Source: Minisyncoccota bacterium (GTDB lineage Bacteria > Patescibacteriota > Minisyncoccia > Phycocordibacterales > UBA918). Taken from it: a stretch of DNA of 64,000 nt. The position numbers and the translations under genes were made by a program. The notes under the pieces are model-generated. The model saw nothing but the letters and a program-made list of their open reading frames with translations, was not told where the DNA came from and made no database searches. Where the stretch lies: the NCBI GenBank assembly GCA_041389025.1, contig JAWKSP010000002.1:184079-248078 (forward strand). Direction: 5' to 3'. Position 1 is the first letter of the stretch. Each line of letters starts with the position of its first letter. Positions 1-64,000 of this stretch are shown piece after piece.

Positions 1-39
1 AATAACGGATATATCCCCATTTACCCCCTTTTTACGTTT

Positions 40-59
40 GCTGCCGGACAGGGACTCGT
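40..59. repeat. 20-nt exact copy of the 3' end of tRNA-Gln (tgctgccggacagggactcg)
   Basis: Identical to 232..251. A second fragment at 372..390 (accattagacgatccggca) duplicates the tRNA 5' end at 286..304. Confidence 0.5.
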
Positions 60-233
60 CCTGACGGTCACCAAGCTATTTTGTTTCCTTTCAGTCACAA
101 AAGTAGCTGGTGCCGCGGGACACGGCTCGCTCATAAATATCGCTCCGCCGTTCGAGTCCTGACGCAAGTGACGAAGGTCACTTGCTTCCGGCAGCACGAG
201 AAAAAGCGCACATAGGCGCTTTTAACTCTCGTG

Positions 234-304
234 CTGCCGGACAGGGACTCGAACCCCGATAGACGGTACCAGAAACCGTAGTCCTACCATTAGACGATCC
301 GGCA
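234..304 (-). tRNA. tRNA-Gln (anticodon CTG)
   Basis: Reverse complement folds as a cloverleaf: acceptor TGCCGGA/TCCGGCA (U1:A72 as in bacterial tRNA-Gln), U8, anticodon stem ACGGT/ACCGT with loop TTCTGGT, T-arm CGGGG-TTCGAGT-CCCTG. A hairpin plus T-run (aaaagcgc..gcgcttttt) follows on the minus strand. Confidence 0.6.
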
Positions 305-478
305 GCAATGAATACAAAATATAATGAACTACTTTTTATTTCCGAGCGAACGCAGGTTGTATGATTTAATACCATTAGACGATCCGGCAATGTTTTGTTT
401 TTATGTGGCGAAAGCTTCGCTTTCGCCACAAGTCACACTATACTGCCATAGACGGTAAAAGATTCAAGTTCATTATAA

Positions 479-1102
479 TTATCTAACCTTTTCACCTTCT
501 AATATCTCCCACCGACAACTATTCTCAGTATGAATATGACGCAAATGAATAATACCAGTGTTTGGCATTTTAAATACTTTCCACAAACGTTTTATTGCTC
601 GTAAGAAGCTCATTTTTTTATTGGTACATAAGTGCTCAAGAAAAATATTTATAAAAACTGAATGCGATATCACTACCACCTTAGCTTCCTCGGGAAAAGT
701 TTCTAAATACTGTCTAGCTTTAATAATGCGATCTATAAACGGAGTATATGTTTCCATCTCTCCTTTTAGTTTATAATCAAAAAACCAATGCCACATATAG
801 CGTGCTGACAGAAGACTAAAATGACTGCTGCCAATCAACCAATTTGGCCTGCGAATCTCTTCAAAAGAATTATTGGTTTCTGGTATCAGATCAAGCTCAC
901 AATTGGCGATAATTATCTTAGCGGTTTCTACCGCTCGTAGATTAGTACTAGTCACTATATGAGTCGGATTAATTTTCTTTATAACTTTAGCTAGGGTTTT
1001 AGCTTGAGCGGTACCTATTTCATTTATGTCAGTTTCATCATGTTGATGACGCTTAGCTACATTGCCATCGGTTTCACCATGTCTAATTAAATATACATCC
1101 AT
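479..1102 (-). CDS. histidine phosphatase family protein (phosphoglycerate mutase-like)
   Basis: N-terminal LIRHGETD (RHG catalytic motif); 207 aa. Confidence 0.65.
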   Translation of the reverse strand: MDVYLIRHGETDGNVAKRHQHDETDINEIGTAQAKTLAKVIKKINPTHIVTSTNLRAVETAKIIIANCELDLIPETNNSFEEIRRPNWLIGSSHFSLLSARYMWHWFFDYKLKGEMETYTPFIDRIIKARQYLETFPEEAKVVVISHSVFINIFLEHLCTNKKMSFLRAIKRLWKVFKMPNTGIIHLRHIHTENSCRWEILEGEKVR

Positions 1103-1120
1103 AAATTATCAAAATATTAA

Positions 1121-1750
1121 TCATTCGGCAAAATGCGCCATATCGTTAAAGCTTTCTAGTTGCCAAGCTTTATACTTATCATTAAAGACTAACGTGGTTA
1201 TACCTGTATTGGTCGTAATAACATTATTCATAATAGACCGCCAGACTAAAGGGTCTGGTTTTTGTCCCATCATAATGTAAAGAGTGATTATTTTAGTCAT
1301 TCTAGCATGAGTCACTAATACCACATCCCCATCAAGAGCCTCTAATTTAGTAAATAACTCTTTAATTCTATTTAATACATCATGAAAATTTTCACCATCC
1401 CCCAACCTCCAGTCTTTATCGGTTATGTTTTCATCAACTTCTTTTAAATAAGCCTTATACTCTGGTGAACTACTAGGCTTATTTTGAAATTGAGTTGGTC
1501 GCTTCATTTCTCGAAGTAAAGGTGTTGTTTCAACCTCTGTTTTAGTTACTTCAGCCAAAAACTGGGCCGTTTCTACCGCCCTCGTATAATCACTAGATAA
1601 CAGGTGTTTAAAATCAATATGAACAAAACGTTCTGCTAAAGCCTTAGCCTGACGCCTACCCTTTACTGATAAAGTAGAATCAGCTGTTTGCACAAGACCA
1701 TTAGCATCGTTATCGGTCAGACCATGTCTCACTATATAAATTCTGCGCAT
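1121..1750 (-). CDS. histidine phosphatase family protein (tandem paralog)
   Basis: N-terminal IVRHGLTD RHG motif; 209 aa; adjacent to a paralog. Confidence 0.65.
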   Translation of the reverse strand: MRRIYIVRHGLTDNDANGLVQTADSTLSVKGRRQAKALAERFVHIDFKHLLSSDYTRAVETAQFLAEVTKTEVETTPLLREMKRPTQFQNKPSSSPEYKAYLKEVDENITDKDWRLGDGENFHDVLNRIKELFTKLEALDGDVVLVTHARMTKIITLYIMMGQKPDPLVWRSIMNNVITTNTGITTLVFNDKYKAWQLESFNDMAHFAE

Positions 1751-1774
1751 AAAAAATACAACTTTGAATTATTA

Positions 1775-2809
1775 TTATTGATTACCAACTTGTTCAATTA
1801 AAGCTATTTCTAAAGGTAAGTAAGGTAACGGGGACCGATTACTTTCTTCTACGGTTTTAATTAATCTTAACAAAAGATGGGAATTTAAAGAAGATGATTC
1901 TTTGGCTAAACTTAACAATCTCTCTTTAGTATCTGGATCATAAGATGCCAATATCTCATCCTTTTCATCCGGCCGATTCCTAATCAACATAACCGCCCTG
2001 ATAGATTCTAAAAGTAATCGTAAAAGTAACTTAACATCAGTGTGAGAGGTAGTGGCAGTTTCTATCGCTCTAAGTCCTAAGGCTGTATCCTTCACACTAA
2101 AAGCCTGAAGTAAATCTAATATCACGACCCTTTTGGGTGCTCCAATTATACTTGCCACCTCATCAGCCGAACCGATCTTGTCACCTGAAGCCATTATGAC
2201 TTTTTGCGTCACGCCCAACGCGTCACGAAACGAACCGTCAGCAGCAATAGCAATCAACCCAGCGGCCTCTGGTGATAAAGTAAAACCTTCTTTTTTAGCC
2301 ACGTCAGTCACTGCATCAATTAAGACTTGCCTAGACGGGGAGTTAAAGCGAAAAACTAAACAGCGAGACAAGATAGTGTCTAACAACTTTTCTTCTTCAG
2401 TAGTAGCCAAAATAAATACCACGTGAGCTGGGGGCTCTTCTAGAGTCTTTAACAAAGCATTGAAAGCTTCTTTAGTAAGCATGTGTACTTCATCAATAAT
2501 ATAAACTTTGTACTTGGATTCATACGGTACAGTATGAACTGCTTCTTTTAGTTCACGCACATCATCTATACCACGATTACTGGCGGCATCTATTTCATAT
2601 AAATCTATGTTTTTTGTGCCAATTTCTTTAGCAAAAATACGAGCCAAAGTTGTTTTTCCAGTACCTCTGGTACCAGAAAATAAAAGAGCATGCGGTATAT
2701 CTCCTTTTTTAATAGCACCTTGTAAAACTGTAACTATATGATCCTGATCACGTACTTCCACAAAAGTTTGTGGTCGATATTTTCGGTATAAAGCTCCTTG
2801 TTCTGACAT
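1775..2809 (-). CDS. dnaX: DNA polymerase III subunit gamma/tau (short form)
   Basis: YRKYRPQTF..., Walker A GTRGTGKTT, DEVHML, SRC box (SRCLVFRF). Confidence 0.8.
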   Translation of the reverse strand: MSEQGALYRKYRPQTFVEVRDQDHIVTVLQGAIKKGDIPHALLFSGTRGTGKTTLARIFAKEIGTKNIDLYEIDAASNRGIDDVRELKEAVHTVPYESKYKVYIIDEVHMLTKEAFNALLKTLEEPPAHVVFILATTEEEKLLDTILSRCLVFRFNSPSRQVLIDAVTDVAKKEGFTLSPEAAGLIAIAADGSFRDALGVTQKVIMASGDKIGSADEVASIIGAPKRVVILDLLQAFSVKDTALGLRAIETATTSHTDVKLLLRLLLESIRAVMLIRNRPDEKDEILASYDPDTKERLLSLAKESSSLNSHLLLRLIKTVEESNRSPLPYLPLEIALIEQVGNQ

Positions 2810-2827
2810 AACAGACAGTATACCAGA

Positions 2828-3712
2828 TTACTCAAAAACCACGGCTTGACGAATAGATTCTCTAAGGGTAGACATATCTGACTTTAGATTGTTACTATCT
2901 AAAATTACATAACCAATTACTTTTTTCTCATTTCCAAATTCCTCCTCAAACAAAGACACGACCGTACGACCAGCCGCCTCAGTATAACCATGTTTTCCAC
3001 CCTGATAAGTTTTATCATAAACTGGGTTATTATTTATCCAGCCGGTATAACTACCGACATATTTTGACAACTTGGTAATATCTAAAATATTAGAGCTATT
3101 ACTATACATATACAATATCAGCAAAACCAAGTCAGAAGCAGTTGAAATATTGCCAGCAGAAAGACCAGAGGCATCAGAGAATTTTGTATCACTTAGCCCT
3201 ATTTCTTTTGTTAAATTATTCATGTTTTCAATAACCATTCCGTTAGTATCACGAATAAAAGCTGCCGCCACATCATTTGATGACTCAAGCAATAGCGGAA
3301 AAAGAAGTTCATGATATGAATAACTTTGTCCAACCTCAAGTTTTCCCGCTCTACCTTCTTCAGCTACGTCACTGTTTGTTATTACCAAATCTTTATCGAG
3401 AGGCCAATTCTTATCAATAGCTAAAGCCGTTACAAGCTTAGTGATAGACGCTATTGGTAACTGAGTATTAGGATTTTTAGAAAAAATTATCTCACCCGAC
3501 TCCACATCAAAAATAGCAAAAGATTGGGCTGGTATTTCTATGTTAATATTTTTATTAAATGAAATTGGAGTCTCCCTAACTTTTTCTATTTCTATAACTG
3601 ACACTTCTGAAGCCAAACTTTTAAAAGCAAATAAAGCCAAAAGCAATACCGCCATAATTGCGGTATTGCTCAAAACTGACCGTAAAAGAAAATTTGAATC
3701 TCTTTTGGTCAT
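2828..3712 (-). CDS. D-alanyl-D-alanine carboxypeptidase (PBP5/6-like, S11 family)
   Basis: SxxK motif ASITKL, SxN motif ESSND; N-terminal signal/TM. Confidence 0.7.
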   Translation of the reverse strand: MTKRDSNFLLRSVLSNTAIMAVLLLALFAFKSLASEVSVIEIEKVRETPISFNKNINIEIPAQSFAIFDVESGEIIFSKNPNTQLPIASITKLVTALAIDKNWPLDKDLVITNSDVAEEGRAGKLEVGQSYSYHELLFPLLLESSNDVAAAFIRDTNGMVIENMNNLTKEIGLSDTKFSDASGLSAGNISTASDLVLLILYMYSNSSNILDITKLSKYVGSYTGWINNNPVYDKTYQGGKHGYTEAAGRTVVSLFEEEFGNEKKVIGYVILDSNNLKSDMSTLRESIRQAVVFE

Positions 3713-3720
3713 AATATTTT

Positions 3721-4161
3721 TTAGGAAGAGGCCTTTTCTGCTGCTTTTGATACCTTATCGGCAGTCTTCTTAACTTTTTTAGCAGCCTTTTTTACTGCTT
3801 TTTTTGTTTTAGTCGCAACTTTTTTAGGCGCAGCTGTCTTAGCAATCTCGAGCCAATGTTCTTTCATTTCTCTTTTAAAGGCAGCCATATCAGCCTTAGT
3901 AGCATTTTGGATATTAGAATATGAAGTACTAACAGTATCGATTAGTTTATCGTATTCCTTTTTAGTCATATCTTGGGTGTTTTCTAAAGATTCCAAAATA
4001 TCTGCTTTAGCCTTAAACATCCAGCTTTTTACCGCCTTGCGATTTTTAGCTGCTTTTTTACTACCATACATGAAGTAAGCACCGACTGCCGCAGCTACAG
4101 CACTTAAGCCAACTGCTACCCCTAAATTATTTACCTTATTATCTTTTTTATTTGTTGCCAT
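3721..4161 (-). CDS. hypothetical protein, N-terminal TM helix, Lys-rich tail (YtxH-like?)
   Basis: ORF with GLSAVAAAVGAYFMYG hydrophobic segment and a KK-rich C-terminus. Confidence 0.3.
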   Translation of the reverse strand: MATNKKDNKVNNLGVAVGLSAVAAAVGAYFMYGSKKAAKNRKAVKSWMFKAKADILESLENTQDMTKKEYDKLIDTVSTSYSNIQNATKADMAAFKREMKEHWLEIAKTAAPKKVATKTKKAVKKAAKKVKKTADKVSKAAEKASS

Positions 4162-4179
4162 ATTTTTTAATTTAAAACT

Positions 4180-4527
4180 CTACTCATCATCTTCAACATC
4201 TCTTGCTTTAGTTCTTCTGGATCTACTACGAGACCGTCCAGCAGATCTTTTTGTACCGCCAAAATCACTGAAGTTGAAAAAAAGACCGAGTAAACGAGAA
4301 ACAAAACCACCATTCATTATCTGCATGCGTAATTCAGCTATATCATCAGCCAAAACTTCGCTACCAGCTTCAATTTTTTCGACAATTATTCGGATAGATT
4401 TTATTATTTTGATAATATGATAAAGAATTACCGAAATAAAAATCATAAAAACCACCGTACCGATACTGGCAATAAAAAAGAAAATGTTGGCGTGTAATAT
4501 CTCATTCATCTTTGTATATTTTAGCAA
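4180..4527 (-). CDS. hypothetical small membrane protein
   Basis: Single N-terminal TM; Arg/Ser-rich C-terminus. Confidence 0.3.
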   Translation of the reverse strand: MLKYTKMNEILHANIFFFIASIGTVVFMIFISVILYHIIKIIKSIRIIVEKIEAGSEVLADDIAELRMQIMNGGFVSRLLGLFFNFSDFGGTKRSAGRSRSRSRRTKARDVEDDE

Positions 4528-4584
4528 GTAAATTATAAATCAAGTGATAGATGAGTGGAAAAGTTTTTGTCGCATTGTTTTTCA

Positions 4585-5259
4585 TCAGTTATAACTCTGC
4601 TTGTTTCTTAATAAATTCCTACTCAAATATACAACAGGTGTATCAATCAAAGCCATTGTCCATTTAAGAATTATAGCAGCAACCATAAGCTTCCAAACAT
4701 CCCAACCAAACACTGGAAAAAGAAAAATTGGGTAAGCAACAACAACATCAAGGGTTTGGGTCATCATAGTACTCACGCAGTTTCTTACCCACAAATATCT
4801 TTCGCCAGTTACTTCTTTTATTTTACTAAATATGAAAATATCAACTCTTTGCTCAAAAAATATAACGATAGCAACGATAACAATACTAATCGCAGTCAGT
4901 GGGTTAAAAAAGCTTCCTAAAGCAATCGCCATTTCACTGTTTGGAGTAATAAAAATTAATAATTTAGAAAAAAGTATTGTACCCACAAAACCAGCCAACA
5001 TGGAATGGACCATTTTCTTTGCTTCCTTCTCACCAAAATTATCAGTAATAATATCCGTTCCTAGGAAAAAAGAGGCAAAAAATGCTTCTCCTAATAGAAT
5101 CGGCCAACCAAATATGTCCAAAGGCAATGTAATAGTAAAAGCTATCAAAACTCCAAGTCCAGCAAAAAGAGCGAGTGTGTATTCCAGCCCCTTACGTAAA
5201 GTTACTATAAGTAAGGAAAAGCTGATTAATAAAGTCATTACAAAAATTAGTAGGTCCAT
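4585..5259 (-). CDS. queuosine precursor transporter-like membrane protein (YhhQ/DUF165 family)
   Basis: Multi-TM protein with an LWVRNCVSTMMTQTLD motif typical of the YhhQ/VUT family. Confidence 0.5.
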   Translation of the reverse strand: MDLLIFVMTLLISFSLLIVTLRKGLEYTLALFAGLGVLIAFTITLPLDIFGWPILLGEAFFASFFLGTDIITDNFGEKEAKKMVHSMLAGFVGTILFSKLLIFITPNSEMAIALGSFFNPLTAISIVIVAIVIFFEQRVDIFIFSKIKEVTGERYLWVRNCVSTMMTQTLDVVVAYPIFLFPVFGWDVWKLMVAAIILKWTMALIDTPVVYLSRNLLRNKQSYN

Positions 5260-5302
5260 TATTTTTATTTAATTATTAGCCAATAAAATAAGAGTTGTTA
5301 CT

Positions 5303-5902
5303 TTATAATTTTTCTATATATAAAAAGTTACATCCATTTTCAAACCAAGGTAGACCTTTTGGTACAAGATCATCTGGACACTTTACAACATTAACAAAAA
5401 CATCACATTTAGCAATACGTTTTATATCATAGTCAGACAGTTCACCAGAAGGGTCTATAACTCCTACCGACGCACCTACATTGATTTTTTTTAGAATAAC
5501 TTCAACAGCAGGTTTAACATGCGCTAAAGCAAAATCTTTACCTTCTAAATTAGATTTTTCAGGACCTACCTCATACACAACCTTATCAATTTTCTTAAAA
5601 AGACTAACTTCTAAATTTTTCCAGTTATCATTTACTATTTCGGCGTTGGAAATTTCATTTTCTGCTCTTTCACACAACTCTCTATTTAACTCTACAATTA
5701 CATGCACCTTTGGTTTAATGTCAGCTATGGCTTTAGCGGACAAACCTAAACCGTACCCAATTTCTAGAACCTTATCTGATTTTCGAATAAATCTCTTAAT
5801 AAAAAATTCTTGTAACTCCTTTTCAGATAAAGCAACAAGAGGTTCTTCACCAGCATATAGAATATCGTTTTTCATTTCTGTTTTGACGTATTTAAATTTC
5901 AT
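5303..5902 (-). CDS. hypothetical protein with a methyltransferase-like GxGxG segment
   Basis: VLEIGYGLGLSAKAI resembles SAM-MTase motif I; the rest is unassigned. Confidence 0.3.
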   Translation of the reverse strand: MKFKYVKTEMKNDILYAGEEPLVALSEKELQEFFIKRFIRKSDKVLEIGYGLGLSAKAIADIKPKVHVIVELNRELCERAENEISNAEIVNDNWKNLEVSLFKKIDKVVYEVGPEKSNLEGKDFALAHVKPAVEVILKKINVGASVGVIDPSGELSDYDIKRIAKCDVFVNVVKCPDDLVPKGLPWFENGCNFLYIEKL

Positions 5903-5935
5903 AGTGTACGTTTTCCGGTAATTATTAACAGCTCT

Positions 5936-6955
5936 TTATATAGTCAAAAAATTTTCCACTATTTCTCCAACTGTCTCTGGATCATTCTGTTCCATTAATC
6001 TAGTTCTTAACTCATGCGCTCCAGCAAAATCTTTTACATAAGCTTTGTAGTGTTTTTTCATGATAGAAAAGTTTTTGAAAGGCAGGAGTTCGGCAAATAA
6101 TTCTGAGTGTTCTACCATCACTCGTAGTTTTTCTTCTATAGGCACATTATTAGCATCTTTTTCCGGATGAAAAAGCCAAGGGTTACCGAAGATCGCTCGC
6201 CCAAGCATTACTCCGTCGGCGCCGGAAAGCGAAGCTTTCCGGCGCGCATCCTCAAGTGACCAAGCATCTCCGTTCCCTACAATCAATGTTTTAGTGTCTT
6301 CCCCACTTTGTATTTCATCTCTGATTTCAACCGCACGCTTAATACGCTCCCAACGAGCCGGCACCTTACTCATTTCATTACGAGTTCGTCCATGGATGAT
6401 AATTGTAGCTGGCTTTTCGGTAAGTAAAATTGGTAACCATTCTTCTAATTGGTCTTGATTATACCCAAGACGAGTTTTTACCGACACCGGAACGCCGTCT
6501 TCTTCACCCATTTTTGCTCCCCGTTTTGCTGCTTGAATCACCTTTAAGGCTGATTCTGGATTCCGCATCATCGCAGAACCACATCCTTGCTTTTCGATGG
6601 ACCGATCCGGACAGCCCATATTGATATCCACCCCATCAAAACCAAGCTCGAGACAGAGCCTAGCCGCTGCTTCCATATGTTCTTCATTGGCAGAAAAAAG
6701 CTGAGCCACAATTGGTCGTTCAGCTTCTGTATAAATAAGATCGGCCATTAATTTCTTTTTTCCCTCTGAAGTGGCTCTCGCCAACCCATCAGCCGACACA
6801 AACTCAGTAAAAGTCACATCTGGACCACCGATAGTACCGTCAACTCTAGTATGCGCACTATACTTAGCGATTATACGGCGAAAAGGCGCGTCGGTGACAT
6901 CTGCCATCGGCGCTAATACAAAAAAAGGTTTTGGTAACTTTTCCCAGAAGTTCAT
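5936..6955 (-). CDS. dus: tRNA-dihydrouridine synthase
   Basis: LAPMADVTDAPFRR N-terminal signature; TIM-barrel Dus family. Confidence 0.8.
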   Translation of the reverse strand: MNFWEKLPKPFFVLAPMADVTDAPFRRIIAKYSAHTRVDGTIGGPDVTFTEFVSADGLARATSEGKKKLMADLIYTEAERPIVAQLFSANEEHMEAAARLCLELGFDGVDINMGCPDRSIEKQGCGSAMMRNPESALKVIQAAKRGAKMGEEDGVPVSVKTRLGYNQDQLEEWLPILLTEKPATIIIHGRTRNEMSKVPARWERIKRAVEIRDEIQSGEDTKTLIVGNGDAWSLEDARRKASLSGADGVMLGRAIFGNPWLFHPEKDANNVPIEEKLRVMVEHSELFAELLPFKNFSIMKKHYKAYVKDFAGAHELRTRLMEQNDPETVGEIVENFLTI

Positions 6956-6972
6956 AGGTGTTTAATTATTAC

Positions 6973-7386
6973 TTAGTCAGAAAATATAGTGTTAGAGACA
7001 ACTTTTATTGTATTCTTATAATCCGAACTATCCAGACTTTCTAAAAATACCGCTAATTCATCAAGCTCAAAACCATTCAAATGACACTGAAGATTATTTA
7101 TCTTACATAAAACCAAAAAGGTTAAAACAGCAGTCCTTTTATTACCATCTACAAAAGGATGATTTTTGATTAAAAAATAAAGGTAAGCAACGACTTTATC
7201 GGTTGATTTACTATAATTTTCTTCGCCGTAGTTTACTCCATTAACATTAGCTACAATAGCTTCAATTTTATTTATCACCCCTTTACCAACAGGAAAAACA
7301 ACCAGATTCTCATTAAGCAGAAGGTTGTAAATCTCGCAAATGTTCTCTGACGTTAGTGGTTGAAATATCTTTTTTTCCTTCGTCAT
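6973..7386 (-). CDS. doc: Doc/Fic family toxin (death-on-curing-like)
   Basis: HPFVDGNKRTA matches the Doc-type Fic motif HxFx(D/N)GNKR; 137 aa as expected for Doc. Confidence 0.6.
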   Translation of the reverse strand: MTKEKKIFQPLTSENICEIYNLLLNENLVVFPVGKGVINKIEAIVANVNGVNYGEENYSKSTDKVVAYLYFLIKNHPFVDGNKRTAVLTFLVLCKINNLQCHLNGFELDELAVFLESLDSSDYKNTIKVVSNTIFSD

Positions 7387-7547
7387 ATTCTTTAATGATT
7401 CAAAACCGTCCGATTTTTATCGAACTCTTGTTTTGCAAGGTCTTTCACATTCTGAGCCTTATTTTTATTTTTCTTAAAAAGATTAAACATAATTACTACT
7501 ATATAGATATTCACTAACAAATCAACCTTGTAGTGTTCAGTACAAAT

Positions 7548-8453
7548 TTATCCCTCTACAGAACCTTCGATATTTCCATCATCTAATAAAGTATTATCTG
7601 TACTACTAGCCAATCCTTCGTCTATATCTATCACCTCATTCACATACAACTTCTCCCCAAAACGCAGGTCAATATATTTAAAATTATCTGATTTTAGGTG
7701 TGAAAATTCATCTGAAGCCAAAAGTGCTTTTAGATATGAGAAAACTTCATTTGGATCATCATATAAAGTAGCTCTTAACTCTCCGCCACCGCTTAATATA
7801 TAAAAAACGTCACCAACCTGATTAACTTCAATATAGCTAACATACCACCCAATTTGTCCCAACAACCAAACGAATTTTTTAGTAGTAACAAAATCTTTTT
7901 CATCCATAAGAACTTCGCCAATCTGTGGTTTTTTTCCATTGTTTCTGTAACGGAGTAAGCTTTCTCCGGTTAAACTTGGTGCCAAACCAAAAGCATAAGA
8001 TTCGTTATCTATAAATAAACATTTTTGATTGTCATTATGATTATGATTATCACACCATAATGAATCTGGTATGTACTCAGAAAATTCTATCGTGATTTCC
8101 GTATTAGACACTTTTTTTGCTGAAACCTCCTTTATTCTTTCTATTTGTTTAAGATTATCTAAGACCTCTTTTTCAGGATAAAACCAAGTAAAACGTTTTG
8201 GTATAAGACGCCAATAATCACCTTTTAAAGTATTATCAACTATATTTTCTATCCTCTCGGCTTGGATAGTTTCTCCATCAAATACTGTTATTTTACTTAT
8301 AGTCATTGCCGGCAACCTAGTTAGATGCCAAATTCCCCAAATTAAAAATCCAAGAAAAAAGAATAAAACCAATCCAAAAAAGACTTGTTTTATTATAAGT
8401 TTTTGTTCCGGCGCCAGGTAGACTTTTTTATTTCGCTTCCGACTAAATTTCAT
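7548..8453 (-). CDS. cell division protein FtsQ/DivIB-like (POTRA)
   Basis: N-terminal cytoplasmic KR-rich segment, one TM, then a POTRA-like ISKITVFDGETIQAERI. Confidence 0.5.
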   Translation of the reverse strand: MKFSRKRNKKVYLAPEQKLIIKQVFFGLVLFFFLGFLIWGIWHLTRLPAMTISKITVFDGETIQAERIENIVDNTLKGDYWRLIPKRFTWFYPEKEVLDNLKQIERIKEVSAKKVSNTEITIEFSEYIPDSLWCDNHNHNDNQKCLFIDNESYAFGLAPSLTGESLLRYRNNGKKPQIGEVLMDEKDFVTTKKFVWLLGQIGWYVSYIEVNQVGDVFYILSGGGELRATLYDDPNEVFSYLKALLASDEFSHLKSDNFKYIDLRFGEKLYVNEVIDIDEGLASSTDNTLLDDGNIEGSVEG

Positions 8454-8470
8454 GACTGTAATGTTACCAT

Positions 8471-8532
8471 GAGTCAGAGAGTGTAAAAGGGGGCGGAAGC
8501 AAAGCTTCCGCCCCTTTTACACTCTCTGACTC
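8471..8532. terminator. near-perfect 29-30 bp palindrome hairpin
   Basis: gagtcagagagtgtaaaagggggcggaagc-aaa-gcttccgccccttttacactctctgactc; lies at the 3' end of the minus-strand CDS 8538..8876. Confidence 0.5.
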
Positions 8533-8537
8533 TCACC

Positions 8538-8876
8538 CTAACAAAGTCTATCTCCCAACCTAACTGTATATTTAGAAGGAGTTACCAATACATATCCATC
8601 TCCAGATGTATTTTTGAAACCAAGTGTCAGAACCTCAGAAATAAAAGGACCGACTTGCCTTGGTAGAAAATTTACTATACAGGCTACCAAAAGCCCTTTA
8701 AGTTCTTCTTTTTCATAAGTTCCTACAAGCTGCACACTAGAACGCTTAGTGCCAATTTCAGGTCCAAAATCAATCGTTAGTTTGTAAGCTGGCTTACGCG
8801 CCTCAGGAAAATCTTGAACTTCAATAATTTTCCCCAATCTAATATCTATCTTTTCAAAATCTTCTATTGTTGCCAT
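8538..8876 (-). CDS. tRNA-binding domain protein (CsaA/Trbp111-like)
   Basis: DFEKIDIRLGKIIEV... OB-fold tRNA-binding signature; 112 aa. Confidence 0.6.
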   Translation of the reverse strand: MATIEDFEKIDIRLGKIIEVQDFPEARKPAYKLTIDFGPEIGTKRSSVQLVGTYEKEELKGLLVACIVNFLPRQVGPFISEVLTLGFKNTSGDGYVLVTPSKYTVRLGDRLC

Positions 8877-8903
8877 AAATTTATTTTCTTAATTTTAAAA
8901 CTT

Positions 8904-9516
8904 TTACTGAAACTGAAATGATTTGTAAGTCTCCCAAAAAAGAGTTTTATCTTCAGATGACTGAAAGATTATTATAAGCGGAGGTATTTGCAGAAGACTA
9001 GGGATATAATCTATCTCTTTCATAGTTAACTTAATAGCCTTTTCATTTATATCCTCAACCTTAGAAACTTCTGACCACATAATATTAACCGTTCCAAAAA
9101 CACCCACTTGATTAACTAAAATATGTGTTTTATATAAAATATTTACAAGATTATTATCGACCACCCAATTATACTTTCCAAATAAACCAGTACCCTTTGT
9201 ATAACTAATTAAAAAAAAGAATAAAGAAAAGCCTATAAATAAAAACATAATCACAAAAAAAATCACTTGGTATAGAGTCGGTAATTACAAGAAAAAACCA
9301 AATAATTAAAAAAGTAAGCAAAACCCAAAAAGTCATACGAGTACCTATATATAAAGACTGTCTAATTGGTATAGTTTCCAAATTTATATATTGAAATTCA
9401 ACAGAATTTTTCTTCAAATCCGCTCTTTCTTTACTTATAGCAACAAGTTGTTCGTCTCTAGCTTTTCCTAACAACCAGTCTGATACCGAGCTTATTATCG
9501 CAAATATTGAATTCAT
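8904..9516 (-). CDS. hypothetical membrane protein; may be a single gene split by a frameshift in poly-A tracts
   Basis: Two overlapping minus-strand ORFs (8904..9266 and 9205..9516) join within a7-a8 homopolymers. Confidence 0.25.
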
Positions 9517-9600
9517 AATTAATGTTTTATAATTGTGTTAAAACACAATTACATTCTTTTCTGTACAAAAACCACAAGCTTTTCTTGCGGTTTCCATACC

Positions 9601-10866
9601 TTACCCAATCTTATCCTTCCCCATAAATGGTCGCAGTGCCTCTGGAATCATAATAGATCCATCCTCCTGTTGGAAATTCTCGATCAAAGACACCAAGATA
9701 CGCGGGGTTGGAATAGCGGTACAGTTAAGTGAATGAGCGTATTTCATCTTACCTTCAGCATCACGGTAACGGATATTGAAGCGACGGGTTTGAAAATCAT
9801 GAAAGTATGAAGCGGAGCTGATTTCACGGTAAGTTTGTTCCCCTGGCACCCAAAGCTCTATGTCATACTTTTTCACTTGTCCTTGCCCCAAGTCACCACC
9901 ACAGTTGAGCACTGTACGATACGGTATACCGAGTGACTCGATAAACTCTTCGGTATTGCGATTGATCTCTTCGTGCCATTTTACACTTTCCTCATGCGAG
10001 GCTTCACAAAGCACTACTTGCTCAAGTTTGAAAAACTCATGCACTCGTATCAGACCTTTTGTATCTTTTCCGTGACTACCAGCCTCACGCCGATAACAAG
10101 GTGAGAAAGCTAAAAATTTTACCGGAAATTCTGCTCGCTCCAAGACTTCATCAGCATAAAATCCCATGGCCGATACTTCACTGGTACCAATCAGATAATC
10201 ATCATCTTGGGTTTTATATACATCCTCGGCATCATTAGGTAAATGTCCAGTACCATACAAGTTACTCTGTCGAACAATCGACGGCACCAGAAGCGGTTCA
10301 AAACCTTTGTTTTGGAAAAATTGGTTAGCATAATTCCAAATCGCCCAAGATAACTTTGCTCCGTCACCACGCAAGAAATAACCACGAAAACCGTGCACCT
10401 TCACACCACGCTCAAAGTCCGCCATCTTATGTTTGGTCATAAGCTCAAGATGGTCCTTGGCTTCAAATGGAAATTTGGTTTTCTCACCCCAAGTTTTTAC
10501 TTCCTCATTATCCGCATCACTCTCACCGTCCGGCACTGACATATCAGGAATATTTGGCACCTGCAGCATTAGCCTTTGCCATTTCTTCATCACCGGCTTT
10601 AGATCCTCTTCGTTATTATGTATGTCAGTTTTTAGTGATTGCATCTCAAGAATCAACTGATGACGTCTGGTGCCATCACCACCAACCTGTGCAATCTCTC
10701 CCGACACTCGATTTTGCTCAGCTCGTTTGGCCTCGATAACGGTCATGAGCTCACGCCTTTTATCATCGATACTAATCAGTTTATCAATATCAACTTCTAT
10801 TTTCTTTTTCTTTGCTGCCAACTTAACAATTTCAGCATTTTCACGAATAAATTTAATATCTAACAT
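9601..10866 (-). CDS. serS: seryl-tRNA synthetase
   Basis: N-terminal coiled-coil, class II motifs, FRREAGS..., 421 aa. Confidence 0.9.
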   Translation of the reverse strand: MLDIKFIRENAEIVKLAAKKKKIEVDIDKLISIDDKRRELMTVIEAKRAEQNRVSGEIAQVGGDGTRRHQLILEMQSLKTDIHNNEEDLKPVMKKWQRLMLQVPNIPDMSVPDGESDADNEEVKTWGEKTKFPFEAKDHLELMTKHKMADFERGVKVHGFRGYFLRGDGAKLSWAIWNYANQFFQNKGFEPLLVPSIVRQSNLYGTGHLPNDAEDVYKTQDDDYLIGTSEVSAMGFYADEVLERAEFPVKFLAFSPCYRREAGSHGKDTKGLIRVHEFFKLEQVVLCEASHEESVKWHEEINRNTEEFIESLGIPYRTVLNCGGDLGQGQVKKYDIELWVPGEQTYREISSASYFHDFQTRRFNIRYRDAEGKMKYAHSLNCTAIPTPRILVSLIENFQQEDGSIMIPEALRPFMGKDKIG

Positions 10867-10970
10867 AAATGCAATTTTATAGTTATCAGATTATACCTTA
10901 TTTTTTTCTTTAAGCACTTCCTTGCTCTTATTTATAATGGTAAAAGCACTAAATAAACAGAGTTTTACAT

Positions 10971-11576
10971 GTGTTTATTTTTAATGAAATTGGTATAATA
11001 TCAGTCATGAAAACTAAATCTGTTTTCTTCTCTGCCATCTTTTTTTCAATTATTTTAGGCCTAAGCCACACCACATACGCAGAAATCACGAAAAGTGTAG
11101 TCGATTCTGACATTTTGAATTATCACAACCAAGCGGAAGTTGAGAAAAAAGTTCGTGAGTATTTTGCTGAAACTCCAGACATGATTGAAATTGCTCGTTG
11201 CGAATCAAATTTCCGTCAATATACTGACAGCGGAAAAGCTTTACGCGGTGGTATGAACAATCAAATGGTTGGAGTATTTCAGTTTAATGAGTCCCTACAC
11301 TCAGCTGACGCTAAAAAGCTTGGATTTGATATCAACACTCTCGAAGGCAACTTAGCTTATGCAAAATATGTTTATGACTCACAAGGCAACACCCCGTGGA
11401 TTTCCGTTCGCCACTGTTGGGAGAATCCTGTTTTACCTAAAGTAACGACTGTCTTTAATAATACCGAACAAAGCATTTCAAAACCAACCAAAGCTGAACT
11501 AAAAGCAAAAATAAAACAGCTTTTACAGCTCCTCCAACTTCTACAACAATTACAAAAACTGCAAGAAATGGTTTAG
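10971..11576 (+). CDS. secreted protein with an Rpf/transglycosylase-like CES motif and a Q/L-repeat C-terminus
   Basis: Signal peptide; IARCESNFRQ...GVFQFN resembles the lysozyme-like Rpf domain; C-terminal KQLLQLLQLLQQLQKLQ. Confidence 0.3.
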   Translation: MFIFNEIGIISVMKTKSVFFSAIFFSIILGLSHTTYAEITKSVVDSDILNYHNQAEVEKKVREYFAETPDMIEIARCESNFRQYTDSGKALRGGMNNQMVGVFQFNESLHSADAKKLGFDINTLEGNLAYAKYVYDSQGNTPWISVRHCWENPVLPKVTTVFNNTEQSISKPTKAELKAKIKQLLQLLQLLQQLQKLQEMV

Positions 11577-11595
11577 CTTTCTTATTATTCATACA

Positions 11596-11967
11596 TCAAC
11601 CCAAGATCTCTTGTATCTCTCTAACTCTCTCAATCAAATCAGCCAGACTTGTTCTCAAATATTCTCCTTCACCCTCTTTAGCCCACTTTGAGTGAGTGGT
11701 ATAGACAACTTTTATAAGGTCAGTATCGACTCTTTCTTTAAGAGCGTTAAATAGAGTGGTATTTCCATCAATTACTTTAAGTTCTCCAGATTCAGTTAAC
11801 CTAATAGAAATTTCTTTGTTTCTAAGGATTTCATAAATATCATCCCCTAATCTTTTTTGATCAATTTCAGATTTTGGTCGCCCAAAATTTATCGTCACTC
11901 CTACCACAGTTTCTTGGTGATTTTCATTAGTTTCAACTTTGTTGCGATTAAAAAGTTTTTCAAACAT
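11596..11967 (-). CDS. hypothetical protein
   Basis: 123-aa ORF with no recognisable motif. Confidence 0.35.
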   Translation of the reverse strand: MFEKLFNRNKVETNENHQETVVGVTINFGRPKSEIDQKRLGDDIYEILRNKEISIRLTESGELKVIDGNTTLFNALKERVDTDLIKVVYTTHSKWAKEGEGEYLRTSLADLIERVREIQEILG

Positions 11968-12130
11968 GTTTAGTTTTTAATTATGTTTATACAAAACTTA
12001 TTTCTTCCCCATAAAATCCAGTAGAAAAATACTCTCTTTCTTCAATACAGGGTCAAACTAACTGTAGCCCTGCGTACTTCAAAATAAAAACTTAGATTTG
12101 ACTTTATTGCATTATTAAAATCCACAAAAA

Positions 12131-12976
12131 CTAAGGTAATTCTATAATGATAGCATCATGGAAATATTCAGCACTTTTAATTTTACCAGCAGTAACGTCT
12201 TCAAATGGTATATTTTTATTATATCTAGCCACTATTAAGGCAGGTCTGATAGTGTTATCAAATATCATTTTACTAAAACAGTCACCGACACCACATTCAG
12301 ACACCAAAGAAAGGTTGTTGTTTAATTCAGTATATATAATCTTATCTTCACCAGTTAGATAATCACTTTCTACAACATCACTACCAGATACATGGTAATT
12401 TTTTCCTTTATACCAAATTCCATCCAACAATATGTTTCTAGGTACATTATTTATAACTTTAATCACCTTATGTGTAGGTTCATGAACCAGATAATCATCA
12501 AAAACACTTGAAGGATTATACAAAATCCGCATCAAAGTATGGTTATTATCTATTTTTATTAAATATGAATTTAAATCACTGAAAGTAGAACTGTCTGAAA
12601 AAGCGATTTTAGTATTTTCAGTATATAATTCTTTACCCTCTAAAACATATTTATTAATAATGCTATTTTTCATTTCTACATAATCACCAGATTTTAATTC
12701 TGAGTCAGCGGAAACCACTATTTTTTCATCAACAATTCCACTCTCTTCTTTTGTTACTAAATCATCTACTTCCTTAATAACCACTTTTTCCGGAGCGTAA
12801 TTATACCCAATCCAACTTCCAATAAAAGGCAAGGCAACGAACAGTGCCATTGCTAAATATTTTGAAACGGGTGTAACCTTTTTCAAATTAGCATAATAAT
12901 CATTATCAATTTCAGATTCGGGCGTGGTATTGTTTTCAATTTGCATTATTAAAATAGTAACACAATCGAAAATCAC
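12131..12976 (-). CDS. hypothetical membrane-anchored protein (shares its N-terminal anchor with 29518..30978)
   Basis: KVTPVSKYLAMALFVALPFIGSWIGYNY anchor followed by an extracytoplasmic domain. Confidence 0.4.
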   Translation of the reverse strand: MIFDCVTILIMQIENNTTPESEIDNDYYANLKKVTPVSKYLAMALFVALPFIGSWIGYNYAPEKVVIKEVDDLVTKEESGIVDEKIVVSADSELKSGDYVEMKNSIINKYVLEGKELYTENTKIAFSDSSTFSDLNSYLIKIDNNHTLMRILYNPSSVFDDYLVHEPTHKVIKVINNVPRNILLDGIWYKGKNYHVSGSDVVESDYLTGEDKIIYTELNNNLSLVSECGVGDCFSKMIFDNTIRPALIVARYNKNIPFEDVTAGKIKSAEYFHDAIIIELP

Positions 12977-13009
12977 AAAAACTATCTATCACCATGCTAA
13001 AATCTACTT

Positions 13010-13900
13010 ATGTCTCAGTATTCTGAAATCAAACTCCTCAATCCTTCGGATTTTGTACCAAACAATCTTGGTGCTTTACTAGAAATTCCTCAACCGCCCG
13101 ACCAACTTTGGTACCAAGGACAAATGCCGCCGGCAGACCTGAAGCTTTTGGCAGTGGTCGGCTCACGAAAATACACTACTTACGGCAAACAAGTGATTGA
13201 ACACTTGATATCTGGACTTGCTGACTATCCGGTCGGAATCGTGTCAGGCCTCGCACTTGGAATTGACGGACTAGCCCATGAAGCCGCTCTTAAGAATAAT
13301 TTGTATACCTTAGCCGTCCCCGGCAGCGGACTTGATGAGAAAGTTTTATATCCAGCTAGTCATCGGAGTTTGGCAAGGAGGATTGTGGATGGCGGCGGCG
13401 GTCTAATGTCGGAATTACCACCTACGACCGCCGCCGCCCCATGGACCTTCCCCCAAAGAAACCGCCTTATGGCCGGACTAGCACACGCCACTATTCTTAT
13501 AGAAGCCGGCGCCAAATCCGGCACCCTCATCACTGCTCGCCTGGCGGTCGACTACAACCGCGAGCTCTTAGCTGTCCCCGGTAGTATCTTTTCCAAAAAC
13601 TCCTACGGGACTCACCAATTTTTAAAGCTCGGCGCTACTTTAGTCACCGACGCTAGCGACATCCTCCTCACCTTAAATATAGAAGAGAAAAAAGCCGAGC
13701 AAAAAGCTAGACCAAAACTTTCCGACCTCGAGGAAAAAGTCATCACCCTCCTCCACGAACCCCTCGACCGCGACACCCTAATCAGACAACTAAATATCCC
13801 AGCCGCGGAAGCTGGGATATTGTTGATGAATATGGAAATGCAGGGGTATGTAAAGTATGAAGCTTTATTATATTACGACAATACAGAACGTAGTGTTTAA
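13010..13900 (+). CDS. dprA: DNA-processing protein DprA (SMF family)
   Basis: VVGSRKYTTYGKQV, GLALGIDGLAHEAAL, Rossmann-like DprA core. Confidence 0.85.
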   Translation: MSQYSEIKLLNPSDFVPNNLGALLEIPQPPDQLWYQGQMPPADLKLLAVVGSRKYTTYGKQVIEHLISGLADYPVGIVSGLALGIDGLAHEAALKNNLYTLAVPGSGLDEKVLYPASHRSLARRIVDGGGGLMSELPPTTAAAPWTFPQRNRLMAGLAHATILIEAGAKSGTLITARLAVDYNRELLAVPGSIFSKNSYGTHQFLKLGATLVTDASDILLTLNIEEKKAEQKARPKLSDLEEKVITLLHEPLDRDTLIRQLNIPAAEAGILLMNMEMQGYVKYEALLYYDNTERSV

Positions 13901-13924
13901 TAAAACTTTATATTTCAAATTAAA

Positions 13925-14830
13925 TTATCGTACAACAGTATATTTATCGGTTATTTTTTCACCATATTTATTGTAACAATCACTGGAAATACCGTAAACA
14001 TAATCTTTTTTCATAATTATTTTACCTTCTTTTATGTAAGCTATATCTTCAACATCTCTAATTTTTCTATGATAATCGAACTCAATAATTAGTTCATCTC
14101 CTTTTAAATAGGGAGCATCTCCAACTCTAACCTCATCATAATCGAAAGTTGTTTTTATTAACATATCCTTAGACATAGTATACATACTATAAGGATCCAA
14201 ATAATAGTGGCTCGATAATATCCTATACTGTCTCGAATCCGGATTATGAAAACATAAATATTGACCATCTAAGGAGTTACTTCTAACATAATTTATTTGC
14301 TCTTTTTTAACCTCATCAATCTTTATATCAATATATTCTTGAGATATTGGTGCAAATATTATTTTTACAAGATATATAAATAAAATTAAACCAAAGAGAA
14401 TAGCTATAGGAATATACTCATATTTTTTTAACCCTTCTCTGTATATATTCTTTTTCGCTCTAACCTTAAATATTATTAAGCTTAATAAAAATATTGCAAA
14501 AATTATAGGAATACCCCAAAAAGCAAGTATTACTATAGCTCCGAAAGAAGCGCCGTATTCAGCGCAAATTTGAAAATTACACATCACAGCATCAATACTT
14601 TCCGTTTGAAAAGCGGTAAACATGTTTACCGCAATAACAAATAAGACTGTTACAAGTGAAGGTAAAAAAACAACAGGAAGACGATCCTTTGATTTGGCAA
14701 AAAAAGTAGCCGCTAATATAAATGATACATAGATAGACAGTAGAGGTATGACAGAAAAGATTAGGATTGTTATTGGATCATATAACAAATCTAATATATT
14801 CCTGTACTTTTCCAACCAAACTAAATCCAT
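13925..14830 (-). CDS. hypothetical integral membrane protein
   Basis: Several N-terminal TM helices; the C-terminal soluble domain is unassigned. Confidence 0.35.
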   Translation of the reverse strand: MDLVWLEKYRNILDLLYDPITILIFSVIPLLSIYVSFILAATFFAKSKDRLPVVFLPSLVTVLFVIAVNMFTAFQTESIDAVMCNFQICAEYGASFGAIVILAFWGIPIIFAIFLLSLIIFKVRAKKNIYREGLKKYEYIPIAILFGLILFIYLVKIIFAPISQEYIDIKIDEVKKEQINYVRSNSLDGQYLCFHNPDSRQYRILSSHYYLDPYSMYTMSKDMLIKTTFDYDEVRVGDAPYLKGDELIIEFDYHRKIRDVEDIAYIKEGKIIMKKDYVYGISSDCYNKYGEKITDKYTVVR

Positions 14831-14963
14831 TAAAATTTATTATACACCAGAGAAAGTAACTATATACTCAAACTTAAGGGGATACTTAACGCTTTTACCT
14901 CCCCTCAACACCCTAACAGTTGACTTTATTCCCCATTCCTAGTATTTGTAACAGGACTAATAT

Positions 14964-17324
14964 ATGAGTAAACAAACTTTAGTAATCGTTGAGTCTCCAG
15001 CCAAAGCGAAGACCATCGAAAAATATTTAGGTAAGGATTATAAGGTTATGTCCTCTATTGGACACGTCCGCGACCTACCAAAAAGCAATACTGACGCCGT
15101 CGACATCGAGGGCGGTTTTATACCACGTTACATTATTTCCCCAGGTAAAGGCAAGGTAATCGATGGACTAAAAGCCGCTGCCGAAAAAGCTGATGCCGTA
15201 CTACTAGCATCCGACCCCGACCGTGAAGGAGAGGCGATCGCTTGGCACGTGGCTGAACTAATTAAAAAAGAAAATAAAAACCTCAAGCGAGTGGTTTTCA
15301 ATGAAATTACCGAAGACGCCGTCAAAGAAGCTATATCTCATCCGCGCAAAATCGACCTCCACCTTAAAGAAGCCCAGGAAGCCCGTCGCGTACTCGACCG
15401 CCTAGTTGGCTATGACCTTTCTGGTCTGATTTGGAAAAAAGTTCGCTACGGTCTTTCGGCTGGTCGCGTACAGTCTCCTGCGCTTCGTATCGTAATGGAA
15501 CGTGAGCGAGAAATTCGTGCCTTTATACCAGAAAACTATTTCACTCTGACTGCCGACATGAAAGCTGGCAAAAACAACATTCCTTTTCTTTGCTCAGTTG
15601 AGCCAAAGGAGTTAAAAGAAGCCGAAAGAATCAAGAAGGTTGGCGAAGCTAACAAATGGAAAGTTACTGGTCTTAAAGAAACTGAAGTGAAGCGTACGCC
15701 ACGCCCACCTTTCACTACCTCTACTTTGCAGCAAGTCGCTTCCACTCGTCTTGGTTTTGCTCCGTCTCGCACCATGGGCGCGGCGCAAAAACTCTACGAA
15801 GCTGGACACATCACCTACATGCGAACTGACAGCACGACTATTAGTGCCGTTGCGGAAAAACAAATCCTAGCTCTACTAAACAAAGAGTACGGCAAAGAAT
15901 ACGTTCAACCTCGTCAATTCAAGACTAAAAGCAAATCTGCTCAAGAAGCTCATGAAGCAGTCCGTCCGACCAATTTTGCTATTCGTAGTGCCGGTTCGAC
16001 CGCCGATCAAAAAGCTCTGTACGAACTAATCTGGAAACGTACTGTAGCCTCACAAATGTCTGACGCAATCGCTAAGCGTACCAAAATCACCACTAATATT
16101 GATAATACTAAGGAAACCATTCCTGACTTTGCAGTCACCGGCTCTCGCATCATTTTTGATGGTTGGCTTAAGGTCGACACTACAGCACGAGGTGAGGATA
16201 CTGAAGTGCCAAAAATAGCTACTGGTGACCCGCTTGATCTAAAGAAGATCGACATCGAAGCCAAACAAACCCAACCACCAAACCGCTACACCGAAGCCGG
16301 CCTGATCAAAGAACTCGAAAAACGCGGTATCGGCCGACCATCTACTTACGCTTCTATTATGAAAACTATTACCGATCGTGGTTATGTCGTAAAAGAAGGA
16401 CGTACTCTGATCCCGACCGACACTGGCGACGTGGTTTCTTCATTCCTTGAGCAACATTTTGCTGACTACATCAGTGACACTTTTACCAGTGAAATGGAAA
16501 CTGAGCTCGACGAGATAGCCGAAGGTGAACGTGAATACGCCAAGACTCTAAAAGATTTTTATAAACCCTTCCAAAAGGCCGTAACCGATAAAGAAGACAT
16601 TGAAAAATTAACCAACTTAGGCCCAGGACCAAAAGGTTTTCCTTGTCCGGATTGTAGTGCTGACATGATCATCAAGCTTGGTAAAGCAGGAACTTTCTTG
16701 TCTTGTAGTCGTTTTCCTGATTGTAACGGAGCGAGACTGATAGATGGTAGCGAAATGAAACCAGACGAACCAATCGGTAACCACCCAGACACCGGCGAAC
16801 CGATTTTTGTCATGAACGGAAAATTCGGTCCTTATGTTCAACTTGGTGAAACTCCGGAAAAGGTAAAAGGTAAAAAACAAGTCAAACCGAAACGTGCTTC
16901 CCTACCAACTGGCGTCAAACCAGAAGACGTTACTCTAAAAGACGCTGTGATGTACCTCACCTTACCTCGCGAACTAGGCGCACATCCAACGACCGGAGAG
17001 CCTATCGTAGCCAATACCGGCCAGTACGGCCCATACTTGGCTCACGCTGGTGATTTTCGTTCTCTAAAAGGCACTGACAACCCATACGAGATCACTTACG
17101 AACGAGCACTTGAAATATACAAAGAACCAAAGCAAACCCGTAAAGGCGAAACACTTATTAAGGAACTAGGGGTTAATCCAGCTACCAAAAAATTAGTTAA
17201 CGTCTTCGAATCAAAATCTGGACGTTATCTCAAAAAAGGCTTCAGACGCATCAGTATTCCCGACGAAATCAAAACCGAAGATTTGACTTTGGAGGTGGCG
17301 GTGGAGTTGTTAAAGCAGGGGTAA
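14964..17324 (+). CDS. topA: DNA topoisomerase I
   Basis: TOPRIM start LVIVESPAKAKTI, catalytic region, C-terminal Zn-ribbon repeats (CPDCSADM). Confidence 0.9.
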   Translation: MSKQTLVIVESPAKAKTIEKYLGKDYKVMSSIGHVRDLPKSNTDAVDIEGGFIPRYIISPGKGKVIDGLKAAAEKADAVLLASDPDREGEAIAWHVAELIKKENKNLKRVVFNEITEDAVKEAISHPRKIDLHLKEAQEARRVLDRLVGYDLSGLIWKKVRYGLSAGRVQSPALRIVMEREREIRAFIPENYFTLTADMKAGKNNIPFLCSVEPKELKEAERIKKVGEANKWKVTGLKETEVKRTPRPPFTTSTLQQVASTRLGFAPSRTMGAAQKLYEAGHITYMRTDSTTISAVAEKQILALLNKEYGKEYVQPRQFKTKSKSAQEAHEAVRPTNFAIRSAGSTADQKALYELIWKRTVASQMSDAIAKRTKITTNIDNTKETIPDFAVTGSRIIFDGWLKVDTTARGEDTEVPKIATGDPLDLKKIDIEAKQTQPPNRYTEAGLIKELEKRGIGRPSTYASIMKTITDRGYVVKEGRTLIPTDTGDVVSSFLEQHFADYISDTFTSEMETELDEIAEGEREYAKTLKDFYKPFQKAVTDKEDIEKLTNLGPGPKGFPCPDCSADMIIKLGKAGTFLSCSRFPDCNGARLIDGSEMKPDEPIGNHPDTGEPIFVMNGKFGPYVQLGETPEKVKGKKQVKPKRASLPTGVKPEDVTLKDAVMYLTLPRELGAHPTTGEPIVANTGQYGPYLAHAGDFRSLKGTDNPYEITYERALEIYKEPKQTRKGETLIKELGVNPATKKLVNVFESKSGRYLKKGFRRISIPDEIKTEDLTLEVAVELLKQG

Positions 17325-17411
17325 AAAACAAAAGTGAAATGAAGTAAACACTTGTAAAGTTACATTATTTGTGTTATAATTTGAGCGTTAAAAAACAGTA
17401 CTGGAGGAAAA

Positions 17412-17696
17412 ATGTACTTTATTACAAAGAAGAGCGGAAATGCTCACAAGTTCAAACAAGGGAGAAAAGCTGTTGTTACTTTAGCTAACAAAGATTTTGA
17501 GGTCACAATAGTCAAACATAACGAAATTTCACACGTTGACGTTGAGTTTGACGAGCCGATACTAATTAGAAAAGAAACTCACAATGTATCATGGTGGTTT
17601 CCAAAATTCTGTGAAAGGTTCTATATCGATGTGGAATATGAATGGACAAAAATCCTTCGTTTTCACGAGAATGAAGTTCATCTTACAGAAGAATAG
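17412..17696 (+). CDS. hypothetical small protein
   Basis: ORF with a GGAGG RBS 8 nt upstream. Confidence 0.35.
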   Translation: MYFITKKSGNAHKFKQGRKAVVTLANKDFEVTIVKHNEISHVDVEFDEPILIRKETHNVSWWFPKFCERFYIDVEYEWTKILRFHENEVHLTEE

Positions 17697-17776
17697 ACCC
17701 AACAAGATTTTATCACCTATACCTCGTATTATGTATCAAAAATAAATACGAGGTATATTTTTATGTATTATAACCA

Positions 17777-18607
17777 CTACAACGACCTCACAAATTTCTC
17801 CACATCACCCTGTTTCATTTTTACCGCTCTAGACTGTTTCCAAACGATATCAAACTGTGACCGCAAGGTCTTAGCTAGCTCAGCGCTTTCGATAATAAAA
17901 CCAAAGCTCTCCTGCCTGGAAGACAAAAAAGCAATCTTCTTGCCATAAATCCAATATCCCATTGAAAAATCGATGTTGCCGGGTGCAATTCTAATCTCAC
18001 GATTAAAGTCTTCTCCCGAACCTAGGTATGGATGTTTTTTGAAGTTTATAACTTGATTTTCTGGCCAAATGGCTCGAACCGAAATATTACGCTTTATCCG
18101 CTCTCGGTTATGTAGATCAAAAAACCTAGGTGAAAGTGTGTCTACCATAGTTTGGATTGGCCAAAGAGCCTCAGTTTCAATATTTTTATATAAGAGCATA
18201 TCTTTCAAAACTCTTTCTAGACTTTCTTTCGTGTCAAAAACCTCAAGTTTTGGAGAAACATAATAATCACTTAAAAGAGATCTGATGTCGGTCAGAGATT
18301 TTTTGAATTCATTTTCTGATAATTCCAACTCTTTCTTTTTTTCTTCAAAAAGATTTACTATCTTGTCCGGATGAATCGGTACAAAAAACTTTTTACCGTC
18401 TTTTCTTGATTCTGTTACCAAACCCTTTGTTATCAAGCGAGCCAACATCGTATAAACAGACGGTCTTGGTAAACCAGTCTGTTTTGCCAAGTCTCCGGCT
18501 GTCACCGACCCTGATGACAACATATTTATATAAAGTTTATTTTCTTCTGGACTGATACCTAGATTTTGTAATAGATTATTATTCATGTTGTCGTAACAAT
18601 ACAACAC
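17777..18607 (-). CDS. TrmB-family transcriptional regulator
   Basis: N-terminal winged HTH GDLAKQTGLPRPSVYTMLARLITKGLV plus a C-terminal TrmB-like domain. Confidence 0.55.
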   Translation of the reverse strand: MLYCYDNMNNNLLQNLGISPEENKLYINMLSSGSVTAGDLAKQTGLPRPSVYTMLARLITKGLVTESRKDGKKFFVPIHPDKIVNLFEEKKKELELSENEFKKSLTDIRSLLSDYYVSPKLEVFDTKESLERVLKDMLLYKNIETEALWPIQTMVDTLSPRFFDLHNRERIKRNISVRAIWPENQVINFKKHPYLGSGEDFNREIRIAPGNIDFSMGYWIYGKKIAFLSSRQESFGFIIESAELAKTLRSQFDIVWKQSRAVKMKQGDVEKFVRSL

Positions 18608-18687
18608 TATTTTATTTTAAGCAAGTAAATATTAATATAATAAAGGTTATTTTTTTGTTCTATAATTTAAACAAAAGAGGTGTAATC

Positions 18688-19296
18688 ATGAACTGTAAAG
18701 AAATTATTGTTTTACCGGGTGGTAGACTAGCAATATTACGCACTCCGTCACCAACCACACTTGATGGATACCGACTCGCCACTCACAGCGAGCTACTATC
18801 AGCCAACTTGTGTTACCCTTTTCCTTGGGGTAACTTACCGAGCGATAGCCAAGCTTCCAAACTTTGGCAAGATCATAAAGTAGGAATGGGTGGACTAATT
18901 CATTATCAGTGGTTTGTAACATCAGAGGGCCGTTTTGGTGGTGCTGATAATGTACCAAAATCTCTCCCTGGCTCACTCCGCTGTTCCATGTACTTAGATG
19001 GCGGTGAAGGATCAGGAGAAGAAAATGAGGGTTTTGCTCTTGTTACAAAGACTGACAAAATAACCCAAAATATGTATAGCAAAGTCCAGCTACACGCTCT
19101 AGAGCATGTAGTGGCTGATGGTGGACATATAATCGTCTCCCCAGTCTGTGAAGACAATATTGTCTACGTTGGTTTTGTCGGTCGCTGCCTGAGATGTCCA
19201 AACCCAGAAGTGATTTCGTTTAAACAACTGCAAAAAGCCGTTCCTGATTATAATTTTCAATTATTTCCCGAGTGGGAAAATTGGTCTTTAACTTAA
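18688..19296 (+). CDS. protein with a C-terminal Nfu-type Fe-S scaffold-like domain
   Basis: ADGGHIIVSPVCEDNIVYVGFVGRCLRCPNPE follows the Nfu pattern GHGG..L..I.EDG...L.F.G.CxxC. Start chosen at the ATG after the AGAGGTG RBS. Confidence 0.4.
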   Translation: MNCKEIIVLPGGRLAILRTPSPTTLDGYRLATHSELLSANLCYPFPWGNLPSDSQASKLWQDHKVGMGGLIHYQWFVTSEGRFGGADNVPKSLPGSLRCSMYLDGGEGSGEENEGFALVTKTDKITQNMYSKVQLHALEHVVADGGHIIVSPVCEDNIVYVGFVGRCLRCPNPEVISFKQLQKAVPDYNFQLFPEWENWSLT

Positions 19297-19434
19297 TTTA
19301 GACTGTTTTTATTTTCGTGAGCCACAAATTTCATTTGTGGCTCATTATATTTATACAATATTAATAAAATGAAACTTTTTTAAAATAAGATAAGTTATAT
19401 TCACTAGATTCTGCACAAACTTAAAGGAGTAAAC

Positions 19435-19617
19435 ATGGTACAAGTTAGAAATACCGTAAATGTAATGATAAATATGCAACAACACGAAGCAATAATACAA
19501 GAAATTTCTCATCCATATTATATAGTGAAATTGGTTACACCTATCAAGCATGGATCAGCTGATTATACAGAAATCATTAAGGTACACGTTAAACATGTTA
19601 ATGTGACTAAAATGTGA
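19435..19617 (+). CDS. hypothetical small protein (60 aa)
   Basis: Strong RBS AAAGGAG; followed by a hairpin plus T-run terminator at 19639..19685. Confidence 0.35.
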   Translation: MVQVRNTVNVMINMQQHEAIIQEISHPYYIVKLVTPIKHGSADYTEIIKVHVKHVNVTKM

Positions 19618-19638
19618 AATTTTGTATTGATGTGTTGT

Positions 19639-19685
19639 CGGGCGATAATTTTTATTGAAAGAAAAATTATCGCCCGTTTTTTCTC
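19639..19685 (+). terminator. rho-independent terminator
   Basis: cgggcgataatttt...aaaattatcgcccg followed by tttttt. Confidence 0.55.
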
Positions 19686-19702
19686 ACTAAGACCGCAAAA
19701 AC

Positions 19703-21292
19703 TTGCCAGATCTCCTACTCCCCCATACAATTACTCATATGACCGCTGAAGACATAATTAGCCATACCGCAGAACCAAGCGATTCTGACAAAGAATTAAT
19801 CAGACAGGCTTTTGCTTTTGCTGAAAACGCCCACGCTGAACAAAAACGTTACTCCGGTGAACCATACATGAGTCATTTAGCCCAAGTTGGCTTAATTCTT
19901 GCGAACATGGATATGGGCGCTCGCACTATCGCTGCTGGATTACTTCACGACACGATTGAAGACACTAGTGTTACTCCAGACGATATAAGGGAAAAATTTG
20001 GTGAGGAAATACTTTTTTTAGTAGATGGTGTAACTAAGCTTAGTTCCGTTCGTTATTATGGCAGTGATCGGCACAACGAAAGTTTACGTAAACTTTTTGT
20101 AGCGACTAGTCAAGATATCCGTGTCCTTATCATCAAACTAGCTGACCGCCTACACAACATGCAAACCTTACATCACGTGCCAAAAGAAAAACAATTACGT
20201 ATCGCTCGAGAAACTTTAGAGATATATGTGCCGGTAGCTCACCGTCTAGGCATGGGAAAAATCCGTAAAGAACTAGAAGACCTATCTTTTGCCTATGTTT
20301 ATCCGGAACAATACGAACGAGTCAAAAAATTACTAGAGACCAAAACTGGTCGCTCTAACGAATATTTAGAAAAAGAAAGGAAAGTATTACAAAAACGTTT
20401 AGCCGATGTTGGATTGCTGGATTTCAATACTTCTTACCGAGTTAAAGGTTTTTATAGTCTTTATCATAAATTAAAACGAAAGGATTGGGATATAAACTGT
20501 GTTTATGATCTTTTAGCTATGCGTGTAGTCGTGTCTACAGTAGAAGATTGTTATCGAGCCCTAGGAATTATTCATGAACTTTGGCGACCACTTCCTGGAC
20601 GAATGAAAGACTATATTGCCTTTCCAAAACCAAACGGTTATAAATCTATACATACTACCGTCACCTCACAAAACGGTTTAATTATGGAAATTCAAATCCG
20701 TACCCGTAAAATGCATCATGAAGCTGAGTTTGGTATTGCTTCACATATCACCTATAAGGAAAATAGTGTTTCTGGTGAAAAAGCATCCACCTCAGCACGA
20801 TTTATGAGTTTGATACCTAATCTTTTTAGACCTTTTTCTAAAACAGAAGATACTGTTGATCATTACCAAATTAGAAGTATGTCACCTCGTGACAAAATTC
20901 CAGTTTGGATTTCTCAAATTGGCCAGACCTACAAAAAGGAAAAATCTACCACCGCTGACTTTATTGAAGACATTAAGAAGGATTTTTTTTCTAACCGAAT
21001 TTTTGTTTTTACTCCAAATGGAGACGTGGTGGACCTACCAGTCGGTGCCACGCCAATAGACTTCGCTTACGCTATTCACTCAGAAATTGGTGACCACACT
21101 TTTGGTGCCAAGCTAAATAAAAAGTTAGTCCAACTTGATACCGAACTTAAAAACGGTGACATAGTAGAGATAGAAACTAAAAAATCCGCTCACCCGACTA
21201 GTAAATGGCTTGATTTTGCCAAAACCTCATTGGCTCGCCGTAAAATTAAAATCTCTATTGAAGAAGATGAAAAAAACAGTCACCATCGCTAA
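19703..21292 (+). CDS. rel: RelA/SpoT-family (p)ppGpp synthetase/hydrolase (short Rel)
   Basis: HD domain (HAEQKRYSGEPYMSHLAQV, HDTIEDT), synthetase domain, TGS domain (RIFVFTPNGDVVDLPVGATPIDFAYAIHSEIG). Confidence 0.85.
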   Translation: MPDLLLPHTITHMTAEDIISHTAEPSDSDKELIRQAFAFAENAHAEQKRYSGEPYMSHLAQVGLILANMDMGARTIAAGLLHDTIEDTSVTPDDIREKFGEEILFLVDGVTKLSSVRYYGSDRHNESLRKLFVATSQDIRVLIIKLADRLHNMQTLHHVPKEKQLRIARETLEIYVPVAHRLGMGKIRKELEDLSFAYVYPEQYERVKKLLETKTGRSNEYLEKERKVLQKRLADVGLLDFNTSYRVKGFYSLYHKLKRKDWDINCVYDLLAMRVVVSTVEDCYRALGIIHELWRPLPGRMKDYIAFPKPNGYKSIHTTVTSQNGLIMEIQIRTRKMHHEAEFGIASHITYKENSVSGEKASTSARFMSLIPNLFRPFSKTEDTVDHYQIRSMSPRDKIPVWISQIGQTYKKEKSTTADFIEDIKKDFFSNRIFVFTPNGDVVDLPVGATPIDFAYAIHSEIGDHTFGAKLNKKLVQLDTELKNGDIVEIETKKSAHPTSKWLDFAKTSLARRKIKISIEEDEKNSHHR

Positions 21293-21328
21293 GTAGATTA
21301 CTCATATACTTAGAAATTAGTCTTAAAT

Positions 21329-22879
21329 TTAAACGGTGAAATTTCTAATTGAATACAAATCACTTTCGTCCTCAGCTTTATTAATAGTAGTTTTTCCTTG
21401 AGACGTGTTTTGATTTATTGTTTCGTTATCAAGATTTTGACTAGCTTTGTTTGTTAAAACTTCACTGTTATTTTGACTTTGTTCAACAACTTGGTTTGTA
21501 TTTATCGTTTTTAAAGAATCGACTTCGGCTGTATTTTGAGCAACCTTATCTTCATTAACTTGATTTTGATTCTCTGGTTTTACCATAGGATTAAAATCTT
21601 GATTTTGTTTATAATCAGAAAAAACTGATTTATCTTCATCTTGATTCTGTACTGGAGTTGCAGCTTGAACTAAAGTAGTGTCTTGTTCTTGGGCTGGTGC
21701 TGGTAGATATTCCTCTTCTTCTGGTTCTTCAATTTTCTTGTAATCAGGACGAGACTCCAATCTATTGACTAATTCAGGATCTTCTAAGAGACTTTCAGGT
21801 TTAGGATCTTCTGGCTTGTTATCTTGATAATAGTTATAAGGATAATCGGTATTTTGTGTAACATTTTTTTCTTGATCATTATCTTGAGCACCAGATAAAC
21901 TTGGTCGACTAGAATTATTATCAACTGGAGAATTTGTTGTTTTTTCTTGTAGAGAATCATCTTTAATCACTTCTTGCACATTTAGTGGTGTATGTTTATT
22001 TAAAGAATCTGCCACAATGTCAGTAGTTGTAGCACCTAAAGAAGCAACCGCCTCGTCCCTTTTCATGCGTTGCAACATATCTTCCAAATCCTCTGGTGAA
22101 AAATAATCAATAGTCAAACGACCTCCGTAGTCAGTCTTTAATATCTGTACTCTAGTACCCAATGTCTCCATAAATCGCTTTTCCATTTCAATCACATCGT
22201 CATCAAACTCATGCGGATTTTTCTTACGTACCTTGTCGGTAGCAATCTTGCGTACAATTCTCTCCACTTCACGCACCGAGAGTTTCTTAAGTAAAATCTC
22301 ACGAAAAATTACATCTTGTTCTTGTGGTTTGTCATTTAGCATCAAGAGAGTTCTGGCATGCCCTTCAGTCATATCCCCTCTTTTTAAGGCATCCAACATT
22401 TGCTCCGGTAAAGCCAAAAGACGAATTGAGTTTGAAACATACTCACGACTACGGCCAACTTTTTTAGCTACCAAAGTATGCGACAAACCAAAAGTATCTG
22501 ATAGTTGCTTAAAAGCCAACGCTCGATCGACTGCGTTTAAATCTTCGCGTTGCAAGTTTTCGATAATAGCCAATTCCAATTTCTCTTGCTCACTATCCTC
22601 ACCTTCACGGATGATAACCGGTACTTGATGCAAACCAGCCAATTTACTCGCCCGCAAGCGACGTTCACCGGCAATAAGCTCGTACTCGGTATAAAAAGTT
22701 CCATCTTCACGTTGCACTTCCTTTCTAGTGACGGTAAGTGGCTGTAACACACCATACATTCTAATTGACTCGGATAATTCCTTTAATTTTTCCACATCAA
22801 ACTCACGCCGTGGCTGAAACGGATTTGGAACTACCTTCTCTACTTCTACCCAAAAAATTGAATCTCCCTGAAATGCCAT
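21329..22879 (-). CDS. parB: ParB/Spo0J-like partition protein with a long low-complexity C-terminal tail
   Basis: ParB box GERRLRASKLAG, HTH; about 250 aa of Q/N/E-rich disordered C-terminus. Confidence 0.75.
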   Translation of the reverse strand: MAFQGDSIFWVEVEKVVPNPFQPRREFDVEKLKELSESIRMYGVLQPLTVTRKEVQREDGTFYTEYELIAGERRLRASKLAGLHQVPVIIREGEDSEQEKLELAIIENLQREDLNAVDRALAFKQLSDTFGLSHTLVAKKVGRSREYVSNSIRLLALPEQMLDALKRGDMTEGHARTLLMLNDKPQEQDVIFREILLKKLSVREVERIVRKIATDKVRKKNPHEFDDDVIEMEKRFMETLGTRVQILKTDYGGRLTIDYFSPEDLEDMLQRMKRDEAVASLGATTTDIVADSLNKHTPLNVQEVIKDDSLQEKTTNSPVDNNSSRPSLSGAQDNDQEKNVTQNTDYPYNYYQDNKPEDPKPESLLEDPELVNRLESRPDYKKIEEPEEEEYLPAPAQEQDTTLVQAATPVQNQDEDKSVFSDYKQNQDFNPMVKPENQNQVNEDKVAQNTAEVDSLKTINTNQVVEQSQNNSEVLTNKASQNLDNETINQNTSQGKTTINKAEDESDLYSIRNFTV

Positions 22880-23031
22880 ACAATACTAAAAAACCGTAAA
22901 TAATTACCTCCGAACTCACGTTCGCTATTATTTTGTCATTGTACCATATTGAAAAAAATGTCACTGTTTATAACTTTTATTTTTCTAGATATCTGATACA
23001 CTCTTAAAATTATTGTTTATTAAAACAATCT

Positions 23032-23113
23032 GGGCGTGTGGCGGAATTGGTATACGCGCACGACTCAAAATCGTGTTCCGCAAGGATTGAGGGTTCGACT
23101 CCCTCCACGCCCA
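23032..23113 (+). tRNA. tRNA-Leu (anticodon CAA)
   Basis: Acceptor GGGCGTG/CACGCCC, anticodon loop CTCAAAA, long variable arm, T-arm GGTTCGACTCC; terminator hairpin at 23117..23150. Confidence 0.7.
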
Positions 23114-23154
23114 CTAAAAAACTACTTGAAAATTTATTCAAGTAGTTTTTATTT

Positions 23155-23544
23155 TTATCTAACAACGATGGCTAAGGTAATAATAATCATTTCTAGCATC
23201 CAAATCAAAATACTGATTCTAGTACAAGAACTGGCATTATCATGAGAAAGCCTAATATAGACCGATAAATGTATACAAGCCATAATGGCCCATGAAGGAT
23301 TACTAATTGAACTTATATCCTCTGCTGTCCAAGCTGACCAAACATTTGGTAAAAAAATTATTGGCCCAGACAAACAAATTATTGAAAGTATATTTTCTGC
23401 CTGTGGCATTTCAATAACTTTCCTTGTAACACCAACTACAGTTTTAGACAATCTGAGCTCTAAATTAACTATTTTATCAATAACTGAATAAATTACCTTT
23501 ATCCAAAAAGGTAAAAAATACCCAAAAGTGTAGACGTTCATCAC
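23155..23544 (-). CDS. hypothetical membrane protein
   Basis: 129-aa ORF with hydrophobic segments. Confidence 0.3.
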   Translation of the reverse strand: MMNVYTFGYFLPFWIKVIYSVIDKIVNLELRLSKTVVGVTRKVIEMPQAENILSIICLSGPIIFLPNVWSAWTAEDISSISNPSWAIMACIHLSVYIRLSHDNASSCTRISILIWMLEMIIITLAIVVR

Positions 23545-23636
23545 CCTCTCTCTTTAAATAAACAAATCAGCCGACATTATGACATAATTTTTAAATTAAT
23601 CTAGTCTTAATATTATTTTATGGTAAACTCCAATTT

Positions 23637-24545
23637 ATGAGTAAGCCAAAAATTTTAACTGTTGTCGGACCAACCGCTTCGGGAAAGTCTGACCTTGCCG
23701 TAGAATTAGCTCTCCGTTTTAACGGTGAGGTAATTTCTGCTGACTCAAGACAAGTATACAAAGGTCTTGATATTGGTTCTGGCAAGATTACTACTGAAGA
23801 AATGAGAGGTATCCCCCATCACCTCCTTGGTGTCGCAAACCCTATTTCAGACACTTATACAGGAGCAGATTTTCTACGTGATGGAAGAATCACTCTTGAA
23901 GGTATTTTAGGTAGAGAAAAATTACCGATCGTTGCTGGTGGAACTTTCTTTTGGCTGGAGCTTTTGCGTGGACGCAAAGCGGCCGCGCCTGTACCTCCAA
24001 ACCTCACCCTACGTGCAAAACTAGAAGAACTAACTACCGAAGAACTTTTTACTAAACTACAAGAAAAAGATGTAACCCGAGCAAATAATGTAGACAAAAA
24101 CAACCGTCGACGTCTTATTCGCTCACTTGAGATCATTGAAACCCTAGGTAAAATACCAGAAGTCACACAATACACAGAATCGCCCTATGACTGGATTATT
24201 ATCGGTATTGATATAGATAAACAAACTTTAGAGGAAAGAATAAAAAACCGCTTAGAAAAAAGACTTGGGACAGGAATGGTGGAGGAAGTAAAAAACTTGC
24301 TTGAGAAAGGTGTTTCTGCGGATAAATTGATTAGTTTTGGCCTTGAGTACCGGTACATAACCGAATATCTACAAGATAAAATCACCTATGAAGAAATGCG
24401 AGAGCAAATAATCATTAAATCAAGACAGTTCGCTAAACGTCAGTATACTTGGCTAAAAGCCGATCCTGACATAATCTGGAAAAAATTTCCTATTACTGTT
24501 AACGAACTTGAAGTAGAAATAAAGGCATTTTTATATAATAATTAA
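23637..24545 (+). CDS. miaA: tRNA dimethylallyltransferase
   Basis: P-loop GPTASGKS, SADSRQVYKGLDIGS. Confidence 0.85.
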   Translation: MSKPKILTVVGPTASGKSDLAVELALRFNGEVISADSRQVYKGLDIGSGKITTEEMRGIPHHLLGVANPISDTYTGADFLRDGRITLEGILGREKLPIVAGGTFFWLELLRGRKAAAPVPPNLTLRAKLEELTTEELFTKLQEKDVTRANNVDKNNRRRLIRSLEIIETLGKIPEVTQYTESPYDWIIIGIDIDKQTLEERIKNRLEKRLGTGMVEEVKNLLEKGVSADKLISFGLEYRYITEYLQDKITYEEMREQIIIKSRQFAKRQYTWLKADPDIIWKKFPITVNELEVEIKAFLYNN

Positions 24546-24602
24546 AAGTAAAATTACTGTTTTTAGTATAAACTTTTACTCAGTAAATCTTATTGTTATT
24601 TC

Positions 24603-24631
24603 TTGACCAATTACCATCTTTCCCCTAATAT
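24603..24631 (+). promoter_or_regulatory. sigma-70-like promoter (TTGACC-17-TAATAT) upstream of tRNA-Trp
   Basis: Hexamers with 17-nt spacing seen directly in the sequence. Confidence 0.4.
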
Positions 24632-24692
24632 TACTGACACCCGTCGCTTTCGACTTATTTAATGCGACTTATTTAACAAAACATAAATAAAA

Positions 24693-24766
24693 GGGCCTAT
24701 AGTTTAGTGGTAGAATTCTGGTCTCCAAAACCAGCGACCGTGGTTCGAGTCCACGTGGGCCCGCCA
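24693..24766 (+). tRNA. tRNA-Trp (anticodon CCA)
   Basis: Acceptor GGGCCTA/TGGGCCC, anticodon loop CTCCAAA, encoded CCA end. Confidence 0.75.
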
Positions 24767-24771
24767 AGGCA

Positions 24772-24812
24772 CATAAGAAAAGACCGATGCGTTGCATCGG
24801 TCTTTTCTTATG
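24772..24812. terminator. 19-bp perfect palindrome hairpin
   Basis: cataagaaaagaccgatgc-gtt-gcatcggtcttttcttatg. Confidence 0.55.
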
Positions 24813-24840
24813 TATCAAGCAAAGTAAGGTGAGGACTGTG

Positions 24841-25728
24841 CTAATACCCGTATATAGAAAAATGAGATGCAGAAATCCAATTACCCAATACTTTTATATC
24901 ATCACCAGAGGCACCTTGTGATATCAAACTATCTTTCTCCGCTTGGGTTTTAACCTCATAGACTGGCCTTAATCCATTTTTTTTAGCGGCATCTATAACC
25001 CTAACAACTTCTGCCCCAGTCATACCACCCGCCTTACTATAATCAATACAAGTTCCGTTATTGTGACATTCGCTTTTATGCGCACGGGTTGGTGGCATAC
25101 CTTCTGTAACTCTTGCTCCAGACACACCTGCATCTATATGAAACTGGTTTATTTTATCAACGATACTAGGTGATACACTACAACTACTTGCATTCTTACA
25201 CGGAGCAGCAAGAGGAACACAAGTCCCTCCAGTACAACCAGATGGCAACGGTCCTGTTGGTGGTGGAGTGTTAGGATCGGACATGGGATCCCCTAGCCAT
25301 TTAGTTGGCGCAGTCTGCACCTGACACTGTACATCTGTCCACGGTCCATAACCTTGAATTTCCCCACTACCACCCTTTAATAAACCTCGCATAATAGTAT
25401 CTACCAAAAGCCAAGCCGCCATCACAATAACCAGTCCGATAATAGCATTGGTAAACTTACTCTTAGCATCCTCTAAAGCTGAAGTGTTACCACCAGAAGT
25501 TATCAATTTAAAGCCAGCAACCGTCATCATAACCGCAAAAATCATAAAAATAATTCCAAACAACCATTTTATGACAATATTGGCTGTATCTACTAAATTA
25601 CACGCACTACAATCGACTCCATCACAAGTGAGGAAGCCTTGAGCATTTACAGACTCAGCCGGCACTATAAGCACTAAAAGAAATACTAATAATGGTGGAG
25701 AGATAAGTGTTAAAGTTTTTTTAATCAT
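24841..25728 (-). CDS. pilin-like two-TM module (TrbC/VirB2 or T4SS-pilin style) fused to a Cys-rich C-terminal domain with an M15-like HxxGxCxD segment
   Basis: Signal peptide, Cys cluster CDGVDCSAC, TM1, loop GGNTSALEDAKSKF, TM2 NAIIGLVIVMAAWLLV; C-terminal HNNGTCID. Confidence 0.4.
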   Translation of the reverse strand: MIKKTLTLISPPLLVFLLVLIVPAESVNAQGFLTCDGVDCSACNLVDTANIVIKWLFGIIFMIFAVMMTVAGFKLITSGGNTSALEDAKSKFTNAIIGLVIVMAAWLLVDTIMRGLLKGGSGEIQGYGPWTDVQCQVQTAPTKWLGDPMSDPNTPPPTGPLPSGCTGGTCVPLAAPCKNASSCSVSPSIVDKINQFHIDAGVSGARVTEGMPPTRAHKSECHNNGTCIDYSKAGGMTGAEVVRVIDAAKKNGLRPVYEVKTQAEKDSLISQGASGDDIKVLGNWISASHFSIYGY

Positions 25729-25749
25729 AAAATTATTACTTAAATTATA

Positions 25750-26766
25750 CTACAAAGCATCCGCCACACTAGTAATGTTTTTTACATAATTTCTAGTCTC
25801 TACATAACCAGTATTTGGCACACAACTAGAATTTTCAGTCTCATAACATCCTGGACTATCCCAAGCACATTCCCACCGCATCAGTCCCGGACAATCATTG
25901 CTAGGTAAAATTGCAGCTGGTCCACCATTATATTCAGCCAAAGCTCGACTGGTAGCGTTATCATAAGCTCGATGTTTTTCATACAATTGATCATAATACT
26001 TAGCACCTAAAGCTAAGCTATAATTATTATCATCTCGTAATTTTGTCGCTACTTCCTCATCGCTTAAACCTTTTAAACTAGGGTCCAGTCCTCGAGCAGT
26101 ACTAACCAACATCTGACTACAACCATAGGCTGTACCATATGGTGTATCTGGCCCTACTTTATTGGTACAGTTACCAGATTCTTGCATAATTAGTGACTTA
26201 AATATTTTTTGTTGGTACGGATCGTTTATACCATTTGCGACAGCTGTGTTTTGTATATCCGTTTGAATACTACCGGAAGAATTTATTGCATTTACTGCTG
26301 AATTAATTTCATTGGTATTAAATATATGATTATTACTACCAGTAGCTGTGGTCCTAGCAAATTGCTGAGCTGTTGGCTGAGCCACACACTGAATATCATC
26401 CCAGAAGTCATAAGTAGGACTGTTTACCATTACTTTCAAACCAAAATCCACCACAAACCAAACGGCTAAAAAAATAATGTAGCCAACAATTGCATTAATA
26501 AGATATTTTTTGATTTGCGTTCTGGCTCCAGCCTGACCAACCGAAGAAGCTAGCCATAAACCAAGCACCATTATCATGATAATTATAAGAACCCCCAAGA
26601 TAATACCTAGCCAATCAAAAATGTTTTGTATTAATTTAACAACGTGACAAGTTTGACAAGGATCTGCTCCATCTCCTCCACACGGCACCAATCCGGCAGC
26701 GCTCACCAAAATAGGAGAAACCATCAAGGTAAATAAAGTATAAACTTTCCACATATCCAAAATCAT
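25750..26766 (-). CDS. pilin-like two-TM module fused to a lytic transglycosylase (SLT) domain (VirB1-like activity)
   Basis: N-terminus parallels 24841..25728 (VPCGGDGADPCQTC, two TMs, INAIVGYIIFLAVWFV); C-terminal MQESGN...GCSQML...AEYNGG SLT motifs. Confidence 0.5.
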   Translation of the reverse strand: MILDMWKVYTLFTLMVSPILVSAAGLVPCGGDGADPCQTCHVVKLIQNIFDWLGIILGVLIIIMIMVLGLWLASSVGQAGARTQIKKYLINAIVGYIIFLAVWFVVDFGLKVMVNSPTYDFWDDIQCVAQPTAQQFARTTATGSNNHIFNTNEINSAVNAINSSGSIQTDIQNTAVANGINDPYQQKIFKSLIMQESGNCTNKVGPDTPYGTAYGCSQMLVSTARGLDPSLKGLSDEEVATKLRDDNNYSLALGAKYYDQLYEKHRAYDNATSRALAEYNGGPAAILPSNDCPGLMRWECAWDSPGCYETENSSCVPNTGYVETRNYVKNITSVADAL

Positions 26767-26890
26767 ACCATGTTGATACTTTGAAAAATCGACAAGGTGT
26801 GGTAATTTGTACGCTACATGAGCGAAAATCGCTGTATGTATAAATTTAAACGCTTAAAATAATCTAAACGTTCCAACAAAATGAAACATT

Positions 26891-26974
26891 GCGTCGGTGG
26901 CAGAGTGGTCAATTGCATCAGACTGTAAATCTGACGGGCTTCGCCCTACGGGGGTTCAAATCCCTCCCGGCGCA
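26891..26974 (+). tRNA. tRNA-Tyr (anticodon GTA)
   Basis: Acceptor GCGTCGG/CCGGCGC, anticodon loop CTGTAAA, long variable arm, T-arm GGGGGTTCAAATCCCTC; terminator hairpin at 26977..27012. Confidence 0.75.
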
Positions 26975-27112
26975 CAAAATATAAAACACCCTAAAAGGGT
27001 GTTTTATATTTTGTAGCAGTAATAAATATGTGCTTACCAAAATTTATTTATTGTTATTTGCTATACTAAGAGCAAATAAGTGATTTCATTTGATCTATGA
27101 TGTTATAAACAT

Positions 27113-27141
27113 TTGACAATATTATAGGTACCTCATATAAT
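27113..27141 (+). promoter_or_regulatory. consensus sigma-70 promoter TTGACA-17-TATAAT
   Basis: Perfect -35 and -10 hexamers with 17-nt spacing, about 48 nt upstream of the CDS at 27189; RBS AAGGAGAAG. Confidence 0.6.
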
Positions 27142-27188
27142 ATCGGCTGATTTTTTTGTTATTTATTTTACTCAAGGAGAAGTGAAAA

Positions 27189-27638
27189 ATGTCAGTTACA
27201 CAACCAATGTTTGTAATTTCTACAAAAAATTTGTTTAACAAATTTTTTAAAATTCTAACGAAGTTAATTGAAATAAAACCAGAAGTAAACCTAAACGAAC
27301 TAAGCGAGGCGCAAATTATTACTCATTTAGCCAGCAACCACAGACGAGCACGTATTATAGTCAGTGAATTAATCAAGAAAAACAATTCGATCAATACAGA
27401 CTATACAGACTGTTTTAGTAGCGGCGTAAAGTACGCCAATGTACTAAACACGCTTGGTATACGTAGTAAAGATATAGTATTACTGTACTATATCTACAAA
27501 AAAGATATCTTGAGCTTGAGACAAGCTTTGGTGGCTAACCATTTAGAAAATGAACAATGTTGCCATCATGATAAAATGAATGTAAAAGTACCCTTGTCTA
27601 TGGCTTTAGAAAAACTAAAAAAAAGACAGAGGAAATGA
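27189..27638 (+). CDS. hypothetical small cytoplasmic protein
   Basis: Own consensus promoter, strong RBS and terminator hairpin (27650..27680). Confidence 0.45.
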   Translation: MSVTQPMFVISTKNLFNKFFKILTKLIEIKPEVNLNELSEAQIITHLASNHRRARIIVSELIKKNNSINTDYTDCFSSGVKYANVLNTLGIRSKDIVLLYYIYKKDILSLRQALVANHLENEQCCHHDKMNVKVPLSMALEKLKKRQRK

Positions 27639-27743
27639 GACACCTAAACAACCCACCAATGGTGGGTTTAATTTTTTCTTATTTACAAACTAGCTTTTTA
27701 ATAGTACTTTAAAAATTAGACTTATTGTACGGAGGACATATAA

Positions 27744-28256
27744 ATGAACTTTTTTCCGCTTGTAGGCATAGCCCTTATGGCTACACTTTGTTTTTCTTTT
27801 GGATTTTATTTGGTCGGATTAATTTTTCTTTTGTTATTAATATTTTACATAGCTGTATTTCTCTACTTAGGTAATATATTGGTTTTGTTTATAAATATGC
27901 CGACTTCTTGGCAAAATATGTCCGAGACTATGGAAATAGCTAGAAAAAGTGGCTACAAAGTAGATGTAACCCAAATATATTCGGTATCTAGAATCTATTT
28001 AGCTATAAATATACTAGTAAACTGGCTTTTTGAAATTTCTGTTAACAAAAAAGTAGTAGCTGATTTTGAAAAAACATTTGTGAAAAAAGTAGTCGAAACT
28101 GAAGAAGTTCAAGACAAAGCTATTCATTATTTTACTGAAGTGAATAAAAAAAGACCTGATATTTTACTATACATAGTCAATGCTATAAAAGTCAGAAAAC
28201 GCTTTGGGTTGATGTCTAAAAATAAAGAAAGAGAAAGAAAAGAAGTTTTGAATTAA
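27744..28256 (+). CDS. hypothetical membrane protein
   Basis: RBS GGAGGA; two N-terminal TMs; bidirectional terminator hairpin at 28285..28313. Confidence 0.4.
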   Translation: MNFFPLVGIALMATLCFSFGFYLVGLIFLLLLIFYIAVFLYLGNILVLFINMPTSWQNMSETMEIARKSGYKVDVTQIYSVSRIYLAINILVNWLFEISVNKKVVADFEKTFVKKVVETEEVQDKAIHYFTEVNKKRPDILLYIVNAIKVRKRFGLMSKNKERERKEVLN

Positions 28257-28336
28257 AATAGCTTATTTTTTAAGCTAAAAAATAATCACCGAAACAAAAA
28301 ACGTTTCGGTGATTTTGTTAATTCATTTTACTTAAG

Positions 28337-29362
28337 TTAGTCAAAACTGTCGTCACTATTAAAATAGTCATCACCAAAAGACTCATTATCCGACACATTC
28401 TCACTCCTTCCATACTGATCGTCATCATATCCTATACGATCACTCTCTTCATGACCATCTTCATTGGTAGACTGATCATCAACTAAAGAGCCAGAAGCTG
28501 GATCAAAATCTTCCGGTAATTGAGCGTGCTGTTCAGCTAAATCTGGTGTTAAATCAAACACACTATTAACTGGTTCCACAAAACCAGCAACATCCTCACT
28601 AACAGCATTTTGCCAAGTATCGTCACCAACACCAGTCACCGCCATAGATGCATTTCTATCAACCTCATCAAACTCCAGCTGATCTACACTAGTGGCGTCA
28701 GCGTCGTTTGAACTAAGCAAAAGATAACCAAGACCGAGCAAAGCAATAGTACCAAGAGCGTAAGCTAATGGATTATTGGAACTATCCTTTCCAAACTTAC
28801 TCCATGGTTGCGCAGAATTAGCTTGGTTCGGTATTTCTTTTTCACCTTGTTTATAATTTAAAGCATGTTGATTTGGAATACCAATATCTTCCGCCTGTTT
28901 CCAAGAGTCAATATTTGCACCAAGATAAATAACTATCCAACCATCTTTACGTTTTTGCTCAATCAGCTTTTTAACATCAGCTAACTGGTACTTTTTTGAA
29001 CTATTTTCCAAACCATCAGTCTGAATAACTAACATATTCTTATTAGTACCACCACTTTCTACTATTTTAATAATATCAACAATGGCATCAAAAAGTGGCG
29101 TTAAAGCTCGTGGTTTATATTCTTGAACCTCTACCGGTCTGATGTCACCCATCAGTCCTTCTCGTAAGTTATCAAAACCCATAGAATCAAACTGTCTTAA
29201 GATAAAATTAGCCTTTCCACCTTTCGAATCAGCTTGCATCTTTTTTAAGAATAGGTTTATCGCTTCCACTACCTGTTTTTCGGTACCATACATTGAACCG
29301 GTACGATCCAACAAGTGGGCAACAGTAATATCACTACTAAAAACTAAGGGATGTATGGTCAT
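28337..29362 (-). CDS. von Willebrand factor A domain protein with a C-terminal TM and an acidic tail
   Basis: MIDAS-like LLDRTGSM near the N-terminus; vWA fold spacing; TM ALGTIALLGLGYLLL; D/E-rich C-terminus. Confidence 0.5.
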   Translation of the reverse strand: MTIHPLVFSSDITVAHLLDRTGSMYGTEKQVVEAINLFLKKMQADSKGGKANFILRQFDSMGFDNLREGLMGDIRPVEVQEYKPRALTPLFDAIVDIIKIVESGGTNKNMLVIQTDGLENSSKKYQLADVKKLIEQKRKDGWIVIYLGANIDSWKQAEDIGIPNQHALNYKQGEKEIPNQANSAQPWSKFGKDSSNNPLAYALGTIALLGLGYLLLSSNDADATSVDQLEFDEVDRNASMAVTGVGDDTWQNAVSEDVAGFVEPVNSVFDLTPDLAEQHAQLPEDFDPASGSLVDDQSTNEDGHEESDRIGYDDDQYGRSENVSDNESFGDDYFNSDDSFD

Positions 29363-29517
29363 ATGACCTCCTTTTTTAAATTTAAAAGAGCTTACTTAAG
29401 TTGATTTTTACTATCAACTTTAATTTTTTATAACATAGAAAAATTAAAGTGTAAATATATTTAAACTTCATTCAACCGACTATTGTCTAAATTGTTTTGT
29501 TGATATTAATTAAATTA

Positions 29518-30978
29518 TTAAAAAGTTAATTCATTTACATTCACCACCGCCTCTATTAAATCCCCTGTCTGACGTAAGTTATCGTATGACAAGTAAGTTC
29601 CCTCCTCCTCAACAATAGCGTTACTCTTAGACTGTTCTAATTTATTTAGTGATACAGCAAAAATCTCAACTGTGGTGTCATTAATCCAATTTACTCGTAT
29701 CTCAGCATCACCGTATCCATCTTTATAAAAATAAGTAAAATTATTTGGATCTATTTCATGTATTTTTACAGCTTTCCCTAAAACAAGGTCATAAATAAAT
29801 AATTCATATTTATTATTTTTAGGAAAAACAACTATATATCTATTATCAGAACTTAAAGTCTTGCGTGGGTAAGACTGCATAACAAAACCAGTATCCGTTA
29901 GGACATTTTCTTCAGTAGTCCTGTCAAAAACAACAAGTGAGGCGTAACCCTGACCTTCGTAAGGTGAGGACGTTAGATAAATTCTTTCTTTAGTGCTTGA
30001 TGAAGCTAGTAATTTTATAGAAGAGAAATTGAATAAATCATAATCAGAAGTGTCTAGTGTTTTTAATAATTCATATTTTCCTGACACGCTATTCTTATAG
30101 CATAAGTCCGTACTTTTTTTATAATAATCATCCTCATAAAAATACAGGAAGTAACTTACATCTTTGTCTTTATATTTTTCCGTATATCCTTCTTTTTCAC
30201 AGTAAAAGTTCATTACCCTTTCTTCATCCAATCCCTCACTCCAAGACTCTTTTTTCACATATTTTTCACCATCAAAAATATATTCTGTATATATCCATTC
30301 TTGAGCCGATTTAGCACTGGAAGTAATACTTTTATTTTCTATATCAAAAGTTGGGTTTACTAAGTTAGATAAATCAGGTTCAAAAGTAGAAAAATCATTA
30401 CTTAACTCTAAGAGACCGTTGTCAGGATTATAAAGATAAAAACGATAAAACCTATTTACTCCACCATATCCAACATTAGACAAGACCCCCAAATCCAAAT
30501 AATGGTCGTAATTTATATCGCGATTTGTAATCAAAAAAGATTCTTTATTGGCGATACCAGCTAATCCAGCAAAATTTACATCTATGGTTTGCACTACTTC
30601 GTACTTTTCATTCAGTACCTCGAGAACACTCTGATCATAGCGAATTTTATATTTACCCATATCAACCGTAGTAGTAGCTACAAGACCCTTATTTAAGACA
30701 AATTCATCCCCAATCTCTACTTTTTCCTCAGGTCCCGACGCTGTATCTTCCTCAATCATGACCCCCTCTACTTCTTCCACCACCTCCTCCAAAGCAATCT
30801 TATATCCCACATAAGCACCCACAAATGGTAGTAATATAAATAACACAAGCGCTAAATACTTTGACAACGGCGTGACTTTAGTCAACCTGTCGGTTGAGTT
30901 TTGTTGTTCTAAAGTTTCTGTTGAAACTTTAGTTTGAGTTTCTTCATCTATTTTATTTGTGTTTGTCTCTGGTGACAT
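29518..30978 (-). CDS. large hypothetical membrane-anchored extracytoplasmic protein
   Basis: N-terminal KVTPLSKYLALVLFILLPFVGAYVGYKI anchor shared with 12131..12976; Tyr-rich beta-rich ectodomain. Confidence 0.4.
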   Translation of the reverse strand: MSPETNTNKIDEETQTKVSTETLEQQNSTDRLTKVTPLSKYLALVLFILLPFVGAYVGYKIALEEVVEEVEGVMIEEDTASGPEEKVEIGDEFVLNKGLVATTTVDMGKYKIRYDQSVLEVLNEKYEVVQTIDVNFAGLAGIANKESFLITNRDINYDHYLDLGVLSNVGYGGVNRFYRFYLYNPDNGLLELSNDFSTFEPDLSNLVNPTFDIENKSITSSAKSAQEWIYTEYIFDGEKYVKKESWSEGLDEERVMNFYCEKEGYTEKYKDKDVSYFLYFYEDDYYKKSTDLCYKNSVSGKYELLKTLDTSDYDLFNFSSIKLLASSSTKERIYLTSSPYEGQGYASLVVFDRTTEENVLTDTGFVMQSYPRKTLSSDNRYIVVFPKNNKYELFIYDLVLGKAVKIHEIDPNNFTYFYKDGYGDAEIRVNWINDTTVEIFAVSLNKLEQSKSNAIVEEEGTYLSYDNLRQTGDLIEAVVNVNELTF

Positions 30979-31008
30979 ATTTATATACTAGAGTTAATAA
31001 ACTAATGA

Positions 31009-32001
31009 TTAACTATTTTTACTCATACGATCAAACAATCTAAAGTGATGTCCAGCACCAAACATAATTATTATAATAATGGCAGCAAAGTGTGGTAAGT
31101 GTCCGGTAAGTTCAATTGGCCCTAAAATAAATAGTGGTATGGTAAAAATAATTGCTGTTACAACCGCCACTAGACGAGTAGTGATACCAAGTAAAAGTAA
31201 TAAACCTAACAAAGCTTCAGTAGTTCCAGCCAACAAAACAAAAAGGTAATCAGATACCCCAAAACTAGCTAGAAAGTTCCAGTCATGTTGGGCTAAGAAA
31301 TTTAAACCCAGCTCTGGTCTAAAAATCTTTTCAGTAAAACCAAGAGTTACCAAAGTAATACCAGTACCGACCCGTAAAGTCGGTAACGCATAAGGTCTAA
31401 ATTTATAGACAAAACCTTTGATAGACCTTATAGACAAAACACTAAAGTAATCATTACCCATGATGATAATAAAGGAAATGATAGATAAGACCCAAATATT
31501 TTCAACCAGAGCTTCTAAACCGGCGTAAGGTAAAGCCAAAAACCAAACAATGGCCAACAATACTGCTCCCAAACGAGCAAAAATTCCTAAAAGAAACATA
31601 AGGCCAATCACAAACTGAACCATAATAAGTAACATTGGTACACCAGAATGAACGGTAAGATTGGGTGAAAATAAATATTCATGGGTACCAGCAATCATAA
31701 AGAAAGCCCCCGCCACCATAGTGAAAGTAGCTGCTACACGATTGAAAGCATTGACTGTTCTAGGACGTAAAAAATCTAACCGAAATAATTTCTTTTTTTC
31801 CAATACTGTACCAACAAAAACCACAAAAGTGGCTAATAAAAAACAGCCGGCTAAGTATAATGAAGTAGGTTCTTGTGTGACTAATGGCGGAATTTCTCCT
31901 TCTGCAAACCAACGAGTATGTGCCGAGGCAAGTAAAGGAATAAAAAATAAGGCTATTAAAAAAACACTTCTCTGAGAAAAAGTTTTAATCATGCCTAACA
32001 T
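31009..32001 (-). CDS. hypothetical polytopic membrane protein (DoxX-like?)
   Basis: About eight hydrophobic helices; no catalytic motif recognised. Confidence 0.3.
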   Translation of the reverse strand: MLGMIKTFSQRSVFLIALFFIPLLASAHTRWFAEGEIPPLVTQEPTSLYLAGCFLLATFVVFVGTVLEKKKLFRLDFLRPRTVNAFNRVAATFTMVAGAFFMIAGTHEYLFSPNLTVHSGVPMLLIMVQFVIGLMFLLGIFARLGAVLLAIVWFLALPYAGLEALVENIWVLSIISFIIIMGNDYFSVLSIRSIKGFVYKFRPYALPTLRVGTGITLVTLGFTEKIFRPELGLNFLAQHDWNFLASFGVSDYLFVLLAGTTEALLGLLLLLGITTRLVAVVTAIIFTIPLFILGPIELTGHLPHFAAIIIIIMFGAGHHFRLFDRMSKNS

Positions 32002-32048
32002 GATATAGATTTATAGATAATTTTGACTCAATTTATCCCCAGGGGTAA

Positions 32049-32110
32049 GTGAGGTGGGATAAATAAAAGGTGTTTCCTTAAGGAAACACCTTTTATTTAT
32101 CCCACCTCAC
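32049..32110. terminator. 29-bp perfect palindrome hairpin
   Basis: gtgaggtgggataaataaaaggtgtttcc-ttaa-ggaaacaccttttatttatcccacctcac, immediately 3' of clpB on the minus strand. Confidence 0.55.
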
Positions 32111-32119
32111 TATAAATCC

Positions 32120-34818
32120 TTAAGCGGTTACCGGTTCTTTTGCTTTTACAACACGTTTTGTGACAGGTTTTTTTCTTCCCCCTTTACTCTTTACGTCAAA
32201 ATCAATTTCACCCTTACGCATACAGACTTTTACCACTCCTTTTTGTAACATACCCTCACCCACCATCATATTAGCCACCGGTGTTAGTATCTTACTTTGG
32301 ATCAAGCGTTTTAATGGTCTCGCACCAAACTTTGGATCATAACCTTCTTTAGCCAAGTACTCCAGCACATCATCGGTTAAAGTCATAATTATTTCTTTAT
32401 TTTCTAGACGACGTTGTACTTCATCAATCTGAATAGAAACAATACTGCGAATAGTTTCTGGTGACAAAATATCAAAGACAATTATCTCATCAAGTCGGTT
32501 TAAGAACTCTGGTCGGAAGTAGTTCTTGAGACTATCCATTACTTTATCCTTGGCCTGCACATATTGAGTAGCATCATCTTTTTCAGCCGCAAAACCAAAA
32601 CTAGACATTCTATCTATATGCTCAGCACCAATATTAGAGGTCATAATAATAACTGTATTGCGGAAATTAACCTTTCTACCTTTAGCATCAGTCAAATGAC
32701 CAGAGTCAAGGACCTGCAATAGAATATTAAATACTTCAGGATGAGCTTTTCTATTTCATCCAACAAGATAACTGAGTAAGGACGATGTCGTACTCTCTCG
32801 GTAATTGATCCTCCTTCTTCGTGTCCCACATAACCAGGTGGCGAACCAATAATCTTAGACACAGCATGTTTTTCCATGAACTCTGACATATCAATCCGAA
32901 GTAAAGCATCAGAATCATTAAACATAAATTCTGCTAAAGCCTTAGATAGTTCAGTTTTACCAACTCCAGTTGGACCAAGAAACAGAAATGAACCGATCGG
33001 ACGATTTGGATCAGCAATTCCCGCTCGTGAACGCTTGATAGCGTCAGCCACCAGTTTAATAGCATGATCTTGACCAACTACTTTATTTTTTAGAACATCC
33101 TCCATTCTAGCTAGTTTACGAGCTTCCGCTTCAAGCATGCGAGACACCGGTATACCAGTCCAACGCGAGACTACAGAAGCAATATCTTCTTCAGTCACCT
33201 CTTCTTTTAGTAAACGACGACTGCGTTGCAGTTTTTTAAGACGTTTCATTTTATCATCAAGTGCTTTTTGTACTTTAGGAATTGAATCATAACGAATTTC
33301 CGCTGCCTGAGTTAAATCAGCCATTGCTTCAGCATTTTCTGCTTCTACTCTAAGTTCTTCTAATTCCTTCTTTAATTTACTAATTTCTCCAAGAGTATTT
33401 TTTTCATTACTCCATTTAGTTTCTAAAGCTGAAGTGGTTTCTTTTAGTTCACCGATTTCTCGTTCGATTTCTTTTATTCTGTCTTTTATTTTCTTCTTAT
33501 TTTCAGACACTTCTAACTCCTTTCGCAAAGCTTCACGTTCGATTTCTAAACGTCGCACCTGTCTGTCAGACACTACCAACTCTTCCGGTTTATTTTCTAG
33601 TGAAATACGTAAAGCAGAAGCCGCTTCATCAATCAGATCCACAGCTTTATCTGGTAAAAAACGATCAGTAATGTAACGAGAAGAAAGATTTACTGCTGAT
33701 ACAATCGCATCATCAGTAATTCGTACTCCATGAAAAAGCTCGTATTTTTCAGACAGACCACGAAGAATAGCGATAGTGTCTTCCGGTGACGGCTCATTTA
33801 CAAACACTGGTTGAAAACGTCGAGTCAAGGCCGGATCTCGTTCAATGTGTTTTTGATACTCTTTTAAAGTAGTAGCTCCGATTACTCTTATTTCACCACG
33901 AGCCAAAGCTGGCTTTAGCATATTAGAAGCATCCATCGATCCTTCGGCTTGTCCTGCACCAACTATAGTATGCAATTCATCGATAAATAAAATTATTCCT
34001 CCATCAGAAGCTTCTACTTCTTTCATCACTGCTTTTAAACGCTCCTCGAACTCACCACGAAACTTAGTACCAGCCACTAAAAGACCTAAATCAAGAGATA
34101 GAATCTCTTTTTCTCGAACTGACTCGGGTACATAACCAAGCACTATTTGCTGGGCCAAACCCTCAGCTATTGCAGTCTTTCCCACTCCGGCCTCTCCTAT
34201 CAACACTGGGTTATTCTTAGTACGACGAGACAGTATCTGAATCACCCGTTGTATTTCCACATCACGACCAATTACCGGATCTAGTTTATTTTCTTGTGCC
34301 AATTTAGTAAGATTTCTAGTGTATTTAGTTAGAGCACGATATTTTTTAGGAGCCTGAACGTCAGTAACATTATGTTCACGCAACTCCTTAACTGTACGTA
34401 TGACTTTCTCTCGATCAATTCCCGAACGCTGTAATAACTCAACCGCCGGCCCCGGATACTCAAGAACAGCTACAAACAAATGCTCTACTCCAACATAAGA
34501 ATCACCCATTTGCTCAGCTAACTTACCAGAAAACTCTAGCGCTTTAGCTAGATCAGGCGTCAAATAAAGTTGGTAAGTTGGTGAAATCGTAGTTTGCATC
34601 TCACTCACCTCTAATGCTTCGAGCATAATATCAGTAAAAGCAATCACGTCGACATCCATTCGGTCAAGAATTGAGATCACCATACTTTCATCCTGCATGG
34701 CCAATGCGGTCAAAAGATGAATTGGATTAACATGATTTTGTCCTCGTTCGATAGCTAGTTCATGCGCTTTTCTGATAGCTTCTTTAGCTTTTGATGTAAA
34801 ATTTTGAAAATTAGGCAT
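32120..34818 (-). pseudogene. clpB: ClpB chaperone (AAA+ disaggregase) interrupted by a 1-nt frameshift near 32745
   Basis: N-domain, NBD1, coiled-coil M-domain and NBD2 are all recognisable. Reading LLDEIEK then jumps frame; adding one g to gaaaag-ctcatcc restores [16 protein letters not shown]. Confidence 0.7.
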
Positions 34819-35037
34819 AACTCATTTAATTATACGATACAAATTGCGCATTCTTACATTCTTGCGTGTGTTTAAACCGTTCTGGCAATCAATCTATTTT
34901 GCAAAAATGTTTCGTTATCCCTATATTGCAATAAAAATAACTTTGAGTCAACTAAGAAATAGTATTAAAAAATAGGTCGGAAAATCGCTTCGCGATTTTC
35001 CGACCTCACCACTAACCTATCACCAAAAAAAAATAAA

Positions 35038-35691
35038 TCACTTCTCAAAAACCACCAAATATGCCAATTCACCAACTTTCTGATGATTTACCATAGTGAG
35101 CCCAGCTTTTTCTCCCAACTCTTTCAATTGCTCAAGTGAAAATTGTTCGGAGGTTACATTTCCTGAAGAAAGAGAGTAGATTATTGTCCCGCTCTCTCCA
35201 TCAACATCCAATATTGGAGCATCAATGGACTCACTCATAGCTATACGGATTTCTAAAGCAGTTTCTGCATAAGTACTTAAAAGTAATTTACCTCCACTTT
35301 TTAGCACTCTGGCAGCTTCCCCTATAGAAAACTCTTTCCTGTCACCTAAATTTGGCAATAACATAAGGTGAGTTACTAAATCAAAGGTATTAGACCCAAA
35401 CGTCAAATTCTGAGCCGTACACAACTCAGCGTAAACATTTGGCGAATGTCTGAACCTGTTATTGATCTCATTTACTGCCACAAGATCATTATCAACACCA
35501 ATTATTTTTTGGGTTTGCTTAATAATGGTTTCTATACCGCGACCATCACCACAACCAACATCCAAAACATAGGATTCACTTGGTATATTAGTTAACAAAA
35601 ATTCTCTCTCGGCATCAAAAAGTTTTTGAAACTCAGAGGTTGGACTCTCCACAATTTTCTGCCACCAATCAATATTTGTTTCTAGTACCAT
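35038..35691 (-). CDS. class I SAM-dependent methyltransferase
   Basis: Motif I VLDVGCGDGRG; acidic residue at the end of beta2. Confidence 0.6.
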   Translation of the reverse strand: MVLETNIDWWQKIVESPTSEFQKLFDAEREFLLTNIPSESYVLDVGCGDGRGIETIIKQTQKIIGVDNDLVAVNEINNRFRHSPNVYAELCTAQNLTFGSNTFDLVTHLMLLPNLGDRKEFSIGEAARVLKSGGKLLLSTYAETALEIRIAMSESIDAPILDVDGESGTIIYSLSSGNVTSEQFSLEQLKELGEKAGLTMVNHQKVGELAYLVVFEK

Positions 35692-35789
35692 TATTCACCT
35701 CCATTACATTATGTGACTTAAATTAAAACAACAAAATTCCTTGAAGTTATACGTCCTAAAACTACTTTAGTCAACAGTAAAAAACAAAT

Positions 35790-36359
35790 CTACTTAGTAA
35801 TAATTTTTACATTTTCAGATAAATTTTTGGTAATAAAATCTAAATCTTGCTTTGAATAGTTGGTACCGATTAAGTTTAATACCTTTAAGTTACTTAAATT
35901 ACTAAGTTCATACGGTAAACCAGTAATAGGATTGTTAGACAAATCTAAGACCTCAAGCTTTGATAACTGGCCAATTTCGGCTGGTACTCCGGTAAAATTA
36001 TTATCACTTAGATCAAGAGTTTGTAGATTTTGTAAATGTCTAATCTCAGCCGGCAATGACCCGCTTAGTTTATTGTGAGATAAATCCAAAACAGTGACTT
36101 CTTTTCTAGAAAAAATACCGCTTGGTTCTTTAGTTAGATTTTGGTAGCTCAAATCAATAACTTGATCATCATTTGCTTCTGATGATTTATCCAAGAGACT
36201 ATCTGGTACTGCTTGATTAACCATATTGTTTACTGTTTTTTCTGTATTTAATCTTTCTTCCAAGACTTTTTTACCAGCTGTAGTCTCGGTTTCATTAGAA
36301 ATATACATAAATCCAAAAACAATTATGACAATCGCGAGCAATAGACTAATTAAACCCAT
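35790..36359 (-). CDS. leucine-rich repeat protein with an N-terminal TM anchor
   Basis: At least five LxxLxLxxNxL repeats (LDLSHNKLSGSLP, LDLSDNNFTGVP, LDLSNNPITGLP...). Confidence 0.6.
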   Translation of the reverse strand: MGLISLLLAIVIIVFGFMYISNETETTAGKKVLEERLNTEKTVNNMVNQAVPDSLLDKSSEANDDQVIDLSYQNLTKEPSGIFSRKEVTVLDLSHNKLSGSLPAEIRHLQNLQTLDLSDNNFTGVPAEIGQLSKLEVLDLSNNPITGLPYELSNLSNLKVLNLIGTNYSKQDLDFITKNLSENVKIITK

Positions 36360-36385
36360 ATTCTTTAATTATACAACAAAAAAAA

Positions 36386-37021
36386 TTAATTGCAGATAAC
36401 CTTAATATTCCCAAACTGAGATACCGCTGATTCTAGTATCTGCCAACCAGAAATTTTTAGTAACTCCAAAAACTCTCCTTCTGTATAAAGGCAAACTGGT
36501 TTTAGAACACCAAAAACTTCTGCCTCCCGATCTGGTAGTTGAGCAAAACGTCCAATTACCGACTTATTTCTATCTGGATATGTCACACCAATTGCAGTAT
36601 TAAGACCGGTAACTGAAATATACAAACGATCAATCACTACCTTTCTTAATTCTTTTAAAATTTTTTCAGCTTCTTGATATGACAAATAATGAATAGTTCT
36701 CTGCAAACAACAATCATCAAATCTTTCGTTTTTTAGTATTTTAGTTAAATTTCTAATATCCCCTTGAATAAATTTTAGACAATCAGATGATAAGCTATTT
36801 TCTTCTCTAAGCTTAGAAAATTCTTGGCTATAGTCACAGATATCAACGGCAGTGACAAAAGCACCAGCTGTAGCTAGGCGCACTGACTGACCGCCCGCTC
36901 CCGATCCTAAATCCAAAATTTTTGGTTCATTTTTAGTAATAATATGAGCGATTAATTTCCGATCTAAATCATCAGCCCGTCGCAACGCCACATCTACACC
37001 GTAGTTTGTTTTTTCCTCCAT
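36386..37021 (-). CDS. class I SAM-dependent methyltransferase
   Basis: Motif I ILDLGSGAGGQS, motif II AVDI. Confidence 0.55.
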   Translation of the reverse strand: MEEKTNYGVDVALRRADDLDRKLIAHIITKNEPKILDLGSGAGGQSVRLATAGAFVTAVDICDYSQEFSKLREENSLSSDCLKFIQGDIRNLTKILKNERFDDCCLQRTIHYLSYQEAEKILKELRKVVIDRLYISVTGLNTAIGVTYPDRNKSVIGRFAQLPDREAEVFGVLKPVCLYTEGEFLELLKISGWQILESAVSQFGNIKVICN

Positions 37022-37027
37022 TAATTA

Positions 37028-37807
37028 CTAATTTTTCTTTAATTTTTCTTCCACACTAGCCTGTAACCATTCCTTAGTTCCTTCAAAAGCTCTAAGTACC
37101 TCAATAGGAGTAGCAAATACTACGGTATTGGATTGGTCTGATGATAGGTCGTTTAGGGTCTGAAGAGTTCTTAGGTGTAAAGCGCCTGGCGTACTAGAAA
37201 GTAGCTTGGCGGCTTTTTGGATATTTTCTGCCGCTACCACTTCACCTTCTGCCTTTATAATCACTGACCGTCGCTCTCTTTCTGCCTCGGCTTGCTTGGC
37301 GATAGTCCGCTCCATATCAGCCGGCAGGAAAAAGTCCTTCAGCTCCACATTATCAACCTTAATTCCCCACTGATTGGTCTCCTCATCAACGATATTTTGA
37401 ATTTGAGTCGACAACTTATCTCGCTCAGACAACGCTTCATCAAGCTCAGCCCCTCCGACCACGTTTCGCATGGTAGTTTGTGCCAACTGTGACACCGCAT
37501 AACGAAAATCTTCTACTTCGAGTATCGCCATCGCCGCATCTGACACTCGGTAGTAGATCACGGCGTTGATACTAGCTGATACATTATCCTTAGTAATTAC
37601 CTTTTGATCCTGTACATCAACCGCCTTTACGCGCAGATCTACTTTGTACATTTTTTGAAATACCGGCACGATAATACTCCATCCCGGCTTACGAAGACTA
37701 GTGTAGCGCCCCATAGTAAGCACCACTCCTCGTTCATACTGCTTTACCTCGCGTAAAAACGAAATCAAAACGATAGCAATAAGAAATAATATCCAAAAGA
37801 AATTCAT
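37028..37807 (-). CDS. SPFH/band-7 (stomatin/prohibitin-like) membrane protein
   Basis: N-terminal TM, SPFH core, C-terminal coiled-coil EAERERR. Confidence 0.7.
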   Translation of the reverse strand: MNFFWILFLIAIVLISFLREVKQYERGVVLTMGRYTSLRKPGWSIIVPVFQKMYKVDLRVKAVDVQDQKVITKDNVSASINAVIYYRVSDAAMAILEVEDFRYAVSQLAQTTMRNVVGGAELDEALSERDKLSTQIQNIVDEETNQWGIKVDNVELKDFFLPADMERTIAKQAEAERERRSVIIKAEGEVVAAENIQKAAKLLSSTPGALHLRTLQTLNDLSSDQSNTVVFATPIEVLRAFEGTKEWLQASVEEKLKKN

Positions 37808-37941
37808 ATTTAAAAAGTTAGAATCTGGTAATATGGTTTTATTATACGCTCATAAGGATATAAAGAAAGAGCTGTCTACTAATTTTGTAGACAGCTTCAC
37901 AACAAATCTTTTTTCTCTCCTATACAAATAGAATTTATTTA

Positions 37942-38286
37942 TTATTTTTCTTGCATGGCACTTATCTTAAGAATTAAGAAATCTACATAACTTACTGTGA
38001 ACTTATTTATTTTTATAGAAACATAACCTGTCTCCATGTCCACTAAAGCAGCTGGATCGCTATGAGCTGTACCATCCTTCGAAATTCTACCCACTAATTT
38101 TGCTCGATTACCATCCTTAAAAAAACGTACATGTTTTCCAGTTCCTCCATCATCTTCATAATACCCATCAAGTTCAACCACTTGTTTAATAAAAAATTTA
38201 CGTTGTTCTTTAGATAAGAGCCCGTTATCAGGCAAATTCAATAGATTTTTCGTAAATGATTTTAAAGGGATAGAGTCAAACATCAA
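37942..38286 (-). CDS. hypothetical protein
   Basis: 114-aa ORF, last gene of the co-directional string. Confidence 0.3.
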   Translation of the reverse strand: MMFDSIPLKSFTKNLLNLPDNGLLSKEQRKFFIKQVVELDGYYEDDGGTGKHVRFFKDGNRAKLVGRISKDGTAHSDPAALVDMETGYVSIKINKFTVSYVDFLILKISAMQEK

Positions 38287-38350
38287 TTACCTCCTTTGGC
38301 TAATTATATAGTGAACTGAACCCATAATAAACCACATTAATTTTAAAAAA

Positions 38351-39550
38351 TCAACCCCTCATCCGCTCACAAAACTTTACTAGAGCATCTACTACATATT
38401 CCAAATCTTCTTTAGTCGTATCTTCGCCGAGCGAGAAGCGGATGGTGGAGCGGGAGCAGGCGGCGTCAGCGGTCAGTTCTTTTACCACCGCGCTCTCGCC
38501 GCCGCCCGCTCCCGCACACGCGCTCTTGGTACTAGCAGCAATCCCTTGCATATCTAGATACACCACCGCGTACTCAGTATCAAAATCAAGCAAAGAAATA
38601 TTAATATTGTTAGCCACCCGCGCTTCACCGGTAGCACCATTTAAAACCGTCCCAGTCACTCGACCAAGCAACATTTCAATCATTTCGTCCCGAAGCTTAC
38701 CCACTCTCTCTGCTCGCTCTTTATAATTGTCCTGCGCCAACTCCAAAGCCCTAGCCATCCCTACTATCCCAGCTACATTTTCCGTCCCCGGCCGAAGTTC
38801 ATCTTCTTGTCCGCCGCCAAAAGCCACCGGTAAAAGTCCGATTCGCTTACTCATCGCAAGCACCCCCACTCCTTTTGGCCCATAACACTTACCAGCATCA
38901 AGGGCCATAGTATCCACCCCTAATTGCTTAAAAGCACAAGGAAGCCAAAGTGGTGCCTGCGCTGCATCCAAATGCACCATTATGGAAATATTATTTTCAC
39001 GCTCAAATTTACGAACCAACCTGACCAAACGCAACACCGGCTGTATCGTACCAATCTCACTGTTCACATAAGCAAACGTAATCAAAACAGTTTTTGAAGA
39101 TAGTAGTTTCTCCAACTCAGTCGGTGAGATTATCCCTTTTTCATCTACTTTTACATATTTTACCTTCACTCCCAAACCCTCAAGTTCAGCCATCACTTCA
39201 TCAACCGATGGGTGCTCTATCTTAGTGGTAACCACTTCCATATCAGAATAAGCCACACCTTTTTCTTTATGTAGGTAACGCAACCGACCCAAAATCGCCA
39301 AATTATTACTTTCAGTACCGTTGCCGGTAAAAAATACTCCGACCGGTTTTATTTCCAAAATTCTCGCCACTTTAATTCTGGACTCTTCCAGTGCTTGCTT
39401 GGTTTTTTGTCCCTCTTGATGAATCGAGCTGGCGTTACCAAAATTTTCCGTCAAAAACGGCATCATCACCTCCAGCACTTCAGGTTTTAACGGTGTCGCT
39501 GCCGCGTTGTCCATGTAGACCCTTCTTTTCTGGCTTTCTCCTTCATTCAT
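38351..39550 (-). CDS. cysteine desulfurase (class V aminotransferase, IscS/NifS-like)
   Basis: YMDNAAATPL, PLP-binding region, C-terminal catalytic Cys loop STKSACAG. Confidence 0.8.
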   Translation of the reverse strand: MNEGESQKRRVYMDNAAATPLKPEVLEVMMPFLTENFGNASSIHQEGQKTKQALEESRIKVARILEIKPVGVFFTGNGTESNNLAILGRLRYLHKEKGVAYSDMEVVTTKIEHPSVDEVMAELEGLGVKVKYVKVDEKGIISPTELEKLLSSKTVLITFAYVNSEIGTIQPVLRLVRLVRKFERENNISIMVHLDAAQAPLWLPCAFKQLGVDTMALDAGKCYGPKGVGVLAMSKRIGLLPVAFGGGQEDELRPGTENVAGIVGMARALELAQDNYKERAERVGKLRDEMIEMLLGRVTGTVLNGATGEARVANNINISLLDFDTEYAVVYLDMQGIAASTKSACAGAGGGESAVVKELTADAACSRSTIRFSLGEDTTKEDLEYVVDALVKFCERMRG

Positions 39551-39646
39551 TACGAAATCATGACATAAGGTGAAAAATATGTAAATCTCTGCTATACTCG
39601 CAATACTTTTAGTTGCAATACACCGTCTTTTGAGTGTCTTTACTAT

Positions 39647-41185
39647 TTGTTTATTTTATTAGCTGGTTTTTATATTTATTTTGTTATGAAAAAGAAAAAA
39701 AACAACCAACCGAACATCACTAAACGTCCACCAATAGTGGTGGTTATGGGTCATATCGACCACGGAAAATCGACTCTGCTCGACTACATAAGAAACAGTG
39801 ACGAAGTCGCCAAGGAAGCCGGAGGCATCACTCAACACCTCTCAGCTTACGTAGCAAACCACAAAACCAAAGAAGGTAACGAAGAATCCATCACCTTCCT
39901 TGATACTCCTGGACACGAAGCCTTTCAAAAAATGCGTCTTAGAGGAGCCGATGTCGCCGATATCGCTATCTTGGTAGTTTCCGCTGAGGATGGTGTAAAA
40001 CCACAAACTTTAGAGGCTTTAGAATCTATAAAACAAGCTAACATCCCTTACATAATAGCGATAAATAAAATCGATAAACCTGGCGCTGACATCACTCGTA
40101 CTCAAACCAGCCTAATCGAGAACGAAATATACATTGAAGGTATGGGGGGCGACATACCATGGGCACCAATCTCGGCTAAAACCGGTGAAGGTATTAACGA
40201 TCTTTTGGACTTAGTAGTCTTGGCCGCAGACTTGGCCGAGCTTAAAGGTGACTCCAATGCCGATGTGCGTGGGCAAGTAATTGAAGGTAAGGTAGATCCA
40301 AAACGTGGCAACACTGCTACCTTGATAATTAAAGACGGAACTTTAAAGAGCGGTTCATTTGTAGTGGCAGGAAAAGCTTTTGCTCCGGTAAGGATTATGG
40401 AAGATTTTCAAGGTAAAAGCTTAAAAGAAGCCAGTCTTTCCACTCCAGTTGGTATAGTTGGTTTCAATACTACCCCAACCGTCGGTAGTAGTTTTTATAC
40501 CGTAAGCACTAAAAAAGAAGCTGAGGCCGCTACCGAACAAGCCGATGGTAAAGAAAAAATCAAAATCAAAAACGACGCCAACCTACCGACTATTCCAATT
40601 CTTATCAAAGCCGGTACTCTTGGCTCTATCGACGCCATTGAGCATGAACTATCCAAATTTACTTCAGACCGTATTAATGTTCGTATCATCGACACCGGAG
40701 TTGGTGACATAACCGCCAACGACGTACAAAACGTCAGTGCTACCAAAGATGCTATTATCGTTGGTTTTGGTGTAAAAATTGAACGTCAAGCAACAGACTT
40801 AGCAGAAAGATTAAATGTAGAAATAGATACTTTTGACATAATTTACGAACTATCAGATTGGTTAAACACTGCTCTTAAAAACCGTACTCCTAAAAAAGAA
40901 GAGCAAGTCTTCACTGGTAAAGTAAAAATTCTAAAACACTTTAGTACTCAAAAAAATACCTACGTTTTAGGCGGAAGAATTGATGAAGGATATATTAAAT
41001 TAGGACAAAAAGTAAAGGTCTTAAGACGTGATATAGACTTAGGAAAAGGTACAGTTAAAAACCTTCAACAACAAAAATCAGACGTACAAAAAGTCGATGA
41101 GGGTGAATTTGGTATGCAAATCGAAACTAAAGTTGATATTGCTGCCGGTGACTACCTAGAGCCTTACGATTTAGTAATTACTTAA
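39647..41185 (+). CDS. infB: translation initiation factor IF-2 (compact form)
   Basis: G-domain VVVMGHIDHGKSTLLD, DTPGHEAF, NKID, then beta-barrel domains. Confidence 0.85.
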   Translation: MFILLAGFYIYFVMKKKKNNQPNITKRPPIVVVMGHIDHGKSTLLDYIRNSDEVAKEAGGITQHLSAYVANHKTKEGNEESITFLDTPGHEAFQKMRLRGADVADIAILVVSAEDGVKPQTLEALESIKQANIPYIIAINKIDKPGADITRTQTSLIENEIYIEGMGGDIPWAPISAKTGEGINDLLDLVVLAADLAELKGDSNADVRGQVIEGKVDPKRGNTATLIIKDGTLKSGSFVVAGKAFAPVRIMEDFQGKSLKEASLSTPVGIVGFNTTPTVGSSFYTVSTKKEAEAATEQADGKEKIKIKNDANLPTIPILIKAGTLGSIDAIEHELSKFTSDRINVRIIDTGVGDITANDVQNVSATKDAIIVGFGVKIERQATDLAERLNVEIDTFDIIYELSDWLNTALKNRTPKKEEQVFTGKVKILKHFSTQKNTYVLGGRIDEGYIKLGQKVKVLRRDIDLGKGTVKNLQQQKSDVQKVDEGEFGMQIETKVDIAAGDYLEPYDLVIT

Positions 41186-41194
41186 AACACACTT

Positions 41195-41527
41195 ATGTCA
41201 GACAGACACCAAAGAGTAGAGTCCTTAATTAGAGAGTTAGTTGCTAGCTACATCCAAAAAGAAGCCAATACCGATCCCCTTATTACCATAACCAGAGTCA
41301 CCTCTTCTCCGGACTATCGCCGCATGACCGCCTTTTTTACTACTATACCTGACGGACGAGAAGATGATGCTCTTATATTTCTAAAACGCACCGGTAGTGA
41401 CCTAAGAAGCTATATCAAGAAAAAAAGTAATTTGAAAATTATCCCTTTCTTAGAATTCAGCGTTGACTATGACGAACGTCACCGCCAGCATATTGATGAA
41501 ATCGCTCGAGATATTGAAGAAGAATAA
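41195..41527 (+). CDS. rbfA: ribosome-binding factor A
   Basis: 110 aa immediately downstream of infB; RVESLIRELVASYI KH-like fold signature; terminator hairpin at about 41533..41560. Confidence 0.65.
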   Translation: MSDRHQRVESLIRELVASYIQKEANTDPLITITRVTSSPDYRRMTAFFTTIPDGREDDALIFLKRTGSDLRSYIKKKSNLKIIPFLEFSVDYDERHRQHIDEIARDIEEE

Positions 41528-41568
41528 TTTTAAAGCGGATGACTTCGTCATCCGCTCTTTCTTGACAT

Positions 41569-42264
41569 TCACCTCCAGTCTATAAAACTTATAGTTGGAG
41601 GAATATTCAGTGGTGAATTGTATTTTTTCATTCCTGTAGTCAACTCAAGTTTGATATCACAACTAGGAAAATTTGTTTCTCTTACCCAGTCACACAAGGA
41701 ATTAAATAATCTTTTTCCTTCCTCTATTCCATTTATCCCTTGAACAGTAAAAACTGCATGTTCTTCCAAACCATTTACCGTTGACTTCTTTCTAGCAAGG
41801 AAATATATGCCATTTTCTACAAAAAAATCTACAATCTCATCTGATATGGAATTTCTAGGTACTGAAATATGAATATCCCAGACTTTATTCTCCTCATTAA
41901 GCTTTGACCTAAGTTTCTGAAACGGAAAATATTTTAACTTGAAAATTCTACTCGGAGTTATATGTACATCAGAAAGAATACACTCGCTATGCCAATACCC
42001 AACTGAATTTGTCTCAAGCATGATACCATCAACCAAAGATTCTAATCTCCTCAACTCAATGATGTCGTCAACCTTCTTTGATACATGAACAGCAATCAGA
42101 GGACAAGCGGTATAAAACCTTTGCGTATCTTCATTCATGATAATTCTCCTATCTACTAAATTATCATCAACAAAACCGATTTTTTTTAAAGCTGTACCAA
42201 CCACACTTCCATCGTCATTTTCTGTCGCAACATGCATATCATAAGTATACTTTTTATTACTCAT
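41569..42264 (-). CDS. hypothetical protein
   Basis: 231 aa, divergent from an HTH regulator gene. Confidence 0.35.
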   Translation of the reverse strand: MSNKKYTYDMHVATENDDGSVVGTALKKIGFVDDNLVDRRIIMNEDTQRFYTACPLIAVHVSKKVDDIIELRRLESLVDGIMLETNSVGYWHSECILSDVHITPSRIFKLKYFPFQKLRSKLNEENKVWDIHISVPRNSISDEIVDFFVENGIYFLARKKSTVNGLEEHAVFTVQGINGIEEGKRLFNSLCDWVRETNFPSCDIKLELTTGMKKYNSPLNIPPTISFIDWR

Positions 42265-42391
42265 ATCATCCTCACTTTTATAAAATTACTTCCACTCATG
42301 ACTTTACAAAACCATTATAGTTTTGTACAATCTTTCACATAATTTGTGATGAAAATCATAGAAAACATTAGGCATAACTAAAAATATTCAC

Positions 42392-43117
42392 ATGAAAATA
42401 CTTGAAGAAATAGGACTAACAAAAACAGAAGCTAGGATATATGAGCACTTGCTACGTCTGGGTGAGTCTCCTGTAAGTTCCCTGCAAAAATCCTTAGATA
42501 CCCATCCGCAAATTATATACAGGACGATCGATAATCTGACCAAGAAAGATTTAGTAACAGTCGTCAATAAAAAGAACAAAAAATTTGTTATTCCAGAACA
42601 CCCCAAAAAATTGGAAGAGCTAGAAAAAGAAAAACTTAACAAACTTAAAAACAGTCTTCCTGAACTGATAGATATCATGAACAAAACAGAAAGTACGTTA
42701 GTAAAAACTAGCGTAGGTTTTGAAGCTATCCGGTCGTTTCGTAGAATGGCCATCAATGAACTCAAAAGGAGTGAGACTTTATATATTATTGGTGGATCGG
42801 GAGACAGGTTTTATGATGTAATGGGAGATGATTATGAAGAGATTGAAAACAAACGAATCAAAAAGAAAATAAATAAAAAACTTTTAGCTTTCTCTCAAGA
42901 GAAAGAAAAGTTTAATCAAGACACAAACAGACTACATACGGACTTTCGATATTTTTCTTCCAATCACCCCACTCTGTCCAGCATTAATATCTTTAATGAC
43001 CATGTTGGAATCATAATATGGTCAACCGAACCAATTCTAATCCACATAAACAGTCATGAGGTTGCCAATTCCTACAAGCACTACTTTAATGAACTGTGGC
43101 TAAACAGCACAAACTAG
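42392..43117 (+). CDS. TrmB-like HTH transcriptional regulator
   Basis: N-terminal GLTKTEARIYEHLLRLGESPVSSLQKSL winged helix. Confidence 0.45.
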   Translation: MKILEEIGLTKTEARIYEHLLRLGESPVSSLQKSLDTHPQIIYRTIDNLTKKDLVTVVNKKNKKFVIPEHPKKLEELEKEKLNKLKNSLPELIDIMNKTESTLVKTSVGFEAIRSFRRMAINELKRSETLYIIGGSGDRFYDVMGDDYEEIENKRIKKKINKKLLAFSQEKEKFNQDTNRLHTDFRYFSSNHPTLSSINIFNDHVGIIIWSTEPILIHINSHEVANSYKHYFNELWLNSTN

Positions 43118-43200
43118 ACATAACGTTTGCATGAAAAAACCTTTCAGGTCAACACTTTCCTTACCACCACAATAATGCTAAAGTATTGGTTACTTTAATA

Positions 43201-43272
43201 GTCCTGGTGGCGAAGTGGTAACGCTGCGGTCTGCAAAACCGCCATGCGCGGGTTCGATTCCCGCCCAGGACT
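43201..43272 (+). tRNA. tRNA-Cys (anticodon GCA)
   Basis: Acceptor GTCCTGG/CCAGGAC, anticodon loop CTGCAAA, T-arm GCGGGTTCGATTCCCGC. Confidence 0.75.
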
Positions 43273-43322
43273 CACGGAGGAAAATTACACTTTCAGTGTA
43301 ATTTTCCTCCGTGAGTCCTGGG
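43264..43322. repeat. 27-bp perfect inverted repeat whose left arm is the 3' end of tRNA-Cys
   Basis: cccaggactcacggaggaaaattacac-tttca-gtgtaattttcctccgtgagtcctggg. Confidence 0.6.
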
Positions 43323-43329
43323 AGCAAAG

Positions 43330-43480
43330 TATTTTAATACTTTGCGTCGGGAATCGAAAAGCGAACGATCTGAGTCGCTTCTTCCTAAAGCGACGAAGCA
43401 GTGAGCTGTGGTCAAGCGAGTGAAATATTTTCATGTTTTAGAACATGAAAATATCCACGAGAGTGACCGATTCCTTTCCA
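43330..43480. repeat. diverged repeat R1 (related to 43808..43945), ending in a tRNA-3'-end-like segment
   Basis: Shared blocks cgggaatcgaaaagcg / cgggaattgaaaagcg, gagtcgct / gagtcgact, gtgaccgattcc / gtgaccaattcc; internal hairpins. Confidence 0.4.
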
Positions 43481-43675
43481 GCAAAACTCGAAACACTAAG
43501 TAACAACATACTCGACAGTATATTCGTTATCTATTGTAAGATTTAGTGGAGTTATTACATACCAACGTGGTGTAATCAGTAGATCACACTGTCCTAGAGA
43601 CATTCCTATAGGGACTTAAAGAAAGTCCCGTGACTAATTATATTATTTAGAGTAGGATTCAAAAAAAATATTAAT

Positions 43676-43765
43676 GCCGAGGTGGTGGAATCGGTAGACA
43701 CGAAGGACTTAAAATCCTTTGCCTATTTATACGGCGTGCGGGTTCAATTCCCGCCCTCGGCACCA
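43676..43765 (+). tRNA. tRNA-Leu (anticodon TAA)
   Basis: Acceptor GCCGAGG/CCTCGGC, anticodon loop CTTAAAA, long variable arm, encoded CCA. Confidence 0.75.
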
Positions 43766-43807
43766 AATTAAAAAGTAACAACTTCTTGTTGTTGCTTTTT
43801 AATTTAC

Positions 43808-43945
43808 GTAGTCAGAATGACGGGAATTGAAAAGCGTAATTTTAATTCGAATACTTGGAGTATTAAAATAGCTGGGGTCGAGGAGCTTAGTACTTTTTGG
43901 AGTCGACTAAGACGAACAAAAATACTTAGCGAGGTGACCAATTCC
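43808..43945. repeat. diverged repeat R2, ending in ccaattcccgcccttagcac (near-copy of the tRNA-Leu-TAA 3' end)
   Basis: The 3' end matches 43745..43763 (caattcccgccctcggcac) at about 17/19 positions. Confidence 0.45.
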
Positions 43946-44371
43946 CGCCCTTAGCACAAAAAAACAACGAGTCTACTTTGGTTGGACTCGTTGTTTGTAT
44001 TCTAAAGCTAGAATTTAGTGTAATGATATAATCTTTTCCGACAATACTCGCAGTCACTGATGGTAAGTTTGGTAGACCAATCCAAACCATAGTCACCGTC
44101 TGATTTATATAATCCAAGAAAACATAAAGCTCTTCGAGAAAGTAAAATAGACAACATACCCCGTATCTTCAAAAATAAGTTAGTTAATATTCCTTTAATA
44201 TTCATCAGATATGTTCCTCCATAAAGATAAAAACAACATTATACCCAGTAAACAATATAAAACTTTTTACTTTGAAGGACAACCTCATCGCCGTTAAATT
44301 TAAATCATCTAAATAAACAATTTTACGGCTTGTTTTTGACTACAAACTATTGTAAACTCATCGACACACAC

Positions 44372-44444
44372 CCACCCTTAGCTCAGTTGGTAGAGCAGCT
44401 CCCTCTTAAGGAGACGGTCCAAGGTTCGAGCCCTTGAGGGTGGA
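44372..44444 (+). tRNA. tRNA-Lys (anticodon CTT)
   Basis: Acceptor CCACCCT/AGGGTGG, D-arm GCTCAGTTGGTAGAGC, anticodon loop CTCTTAA, T-arm CAAGGTTCGAGCCCTTG. Confidence 0.6.
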
Positions 44445-44556
44445 CGCGAGTAAAACAAACTTCTCACTTTAAAAAGACAAGGAAGTTTGTTTTAATTTCG
44501 CGTCCGAGGCGTAACGATGTATTCTGCTCTACCTAGGCAGAAAACAGTAGAAGTGG

Positions 44557-45267
44557 CTATGAAAAATCACTTATATTATTCTCAATCTTTTCTACCACCT
44601 CAACCAAAGTCTCTAATAGATATAAATCTACAATTTTCTCGTAACCTTCTCGGTTAAAATGAATTCCATCACTTATCTTGTTATTTTTATCCAGAAAAAC
44701 TTCTGAAGTCATAAAAGGTAAAAGTAATATTTTGTGTTTTTTAGACAACTCCTCATACATAGAGTTAAACTTTTCTACATAACCAAGACCGGAAGTAATC
44801 GGTGCTTTCATTTGTAGCAATATCACCACTGGTGCATTTTCACCAGCTTTTAATGACAAAATAGTTTGGTCTAAGTTGTTATAAGTTTGGTCAAGATCAA
44901 TTGACCGAAGCGCGTCATTGCCACCGATACCCAACAATACAATATTCGGCTCTTGAGCTTTAATATCATCAACTCGAGCTAATACCTCACCAGCCACGTC
45001 CCCGTTTACTCCCTCGTTTACAACCAATACATTTAAGCCCAGACCTTTGAGTTTCGTCTCCAATATTGACGGGTAACTATCTTCTTTTGATAACCCATAG
45101 CCAGCGGTCAGACTATCGCCCAGAGCAATTATTTTTATTCCTTCACTTGGATTGGGTACCACGTGTTCAATGTCAGAAATCATAAACCCTGAATCATCCT
45201 TTAAAATAAAAAAGCTAACTATAAATAAAAATAGTGAAGCTAATATTATTAAGTGACTTTTCTTCAT
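44557..45267 (-). CDS. SGNH/GDSL-family hydrolase (lipase/esterase)
   Basis: Signal or TM N-terminus; GDSL block IIALGDSLTAGYG; GGNDAL block. Confidence 0.75.
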   Translation of the reverse strand: MKKSHLIILASLFLFIVSFFILKDDSGFMISDIEHVVPNPSEGIKIIALGDSLTAGYGLSKEDSYPSILETKLKGLGLNVLVVNEGVNGDVAGEVLARVDDIKAQEPNIVLLGIGGNDALRSIDLDQTYNNLDQTILSLKAGENAPVVILLQMKAPITSGLGYVEKFNSMYEELSKKHKILLLPFMTSEVFLDKNNKISDGIHFNREGYEKIVDLYLLETLVEVVEKIENNISDFS

Positions 45268-45347
45268 TATTCATAGTGTATCACTTATTTTATCTTTTAT
45301 TGTGAACTTCCGTAACTACATTATAGTGTTTTAAATTAGCTTTTTAT

Positions 45348-45376
45348 TTAGACAAATATCCTTTTTATGCTATACT
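45348..45376 (+). promoter_or_regulatory. sigma-70-like promoter TTAGAC-17-TATACT upstream of tRNA-Leu-TAG
   Basis: Hexamers and spacing read from the sequence. Confidence 0.4.
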
Positions 45377-45394
45377 CTCCTTCACATCCCAAAT

Positions 45395-45476
45395 GCGCGG
45401 GTGGCGAAATTGGTAGACGCGTTAGTCTTAGGAACTAATAGAGCAATCTGTGGAGGTTCAAGTCCTCTCCCGCGCA
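45395..45476 (+). tRNA. tRNA-Leu (anticodon TAG)
   Basis: Acceptor GCGCGGG/CCCGCGC, anticodon loop CTTAGGA, long variable arm. Confidence 0.75.
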
Positions 45477-45703
45477 CTAGTATAAAAATCAGCTTGACGA
45501 TTAGTCGGGCGATTTTTGTTAGTGCGCGGGAAGAAAGCAAACTACTTTGCTTTCGTGAGGGCTTGAAGACCGGAACGATGCCGCAGGCAAGTGAGGTGGG
45601 GTCGAGAAAATTTTGCTTTGCAAAATTATTCGTGACCAAGTCCTCTCCCGCGCACTAATATAAGAAATCAGTTCGACGAATAATCGGGTTTTTAATTTTA
45701 CTT
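45461..45703. repeat. direct repeat of the tRNA-Leu-TAG 3' end plus about 40 nt of downstream sequence (copy 1 at 45461..45517, copy 2 at 45639..45703)
   Basis: agtcctctcccgcgcacta(g/a)tataa(a/g)aatcag(c/t)t(t/c)gacga(t/a)ta(g/a)tcggg...ttttt, about 85% identity; a second acceptor-like gcgcggg lies at about 45524. Confidence 0.55.
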
Positions 45704-46174
45704 AAACCACCTCTCCCGCAACCAAGAAAGAACTCTTTTCATCTCATCTTCATTTAATTTCTCTCTCTTATCAGAATCAATATTGTTTTCTAGTGATTTA
45801 TTTAAAGCAGGATACCAACCTCCGGGACTTTCAAAATCCCCTTCAACACGCGGAATTATATGTAGATGCAAGTGCAAAACCGTCTGTCCCGCCGACTTAC
45901 CGTCTTGAATCGTCCAATCAAAACCGGTAGCTTTAAATTCTTTTACAATAAAATTGGTAACTTTTCTGGAAAAAGAAAAGAAATACTGGACTTGCGTTTC
46001 CGACAAATCATTTAGCGAGGTATGTTTCTGCTTCGGTAGGACAAGCACATGCCCGGGCACAATAGGAGCAATATTGTAGATAGCCAGACAATCATCTGAT
46101 TCTACAAACACACTATGTGTTACATCAAAATTCCCAAATCTATAATTTTTATCATTCATGTTACTTGCCACCAA
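45698..46174 (-). CDS. HIT-family (histidine triad) nucleotide hydrolase
   Basis: HLHLHIIPR histidine-triad motif. Confidence 0.8.
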   Translation of the reverse strand: MVASNMNDKNYRFGNFDVTHSVFVESDDCLAIYNIAPIVPGHVLVLPKQKHTSLNDLSETQVQYFFSFSRKVTNFIVKEFKATGFDWTIQDGKSAGQTVLHLHLHIIPRVEGDFESPGGWYPALNKSLENNIDSDKREKLNEDEMKRVLSWLRERWFK

Positions 46175-47327
46175 ACTCCCTCACCAACTTCACAAACACC
46201 GCATCAGTCCAACCAAACCCTTCTTGCGTCGGATATCGACCACTTTTTCCCACGTCAACTTTCACTACATTATATTTTTCCCAGAAAGTACCGGTTTTTT
46301 CGAAAACTTTACGATTTGTTTCAAGCCATTTTTTGGCCAGTCTCTCAGCTTCTTCTCTAAATCCATAACTTAAAAGTCCCTTGACAACTATCCACTGTTG
46401 ATTGGCCCAACCGTTTGGATAATCCCATTGCTTGTAGTCGCCCGACAACCCATCTTTTTGAGTGCTAGCCAACCCACCTTTACACTCAAACATTTTAATA
46501 TTTTCCAAAACTTTTTTAGCTTGACTTTTAGTGGCTAAGCCGGCCCATAGCGGATAAAATCCGGAAATTGCCCAAAAGTCGCTTTGTCGTTTGTTTACAT
46601 AATCGTAATCAAAGAAAAAACCTTTTTCGTTATCCCACATTAGTTTGTTTATAGTTTCTTTACGTTTCTTGGCACGCTCTCTGTATTTTTTTACCTTGTC
46701 TTTATCAGCTAAAATTTTGTATATAAAAGCTAAATCAACTTCATATTTGTACAGAAGACTATTTAAATCAACCGGTAAAAAATCCATGCATCTTTTATCA
46801 AAACGTGAAGTCATGTCCCAACCCGACTCATGCTCGGCTGTGTCGTCAGTATGGAGATGGTCACAATATCTAGACAAACCTTTATGTACTTTATGAACTT
46901 TCTTGCTGTCTACCCAATATTTATTTAATTCTTTTTCCGCTACTTTAGCTACGTATTCTAACCATTTTTTATCTTTGGTTTTGTTGTATACCTCTAAAAT
47001 CATTGAAGTGAGGAAAGGTGGTTGAGAAGTGCCCAAGTTGTAATAGCGGTTACGCGACGGCACGATACCAAAACGGTTACATAAGTAAACCAAATTATTT
47101 ACCATACCCTTAGCCATTTCTATCTGATCTGTTTCCACCAACCCAAGGATAATAAAATAACTGTCCCAATAAAACTGGTCATTGTCGTATATACCGGATG
47201 AAGCGGACGGGGCGATAAAAGGGTTTGGTAGACCAAGATGAATACCTTGGTCTTCAGGGAGATAGAAAGTTAATTCTTCTTGGTGGCTTTCAATATATTC
47301 AAGACATTTTTTGTATTTTGTCTTCAT
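46161..47327 (-). CDS. trehalase-like glycoside hydrolase (GH37-like)
   Basis: QFYWDSYF (trehalase signature 1-like), ESGWDMTSRF, QWDYPNGWANQQW (signature 2-like). Confidence 0.6.
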   Translation of the reverse strand: MKTKYKKCLEYIESHQEELTFYLPEDQGIHLGLPNPFIAPSASSGIYDNDQFYWDSYFIILGLVETDQIEMAKGMVNNLVYLCNRFGIVPSRNRYYNLGTSQPPFLTSMILEVYNKTKDKKWLEYVAKVAEKELNKYWVDSKKVHKVHKGLSRYCDHLHTDDTAEHESGWDMTSRFDKRCMDFLPVDLNSLLYKYEVDLAFIYKILADKDKVKKYRERAKKRKETINKLMWDNEKGFFFDYDYVNKRQSDFWAISGFYPLWAGLATKSQAKKVLENIKMFECKGGLASTQKDGLSGDYKQWDYPNGWANQQWIVVKGLLSYGFREEAERLAKKWLETNRKVFEKTGTFWEKYNVVKVDVGKSGRYPTQEGFGWTDAVFVKLVREFGGK

Positions 47328-47406
47328 TAGTTACCATTATACAATATAGGACAGTGTGACCAAGTGAAAAGGCCGGAAAGCTTTGCTTTCCGGCCTTTTC
47401 ACTTGG

Positions 47407-48441
47407 TCACACTGCTCGCAACCTCGCCTTTTTAAACTGTCTACCTCTAAAATAGCGATTGTAGTAGCGAGCAAAGGTTTTCTTAAAACCTGCCGGAAGC
47501 TTGTCGGTAAGCCCACACCACCGCGAACAATAACCCTCTCGCTTTCTCACACAATCGTCACACCCAAGGTACAGCACATGACAAATTTGATTCTTGCAGT
47601 GATAATGAGTGTCGCTCTTGCTCCTCCCACAAAGATGACAATGAGAAATTATCTCGTCACCGATTTTCTCACCTAGTCTCTCATCAAAGACAAAGTTTTT
47701 ACCGTAAAATTTGTTTTCCAAACCTTCATTTTCTACCTGATGCTTGTAGTCAATAATTCCCCCTTTTAAATGCTTCACATTCTTAAAACCATTATGTTTC
47801 AGCCAAGCACTCGCCTTTTCACAACGAATCCCGCCGGTACAATAAAGAGCAATCTTCTTATCTTTATGCTTCTCAAGCAAAGCAGGTGTGACTGCTAGCT
47901 CTTCACGAAAAGTGTCTACGTCAGGTGTAACAGCGCGAGCAAAATGGCCCACTTCACTTTCATAAGCATTTCTCATATCGACGATCACAGCGTTCGGATC
48001 GTCTATGTATTGGTTCATCTCCTTGGCAGTTAGATATTCACCGGTATTAGTAACATCAAAGGTAGAGTCATCCAAACCGTCAGCTACAATCTTTGACCTA
48101 ACTTTAATGGTTAGTTTGTAAAAAGACGATTCTTTCCCCTCTTCAACCGCTATTTTGTACGGCACATCAGTGAGCTCGGGCTGAGCTTGCACCCAACTAT
48201 CAAACTCCTGCCAGTTTTCGGTCGGTACGTTCATTTGTGCATTTATACCTTCATGAGCGACATAGATACGCCCTAAACAGCCTAGTTCTAGGCACTTTTC
48301 CAGCAACCTTTCACGAAACTCTTCCGGTTCAGCAACTTTTACATAACGATAAAAGGACACGGTGGTACGCGGTCGTTTATCAGCCAAAACCGCCTCTTTT
48401 TTCTCAAGGCGCGAGCGCAAATCTTTAGCAATTTTTCCCAT
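47407..48441 (-). CDS. trhO: rhodanese-domain tRNA uridine(34) hydroxylase-like protein (TrhO/YceA family) with a Cys-rich C-terminal extension
   Basis: Rhodanese active-site loop YCTGGIRCEK; C-terminal CHLCGRS...HCKNQICH...CDDC...CSRWCG zinc-ribbon-like segment. Confidence 0.6.
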   Translation of the reverse strand: MGKIAKDLRSRLEKKEAVLADKRPRTTVSFYRYVKVAEPEEFRERLLEKCLELGCLGRIYVAHEGINAQMNVPTENWQEFDSWVQAQPELTDVPYKIAVEEGKESSFYKLTIKVRSKIVADGLDDSTFDVTNTGEYLTAKEMNQYIDDPNAVIVDMRNAYESEVGHFARAVTPDVDTFREELAVTPALLEKHKDKKIALYCTGGIRCEKASAWLKHNGFKNVKHLKGGIIDYKHQVENEGLENKFYGKNFVFDERLGEKIGDEIISHCHLCGRSKSDTHYHCKNQICHVLYLGCDDCVRKREGYCSRWCGLTDKLPAGFKKTFARYYNRYFRGRQFKKARLRAV

Positions 48442-48767
48442 AACAATTACAACTTAAAGTATGCAAAATGGTACCAGAGAGACCAGATATAGGCAAATTT
48501 TGCATAATACTTTAGAAAATTATGAAATGTATGTAACAGAGGTGGTAAAGTAAAATGAGGGGCAAAACCTTCGGTTTTGCCCCTCATTTTATCTTGTCAC
48601 CTCACTCCACACCCCGACACCAAAACCACCAAATCTAACCAAAATCCTTGATTTTTTATGGATTTTATGGTATTGTATTAAACAGCAAAATTTATGTGGT
48701 TAAGCTGACTTTTGTCAGCATACTCACATCTTTAGATCTTTAAATTCAACTTAAAAGGAGATTTCAA

Positions 48768-50300
48768 ATGAAATTACCAAACTTCGAAATTCCAAAAGGA
48801 AAAAGCTGGGGTTGGGTTATTGTTTTTTTAGTCATCACAATCTTGTTAATTAGTGTTTATTTAAAACACTTAGAAGATTTCGGCATACAAGAAGCAAAAC
48901 CCTCGACAGTAACCCAAGTGTCTAATACTGAAACCGCAAAAACAGATACTTTGACAGAAAATTATGACGGAGGATCTGGGTTTTCTATATTTGATTGGAC
49001 ATTAATCATCTTACTTATTTGGTATTTATATATTCCACTTGGTGTCTACTTTGTTTTATTTGTATTTGGTATACCATTAGCTTATTTACTTGAAAACAAC
49101 TCGTACAGGGCAACAAACACGAAGTCTATTCTGGATAAATTTGGTTTTTTTACTATATTAGCACCAGGAAGAGCAAAATTAATTGTAAGAGGTGATGACA
49201 TTATTACAATACTAATGAATTTTCCTGGCCATACTTTTAAAGGTATGCGTGACAGCAATATTGATATGAAGTCAAAACCAGAAGACTATTGGGAGGTAGT
49301 AGAAGAAGTAGACGATAAGCCTAAGTATGAATTAATACCTTTTCCTAAATTTAATTTCTGGTTATGGAAATATCTCTTTCTTACATACGTTTATCCATGG
49401 TGGATGTGGAAAATATTTATTTTCAAATTCACTAGGCGTATTTTTACTGGAATATGGCCAATACAAACCGTATTCATCTACGCTATGCAAATGTGGGATG
49501 GTAAGGAGGGCGTGAAAAACAGTATTAGTGACCATGTTAGAGTAGAACCTTTTGATTATAATCTTTTAATCAGATCTGCTGGTACTAAAGACAGGTCGCC
49601 AGTAAGAATTGAGGTGACCTTTACAGCAATAGTCACCAACCCCTACAAAACTGCCTTTAAAACAGATAGTGGTAATTGGTCTGCAAGGATAAACAACTTT
49701 TTACCAGGTATTGTAGATAATTACACTCGCGGACTTCCCCTTGACATAGTATATGCAAGCAGCAACTCATATATTAGTGCAGTTATCAAGTCCTTAGGCG
49801 CAACCGAGGAAGAACTGCAAGAGGAAATAAGGGAGATTGTAGAAGGGCATGAAAAACATAAAAAAGATTCTATTTCCAAAATCAAAAATAATGCAAAAAG
49901 GCCTTTTTTTCATACTTTTGGGATTAAAGTAAATAAAGCCTCTACTCCAGACAGATCAGTTGTAGACAAAGAAATGGCGAAAAAATTACTTGAAGCAGCC
50001 ATTGCTAAAGCAATAAAAGAAGCCGCTATTACTGAAGCTGAGGGTGAAAGTCGAGCTAGTGTGATTCGTTCTGAAGGTCAAGCTAAAGCAATAGAAAACT
50101 TGATTGCCGCTGCAGCAAAACATGGCTCACTTGGTGAACTTATTGCTCAAATCGAAAGAGACAAGACTGTAACAGCAAATTTACCTGACGGTTCAAACGT
50201 CATCTTGTCTTTAGGAGGTAAAGGTTCTGGTAACGATGAGACACTGGAAACATTAAAAGCTATGCTAGCTAAGTTAAACGATCTTACTAATGCAAGTTAA
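48768..50300 (+). CDS. membrane protein with an SPFH/flotillin-like domain
   Basis: Three or four N-terminal TMs; central beta-rich region; C-terminal AEAE-type repeats (AITEAEGESRASVIRSEGQAKAIENL). Confidence 0.4.
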   Translation: MKLPNFEIPKGKSWGWVIVFLVITILLISVYLKHLEDFGIQEAKPSTVTQVSNTETAKTDTLTENYDGGSGFSIFDWTLIILLIWYLYIPLGVYFVLFVFGIPLAYLLENNSYRATNTKSILDKFGFFTILAPGRAKLIVRGDDIITILMNFPGHTFKGMRDSNIDMKSKPEDYWEVVEEVDDKPKYELIPFPKFNFWLWKYLFLTYVYPWWMWKIFIFKFTRRIFTGIWPIQTVFIYAMQMWDGKEGVKNSISDHVRVEPFDYNLLIRSAGTKDRSPVRIEVTFTAIVTNPYKTAFKTDSGNWSARINNFLPGIVDNYTRGLPLDIVYASSNSYISAVIKSLGATEEELQEEIREIVEGHEKHKKDSISKIKNNAKRPFFHTFGIKVNKASTPDRSVVDKEMAKKLLEAAIAKAIKEAAITEAEGESRASVIRSEGQAKAIENLIAAAAKHGSLGELIAQIERDKTVTANLPDGSNVILSLGGKGSGNDETLETLKAMLAKLNDLTNAS

Positions 50301-50354
50301 ATTTTGCTTTTAAATAAGCCGGTAAAGTAATTTACACTTTACCGGCTTTTTGTT

Positions 50355-51304
50355 TTATCTAAGGACATTTGTCACTTTTTCATATAGTACTTCATTAGGA
50401 CTCTTTCCATCAAGGGAACAATGTTCCAGGTTGTTATAGTATTCATTCCAAAGGCGAATTTTCTTTTTCAGATTGGTAACAGAAGTAAATCTGTTACGTT
50501 GATAAAACTTCTCCTCATCTTCTCTATGAGAGCGTTCAACGGTACCGTTCTGAGCCGGTTTCCCTGGATCAATCAGGTAATGAGTAATCTTGTGTTTAAT
50601 ACACCACTCATCTAAAGCATGAATAGTCTTTATGGTTAAGTCTGAACGTTTATTGGTGCCAAGGTAATAATTGGTAAAGGTACTATGATTATCGGTTTTG
50701 ATAGCTTGTATGGTATTGGGAAACTTCTGTTTAACTATCTCCATCATTCTAATAGCATGGTGAGTAGTTTGTTCATCAAATATTTCTAAATGTCTCCATC
50801 TACTAGCGGTATCTATGACTGTATATTGATAGTATTTAAGGCCTTGTATAGCCCCTGGAACATACTTCACGTCCATCTCTAGGAGTGTTCACCTGGTTGT
50901 CTCACTGCTTTTATATATTTATACTTTATCTTCTTAACTCGGTACTTACGTACTAATCCTGCATTTTTAAGTATTTTAGATACGGTACTATGTGGTACTA
51001 ACAACCCTTGTTTCTTCAATCTCCAATGCAGTTTCTTGGAACAAAGACCGGTTTGTTTACGGAGGGTGATAACTTCTTCTTTGATACGTATTGGAGTTTC
51101 GTTAGGTTGTGTCTTTGGTTCCGTACTTTTAGGTATCAATCCATCCAGGCCACGTTCTTTATATGCTTTCTTCCACCTTTTTAAACTACGTTCACTATGT
51201 GGACATACTTTAGCTACGTCTACCAACCTCATTTCTTTATTAATAATTGGTTTGATCCACCTCCACCTTTCTTCTTGTATAGTTTTTGCCATAGATATAC
51301 ACAT
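50355..51304 (-). pseudogene. IS481-family transposase split by a -1 frameshift between the HTH and the rve/DDE domains
   Basis: ORF A ...RQPGEHS* then ORF B MDVKYVPG...; in the -1 frame the join reads QPGE-LLEMDVKYVPG (IS481-like PGELxxIDVKKL); KTDNHSTF and PAQNGTVERSHR DDE-region motifs; no obvious slippery heptamer. Confidence 0.55.
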
Positions 51305-51340
51305 TTCTTAATGATAAAGAAAAGTGCCAAATGTGTTTAG
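50357..51340. mobile_element. IS481-family insertion sequence (about 985 bp) with imperfect terminal inverted repeats
   Basis: Left end tctaaggacatttgtcactttttc and right-end reverse complement tctaaacacatttggcacttttct match at about 20/24; encodes an HTH plus DDE(rve) transposase. Confidence 0.55.
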
Positions 51341-51425
51341 ACATTACCTTTTATATTTGATTTATATATATTTTTATGTTATAATATAAAAAATAGTTCT
51401 TATAAATTCAATCAAAGGAGTTAAA

Positions 51426-52307
51426 ATGGGCACATTTTCTATAGGAATATCCATTATTGTTACTGTGACACTGATAACGTGTGGCCTAATATTTATAACC
51501 TTACTTACTAAAGGTCTTGTAAATAAAAATACAGAACTCAATGATAGTCCAACTAAAAAAGATGGTCTCTGGACAAAAAATAAACCGTATCTTTTTGCTG
51601 AATTATTAGCACTTTTGTTAGCTTTGGCATGGTTTTTTTATGAAGATATACCTTTGTCAACTTATATTGACTGGATAAATTCTAAATCAAAACAATATCT
51701 TATTCCATATTTAGGTTCTAATTTAAGTACTTTAATCATTTATACCATGCATGTTTTAGTGGTGTTTTGGTTTATTGAGTTAATCTTACGGGCACGCCGT
51801 AAAGAACCAAAAGTTCTGGCACTTGGTTATTCGGGAAAATGGTTGGTGTTTTTGGTAACTATTTTAGTACTTTATATCTTTGTTATAGAGACATATAGTA
51901 AGAATGATAAAGTGACAGAAACTATCACCCAAACAAAAAAAATAGATAGGGTTAGCTTTTATAAAGTTGGGGAGGAAAAAACGGTGGTTTTATCAAACCA
52001 CAGTGATATCATACCGATTCACATAAGAGCACAAATGATCAGTGATGGCAAAACCACCTATGTGGTATGCGCCAAAATTGTTTCCCCAGACTGGGTACTT
52101 GCTTTGGAGGATTTTCCTTCAGAGCAAGTCGAATACAAAAATATAGAAAATACGGGTTATCAGTATGATCTTGGTCTAACAGAAAAAGTGAGAATTTTTC
52201 TTGCCAAGAAAAGTATCTATAACCCAATGAAGGTGGTCTTAGTACTAAAAACCGCCGATTATTGGAATTTGGACACTAGTAATATATGTTCTAATTCCAC
52301 TCATTAA
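51426..52307 (+). CDS. hypothetical polytopic membrane protein
   Basis: RBS AAAGGAG; several TMs followed by a soluble C-terminal domain. Confidence 0.4.
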   Translation: MGTFSIGISIIVTVTLITCGLIFITLLTKGLVNKNTELNDSPTKKDGLWTKNKPYLFAELLALLLALAWFFYEDIPLSTYIDWINSKSKQYLIPYLGSNLSTLIIYTMHVLVVFWFIELILRARRKEPKVLALGYSGKWLVFLVTILVLYIFVIETYSKNDKVTETITQTKKIDRVSFYKVGEEKTVVLSNHSDIIPIHIRAQMISDGKTTYVVCAKIVSPDWVLALEDFPSEQVEYKNIENTGYQYDLGLTEKVRIFLAKKSIYNPMKVVLVLKTADYWNLDTSNICSNSTH

Positions 52308-52377
52308 TTCAAACGGTATCAAATTTTTTAAAAAAATTTTTTTAAAATTTGATACCATTTTTTTATATTTATATAAA

Positions 52378-52758
52378 TTAAGGTCCGGTATTTGGATTAG
52401 AATTATTTGTATTATTAGTGTTATTATTTACTGGATTAAACACGGTATTACACTGTGCCGCCGTCGGATCTTTGGTACAGTCTAAAGTTTGTCCAAGACC
52501 AAAGGTATTTACAGCGATACTGAGTATCGCATAAGCTGAAGCCATAATAACCAAACCGATAATACCGTAAGTCATGTGTTTTTTTCCTTTATCACGCGCC
52601 TGCTCACTGGCACCATTAAAAATAAAGATCGCTGCCCCATAAATAAAAACCAGAAAAGCAATACCACTCAAAAGAGCTATTAAAGGAAATAGGATTACAT
52701 CATTTACCTTTTCGACAAATTTCCAAGCTTCGTTAGCAGCATCTTGCTGGGGTGACAT
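52378..52758 (-). CDS. two-TM pilin-like small protein (paralog family, T4SS-pilin/TrbC-like)
   Basis: TM1, loop NGASEQARDKGKK, TM2 HMTYGIIGLVIMASAYAIL; N/T-rich C-terminus. Confidence 0.4.
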   Translation of the reverse strand: MSPQQDAANEAWKFVEKVNDVILFPLIALLSGIAFLVFIYGAAIFIFNGASEQARDKGKKHMTYGIIGLVIMASAYAILSIAVNTFGLGQTLDCTKDPTAAQCNTVFNPVNNNTNNTNNSNPNTGP

Positions 52759-52851
52759 GCGTATAATTATATCACCTTGTTACGGCCAGTAAATAAATAA
52801 TACACAAAACAAAAAAGCCCAAACGGGCTTTTTATAGTAAAGTGCTAAAGA

Positions 52852-53307
52852 TTAAATAGGATTAACCTTCGGCTTCAAAGTCTGATCAAAAACTTCATCA
52901 GCACCTGTACTTGAAGCAAGTAGATTAATAACACCCCAGAATATAATGATTAAAACAAAACCTAGAATTGCGTAAATCATCAAACTCTTTCCTTTTTCTT
53001 TTGACTCTTCGTTGGCTCCACCAGCTATAAAGTATTGGAACATTCCCCAAACGAATACGAGAAAACCAATGCCAACAATAAATGGTATTAATACAGTGTT
53101 CGCAAAAACAAGTATGGTTTGAAGCAAATCGCCAAACCTACCTCCTCCTCCGGCTCCTACACCTCCTGGATCAGCTAATTGTGCAGAAGCATTTGCTATC
53201 GGCAAAAAAAACAAGACTAGACTAGTGAGAAGAAAATTAAAACGTTGCATAACTTTTTGTAAATTTATTAATAAATAATTAATCGTGTACCTTTTAAAAT
53301 TATACAT
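52852..53307 (-). CDS. two-TM pilin-like small protein (paralog)
   Basis: Signal peptide, TM1, loop AGGANEESKEKGKS, TM2 LMIYAILGFVLIIIFWGVINLL. Confidence 0.4.
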   Translation of the reverse strand: MYNFKRYTINYLLINLQKVMQRFNFLLTSLVLFFLPIANASAQLADPGGVGAGGGGRFGDLLQTILVFANTVLIPFIVGIGFLVFVWGMFQYFIAGGANEESKEKGKSLMIYAILGFVLIIIFWGVINLLASSTGADEVFDQTLKPKVNPI

Positions 53308-53358
53308 AAAATATTATTTTTTGGTATATCAGATTTGAAATATTGTGAATAATTTTAC

Positions 53359-53613
53359 TTAACCAAAAATTGATTTTCTAAGCATATTTATAATACCCCA
53401 TACAGAAATAATCAATACGACGACCAACACAGCCACTAAAGCCAGTCTTTTTCCTTCCTCTCGTTTTTTTTCGTCTCCAGCATTTATCACCCAGGCGTCA
53501 AACACCTTCCAAACCAAAAAAAGGAACACAAAAGATAAGAGCGTTGGTATTAAAATATTTATCAAGCCGATAAAGAGATTAACTAGTTCTTTAAATGTGG
53601 TAGGAGTATTCAT
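53359..53613 (-). CDS. two-TM pilin-like small protein (paralog)
   Basis: TM1, loop NAGDEKKREEGKR, TM2 LALVAVLVVVLIISVWGIIN. Confidence 0.4.
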   Translation of the reverse strand: MNTPTTFKELVNLFIGLINILIPTLLSFVFLFLVWKVFDAWVINAGDEKKREEGKRLALVAVLVVVLIISVWGIINMLRKSIFG

Positions 53614-53618
53614 AAAAA

Positions 53619-54023
53619 TTACGGAGAGGGTGGAGGGGTAAAAGCACTAACTAGGTTCTTAATAATCTCACCAATCGCATACGCTCCCAAAATAAGTACT
53701 CCACCAATAATAGCGTAAGTGAGGGCTTTTTTAGCAGTAGTTAGCTTAGTCTCGTCACCTTGAGCGGTCACATAGAGAAAGCCGGCATAGATAATGAAAA
53801 AAATAACTATCGGGGTGGCTATCACCACTACAATACCTAATATACCTTCCAATAAGTCTTCTATACTATTTACTGATAGCGGGTTATTTAGAGTTACATT
53901 AGTACTTGGAGGAGGAGCTGAATACGTCATTCTCGGTAGAAACAAAAATAACCATAATAAAAAACCATGGTTACAGAATTTTCGAACATCTTCTCCTTTT
54001 TCTTTAATAATATTCATATCCAA
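53619..54023 (-). CDS. two-TM pilin-like small protein (paralog)
   Basis: TM1, loop TAQGDETKLTTAKKA, TM2 LTYAIIGGVLILGAYAIGEII; Pro-rich C-terminus. Confidence 0.4.
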   Translation of the reverse strand: MDMNIIKEKGEDVRKFCNHGFLLWLFLFLPRMTYSAPPPSTNVTLNNPLSVNSIEDLLEGILGIVVVIATPIVIFFIIYAGFLYVTAQGDETKLTTAKKALTYAIIGGVLILGAYAIGEIIKNLVSAFTPPPSP

Positions 54024-54028
54024 AATAA

Positions 54029-55345
54029 TTAGTACACCGCTTGTAACCGACCTACCACATCATTAGCCGTTCTTGTGGTATCTTGTCTGTTGGCACTAAT
54101 ATCTTCTAATGCCCTACTAAGTATATCATCCGTCTGTTCCAAATCTGGATTCAACCATGCTCTAGTGTTGTAAGCTGATAAATAGATGATTCTTCCATAA
54201 ACGTCATTACTTCCAAGGGACAAAGAACTTCTATGGACCGGAGCCATGTTATATCCATCAGCTAAAACCTTAGCTCTATTCTGGCTCCCGATCTCACTCA
54301 TCACTTGATATGCTCCTTGTTTATTATTAGCACTTTTCGGTATAAAAAAGCCATAAAAATTTCCATATACGCGTTTGTTGGTGGAATTTTCACCCTGTGG
54401 AACTTCAGCTATATCGAAACTCAAATTGGGATTCTTTTCTTCAAGTCCACGCGCTTCACTGCCGTATCCGAAATAAAAAGCTAAATCTTCTCTCAAGAAT
54501 ACGTCTTGATCTAATCCTAAAGTTCGATTCCAGCTATATAGAGAGTTGTTTACATTACTAAAACTGGTATAGAAATCTAACGTTTTAGTAAGTGGAATCT
54601 TAACGCTATTTGATTCATTTAACTTAACCATATACTCATTGTTTTTACTTTCCGAAACCATTGGGCTACCGGCTTGAAGAAGTAGGGTAGATAGTATTGG
54701 AAAAGCATTTTTTACATTTACATATTCTCCCATCGCCAAAGTCGATAGTTGGATTCTTCGATTGAAGTCCCTAATAGTTATCAACGGCGCCATTGAACTT
54801 ACTAACTCTTCCCAATTTTTTGGTGGCGTTAAAAAACCATTATCAGACAAAATATCCCTATTCCAGTACATAACCAACGGATCAACCATAACTGGAAAAG
54901 CATACACTCCGTCTTGCAGAGCAAAGATGGAAGCACCATCTATATACAAGTTTCTAAAATCACGCTCTGGAAAAGAGTCATATGATATTGGTTGTAATCG
55001 ACTACGGTGCTTAACCAACCTTTCGTGAGACATAAAAAGTAAGTCAGGCGGAGTTTGGTCAGCCAATGCGTCGACAAGTACTTTGTCAAAATCTTCCGGC
55101 GGTATATAACGGTACGATACTGTCCTAAATGACTCATTATCTTCACGTAGGTCAATCATCATACTTGAAAATACATCGTCAGACAAAGTTCCCCATATAG
55201 ATACACCGCCCTTTAAATCAAGACATGTCCCATCTTCTTCGCAAGACGGACTCTCATATGTATTCAACAAAACCAATGCGGCAATCATTAAAACTCCAAA
55301 CGTCACTACCAACCCTAATTCAAACGGTCTTAGTTTTAACATCAT
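54029..55345 (-). CDS. extracellular solute-binding protein-like (SBP family 1-like) lipoprotein or anchored protein
   Basis: N-terminal TM; VYAFPVMVDPLVMYWNRDIL resembles the SBP_bac_1 hinge region; no adjacent permease or ATPase. Confidence 0.45.
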   Translation of the reverse strand: MMLKLRPFELGLVVTFGVLMIAALVLLNTYESPSCEEDGTCLDLKGGVSIWGTLSDDVFSSMMIDLREDNESFRTVSYRYIPPEDFDKVLVDALADQTPPDLLFMSHERLVKHRSRLQPISYDSFPERDFRNLYIDGASIFALQDGVYAFPVMVDPLVMYWNRDILSDNGFLTPPKNWEELVSSMAPLITIRDFNRRIQLSTLAMGEYVNVKNAFPILSTLLLQAGSPMVSESKNNEYMVKLNESNSVKIPLTKTLDFYTSFSNVNNSLYSWNRTLGLDQDVFLREDLAFYFGYGSEARGLEEKNPNLSFDIAEVPQGENSTNKRVYGNFYGFFIPKSANNKQGAYQVMSEIGSQNRAKVLADGYNMAPVHRSSLSLGSNDVYGRIIYLSAYNTRAWLNPDLEQTDDILSRALEDISANRQDTTRTANDVVGRLQAVY

Positions 55346-55891
55346 ATTTTTCTTACACTAAATCCATAATGATGGTCACCGGCTGGGAATTCGCGCTCCA
55401 TCACCATACCACCAGCTTCAAATAATGCGATAGCGGTATCTTTTTGTATTACGTCTGCCGGCTGTGGACCTAAACCTCCAAAAGATTCAGACCAATCAAT
55501 GACATGTATTACTCCACCATGTCTAATAACGCGACTTATTTCTCTTATAGCCGCTTCTTTATTTTCAAACTGAAAAAGTATTTAATAAAATACCCGTATC
55601 CAAACCTCATCATCAAGCGGAATTCCTGATTCTTCAAGATCACACCACAGAACTTACATTAGGCAAGCTATTGATACGAATAAATTCACTCAGTTTCTCC
55701 ACTAAAACTTTTTGTATTTCACAAGCATACACATGGCCAGTACTACCGGTCATTTCTGATAATACCTTTAGAAAAAAACCACTACCAGCTCCAAAATCTG
55801 CCACTTGGTCACCTTCTTTAATAAAAAAGTGGCTGGCAACGACATCAGGCACAACAAACCGTCCAGGTAAGATGTTATTCATACCCTTCAT
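55346..55891 (-). pseudogene. class I SAM methyltransferase broken into at least two frames
   Basis: The N-terminal ORF (55640..55891) carries motif I VADFGAGSGFF and stops. A different frame downstream encodes FQFENKEAAIREISRVIRHGGVIHVIDW... (the post-II LKPGG-like region). Confidence 0.45.
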
Positions 55892-55989
55892 TTTAATATA
55901 ATTTAATCTTTATTTAAACCTGTTGGGTGTGTAATCAAAAAAAAGAAAAGGGCGGTCGCTTCGCGACCGCCCTTTTCTTTCTTTTTTGA

Positions 55990-58461
55990 TTATTCTGATA
56001 CAAACACCACACTAGCAATTGAGTCTCCGTCACGCATCTTCATTACTCTTACTCCTTGAGTTTGACGACCTAAAGTAGGAACGTCTTTTAATGGTAGTTT
56101 AATTACTTGCCCTTTCTTACTCATTATTACCAACTCACCCTCCAATCTTTCTTCTCCTCTTAAGATGATTCCTGCTACTATTGTTCCTGTTTTATTGGTT
56201 AATTTAACTGTCTTAATACCTGAACCACCACGCTTCTGTACTTTATATTCTTTTGCTGGAGTCGATTTACCATATCCATGTTCTGTTACTATAAGTATCT
56301 CAGTATTTTTTTCACCTTTCTTTATCACATCAGCTGATACTACCTTATCGCCTTTTCCAAATTTCATGGCTGTTACTCCAGCGGCGGTTCTACCCATTTC
56401 TCTAACATCACTTTCTTTAAAGCGAATTGCTTGCCCATTTAAAGTAACCAAAGACATTTCATCTCCTTTCCCAACAAATTTAGCTGCGATTAGTTGATCA
56501 TCATCCTTTAAGGTAATAGCAATTAAGCCACTGCGACGCACATCTTTAAAGGCAGCTGCGTCACTTTTCTTAGCTACACCGTTCTTAGTCACCATCATTA
56601 AAGCCCAGTCACCAGCCCATTCTTCTTTACGCACAGCCAAGACCGAGGTGATATGTTCATCTTGAGTTAATGACAAGAAGTTCATGATTGACTTACCTTT
56701 AGTAGCTCGCCGACCTTCCGGAATCTCATACATTTTACTTTGATAAACCTTTCCTTTATCAGTAAAGAACAGAAGGTCGCTATGAGCAGAAGTGGTGAGT
56801 AAGGTAGTTACAATATCTTCCTCTTTGGTGTTCAAATCAACTACTCCAACTCCACCTCGTTTCTGGGTACGGTATTCACTCGGATTAGTTCGTTTAACAT
56901 AACCGCCCTGTGTAAGTACTAATACACTTTCCTCATCTGGGACCAAATCCTCCTGCGACATCTGTTTTACTCCACCCTTTACTATCTTAGTTCTACGATC
57001 ATCACCATACTTATCAGCAATTTCTAGTAAATCATCCTTAACTATCTTCATCATCTTAGCTTTACTTTTCAAAATTGCCTCCAACTCTTTAATCAACTTC
57101 TGAATTGCCTTTAATTCATCTTCAATTTTCTTACGTTCCAGTCCAGCTAACTTCTGCAAACGCATATCAAGAATTGCTTGGGCTTGAATTGCTGAAAATT
57201 TAAATTCCTTCATCAAAGCAGCGTGGGCTGTTGGTACGTCTTTAGCGGCACGTATCAGCTTGATAATCTTATCAATATGATCAAGAGCTTTCTTAAGACC
57301 AAGTAAAATATGTTCACGATCTTGTGCTTTACCAAGATCATAAGCAGTTCGACGTCTTATCACCTCAGCTCGATGCTTAACATATTCTTGCAAAATAGCC
57401 TTTAATGATAGAGTCTGCGGGACTCCGTCCACCAACGCCACCATATTGTAATGGAAAGTATCTTCCAGTTGAGTATGCTTGTATAGTTTATTTAAAACTG
57501 TCTGCGGTTGAGCACCAGATTTTAAATCAATCACCACTCGAATATCTGGAGGTAGACTCATCACGCATATCACGAATTCCTCAATCTTCTTGTCACGTAC
57601 TAGATCAGCGATTTTTACCTGCAAATCAGCTTTATTGACACGAAAAGGTATAGAAGTAATTACAATCGAAAAAGCTCCACGTTTATCCTCCACAATCTGC
57701 TCACCTCTCACCGTCACACCACCTTTTCCGTTAGCATAAGCGTGAGCGATATCTTTTTGGTTAAAAGCAATTGCACCAGTTGGAAAATCTGGACCCTTGA
57801 TATGTTTTAGTAAATCATCGGTAGAAGCTTCTGGGTCGTCAATTAAATGCGCTACCGCACTTGCTACTTCACGTAAATTATGCGGTGGAATATTAGTAGC
57901 CATACCAACAGCAATTCCTAGAGAACCAAGCAAAAGCAAGTTTGGCACGGCCGCCGGTAAAACTACCGGTTCTTTCTTACTACCATCAAAGTTAGGTCGC
58001 CAATCGACAGTATCTTTTTCTAAATCACGAAGCATCTCCTCGGCCACTTTAGACATCTTGGCTTCCGTATAACGATATGCAGCTGCCGAGTCACCATCAA
58101 TTGAACCGAAGTTACCTTGTCCAATTACCAACGGATACCGAGTAGAAAAAATTTGCGCCAACTTAACCATCGCTTCATACACCGAAGAGTCACCGTGTGG
58201 GTGGAAGCTACCAAGTACGTCCCCTACCACAGTCGCTGATTTCTTAAATTTAGCACTAGAAGTAAGACCATTTAGACGCATCGAGTACAAAATACGTCTA
58301 TGTACTGGTTTTAAACCATCTCGCACATCAGGCAAAGCTCGCTGAGTAATAACGGACATCGCGTAATTCAAATACGCATTCTCCATTTCACTAGTGATAT
58401 TTTGTGTTACGATTCCGCGTTGCGGTTCCGGATTTTCTGGAGCTATATTCTTCTTCGGCAT
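55990..58461 (-). CDS. gyrA: DNA gyrase subunit A
   Basis: N-terminal [22 protein letters not shown], catalytic Tyr region, C-terminal beta-pinwheel repeats. Confidence 0.9.
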
Positions 58462-58579
58462 AATTAATTTTTAAATAAAATCTAACGGAAATACTAAACC
58501 TTAAATAATGGCGGATTATAGCACGATATAGGCCTCTTACCTAGATATTGTTTTTATAACTTTTTATTTTGTAATTTAA

Positions 58580-59134
58580 TTAATGATTAGAACCAGTCGA
58601 AGATGCAGTACTAGTACTATTTCGACTAGAAGTAGTTACTATTTGGACTTCCCTATAATCTTGCTTTTTTTCAGAGGTAGTAGCACCATTTTCAGTAAAC
58701 ATCGTTCTGATAGTATTTGTGGCAGACTGACTGGAAGAAGCTTTTAGACCAAAAAGTGAAGTTGAAGCGTAACTGTTATTATCAATAGAAAAATTCTGTT
58801 CTTCAAAATCTTCATCGACTTTAGTGGTTTCAACTTCATTTTTGATTATTTCATTTAAATCAATATTTTCTGTTTCAGAATCAGAAGTTTCAGTTGAACC
58901 AACCGCTTCTTTTAGGCTAGCCATATATTCTTTTGATTCTTCAATGAAACCGGAAAAAGGTGAGTTACCACTATTATCTTCTTTATTATTAGAAAAATTA
59001 AAATAACTCTGATCCATACCAACCAACCAAACAATTACAATGATACCAGTAAAAATAGAAGCAAAAGCTTTAGCGTAAGCTACTCTAACTGATTTGGGCT
59101 TTTTGTGTAATTTTATAAGAAACTTACGTAACAT
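58580..59134 (-). CDS. hypothetical membrane-anchored S/T-rich protein
   Basis: N-terminal TM; Ser/Thr/Asn-rich low-complexity C-terminus. Confidence 0.3.
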   Translation of the reverse strand: MLRKFLIKLHKKPKSVRVAYAKAFASIFTGIIVIVWLVGMDQSYFNFSNNKEDNSGNSPFSGFIEESKEYMASLKEAVGSTETSDSETENIDLNEIIKNEVETTKVDEDFEEQNFSIDNNSYASTSLFGLKASSSQSATNTIRTMFTENGATTSEKKQDYREVQIVTTSSRNSTSTASSTGSNH

Positions 59135-59186
59135 AAATATAAATTATGTTTTATTTTAATCAGTATTTATTTTAAAAACAAATAAC

Positions 59187-59807
59187 CTAGGCTTTAAGTA
59201 CAACCACTTCTCCCTCCATTACAGATACATCTTTTCTTTTTATGGTTAATTTATCTACCGCTTTTTGCCCTTCTACACCAGCCTCCTTCAAGAAGGCTTT
59301 GAGTGCAGTATTGTCGTAATGCATCGGTATAATAGCTTTTGCCTCTAGCTTTACTGCCAATTTATAAGCCTGTGGCACATCAAGCACATCATCACCACCA
59401 ATTGGTAAAAACAACACATCCACATCACCGATCTCACCTAATATTTTAGGATCAATTTCTGCTGAACTTAAAGCACCTAGAAAAACCAAATTTATATCTT
59501 CCAGTCTAACTTGATAAATAGTGTTGTAGCGATCTACTTTTTCATAAACAGTTTTCACCCCAAAACCTCGAGCAGTAACATGACCAAACTCATATTCTCC
59601 AGGCCCATTTACGACAAATGGTTCTTTACTACCATGTGCTACCTGATCTACTCCATTGAAATTTGGATGATTTAAAGACACAAAAGCAAAGTCTGATCCA
59701 AACTTAACCGGCGATAATTTTGATTTTTTAGAAATTGGGTCAAAAGCCAAAGTTGTATCGCCAAACGTAACTTTGAAGCACTGCCCTCCGTGATGCGTAA
59801 TTACCAT
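59187..59807 (-). CDS. MBL-fold metal-dependent hydrolase (UPF0173-like)
   Basis: MVITHHGGQCFKV start typical of the UPF0173 family; beta-lactamase-fold His/Asp pattern. Confidence 0.55.
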   Translation of the reverse strand: MVITHHGGQCFKVTFGDTTLAFDPISKKSKLSPVKFGSDFAFVSLNHPNFNGVDQVAHGSKEPFVVNGPGEYEFGHVTARGFGVKTVYEKVDRYNTIYQVRLEDINLVFLGALSSAEIDPKILGEIGDVDVLFLPIGGDDVLDVPQAYKLAVKLEAKAIIPMHYDNTALKAFLKEAGVEGQKAVDKLTIKRKDVSVMEGEVVVLKA

Positions 59808-59985
59808 AGTGCCACTATCATACTAGACTGGTGGATTTTGGCAAAACATAACAAAAGTAATGAAAGATATTTTCCTTTTAATTCAACTAGACTAATTGAT
59901 TATTTTATACTATATTACCCACACCTTTTGAGGTAATTATTAGTTCCTAGCGACACACGTTTAACCCTGTACTCACGCACATGGC

Positions 59986-61197
59986 GTGGATAGAAGCGGA
60001 AAAATCGAAGATTTTTCCGCTTCTATCCCTCGAGAATCGGTTGTACAGACGCGTGTCGTCGGAAAATTATATATAAAATTTATTATGTCAGATGACACAT
60101 CAGTAGCAGCTGCTTCTAACAGCGCTGTTATGCAATCATTTATTAACGACACTCCGGAAGCTCCTAAGGAAGGACAACTAGTCGAAGGAGTGGTTTCAGC
60201 TATTGGTCGCGCCCGCGTTTATGTTGACCTACCACCATTTGGTACTGGTCTTATTTTTGGTCGTGAGTTTATGAACGCTCGTGACGTACTACGAAAAGTT
60301 TCTGTTGGTGACACCATCGCCGCTAAGGTAGTAACTCCAGAAAACGAAGACGGTTACATTGAACTATCACTTAAAGAAGCTCGTCAGGCTTTAATCTGGG
60401 CTGATGCCGAAGAAGCAGTAAAACGTGGTGCAGTTATGAGTCTTGAAGTTAAAGAAGCCAACAAAGGTGGCCTTATCATTGACTGGCAAGGTATTCAAGG
60501 TTTCCTACCAGCTTCTCAACTATCAGCTGACAACTATCCTCGAGTATCTGATGGTGATAAAGATAAAATCTTAACCTCACTAAATAACTTGGTTGGTAAG
60601 CACTTAAGCGTAGTAATGATCACAGCTGACCAAAAAGAACACAAGCTGATCTTCTCAGAAAAAGGTCTACAAGAAAAAGAAGAGAAGGAAGAGAAAGTTG
60701 GTAAATATGAAGTTGGGGATGTCCTAACCGGTGAAGTAACCGGAGCAGTAGACTTTGGAGTATTTGTAAAAGTTGAACAAGGTCTCGAAGGATTAGTACA
60801 TATTTCTGAACTTGATTGGGGCTTAGTTGAAGATACTCGTACTCTATACAAGGTTGGTGATAAAGTAAAAGTAAAGGTAATAGAAGTTAAAGACGATAAA
60901 ATTTCACTATCAATCAAACAACTTAAGAATAATCCATGGGCAGAAGCTGGAAAGAAATATAAGAAGGACCAATTAGTAGACGCTGTAGTCATTAAATACA
61001 ACAAGCATGGTGCTCTAGCTTCAATCGAAGAAGGTGTAGCTGGCTTGGTACACGTATCTGAATTTGAAAATGAAGCAGCTCTAAAGAGCGCTTTGTCTCT
61101 AGGTAATGTATACAAATTTAAGATCACATTGTTTGAACCAAACGAACAAAAGATGACTCTTACCTACAAAGAAGCTAACGAAGAAGGGAGTAAATAA
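59986..61197 (+). CDS. rpsA: S1 RNA-binding domain protein (ribosomal protein S1-like, four S1 repeats); the real start may be the ATG at 60085
   Basis: Repeated S1 motifs GQLVEGVV, GDVLTGEVTGAVDFGVFVKV, GDKVKVKVIEV, VDAVVIKYNKHGALASI. Confidence 0.7.
   Translation: MDRSGKIEDFSASIPRESVVQTRVVGKLYIKFIMSDDTSVAAASNSAVMQSFINDTPEAPKEGQLVEGVVSAIGRARVYVDLPPFGTGLIFGREFMNARDVLRKVSVGDTIAAKVVTPENEDGYIELSLKEARQALIWADAEEAVKRGAVMSLEVKEANKGGLIIDWQGIQGFLPASQLSADNYPRVSDGDKDKILTSLNNLVGKHLSVVMITADQKEHKLIFSEKGLQEKEEKEEKVGKYEVGDVLTGEVTGAVDFGVFVKVEQGLEGLVHISELDWGLVEDTRTLYKVGDKVKVKVIEVKDDKISLSIKQLKNNPWAEAGKKYKKDQLVDAVVIKYNKHGALASIEEGVAGLVHVSEFENEAALKSALSLGNVYKFKITLFEPNEQKMTLTYKEANEEGSK
59988..60028 (+). promoter_or_regulatory. 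19-bp perfect hairpin that overlaps the first in-frame ATG of the S1 gene (candidate leader or translational-control structure)
   Basis: ggatagaagcggaaaaatc-gaa-gatttttccgcttctatcc; begins 2 nt after the ATG at 59986. Confidence 0.4.
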
Positions 61198-61206
61198 TAG
61201 ATAATA

Positions 61207-61245
61207 CACACAATACCCCGCGGCTACGCCGCGGGGTATTGTGTG
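61207..61245. terminator. bidirectional terminator hairpin between convergent rpsA and pth
   Basis: cacacaataccccgcgg-ctacg-ccgcggggtattgtgtg. Confidence 0.55.
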
Positions 61246-61255
61246 TAACACCACA

Positions 61256-61858
61256 TCAATTAACTTTATTCATTGCTTTCTCTACCCCACTTTCGATAAT
61301 TATTTTTAGAGCATTACTCACTTTATCCTTCACCTCTTCCAGCTTCTCAATCTCCTTTTTACTAAACTCCTTCAACACAAACTTTGGCAAAGCTCCACCG
61401 GTAGGACGTTTTGGTTTACCAGTCCAAAAACTGACTGACGCAATACCTACTCTCACCCGCACAAAATCCTTACTGCCAAGCGAACTGATTATCGACTTTA
61501 TTCCATTATGACCACCATCTCCTTTTCCTATCGATATCTTCACTTCTCCAACTGGTAAGTCGACATCATCATAAACCACCACTAACTTATCAACCTCCGC
61601 CTTGCTCACTAGTTTTTTGACCGCTGTACCGGAGTTATTCATAAAAGTCTCTGGATACAAGAGCATAATCTCTTCACCAGAAATAACCCCTCCCGAAATT
61701 CGTCCAGCTACCGAGGAATTAGAAACAGGACTTGGTAAACCAATTTTAGTAACAAAATAATCCAACATTAACCACCCCACATTATGTCTGGTATTTTTAT
61801 ACTTCTCTCCTGGATTTCCTAAACCAATGATGTAATGCATATTTGAAATATTGTACAT
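61256..61858 (-). CDS. pth: peptidyl-tRNA hydrolase
   Basis: IIGLGNPGEKYKNTRHNVGW signature. Confidence 0.85.
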   Translation of the reverse strand: MYNISNMHYIIGLGNPGEKYKNTRHNVGWLMLDYFVTKIGLPSPVSNSSVAGRISGGVISGEEIMLLYPETFMNNSGTAVKKLVSKAEVDKLVVVYDDVDLPVGEVKISIGKGDGGHNGIKSIISSLGSKDFVRVRVGIASVSFWTGKPKRPTGGALPKFVLKEFSKKEIEKLEEVKDKVSNALKIIIESGVEKAMNKVN

Positions 61859-61887
61859 TAAACCAGAGTTAAAGCTATAATTATTTA

Positions 61888-62670
61888 TTGATTCTTAGTT
61901 ATGTTATCCTTATCACTACCATGTCAGAACCAATTCTCAAAATTGAAAATTTAGTCAAAACCTACGGCCAAGGCGACAAAGCCAAGCTCGCAGTCGATAA
62001 TATTTCACTAAGTATCCCGAAGGGTAGCTTTTTTGGTCTTTTGGGACCAAACGGAGCCGGAAAAAGTACCACCATTCACTGTATTACCGGTATTTCGCAG
62101 CCAACCTCCGGACAAATATTTGTTGATGGTACCGATGTAGTAGAAGAGTATAAACTGGCTAGAACAAAAGTTGGACTCTCTCCTCAAGAATTTAATGTCG
62201 ATATCTTTTCAACCGCTGAAGAATTAATGCATTACATGGGTGGTTACTACGGAATAGAAAAAATTGAGCGACAGAAAAGAATTAATGAATTAATAAAACA
62301 ATTCGACCTAGAAGAACATCGCAATGTACGATTCCAAAAACTGTCTGGCGGACTTAAACGTCGCACCATGCTAGGGCGAGCTTTGGTGCATTTACCACAA
62401 CTTCTAATTCTCGACGAACCAACAGCTGGTGTTGACATCAAGCAACGTCACGACCTTTGGGCTTATCTAAAAGAAATTAACCGACAAGGCACCACTATTA
62501 TTCTCACTTCACATTACCTAGAGGAAATAGAATATCTTTGTAACGATATTGCTATCATAAATCACGGAAAGATAGTCGCTCACGACACAAAAGAAAACTT
62601 TATTAAAGATGGACAGAAGCTTGAAGACGCTTATTTAAAAATTACCAAAGAAAAAGTAACTGAAAATTAA
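61888..62670 (+). CDS. ABC transporter ATP-binding protein
   Basis: Walker A GPNGAGKST, signature LSGGLKRR, Walker B LLILDEPT. Confidence 0.85.
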   Translation: MILSYVILITTMSEPILKIENLVKTYGQGDKAKLAVDNISLSIPKGSFFGLLGPNGAGKSTTIHCITGISQPTSGQIFVDGTDVVEEYKLARTKVGLSPQEFNVDIFSTAEELMHYMGGYYGIEKIERQKRINELIKQFDLEEHRNVRFQKLSGGLKRRTMLGRALVHLPQLLILDEPTAGVDIKQRHDLWAYLKEINRQGTTIILTSHYLEEIEYLCNDIAIINHGKIVAHDTKENFIKDGQKLEDAYLKITKEKVTEN

Positions 62671-62672
62671 TT

Positions 62673-63440
62673 ATGAAAACAAATTGGATTGGTCTTTTCA
62701 CGATGTTTGAACGAGAGATAAAGCGTACCTTAAGAGTTGCTATCCAAACCTTGGCCGCACCGGTAATATCCGCTGCTCTCTATATATTTATATTTGGTCT
62801 AGTTATTGGTTCACAAATAACCGAAATCGCTGGGGTTTCATACATTGCTTTTGTCTTTCCTGGCATCTTGATGTTATCCGTCATTAATTCGGCTTTTGCT
62901 AGCTCTTCTTCTGCCCTTTATTTCATGCGTTTTACGCGTGGTATTGAAGAAATACTAATCACTCCTTTTTCATACCTTGAAATGTTAATCGGCTTTGTCG
63001 GTAGTGCTATTACACGCGCTATCTTAGTCTCACTTCTTATTCTAGTTGTAGGTGTTGTTTTTGGCGCTGTTTCTCTACTCCATCCAGTTTTATTTATATT
63101 ATATGTTAGTGCGATTGCCGCTATTTTTGCTATGCTTGGGATAATTGTGGCTTTATGGGCTGAAAATTTTGAACAGCTCCAAGTTCTCAATACTTTTGTC
63201 ATTACCCCTCTCACCTATCTAGGCGGAATCTTCTACTCCATTACTTTCTTGCCGGAAACCGCCGCTACTTTAACCGCCTTAAATCCTTTTTTTTACTTTG
63301 CTGACGCTGTAAGATACAGCATGATTGGCGTTAGCGAAGCTAACGCCACTATAGGTGTGGTTATAATCATCACATTAGTTTTTGGACTTGGTATTTTAGT
63401 GACACATCTTTTTAAAAAAGGATGGAAGATAAGGTCGTAA
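62673..63440 (+). CDS. ABC-2 type transporter permease
   Basis: Six TM helices; translationally coupled to the ATPase (ATG 3 nt after its stop). Confidence 0.7.
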   Translation: MKTNWIGLFTMFEREIKRTLRVAIQTLAAPVISAALYIFIFGLVIGSQITEIAGVSYIAFVFPGILMLSVINSAFASSSSALYFMRFTRGIEEILITPFSYLEMLIGFVGSAITRAILVSLLILVVGVVFGAVSLLHPVLFILYVSAIAAIFAMLGIIVALWAENFEQLQVLNTFVITPLTYLGGIFYSITFLPETAATLTALNPFFYFADAVRYSMIGVSEANATIGVVIIITLVFGLGILVTHLFKKGWKIRS

Positions 63441-63659
63441 TTTTTTAAAACTACTTGTTCCAGCAATTCGTCCTAGGAAGGGACGAATTGGGAACTAAAT
63501 TCATAATAGTCGTTACACTCCTTTATTCATTTATCCTTGGAGGGTCGAAACTAACATTGTGCCTGCCTAAAGAAAACATAGTCGCGCTGCGCGCTCCTTG
63601 TTTTCCTTAAAATTTGTTTTTACTTTTTGATTAAAGTATAATAGTAGAAATTTTGCTTA

Positions 63660-64000
63660 TGAATCTGTTTTCAAAAAAAGATAATGAGTTAGAAAAAACA
63701 TCTGACAAAGAATCTGAAACAGAAATTCACCACGTCGAAAAAGAAGAACATCCTATATTAGAAATAATTCGCTTCTCAATTATTGCCTTGATTATAGTAG
63801 TACCAATCCGGATGTTTATCGCCCAACCTTTTATCGTTTCCGGTGCCTCTATGGAAAATACCTTTCATACCGGTGAATACCTAATTATCGACCAAGTTAG
63901 TTATTACCTACATGAACCAAATCGCGGTGATGTTATTGTGTTTCGTTATCCTAAAGACCCATCCAAATTCTTTATTAAGAGAGTTATCGGTCTACCGGGA
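63660..64000 (+). CDS. lepB: signal peptidase I (truncated at the window end)
   Basis: TM anchor then SGASMENTF (S26 catalytic Ser box) and VIVFRYP / IKRVIGLPG box. Confidence 0.7.

Follow-up and report, generated by a model that had tools for sequence, protein, structure and literature searches.

What do four consecutive small membrane-protein genes on the minus strand of a patescibacterial genome encode, and are they a recent amplification or a fixed set of parts? We addressed this question in a 64,000-nucleotide stretch of DNA (the window). Patescibacteria live as obligate epibionts and have tiny genomes; most of them encode a VirB4-powered, Gram-positive-type type IV secretion machine. 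We found that the four ORFs at 52378-54023 exist as the initial annotation had described them, with loop sequences and AIIG/AILG motifs correctly read; two of the start sites (P4 and P2) were refined. The genes, P4 to P1, are separated by 5, 51 and 93 nt, and two further proteins of the window, F1 and F2, had been assigned to the same family by their N-termini (Table 1).

Table 1. Coordinates of the pilin-family genes and of the elements around them.
Feature	Position in window	Strand	Evidence or remark
F1	24841..25728	-	PF18895 44.9 bits; NCBI name 'pilin'
F2	25750..26766	-	PF18895 39.4 bits; PF01464 SLT 22.4 bits (cut-off 21.3)
AT-rich inverted repeat	52311..52360	.	24-nt arms, 88% complementary, 2-nt loop
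P1, last pilin gene	52378..52758	-	126 aa; PF18895 33.1 bits
Promoter-like site for P1	52766..52793	-	TTTACT, 16 nt, TG-n-TATAAT; putative function
Intrinsic-terminator hairpin between P2 and P1	52812..52833	-	terminator scan
P2, third pilin gene	52852..53307	-	maximal ORF 151 aa; PF18895 33.5 bits
P3, minimal hairpin	53359..53613	-	84 aa; PF18895 19.2 bits; leave-one-out HMM E = 5.7e-10
P4, first pilin gene	53619..54023	-	134 aa from TTG; PF18895 36.7 bits
Membrane-anchored family-1 solute-binding-like protein (SBP)	54029..55345	-	438 aa; SBP_bac_1 41.5, SBP_bac_8 40.6 bits
SAM-dependent methyltransferase gene	55345..55891	-	frameshifted here; tblastn with relatives' proteins
Strong terminator hairpin after gyrA, the operon's upstream boundary	55940..55982	-	20-bp stem, 10 GC pairs

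All six modules consist of a hairpin with a basic loop that contains an invariant lysine, and five of the six exceed the gathering cut-off (26.6 bits) of the Pfam family PF18895 (T4SS_pilin), with P3 below it. We then omitted each member in turn and ran HMM searches over all 523 ORFs of the window: every omitted member was retrieved, at E = 1.5e-5 to 1e-14, while the best non-members had E values of at least 6.6e-4 and the other multi-TM proteins of the window gave no score. Two weak HMM matches were rejected as members, as 35790-36359 is an LRR protein and 63635-64000 is signal peptidase I. BLASTP among the four array proteins gave E values from 3e-11 to 1e-2 at 22-40% identity. The window thus contains exactly six family members, out of a family that numbers 49,914 cluster representatives at E <= 1e-3. 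P4 additionally matches the classical VirB2/TrbC family PF04956 (29.1 bits; gathering cut-off 27.9), as do many P4 orthologues in precomputed annotation; P1 scored 14.4 bits and the remaining modules had no match. In the source genome, a Candidatus Paceibacterota MAG, NCBI names two of the six, P4 and F1, 'pilin'. The NCBIfam profile NF045849 matched five modules at 36.8, 33.1, 26.3, 24.6 and 21.9 bits, none of which reaches its equivalog cut-off of 40; judged by these profile scores, the five are related to that family, yet lie outside it.

The similarity could in principle be generic, with two-TM proteins resembling one another by chance or belonging to an unrelated family such as holins. 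Their pairwise identity is indeed low, and fold searches do not discriminate, since a two-helix hairpin resembles thousands of unrelated helical proteins. Such an explanation nevertheless strikes us as scarcely credible, and the profile statistics already refute it: curated Pfam thresholds are reached, the leave-one-out recovery left the window's other membrane proteins unscored, no PHROG (holin or phage) match was found for any of the four at E <= 0.01, and orthologues keep the positions of the loop and the helices. The initial annotation had set this test beforehand, and the significant alignment indicates that the similarity goes beyond composition and joins the N-termini of F1 and F2 to the array. 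Its description of a pilin-like two-TM family was also correct, with the qualification that the family is the VirB2/TrbC-related one of conjugation and type IV secretion and not that of type IV pili. As type IV pilus pilins, the proteins were rejected on two grounds: all six have two TM helices, and direct reading of the sequences revealed no class III signal peptide (G followed by F/M-x-x-x-E). Sequence and profile searches of the PDB found no solved pilin and only weak transporter matches; they also gave spurious repeat matches to designed "Pizza" propellers. A tblastn search of 72,556 plasmids with P4 matched nothing.

Despite their common core, the four proteins differ in architecture. P4, for which NCBI places the start at ATG 54017 (132 aa, MEZ4104489.1), comprises a putative signal peptide, a linker of about 20 aa, the helical hairpin and a PPPSP tail; its AF2 model (pLDDT 86) has helices at 4-31, 52-84 and 89-125, with a hairpin. 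P3 has neither a signal peptide nor a tail, nor any extracellular part. P2 probably starts at ATG 53250 (132 aa), because the first 19 residues of the 151-aa ORF are gapped in 70-80% of orthologues; from this start, a putative signal peptide ending in ANASA before Q is followed by a Gly-rich linker, the hairpin and a short tail. P1 lacks a signal peptide and contains an acidic N-tail, the hairpin, a C-terminal Cys-Cys loop and an N/T-rich, lineage-specific tail. By direct reading, signal-peptide-like N-termini with AxA sites occur in P4, P2, F1 and F2.

The initial annotation had read the array as an amplification, possibly for antigenic variation. Since the six-module alignment has no conserved stretch of 7-10 columns, we used the neighboring SBP as the query to search for related loci. 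We found that each paralogue has positional orthologues in dozens of species, in conserved order: P4 is 47-64% identical to orthologues at array position 1, P3 orthologues occupy position 2, and in most related loci P1 finds its best match in the final gene of the array. Across species, positional orthologues are about 50-67% identical, versus 22-40% for the paralogues. At the DNA level, we detected no repeats or gene conversion among the four genes apart from a 19-mer that encodes the GKK loop, and no invertible elements or silent cassettes at the array. From this positional orthology and the lack of DNA repeats, we infer that the array is an ancient, fixed subunit set rather than a recent amplification or a variation cassette. 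In comparison with the closest relative, dN was 0.03-0.13 for P4, P3 and P1 and 0.12 for the SBP; we relied only on this dN contrast because dS was saturated (1.4-2.1), which makes dN/dS rough. P3 is the most conserved of the four (96% identity, dN 0.027). These values point to purifying selection on P4, P3 and P1.

P2 departs from this pattern. It is only 47% identical to its counterpart in the closest relative, whereas its neighbors are 83-96% identical. More distant genomes carry a P2 that is closer to it, a hint that the gene at this position was replaced or has changed rapidly. If the paralogues were interchangeable major subunits, amplified to vary a filament surface as proposed for the VirB2 paralogues of Bartonella and Anaplasma, such a gene might be expected, and the tails and signal/linker regions are variable and rich in indels; the divergence of the C-terminal tails, noted earlier within the array, holds across orthologues as well (P1 orthologues span 80-176 aa, with a conserved core and a variable, frequently missing tail). 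The paper that described patescibacterial VirB2 arrays raised the same speculation (PMC12102498). We nonetheless consider antigenic or host-range variation improbable: besides the fixed gene order, the lack of repeats, invertible elements and cassettes, and dN values for P4, P3 and P1 that do not exceed that of the SBP, the paralogues differ in architecture (with or without a signal peptide, 84-134 aa), and pilin modules also occur fused in single polypeptides, which implies simultaneous use. These tandem fusions hold 2-16 modules per protein and occur inside such arrays, which argues that modules are adjacent in one assembly. A fixed repertoire of distinct subunits thus appears to be the better reading of the locus than amplification or antigenic variation.

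The last subunit may be expressed separately from the others. The terminator hairpin between P2 and P1 has an RNA folding energy of -16.6 kcal/mol (z = -4.9; 0 of 200 shuffles were as good), and a hairpin with an A-run and a T-run, differing in stem sequence, occupies the same position in related loci L001-L014 and L018. Downstream of it, the promoter-like site for P1 is the best minus-strand match of the region (10/12, with the TG), and in close relatives a -10-like box precedes the start codon of the final pilin gene by 6-10 nt. That terminator and promoter are conserved ahead of the last gene points to expression of P1 on its own, at a level different from that of P4-P2. Only 7 nt separate the end of the -10 box from the ATG, which suggests that the mRNA is leaderless or nearly so. 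The inverted repeat beyond the P1 stop, which lies between it and the stop of a convergent 293-aa gene, is a possible bidirectional terminator.

Upstream, the pilin genes are packed in operon-like fashion behind the SBP-like protein and a methyltransferase: the SBP stop sits 5 nt from the P4 TTG. In 77 of 80 related genomes, 2-8 co-directional pilin-family ORFs come directly after the SBP homologue, and SBP orthologues are uniformly 431-441 aa long. The methyltransferase directly precedes the SBP in 75 of 81 loci. It is intact in relatives (about 180 aa), with a stop that overlaps the start of the SBP; here, tblastn matches of the relatives' proteins split over two frames with internal stops. 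The protein from locus L081 matches Methyltransf_11/25/31. The core-genome block therefore reads gyrA, methyltransferase, solute-binding-like protein, pilins, and Kaiserbacteria share an identical wider gene order. These comparisons show, at the level of sequence, that the block and its order are conserved across the class Paceibacteria. We found no report in the literature searched of the SBP-like linkage, or of positional orthology, for patescibacterial VirB2 arrays. The initial annotation had also recommended looking for an associated secretion ATPase. We found none encoded in the window and, across 80 related loci, none at a distance of up to 10 kb from the array; the same holds for VirB4, VirD4, VirB6 and PrgI, so that by the markers VirB4, VirB6 and VirB3/PrgI the array is not encoded with type IV secretion machinery over this range. 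All window ORFs of at least 500 aa are housekeeping genes.

The hairpin module is also used outside the array. F1 consists of a putative signal peptide, a CxxxxCxxC motif, the pilin hairpin, a Pro-rich linker and a Cys-rich C-terminal domain that, according to its AF2 model (pLDDT > 90 over residues 165-295), is of the LAS (Hedgehog/D-Ala-D-Ala-peptidase-like) fold: the top five Foldseek matches are Hedgehog N-domains (probability 0.96-1.0, E about 1e-2). H222-x6-D229 and H289 are invariant among 70 homologues, and in relatives Peptidase_M15_3 follows this type of N-terminus. F2 has a putative signal peptide, the Cys motif, the hairpin and a lytic transglycosylase (SLT) domain, which also matches a PHROG endolysin domain (E = 2e-4). 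F1 and F2 are probably cell-wall-cutting partners with a VirB1-like role, and would be anchored by, or incorporated through, the shared module. The fusions agree in topology, with the enzymes and a 2170-aa surface protein always extracytoplasmic. In Southlakia epibionticum, a peptidase and a lysozyme homologue are encoded beside virB4, and both are essential. F1 and F2 resemble the hydrolases of VirB1 type; unlike these, their enzyme domains follow a pilin module in one polypeptide, and their genes lie apart from any T4SS gene.

Do the hairpins leave the membrane, or remain in it? One possibility is a complex independent of type IV secretion, in which the hairpins stay in the envelope and form a heteromeric platform with the solute-binding-like protein for receptor/uptake or anchoring functions, the module serving also as a generic enzyme anchor and the VirB2 homology reflecting ancestry only. 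This would account for the linkage of the array to the SBP-like gene and methyltransferase, rather than to secretion genes, in those 77 genomes; for an SBP that is an orphan in the window, where no ABC importer permease is encoded; for tandem proteins with up to 16 hairpins; for the anchoring of SLT, LAS-peptidase and a 2170-aa surface protein by the module; and for P3, which has no extracellular part. On the other side, the profiles match TrbC/VirB2 and a conjugal-transfer pilin-like family, Saccharibacteria carry the PF18895 family inside a T4SS cluster in which it is essential, and the best 120 SBP homologues include no SBP-pilin fusion (Rosetta-stone evidence). We also know of no transporter built from such two-helix hairpins. 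On balance, we regard a resident envelope complex as unlikely.

We instead favor, as the likely reading, four distinct VirB2/TrbC-superfamily subunits, ancient and inherited vertically as a set, that would co-assemble, via a VirB4-powered machine, into a pilus or conduit; pilus formation and dependence on that machine are inferred from sequence. Each protein would lie in the cytoplasmic membrane with both termini outside and the short basic loop, with its invariant lysine, inside. P4 and P2 would be inserted via cleavable signal peptides, and P3 and P1 as hairpins with short acidic N-tails. The four subunits would then leave the membrane pool to form one heteromeric pilus-like or conduit-like structure, assembled by a Gram-positive-type type IV secretion machine encoded elsewhere in the genome, and the Pro-rich and N/T-rich variable tails would be exposed on its outer surface. 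The SBP-like partner might act as an adhesin, a receptor or an assembly factor. Some observations fit the pilus model less well: no T4SS gene accompanies the array over the range given above, sequence searches matched no solved pilin, P3 falls below the Pfam cut-off, P3 and P1 have no signal peptides, unlike classical VirB2, and a resident membrane complex fits the 12-32-TM polypeptides and the enzyme anchoring at least equally. To our knowledge, no experiment has revealed a pilus for a PF18895 protein.

The basic finding is already known from Pfam, NCBI annotation and two recent papers (PMC10633639, PMC12102498). S. epibionticum has six sequence-divergent PF18895 pilins, which are essential and lie in a T4SS cluster (PMC10633639; Wang et al. 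2023, Cell). VirB4 was found in 2,417 of 3,035 Patescibacteria assemblies, together with 441 VirB2 arrays of 2-11 genes (mean identity 25%, maximum 54%) that are reportedly most abundant in Microgenomatia and Saccharimonadia (PMC12102498; Quinonero-Coronel et al. 2025, Microb Genom). P4-P1 form such an array, which is defined as at least two PF18895/PF04956 genes of low mutual identity, in tandem or one gene apart, and share with the published ones (ML1 SEML1_0014-0019 among them) PF18895 with or without PF04956, low within-array identity, a monoderm CPR host and a mix of tailed and tailless proteins. However, the ML1 array lies inside a T4SS cluster, whereas ours has no T4SS gene within 10 kb, sits in the gyrA/methyltransferase/SBP-like block and belongs to Paceibacteria.

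Other systems resemble the array in part. Classical VirB2/TrbC proteins (Agrobacterium VirB2, RP4 TrbC) are likewise small, with a signal peptide, two hydrophobic helices and a short basic loop, and P4 reaches the cut-off of their family; but they belong to diderms and usually to systems with one pilin gene, beside virB3/virB4, in contrast to four divergent genes, two of them without a signal peptide, and no adjacent machinery. The 80-residue hairpin profile of Mbov_0395/ICE_MMCAP2_0565 from mycoplasma ICEs (NF045849) covers the whole module in five of the six proteins (22-37 bits), and the host is again a monoderm. This likeness is in keeping with the MPF-FATA ancestry reported for the T4SS of Patescibacteria, although the mycoplasma gene is single-copy and ICE-borne and ours is a chromosomal core-genome array. 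Bartonella and Anaplasma also carry several tandem virB2-like genes per genome; there, variation among the paralogues is presumed to serve immune evasion, whereas the paralogues here are ancient, conserved in order and mostly under apparent purifying selection.

Few systems have been shown to be indispensable to Patescibacteria for growing on a host; their T4SS, with its unusual series of pilins, is one of them. To this our analysis adds that the largest class, Paceibacteria, keeps the four genes as a core-genome operon, fixed and conserved in order, which is coupled to a solute-binding-like protein; that the paralogues would act as distinct subunits, not variants; and that the hairpin module is reused for cell-wall hydrolases, giant surface proteins and tandem "poly-pilin" chains. 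Also new are the array's position away from secretion machinery, the anomalous divergence of P2 from its counterpart in the closest relative, and the setting apart of P1 by a conserved terminator and promoter. These features offer handles for structural and genetic work on which subunit is the major one and what the SBP binds. A more speculative and rather doubtful extension is that Paceibacteria have uncoupled the hairpin set from the secretion cluster and hard-wired it to the orphan SBP-like protein, giving a heteromeric pilus or conduit with an SBP-fold receptor or tip. If this were true, the structure would capture or import host-derived molecules, rather than serve export or DNA transfer, and hydrolases and giant adhesins would plug into it via the shared hairpin module.

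Six modules, the tandem pilin-like genes P4, P3, P2 and P1 and the N-terminal hairpins of the fusion proteins F1 and F2, had been assigned to one paralogous family in the initial annotation, and we found that this family is real. All six matched Pfam PF18895 (T4SS_pilin), and five exceeded its cut-off of 26.6 bits (F1, 44.9; F2, 39.4; P4, 36.7; P2, 33.5; P1, 33.1); P3 scored 19.2 bits, under the cut-off. P4 also exceeded the cut-off of PF04956 (TrbC/VirB2; 29.1 bits, cut-off 27.9), and five modules matched NCBIfam NF045849, the mycoplasma ICE "pilin-like conjugal transfer protein", at 22-37 bits, under its cut-off of 40. When HMMs were built from five modules and run on all 523 window ORFs, the omitted sixth was recovered with E values of 1e-14 to 1.5e-5; the top outsiders, an LRR protein and signal peptidase I, had E values of at least 6.6e-4, and the other polytopic membrane proteins of the window did not score. 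From these profile and leave-one-out results we conclude that, by sequence, the window contains one family with exactly six members. Chance similarity is excluded, and none of the four array genes matched a holin or phage family in PHROG. The family comprises 49,914 cluster representatives (E <= 1e-3) out of 1.84 billion. An AlphaFold model of P4, with 55 orthologues as input, has a mean pLDDT of 86 and predicts a helical signal peptide (4-31) that a linker joins to a long helical hairpin (52-84 and 89-125). Sequence searches of solved structures with the modules reached no solved pilin, and in fold searches the two-helix hairpin matched thousands of proteins and is hence non-discriminating.

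Features of the window, with positions and strands
Feature	Position	Strand	Remark
DprA gene	13010-13900		
ParB gene	21329-22879		
F1/F2 genes with flanking tRNAs	24693-26975		
tRNA-Trp	24693-24766		
F1	24841-25728	-	295 aa; NCBI "pilin"
F2	25750-26766	-	
tRNA-Tyr	26891-26975		
ClpB/ClpC-type chaperone	32120-34818		two overlapping ORFs, 708 aa + 199 aa
IS-like element	50355-51304		HTH_32 ORF + rve integrase ORF
P1	52378-52758	-	ORF; last gene of array; NCBI "hypothetical"
Predicted terminator-then-promoter layout	52756-52833		
P2-P1 hairpin	52833-52812	-	GC-rich + T-run
P2	52852-53307	-	maximal ORF
P3	53359-53613	-	ORF; NCBI "hypothetical"
P4	53619-54023	-	ORF; first gene of array; NCBI "pilin"
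SBP gene	54029-55345	-	438 aa; NCBI "extracellular solute-binding protein"
Methyltransferase	55345-55891		broken by frameshifts and stops
ABC-2 type exporter pair	61888-63440		sole ABC genes of window

The array genes are separated by 5, 51 and 93 nt in the order P4/P3/P2/P1, and their loop sequences had been quoted correctly. In the source MAG (Candidatus Paceibacterota, locus tags R3B60_..., contig of 250,242 bp), the NCBI P4 protein starts at ATG 54017, giving 132 aa. Because the initial 19 residues of the maximal P2 ORF are missing in 70-80% of orthologues, P2 likely starts at the ATG at 53250. Neither the family nor the arrays nor the "pilin" label is new. In Southlakia epibionticum, a series of PF18895 pilins (SEML1_0014-0019) lies within a T4SS cluster, and all are essential to epibiotic growth (Wang et al. 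2023, PMC10633639). VirB4 occurs in 2,417 of 3,035 Patescibacteria assemblies, with 441 VirB2 arrays of 2-11 genes each at a mean identity of 25%; variation that would serve host range was offered there as speculation (Quinonero-Coronel et al. 2025, PMC12102498). According to a 2025 review, the T4SSs of Patescibacteria are the only monoderm ones with potential conjugative pili (PMC12857230). The window array is thus a further instance of a described phenomenon.

We found that the window pilins have their best matches in related genomes at corresponding places in the array: P4, P3 and P2 match the first, second and third genes, and P1 matches the last gene whatever the size of the array. Identity among orthologues is 50-67%, a degree of conservation similar to that of the solute-binding-like protein SBP, against 22-40% among the array paralogues of the window, and no DNA repeats occur between the array genes. 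These comparisons indicate a set of ancient paralogues, not the amplification proposed at first; positional orthology of array pilins is not described in the literature searched. Relative to the closest relative (L084, a 4.6-kb Logan contig), identity is 96% for P3 (dN 0.027), 85% for P4 (0.114), 85% for P1 (0.132), 83% for SBP (0.117) and 47% for P2 (52852-53250 vs L084 2154-2558; 0.44); since dS was saturated at 1.4-2.1, only the dN contrast is meaningful. At 59-65% identity, the window P2 resembles the P2 of more distant genomes better than that of the closest relative, which suggests either a lineage-specific (allelic) replacement at this position or a burst of change there. The P2 anomaly is the only hint of the antigenic variation initially proposed, and positional orthology together with purifying selection makes that reading very unlikely. 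The divergence of the C-terminal tails was borne out: hairpin cores are conserved among orthologues, signal peptides, linkers and tails are variable and rich in indels, and the N/T-rich tail of P1 is lineage-specific.

P4 starts 5 nt past the stop codon of SBP, which has an N-terminal anchor and resembles family-1 solute-binding proteins (SBP_bac_1, 41.5 bits). A search with one genome per species returned 80 SBP loci, all from Paceibacteria/Parcubacteria (31-58% identity). The length of SBP orthologues is strikingly uniform at 431-441 aa. A same-strand run of 2-8 pilin-family ORFs directly follows SBP in 77 of the 80 loci; in the other three the contig ends too early. The wider block (MBL-fold gene, small gene, gyrA, methyltransferase, SBP, pilins, two convergent genes) was found again in 62-75 of these loci, and independent gene calls with Pfam labels in a Kaiserbacteria genome gave the identical order. 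This recurrence places the array in the core genome and not on a mobile element. We found no description of this class-wide SBP-linked operon in the searched literature. Downstream of the array, an IS-like element separates two conserved genes (a convergent 293-aa membrane-protein gene and a Band_7 gene) and is absent from related loci. A SAM-methyltransferase of ~180 aa precedes SBP in 75 related loci; the broken window copy points to a pseudogene or else to an indel in the assembly. A second apparent frameshift divides AAA_2 of the ClpB/ClpC-type chaperone between its two ORFs (profile positions 1-87 and 97-166).

A search for an associated secretion ATPase had been proposed; the 64-kb window contains no T4SS component. 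Its ORFs of at least 500 aa are all housekeeping (TopA, RelA/SpoT, ParB, ClpB/C, IF-2, Band_7 protein, GyrA), and those under 500 aa include no T4SS or ABC-importer family, leaving SBP an orphan. Cumulative GC skew falls monotonically over all 64 kb, and therefore the window contains neither a replication origin nor a terminus.

Close relatives have a hairpin at the position of the P2-P1 hairpin (-16.6 kcal/mol, z = -4.9), but the stem sequences differ. Behind the window hairpin come TTTACT, 16 nt and TG-n-TATAAT, a predicted extended -10 promoter whose box ends 7 nt before the P1 ATG; in relatives, a -10-like box lies 6-10 nt ahead of the last pilin gene's start. This layout, which is conserved in roughly a dozen related species and not described inside an array in the literature searched, suggests that methyltransferase-SBP-P4-P3-P2 forms one transcription unit and that P1 forms a second, with its own promoter and an mRNA that may be leaderless.

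F1 and F2 each comprise a signal peptide, a Cys motif, the pilin hairpin and an extracytoplasmic domain, a pilin-hydrolase fusion not described in the searched literature. The F2 domain is an SLT lytic transglycosylase (22.4 bits, cut-off 21.3). The F1 domain had no sequence match in Pfam or PDB; its model (pLDDT > 90) gave Hedgehog N-domains, of the LAS zinc-peptidase fold, as top structural matches (prob 0.96-1.0, E ~1e-2), and H222-x6-D229 and H289 are invariant across 70 homologues. On this modelled fold and these residues, the F1 domain probably acts as a peptidase on peptidoglycan. Paceibacteria commonly have F1 homologues of ~300 aa, and relatives sharing the F1 N-terminus carry Peptidase_M15_3. 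By analogy with S. epibionticum, where a peptidase and a lysozyme homologue adjoining virB4 are both essential, F1 and F2 are plausible VirB1-type wall-cutting partners. The window has eight tRNA genes, two of which flank F1/F2.

The family profile's top matches were single polypeptides of 2-16 tandem hairpin modules and up to 1,775 aa (for example P0246, 552 aa, 6 modules; P0289, 1,775 aa, 16 modules). Such "poly-pilins" (P0246, P0250, P0271 and P0289; L083 1777-3435; L060 4068-5207) we did not find described in the searched literature. P0246 is embedded in an array of single-module genes, and a 3-module ORF lies inside the pilin array of one related locus. In another, L077, the array includes a gene (9747-16259) for a 2,170-aa secreted protein with a signal peptide, a long Pro/Thr-rich region and a C-terminal T4SS_pilin module. 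All fusions have a consistent topology, with the loop inside and the rest outside. The fusion of modules in one polypeptide argues that different modules are neighbours within one assembly. Poly-hairpin proteins, the anchoring role of the module and linkage of the array to SBP favour the main rival reading, a membrane complex that acts with the SBP-like protein independently of a T4SS, which we consider unlikely; a VirB2-like device tipped by SBP, for uptake or contact, is less likely still. The best supported reading, and on balance a probable one, is that P4 to P1 are four distinct VirB2-like subunits forming a fixed set, which would insert into the membrane as N-out/C-out hairpins and co-assemble, through a T4SS encoded elsewhere, into a pilus- or conduit-like heteromer.
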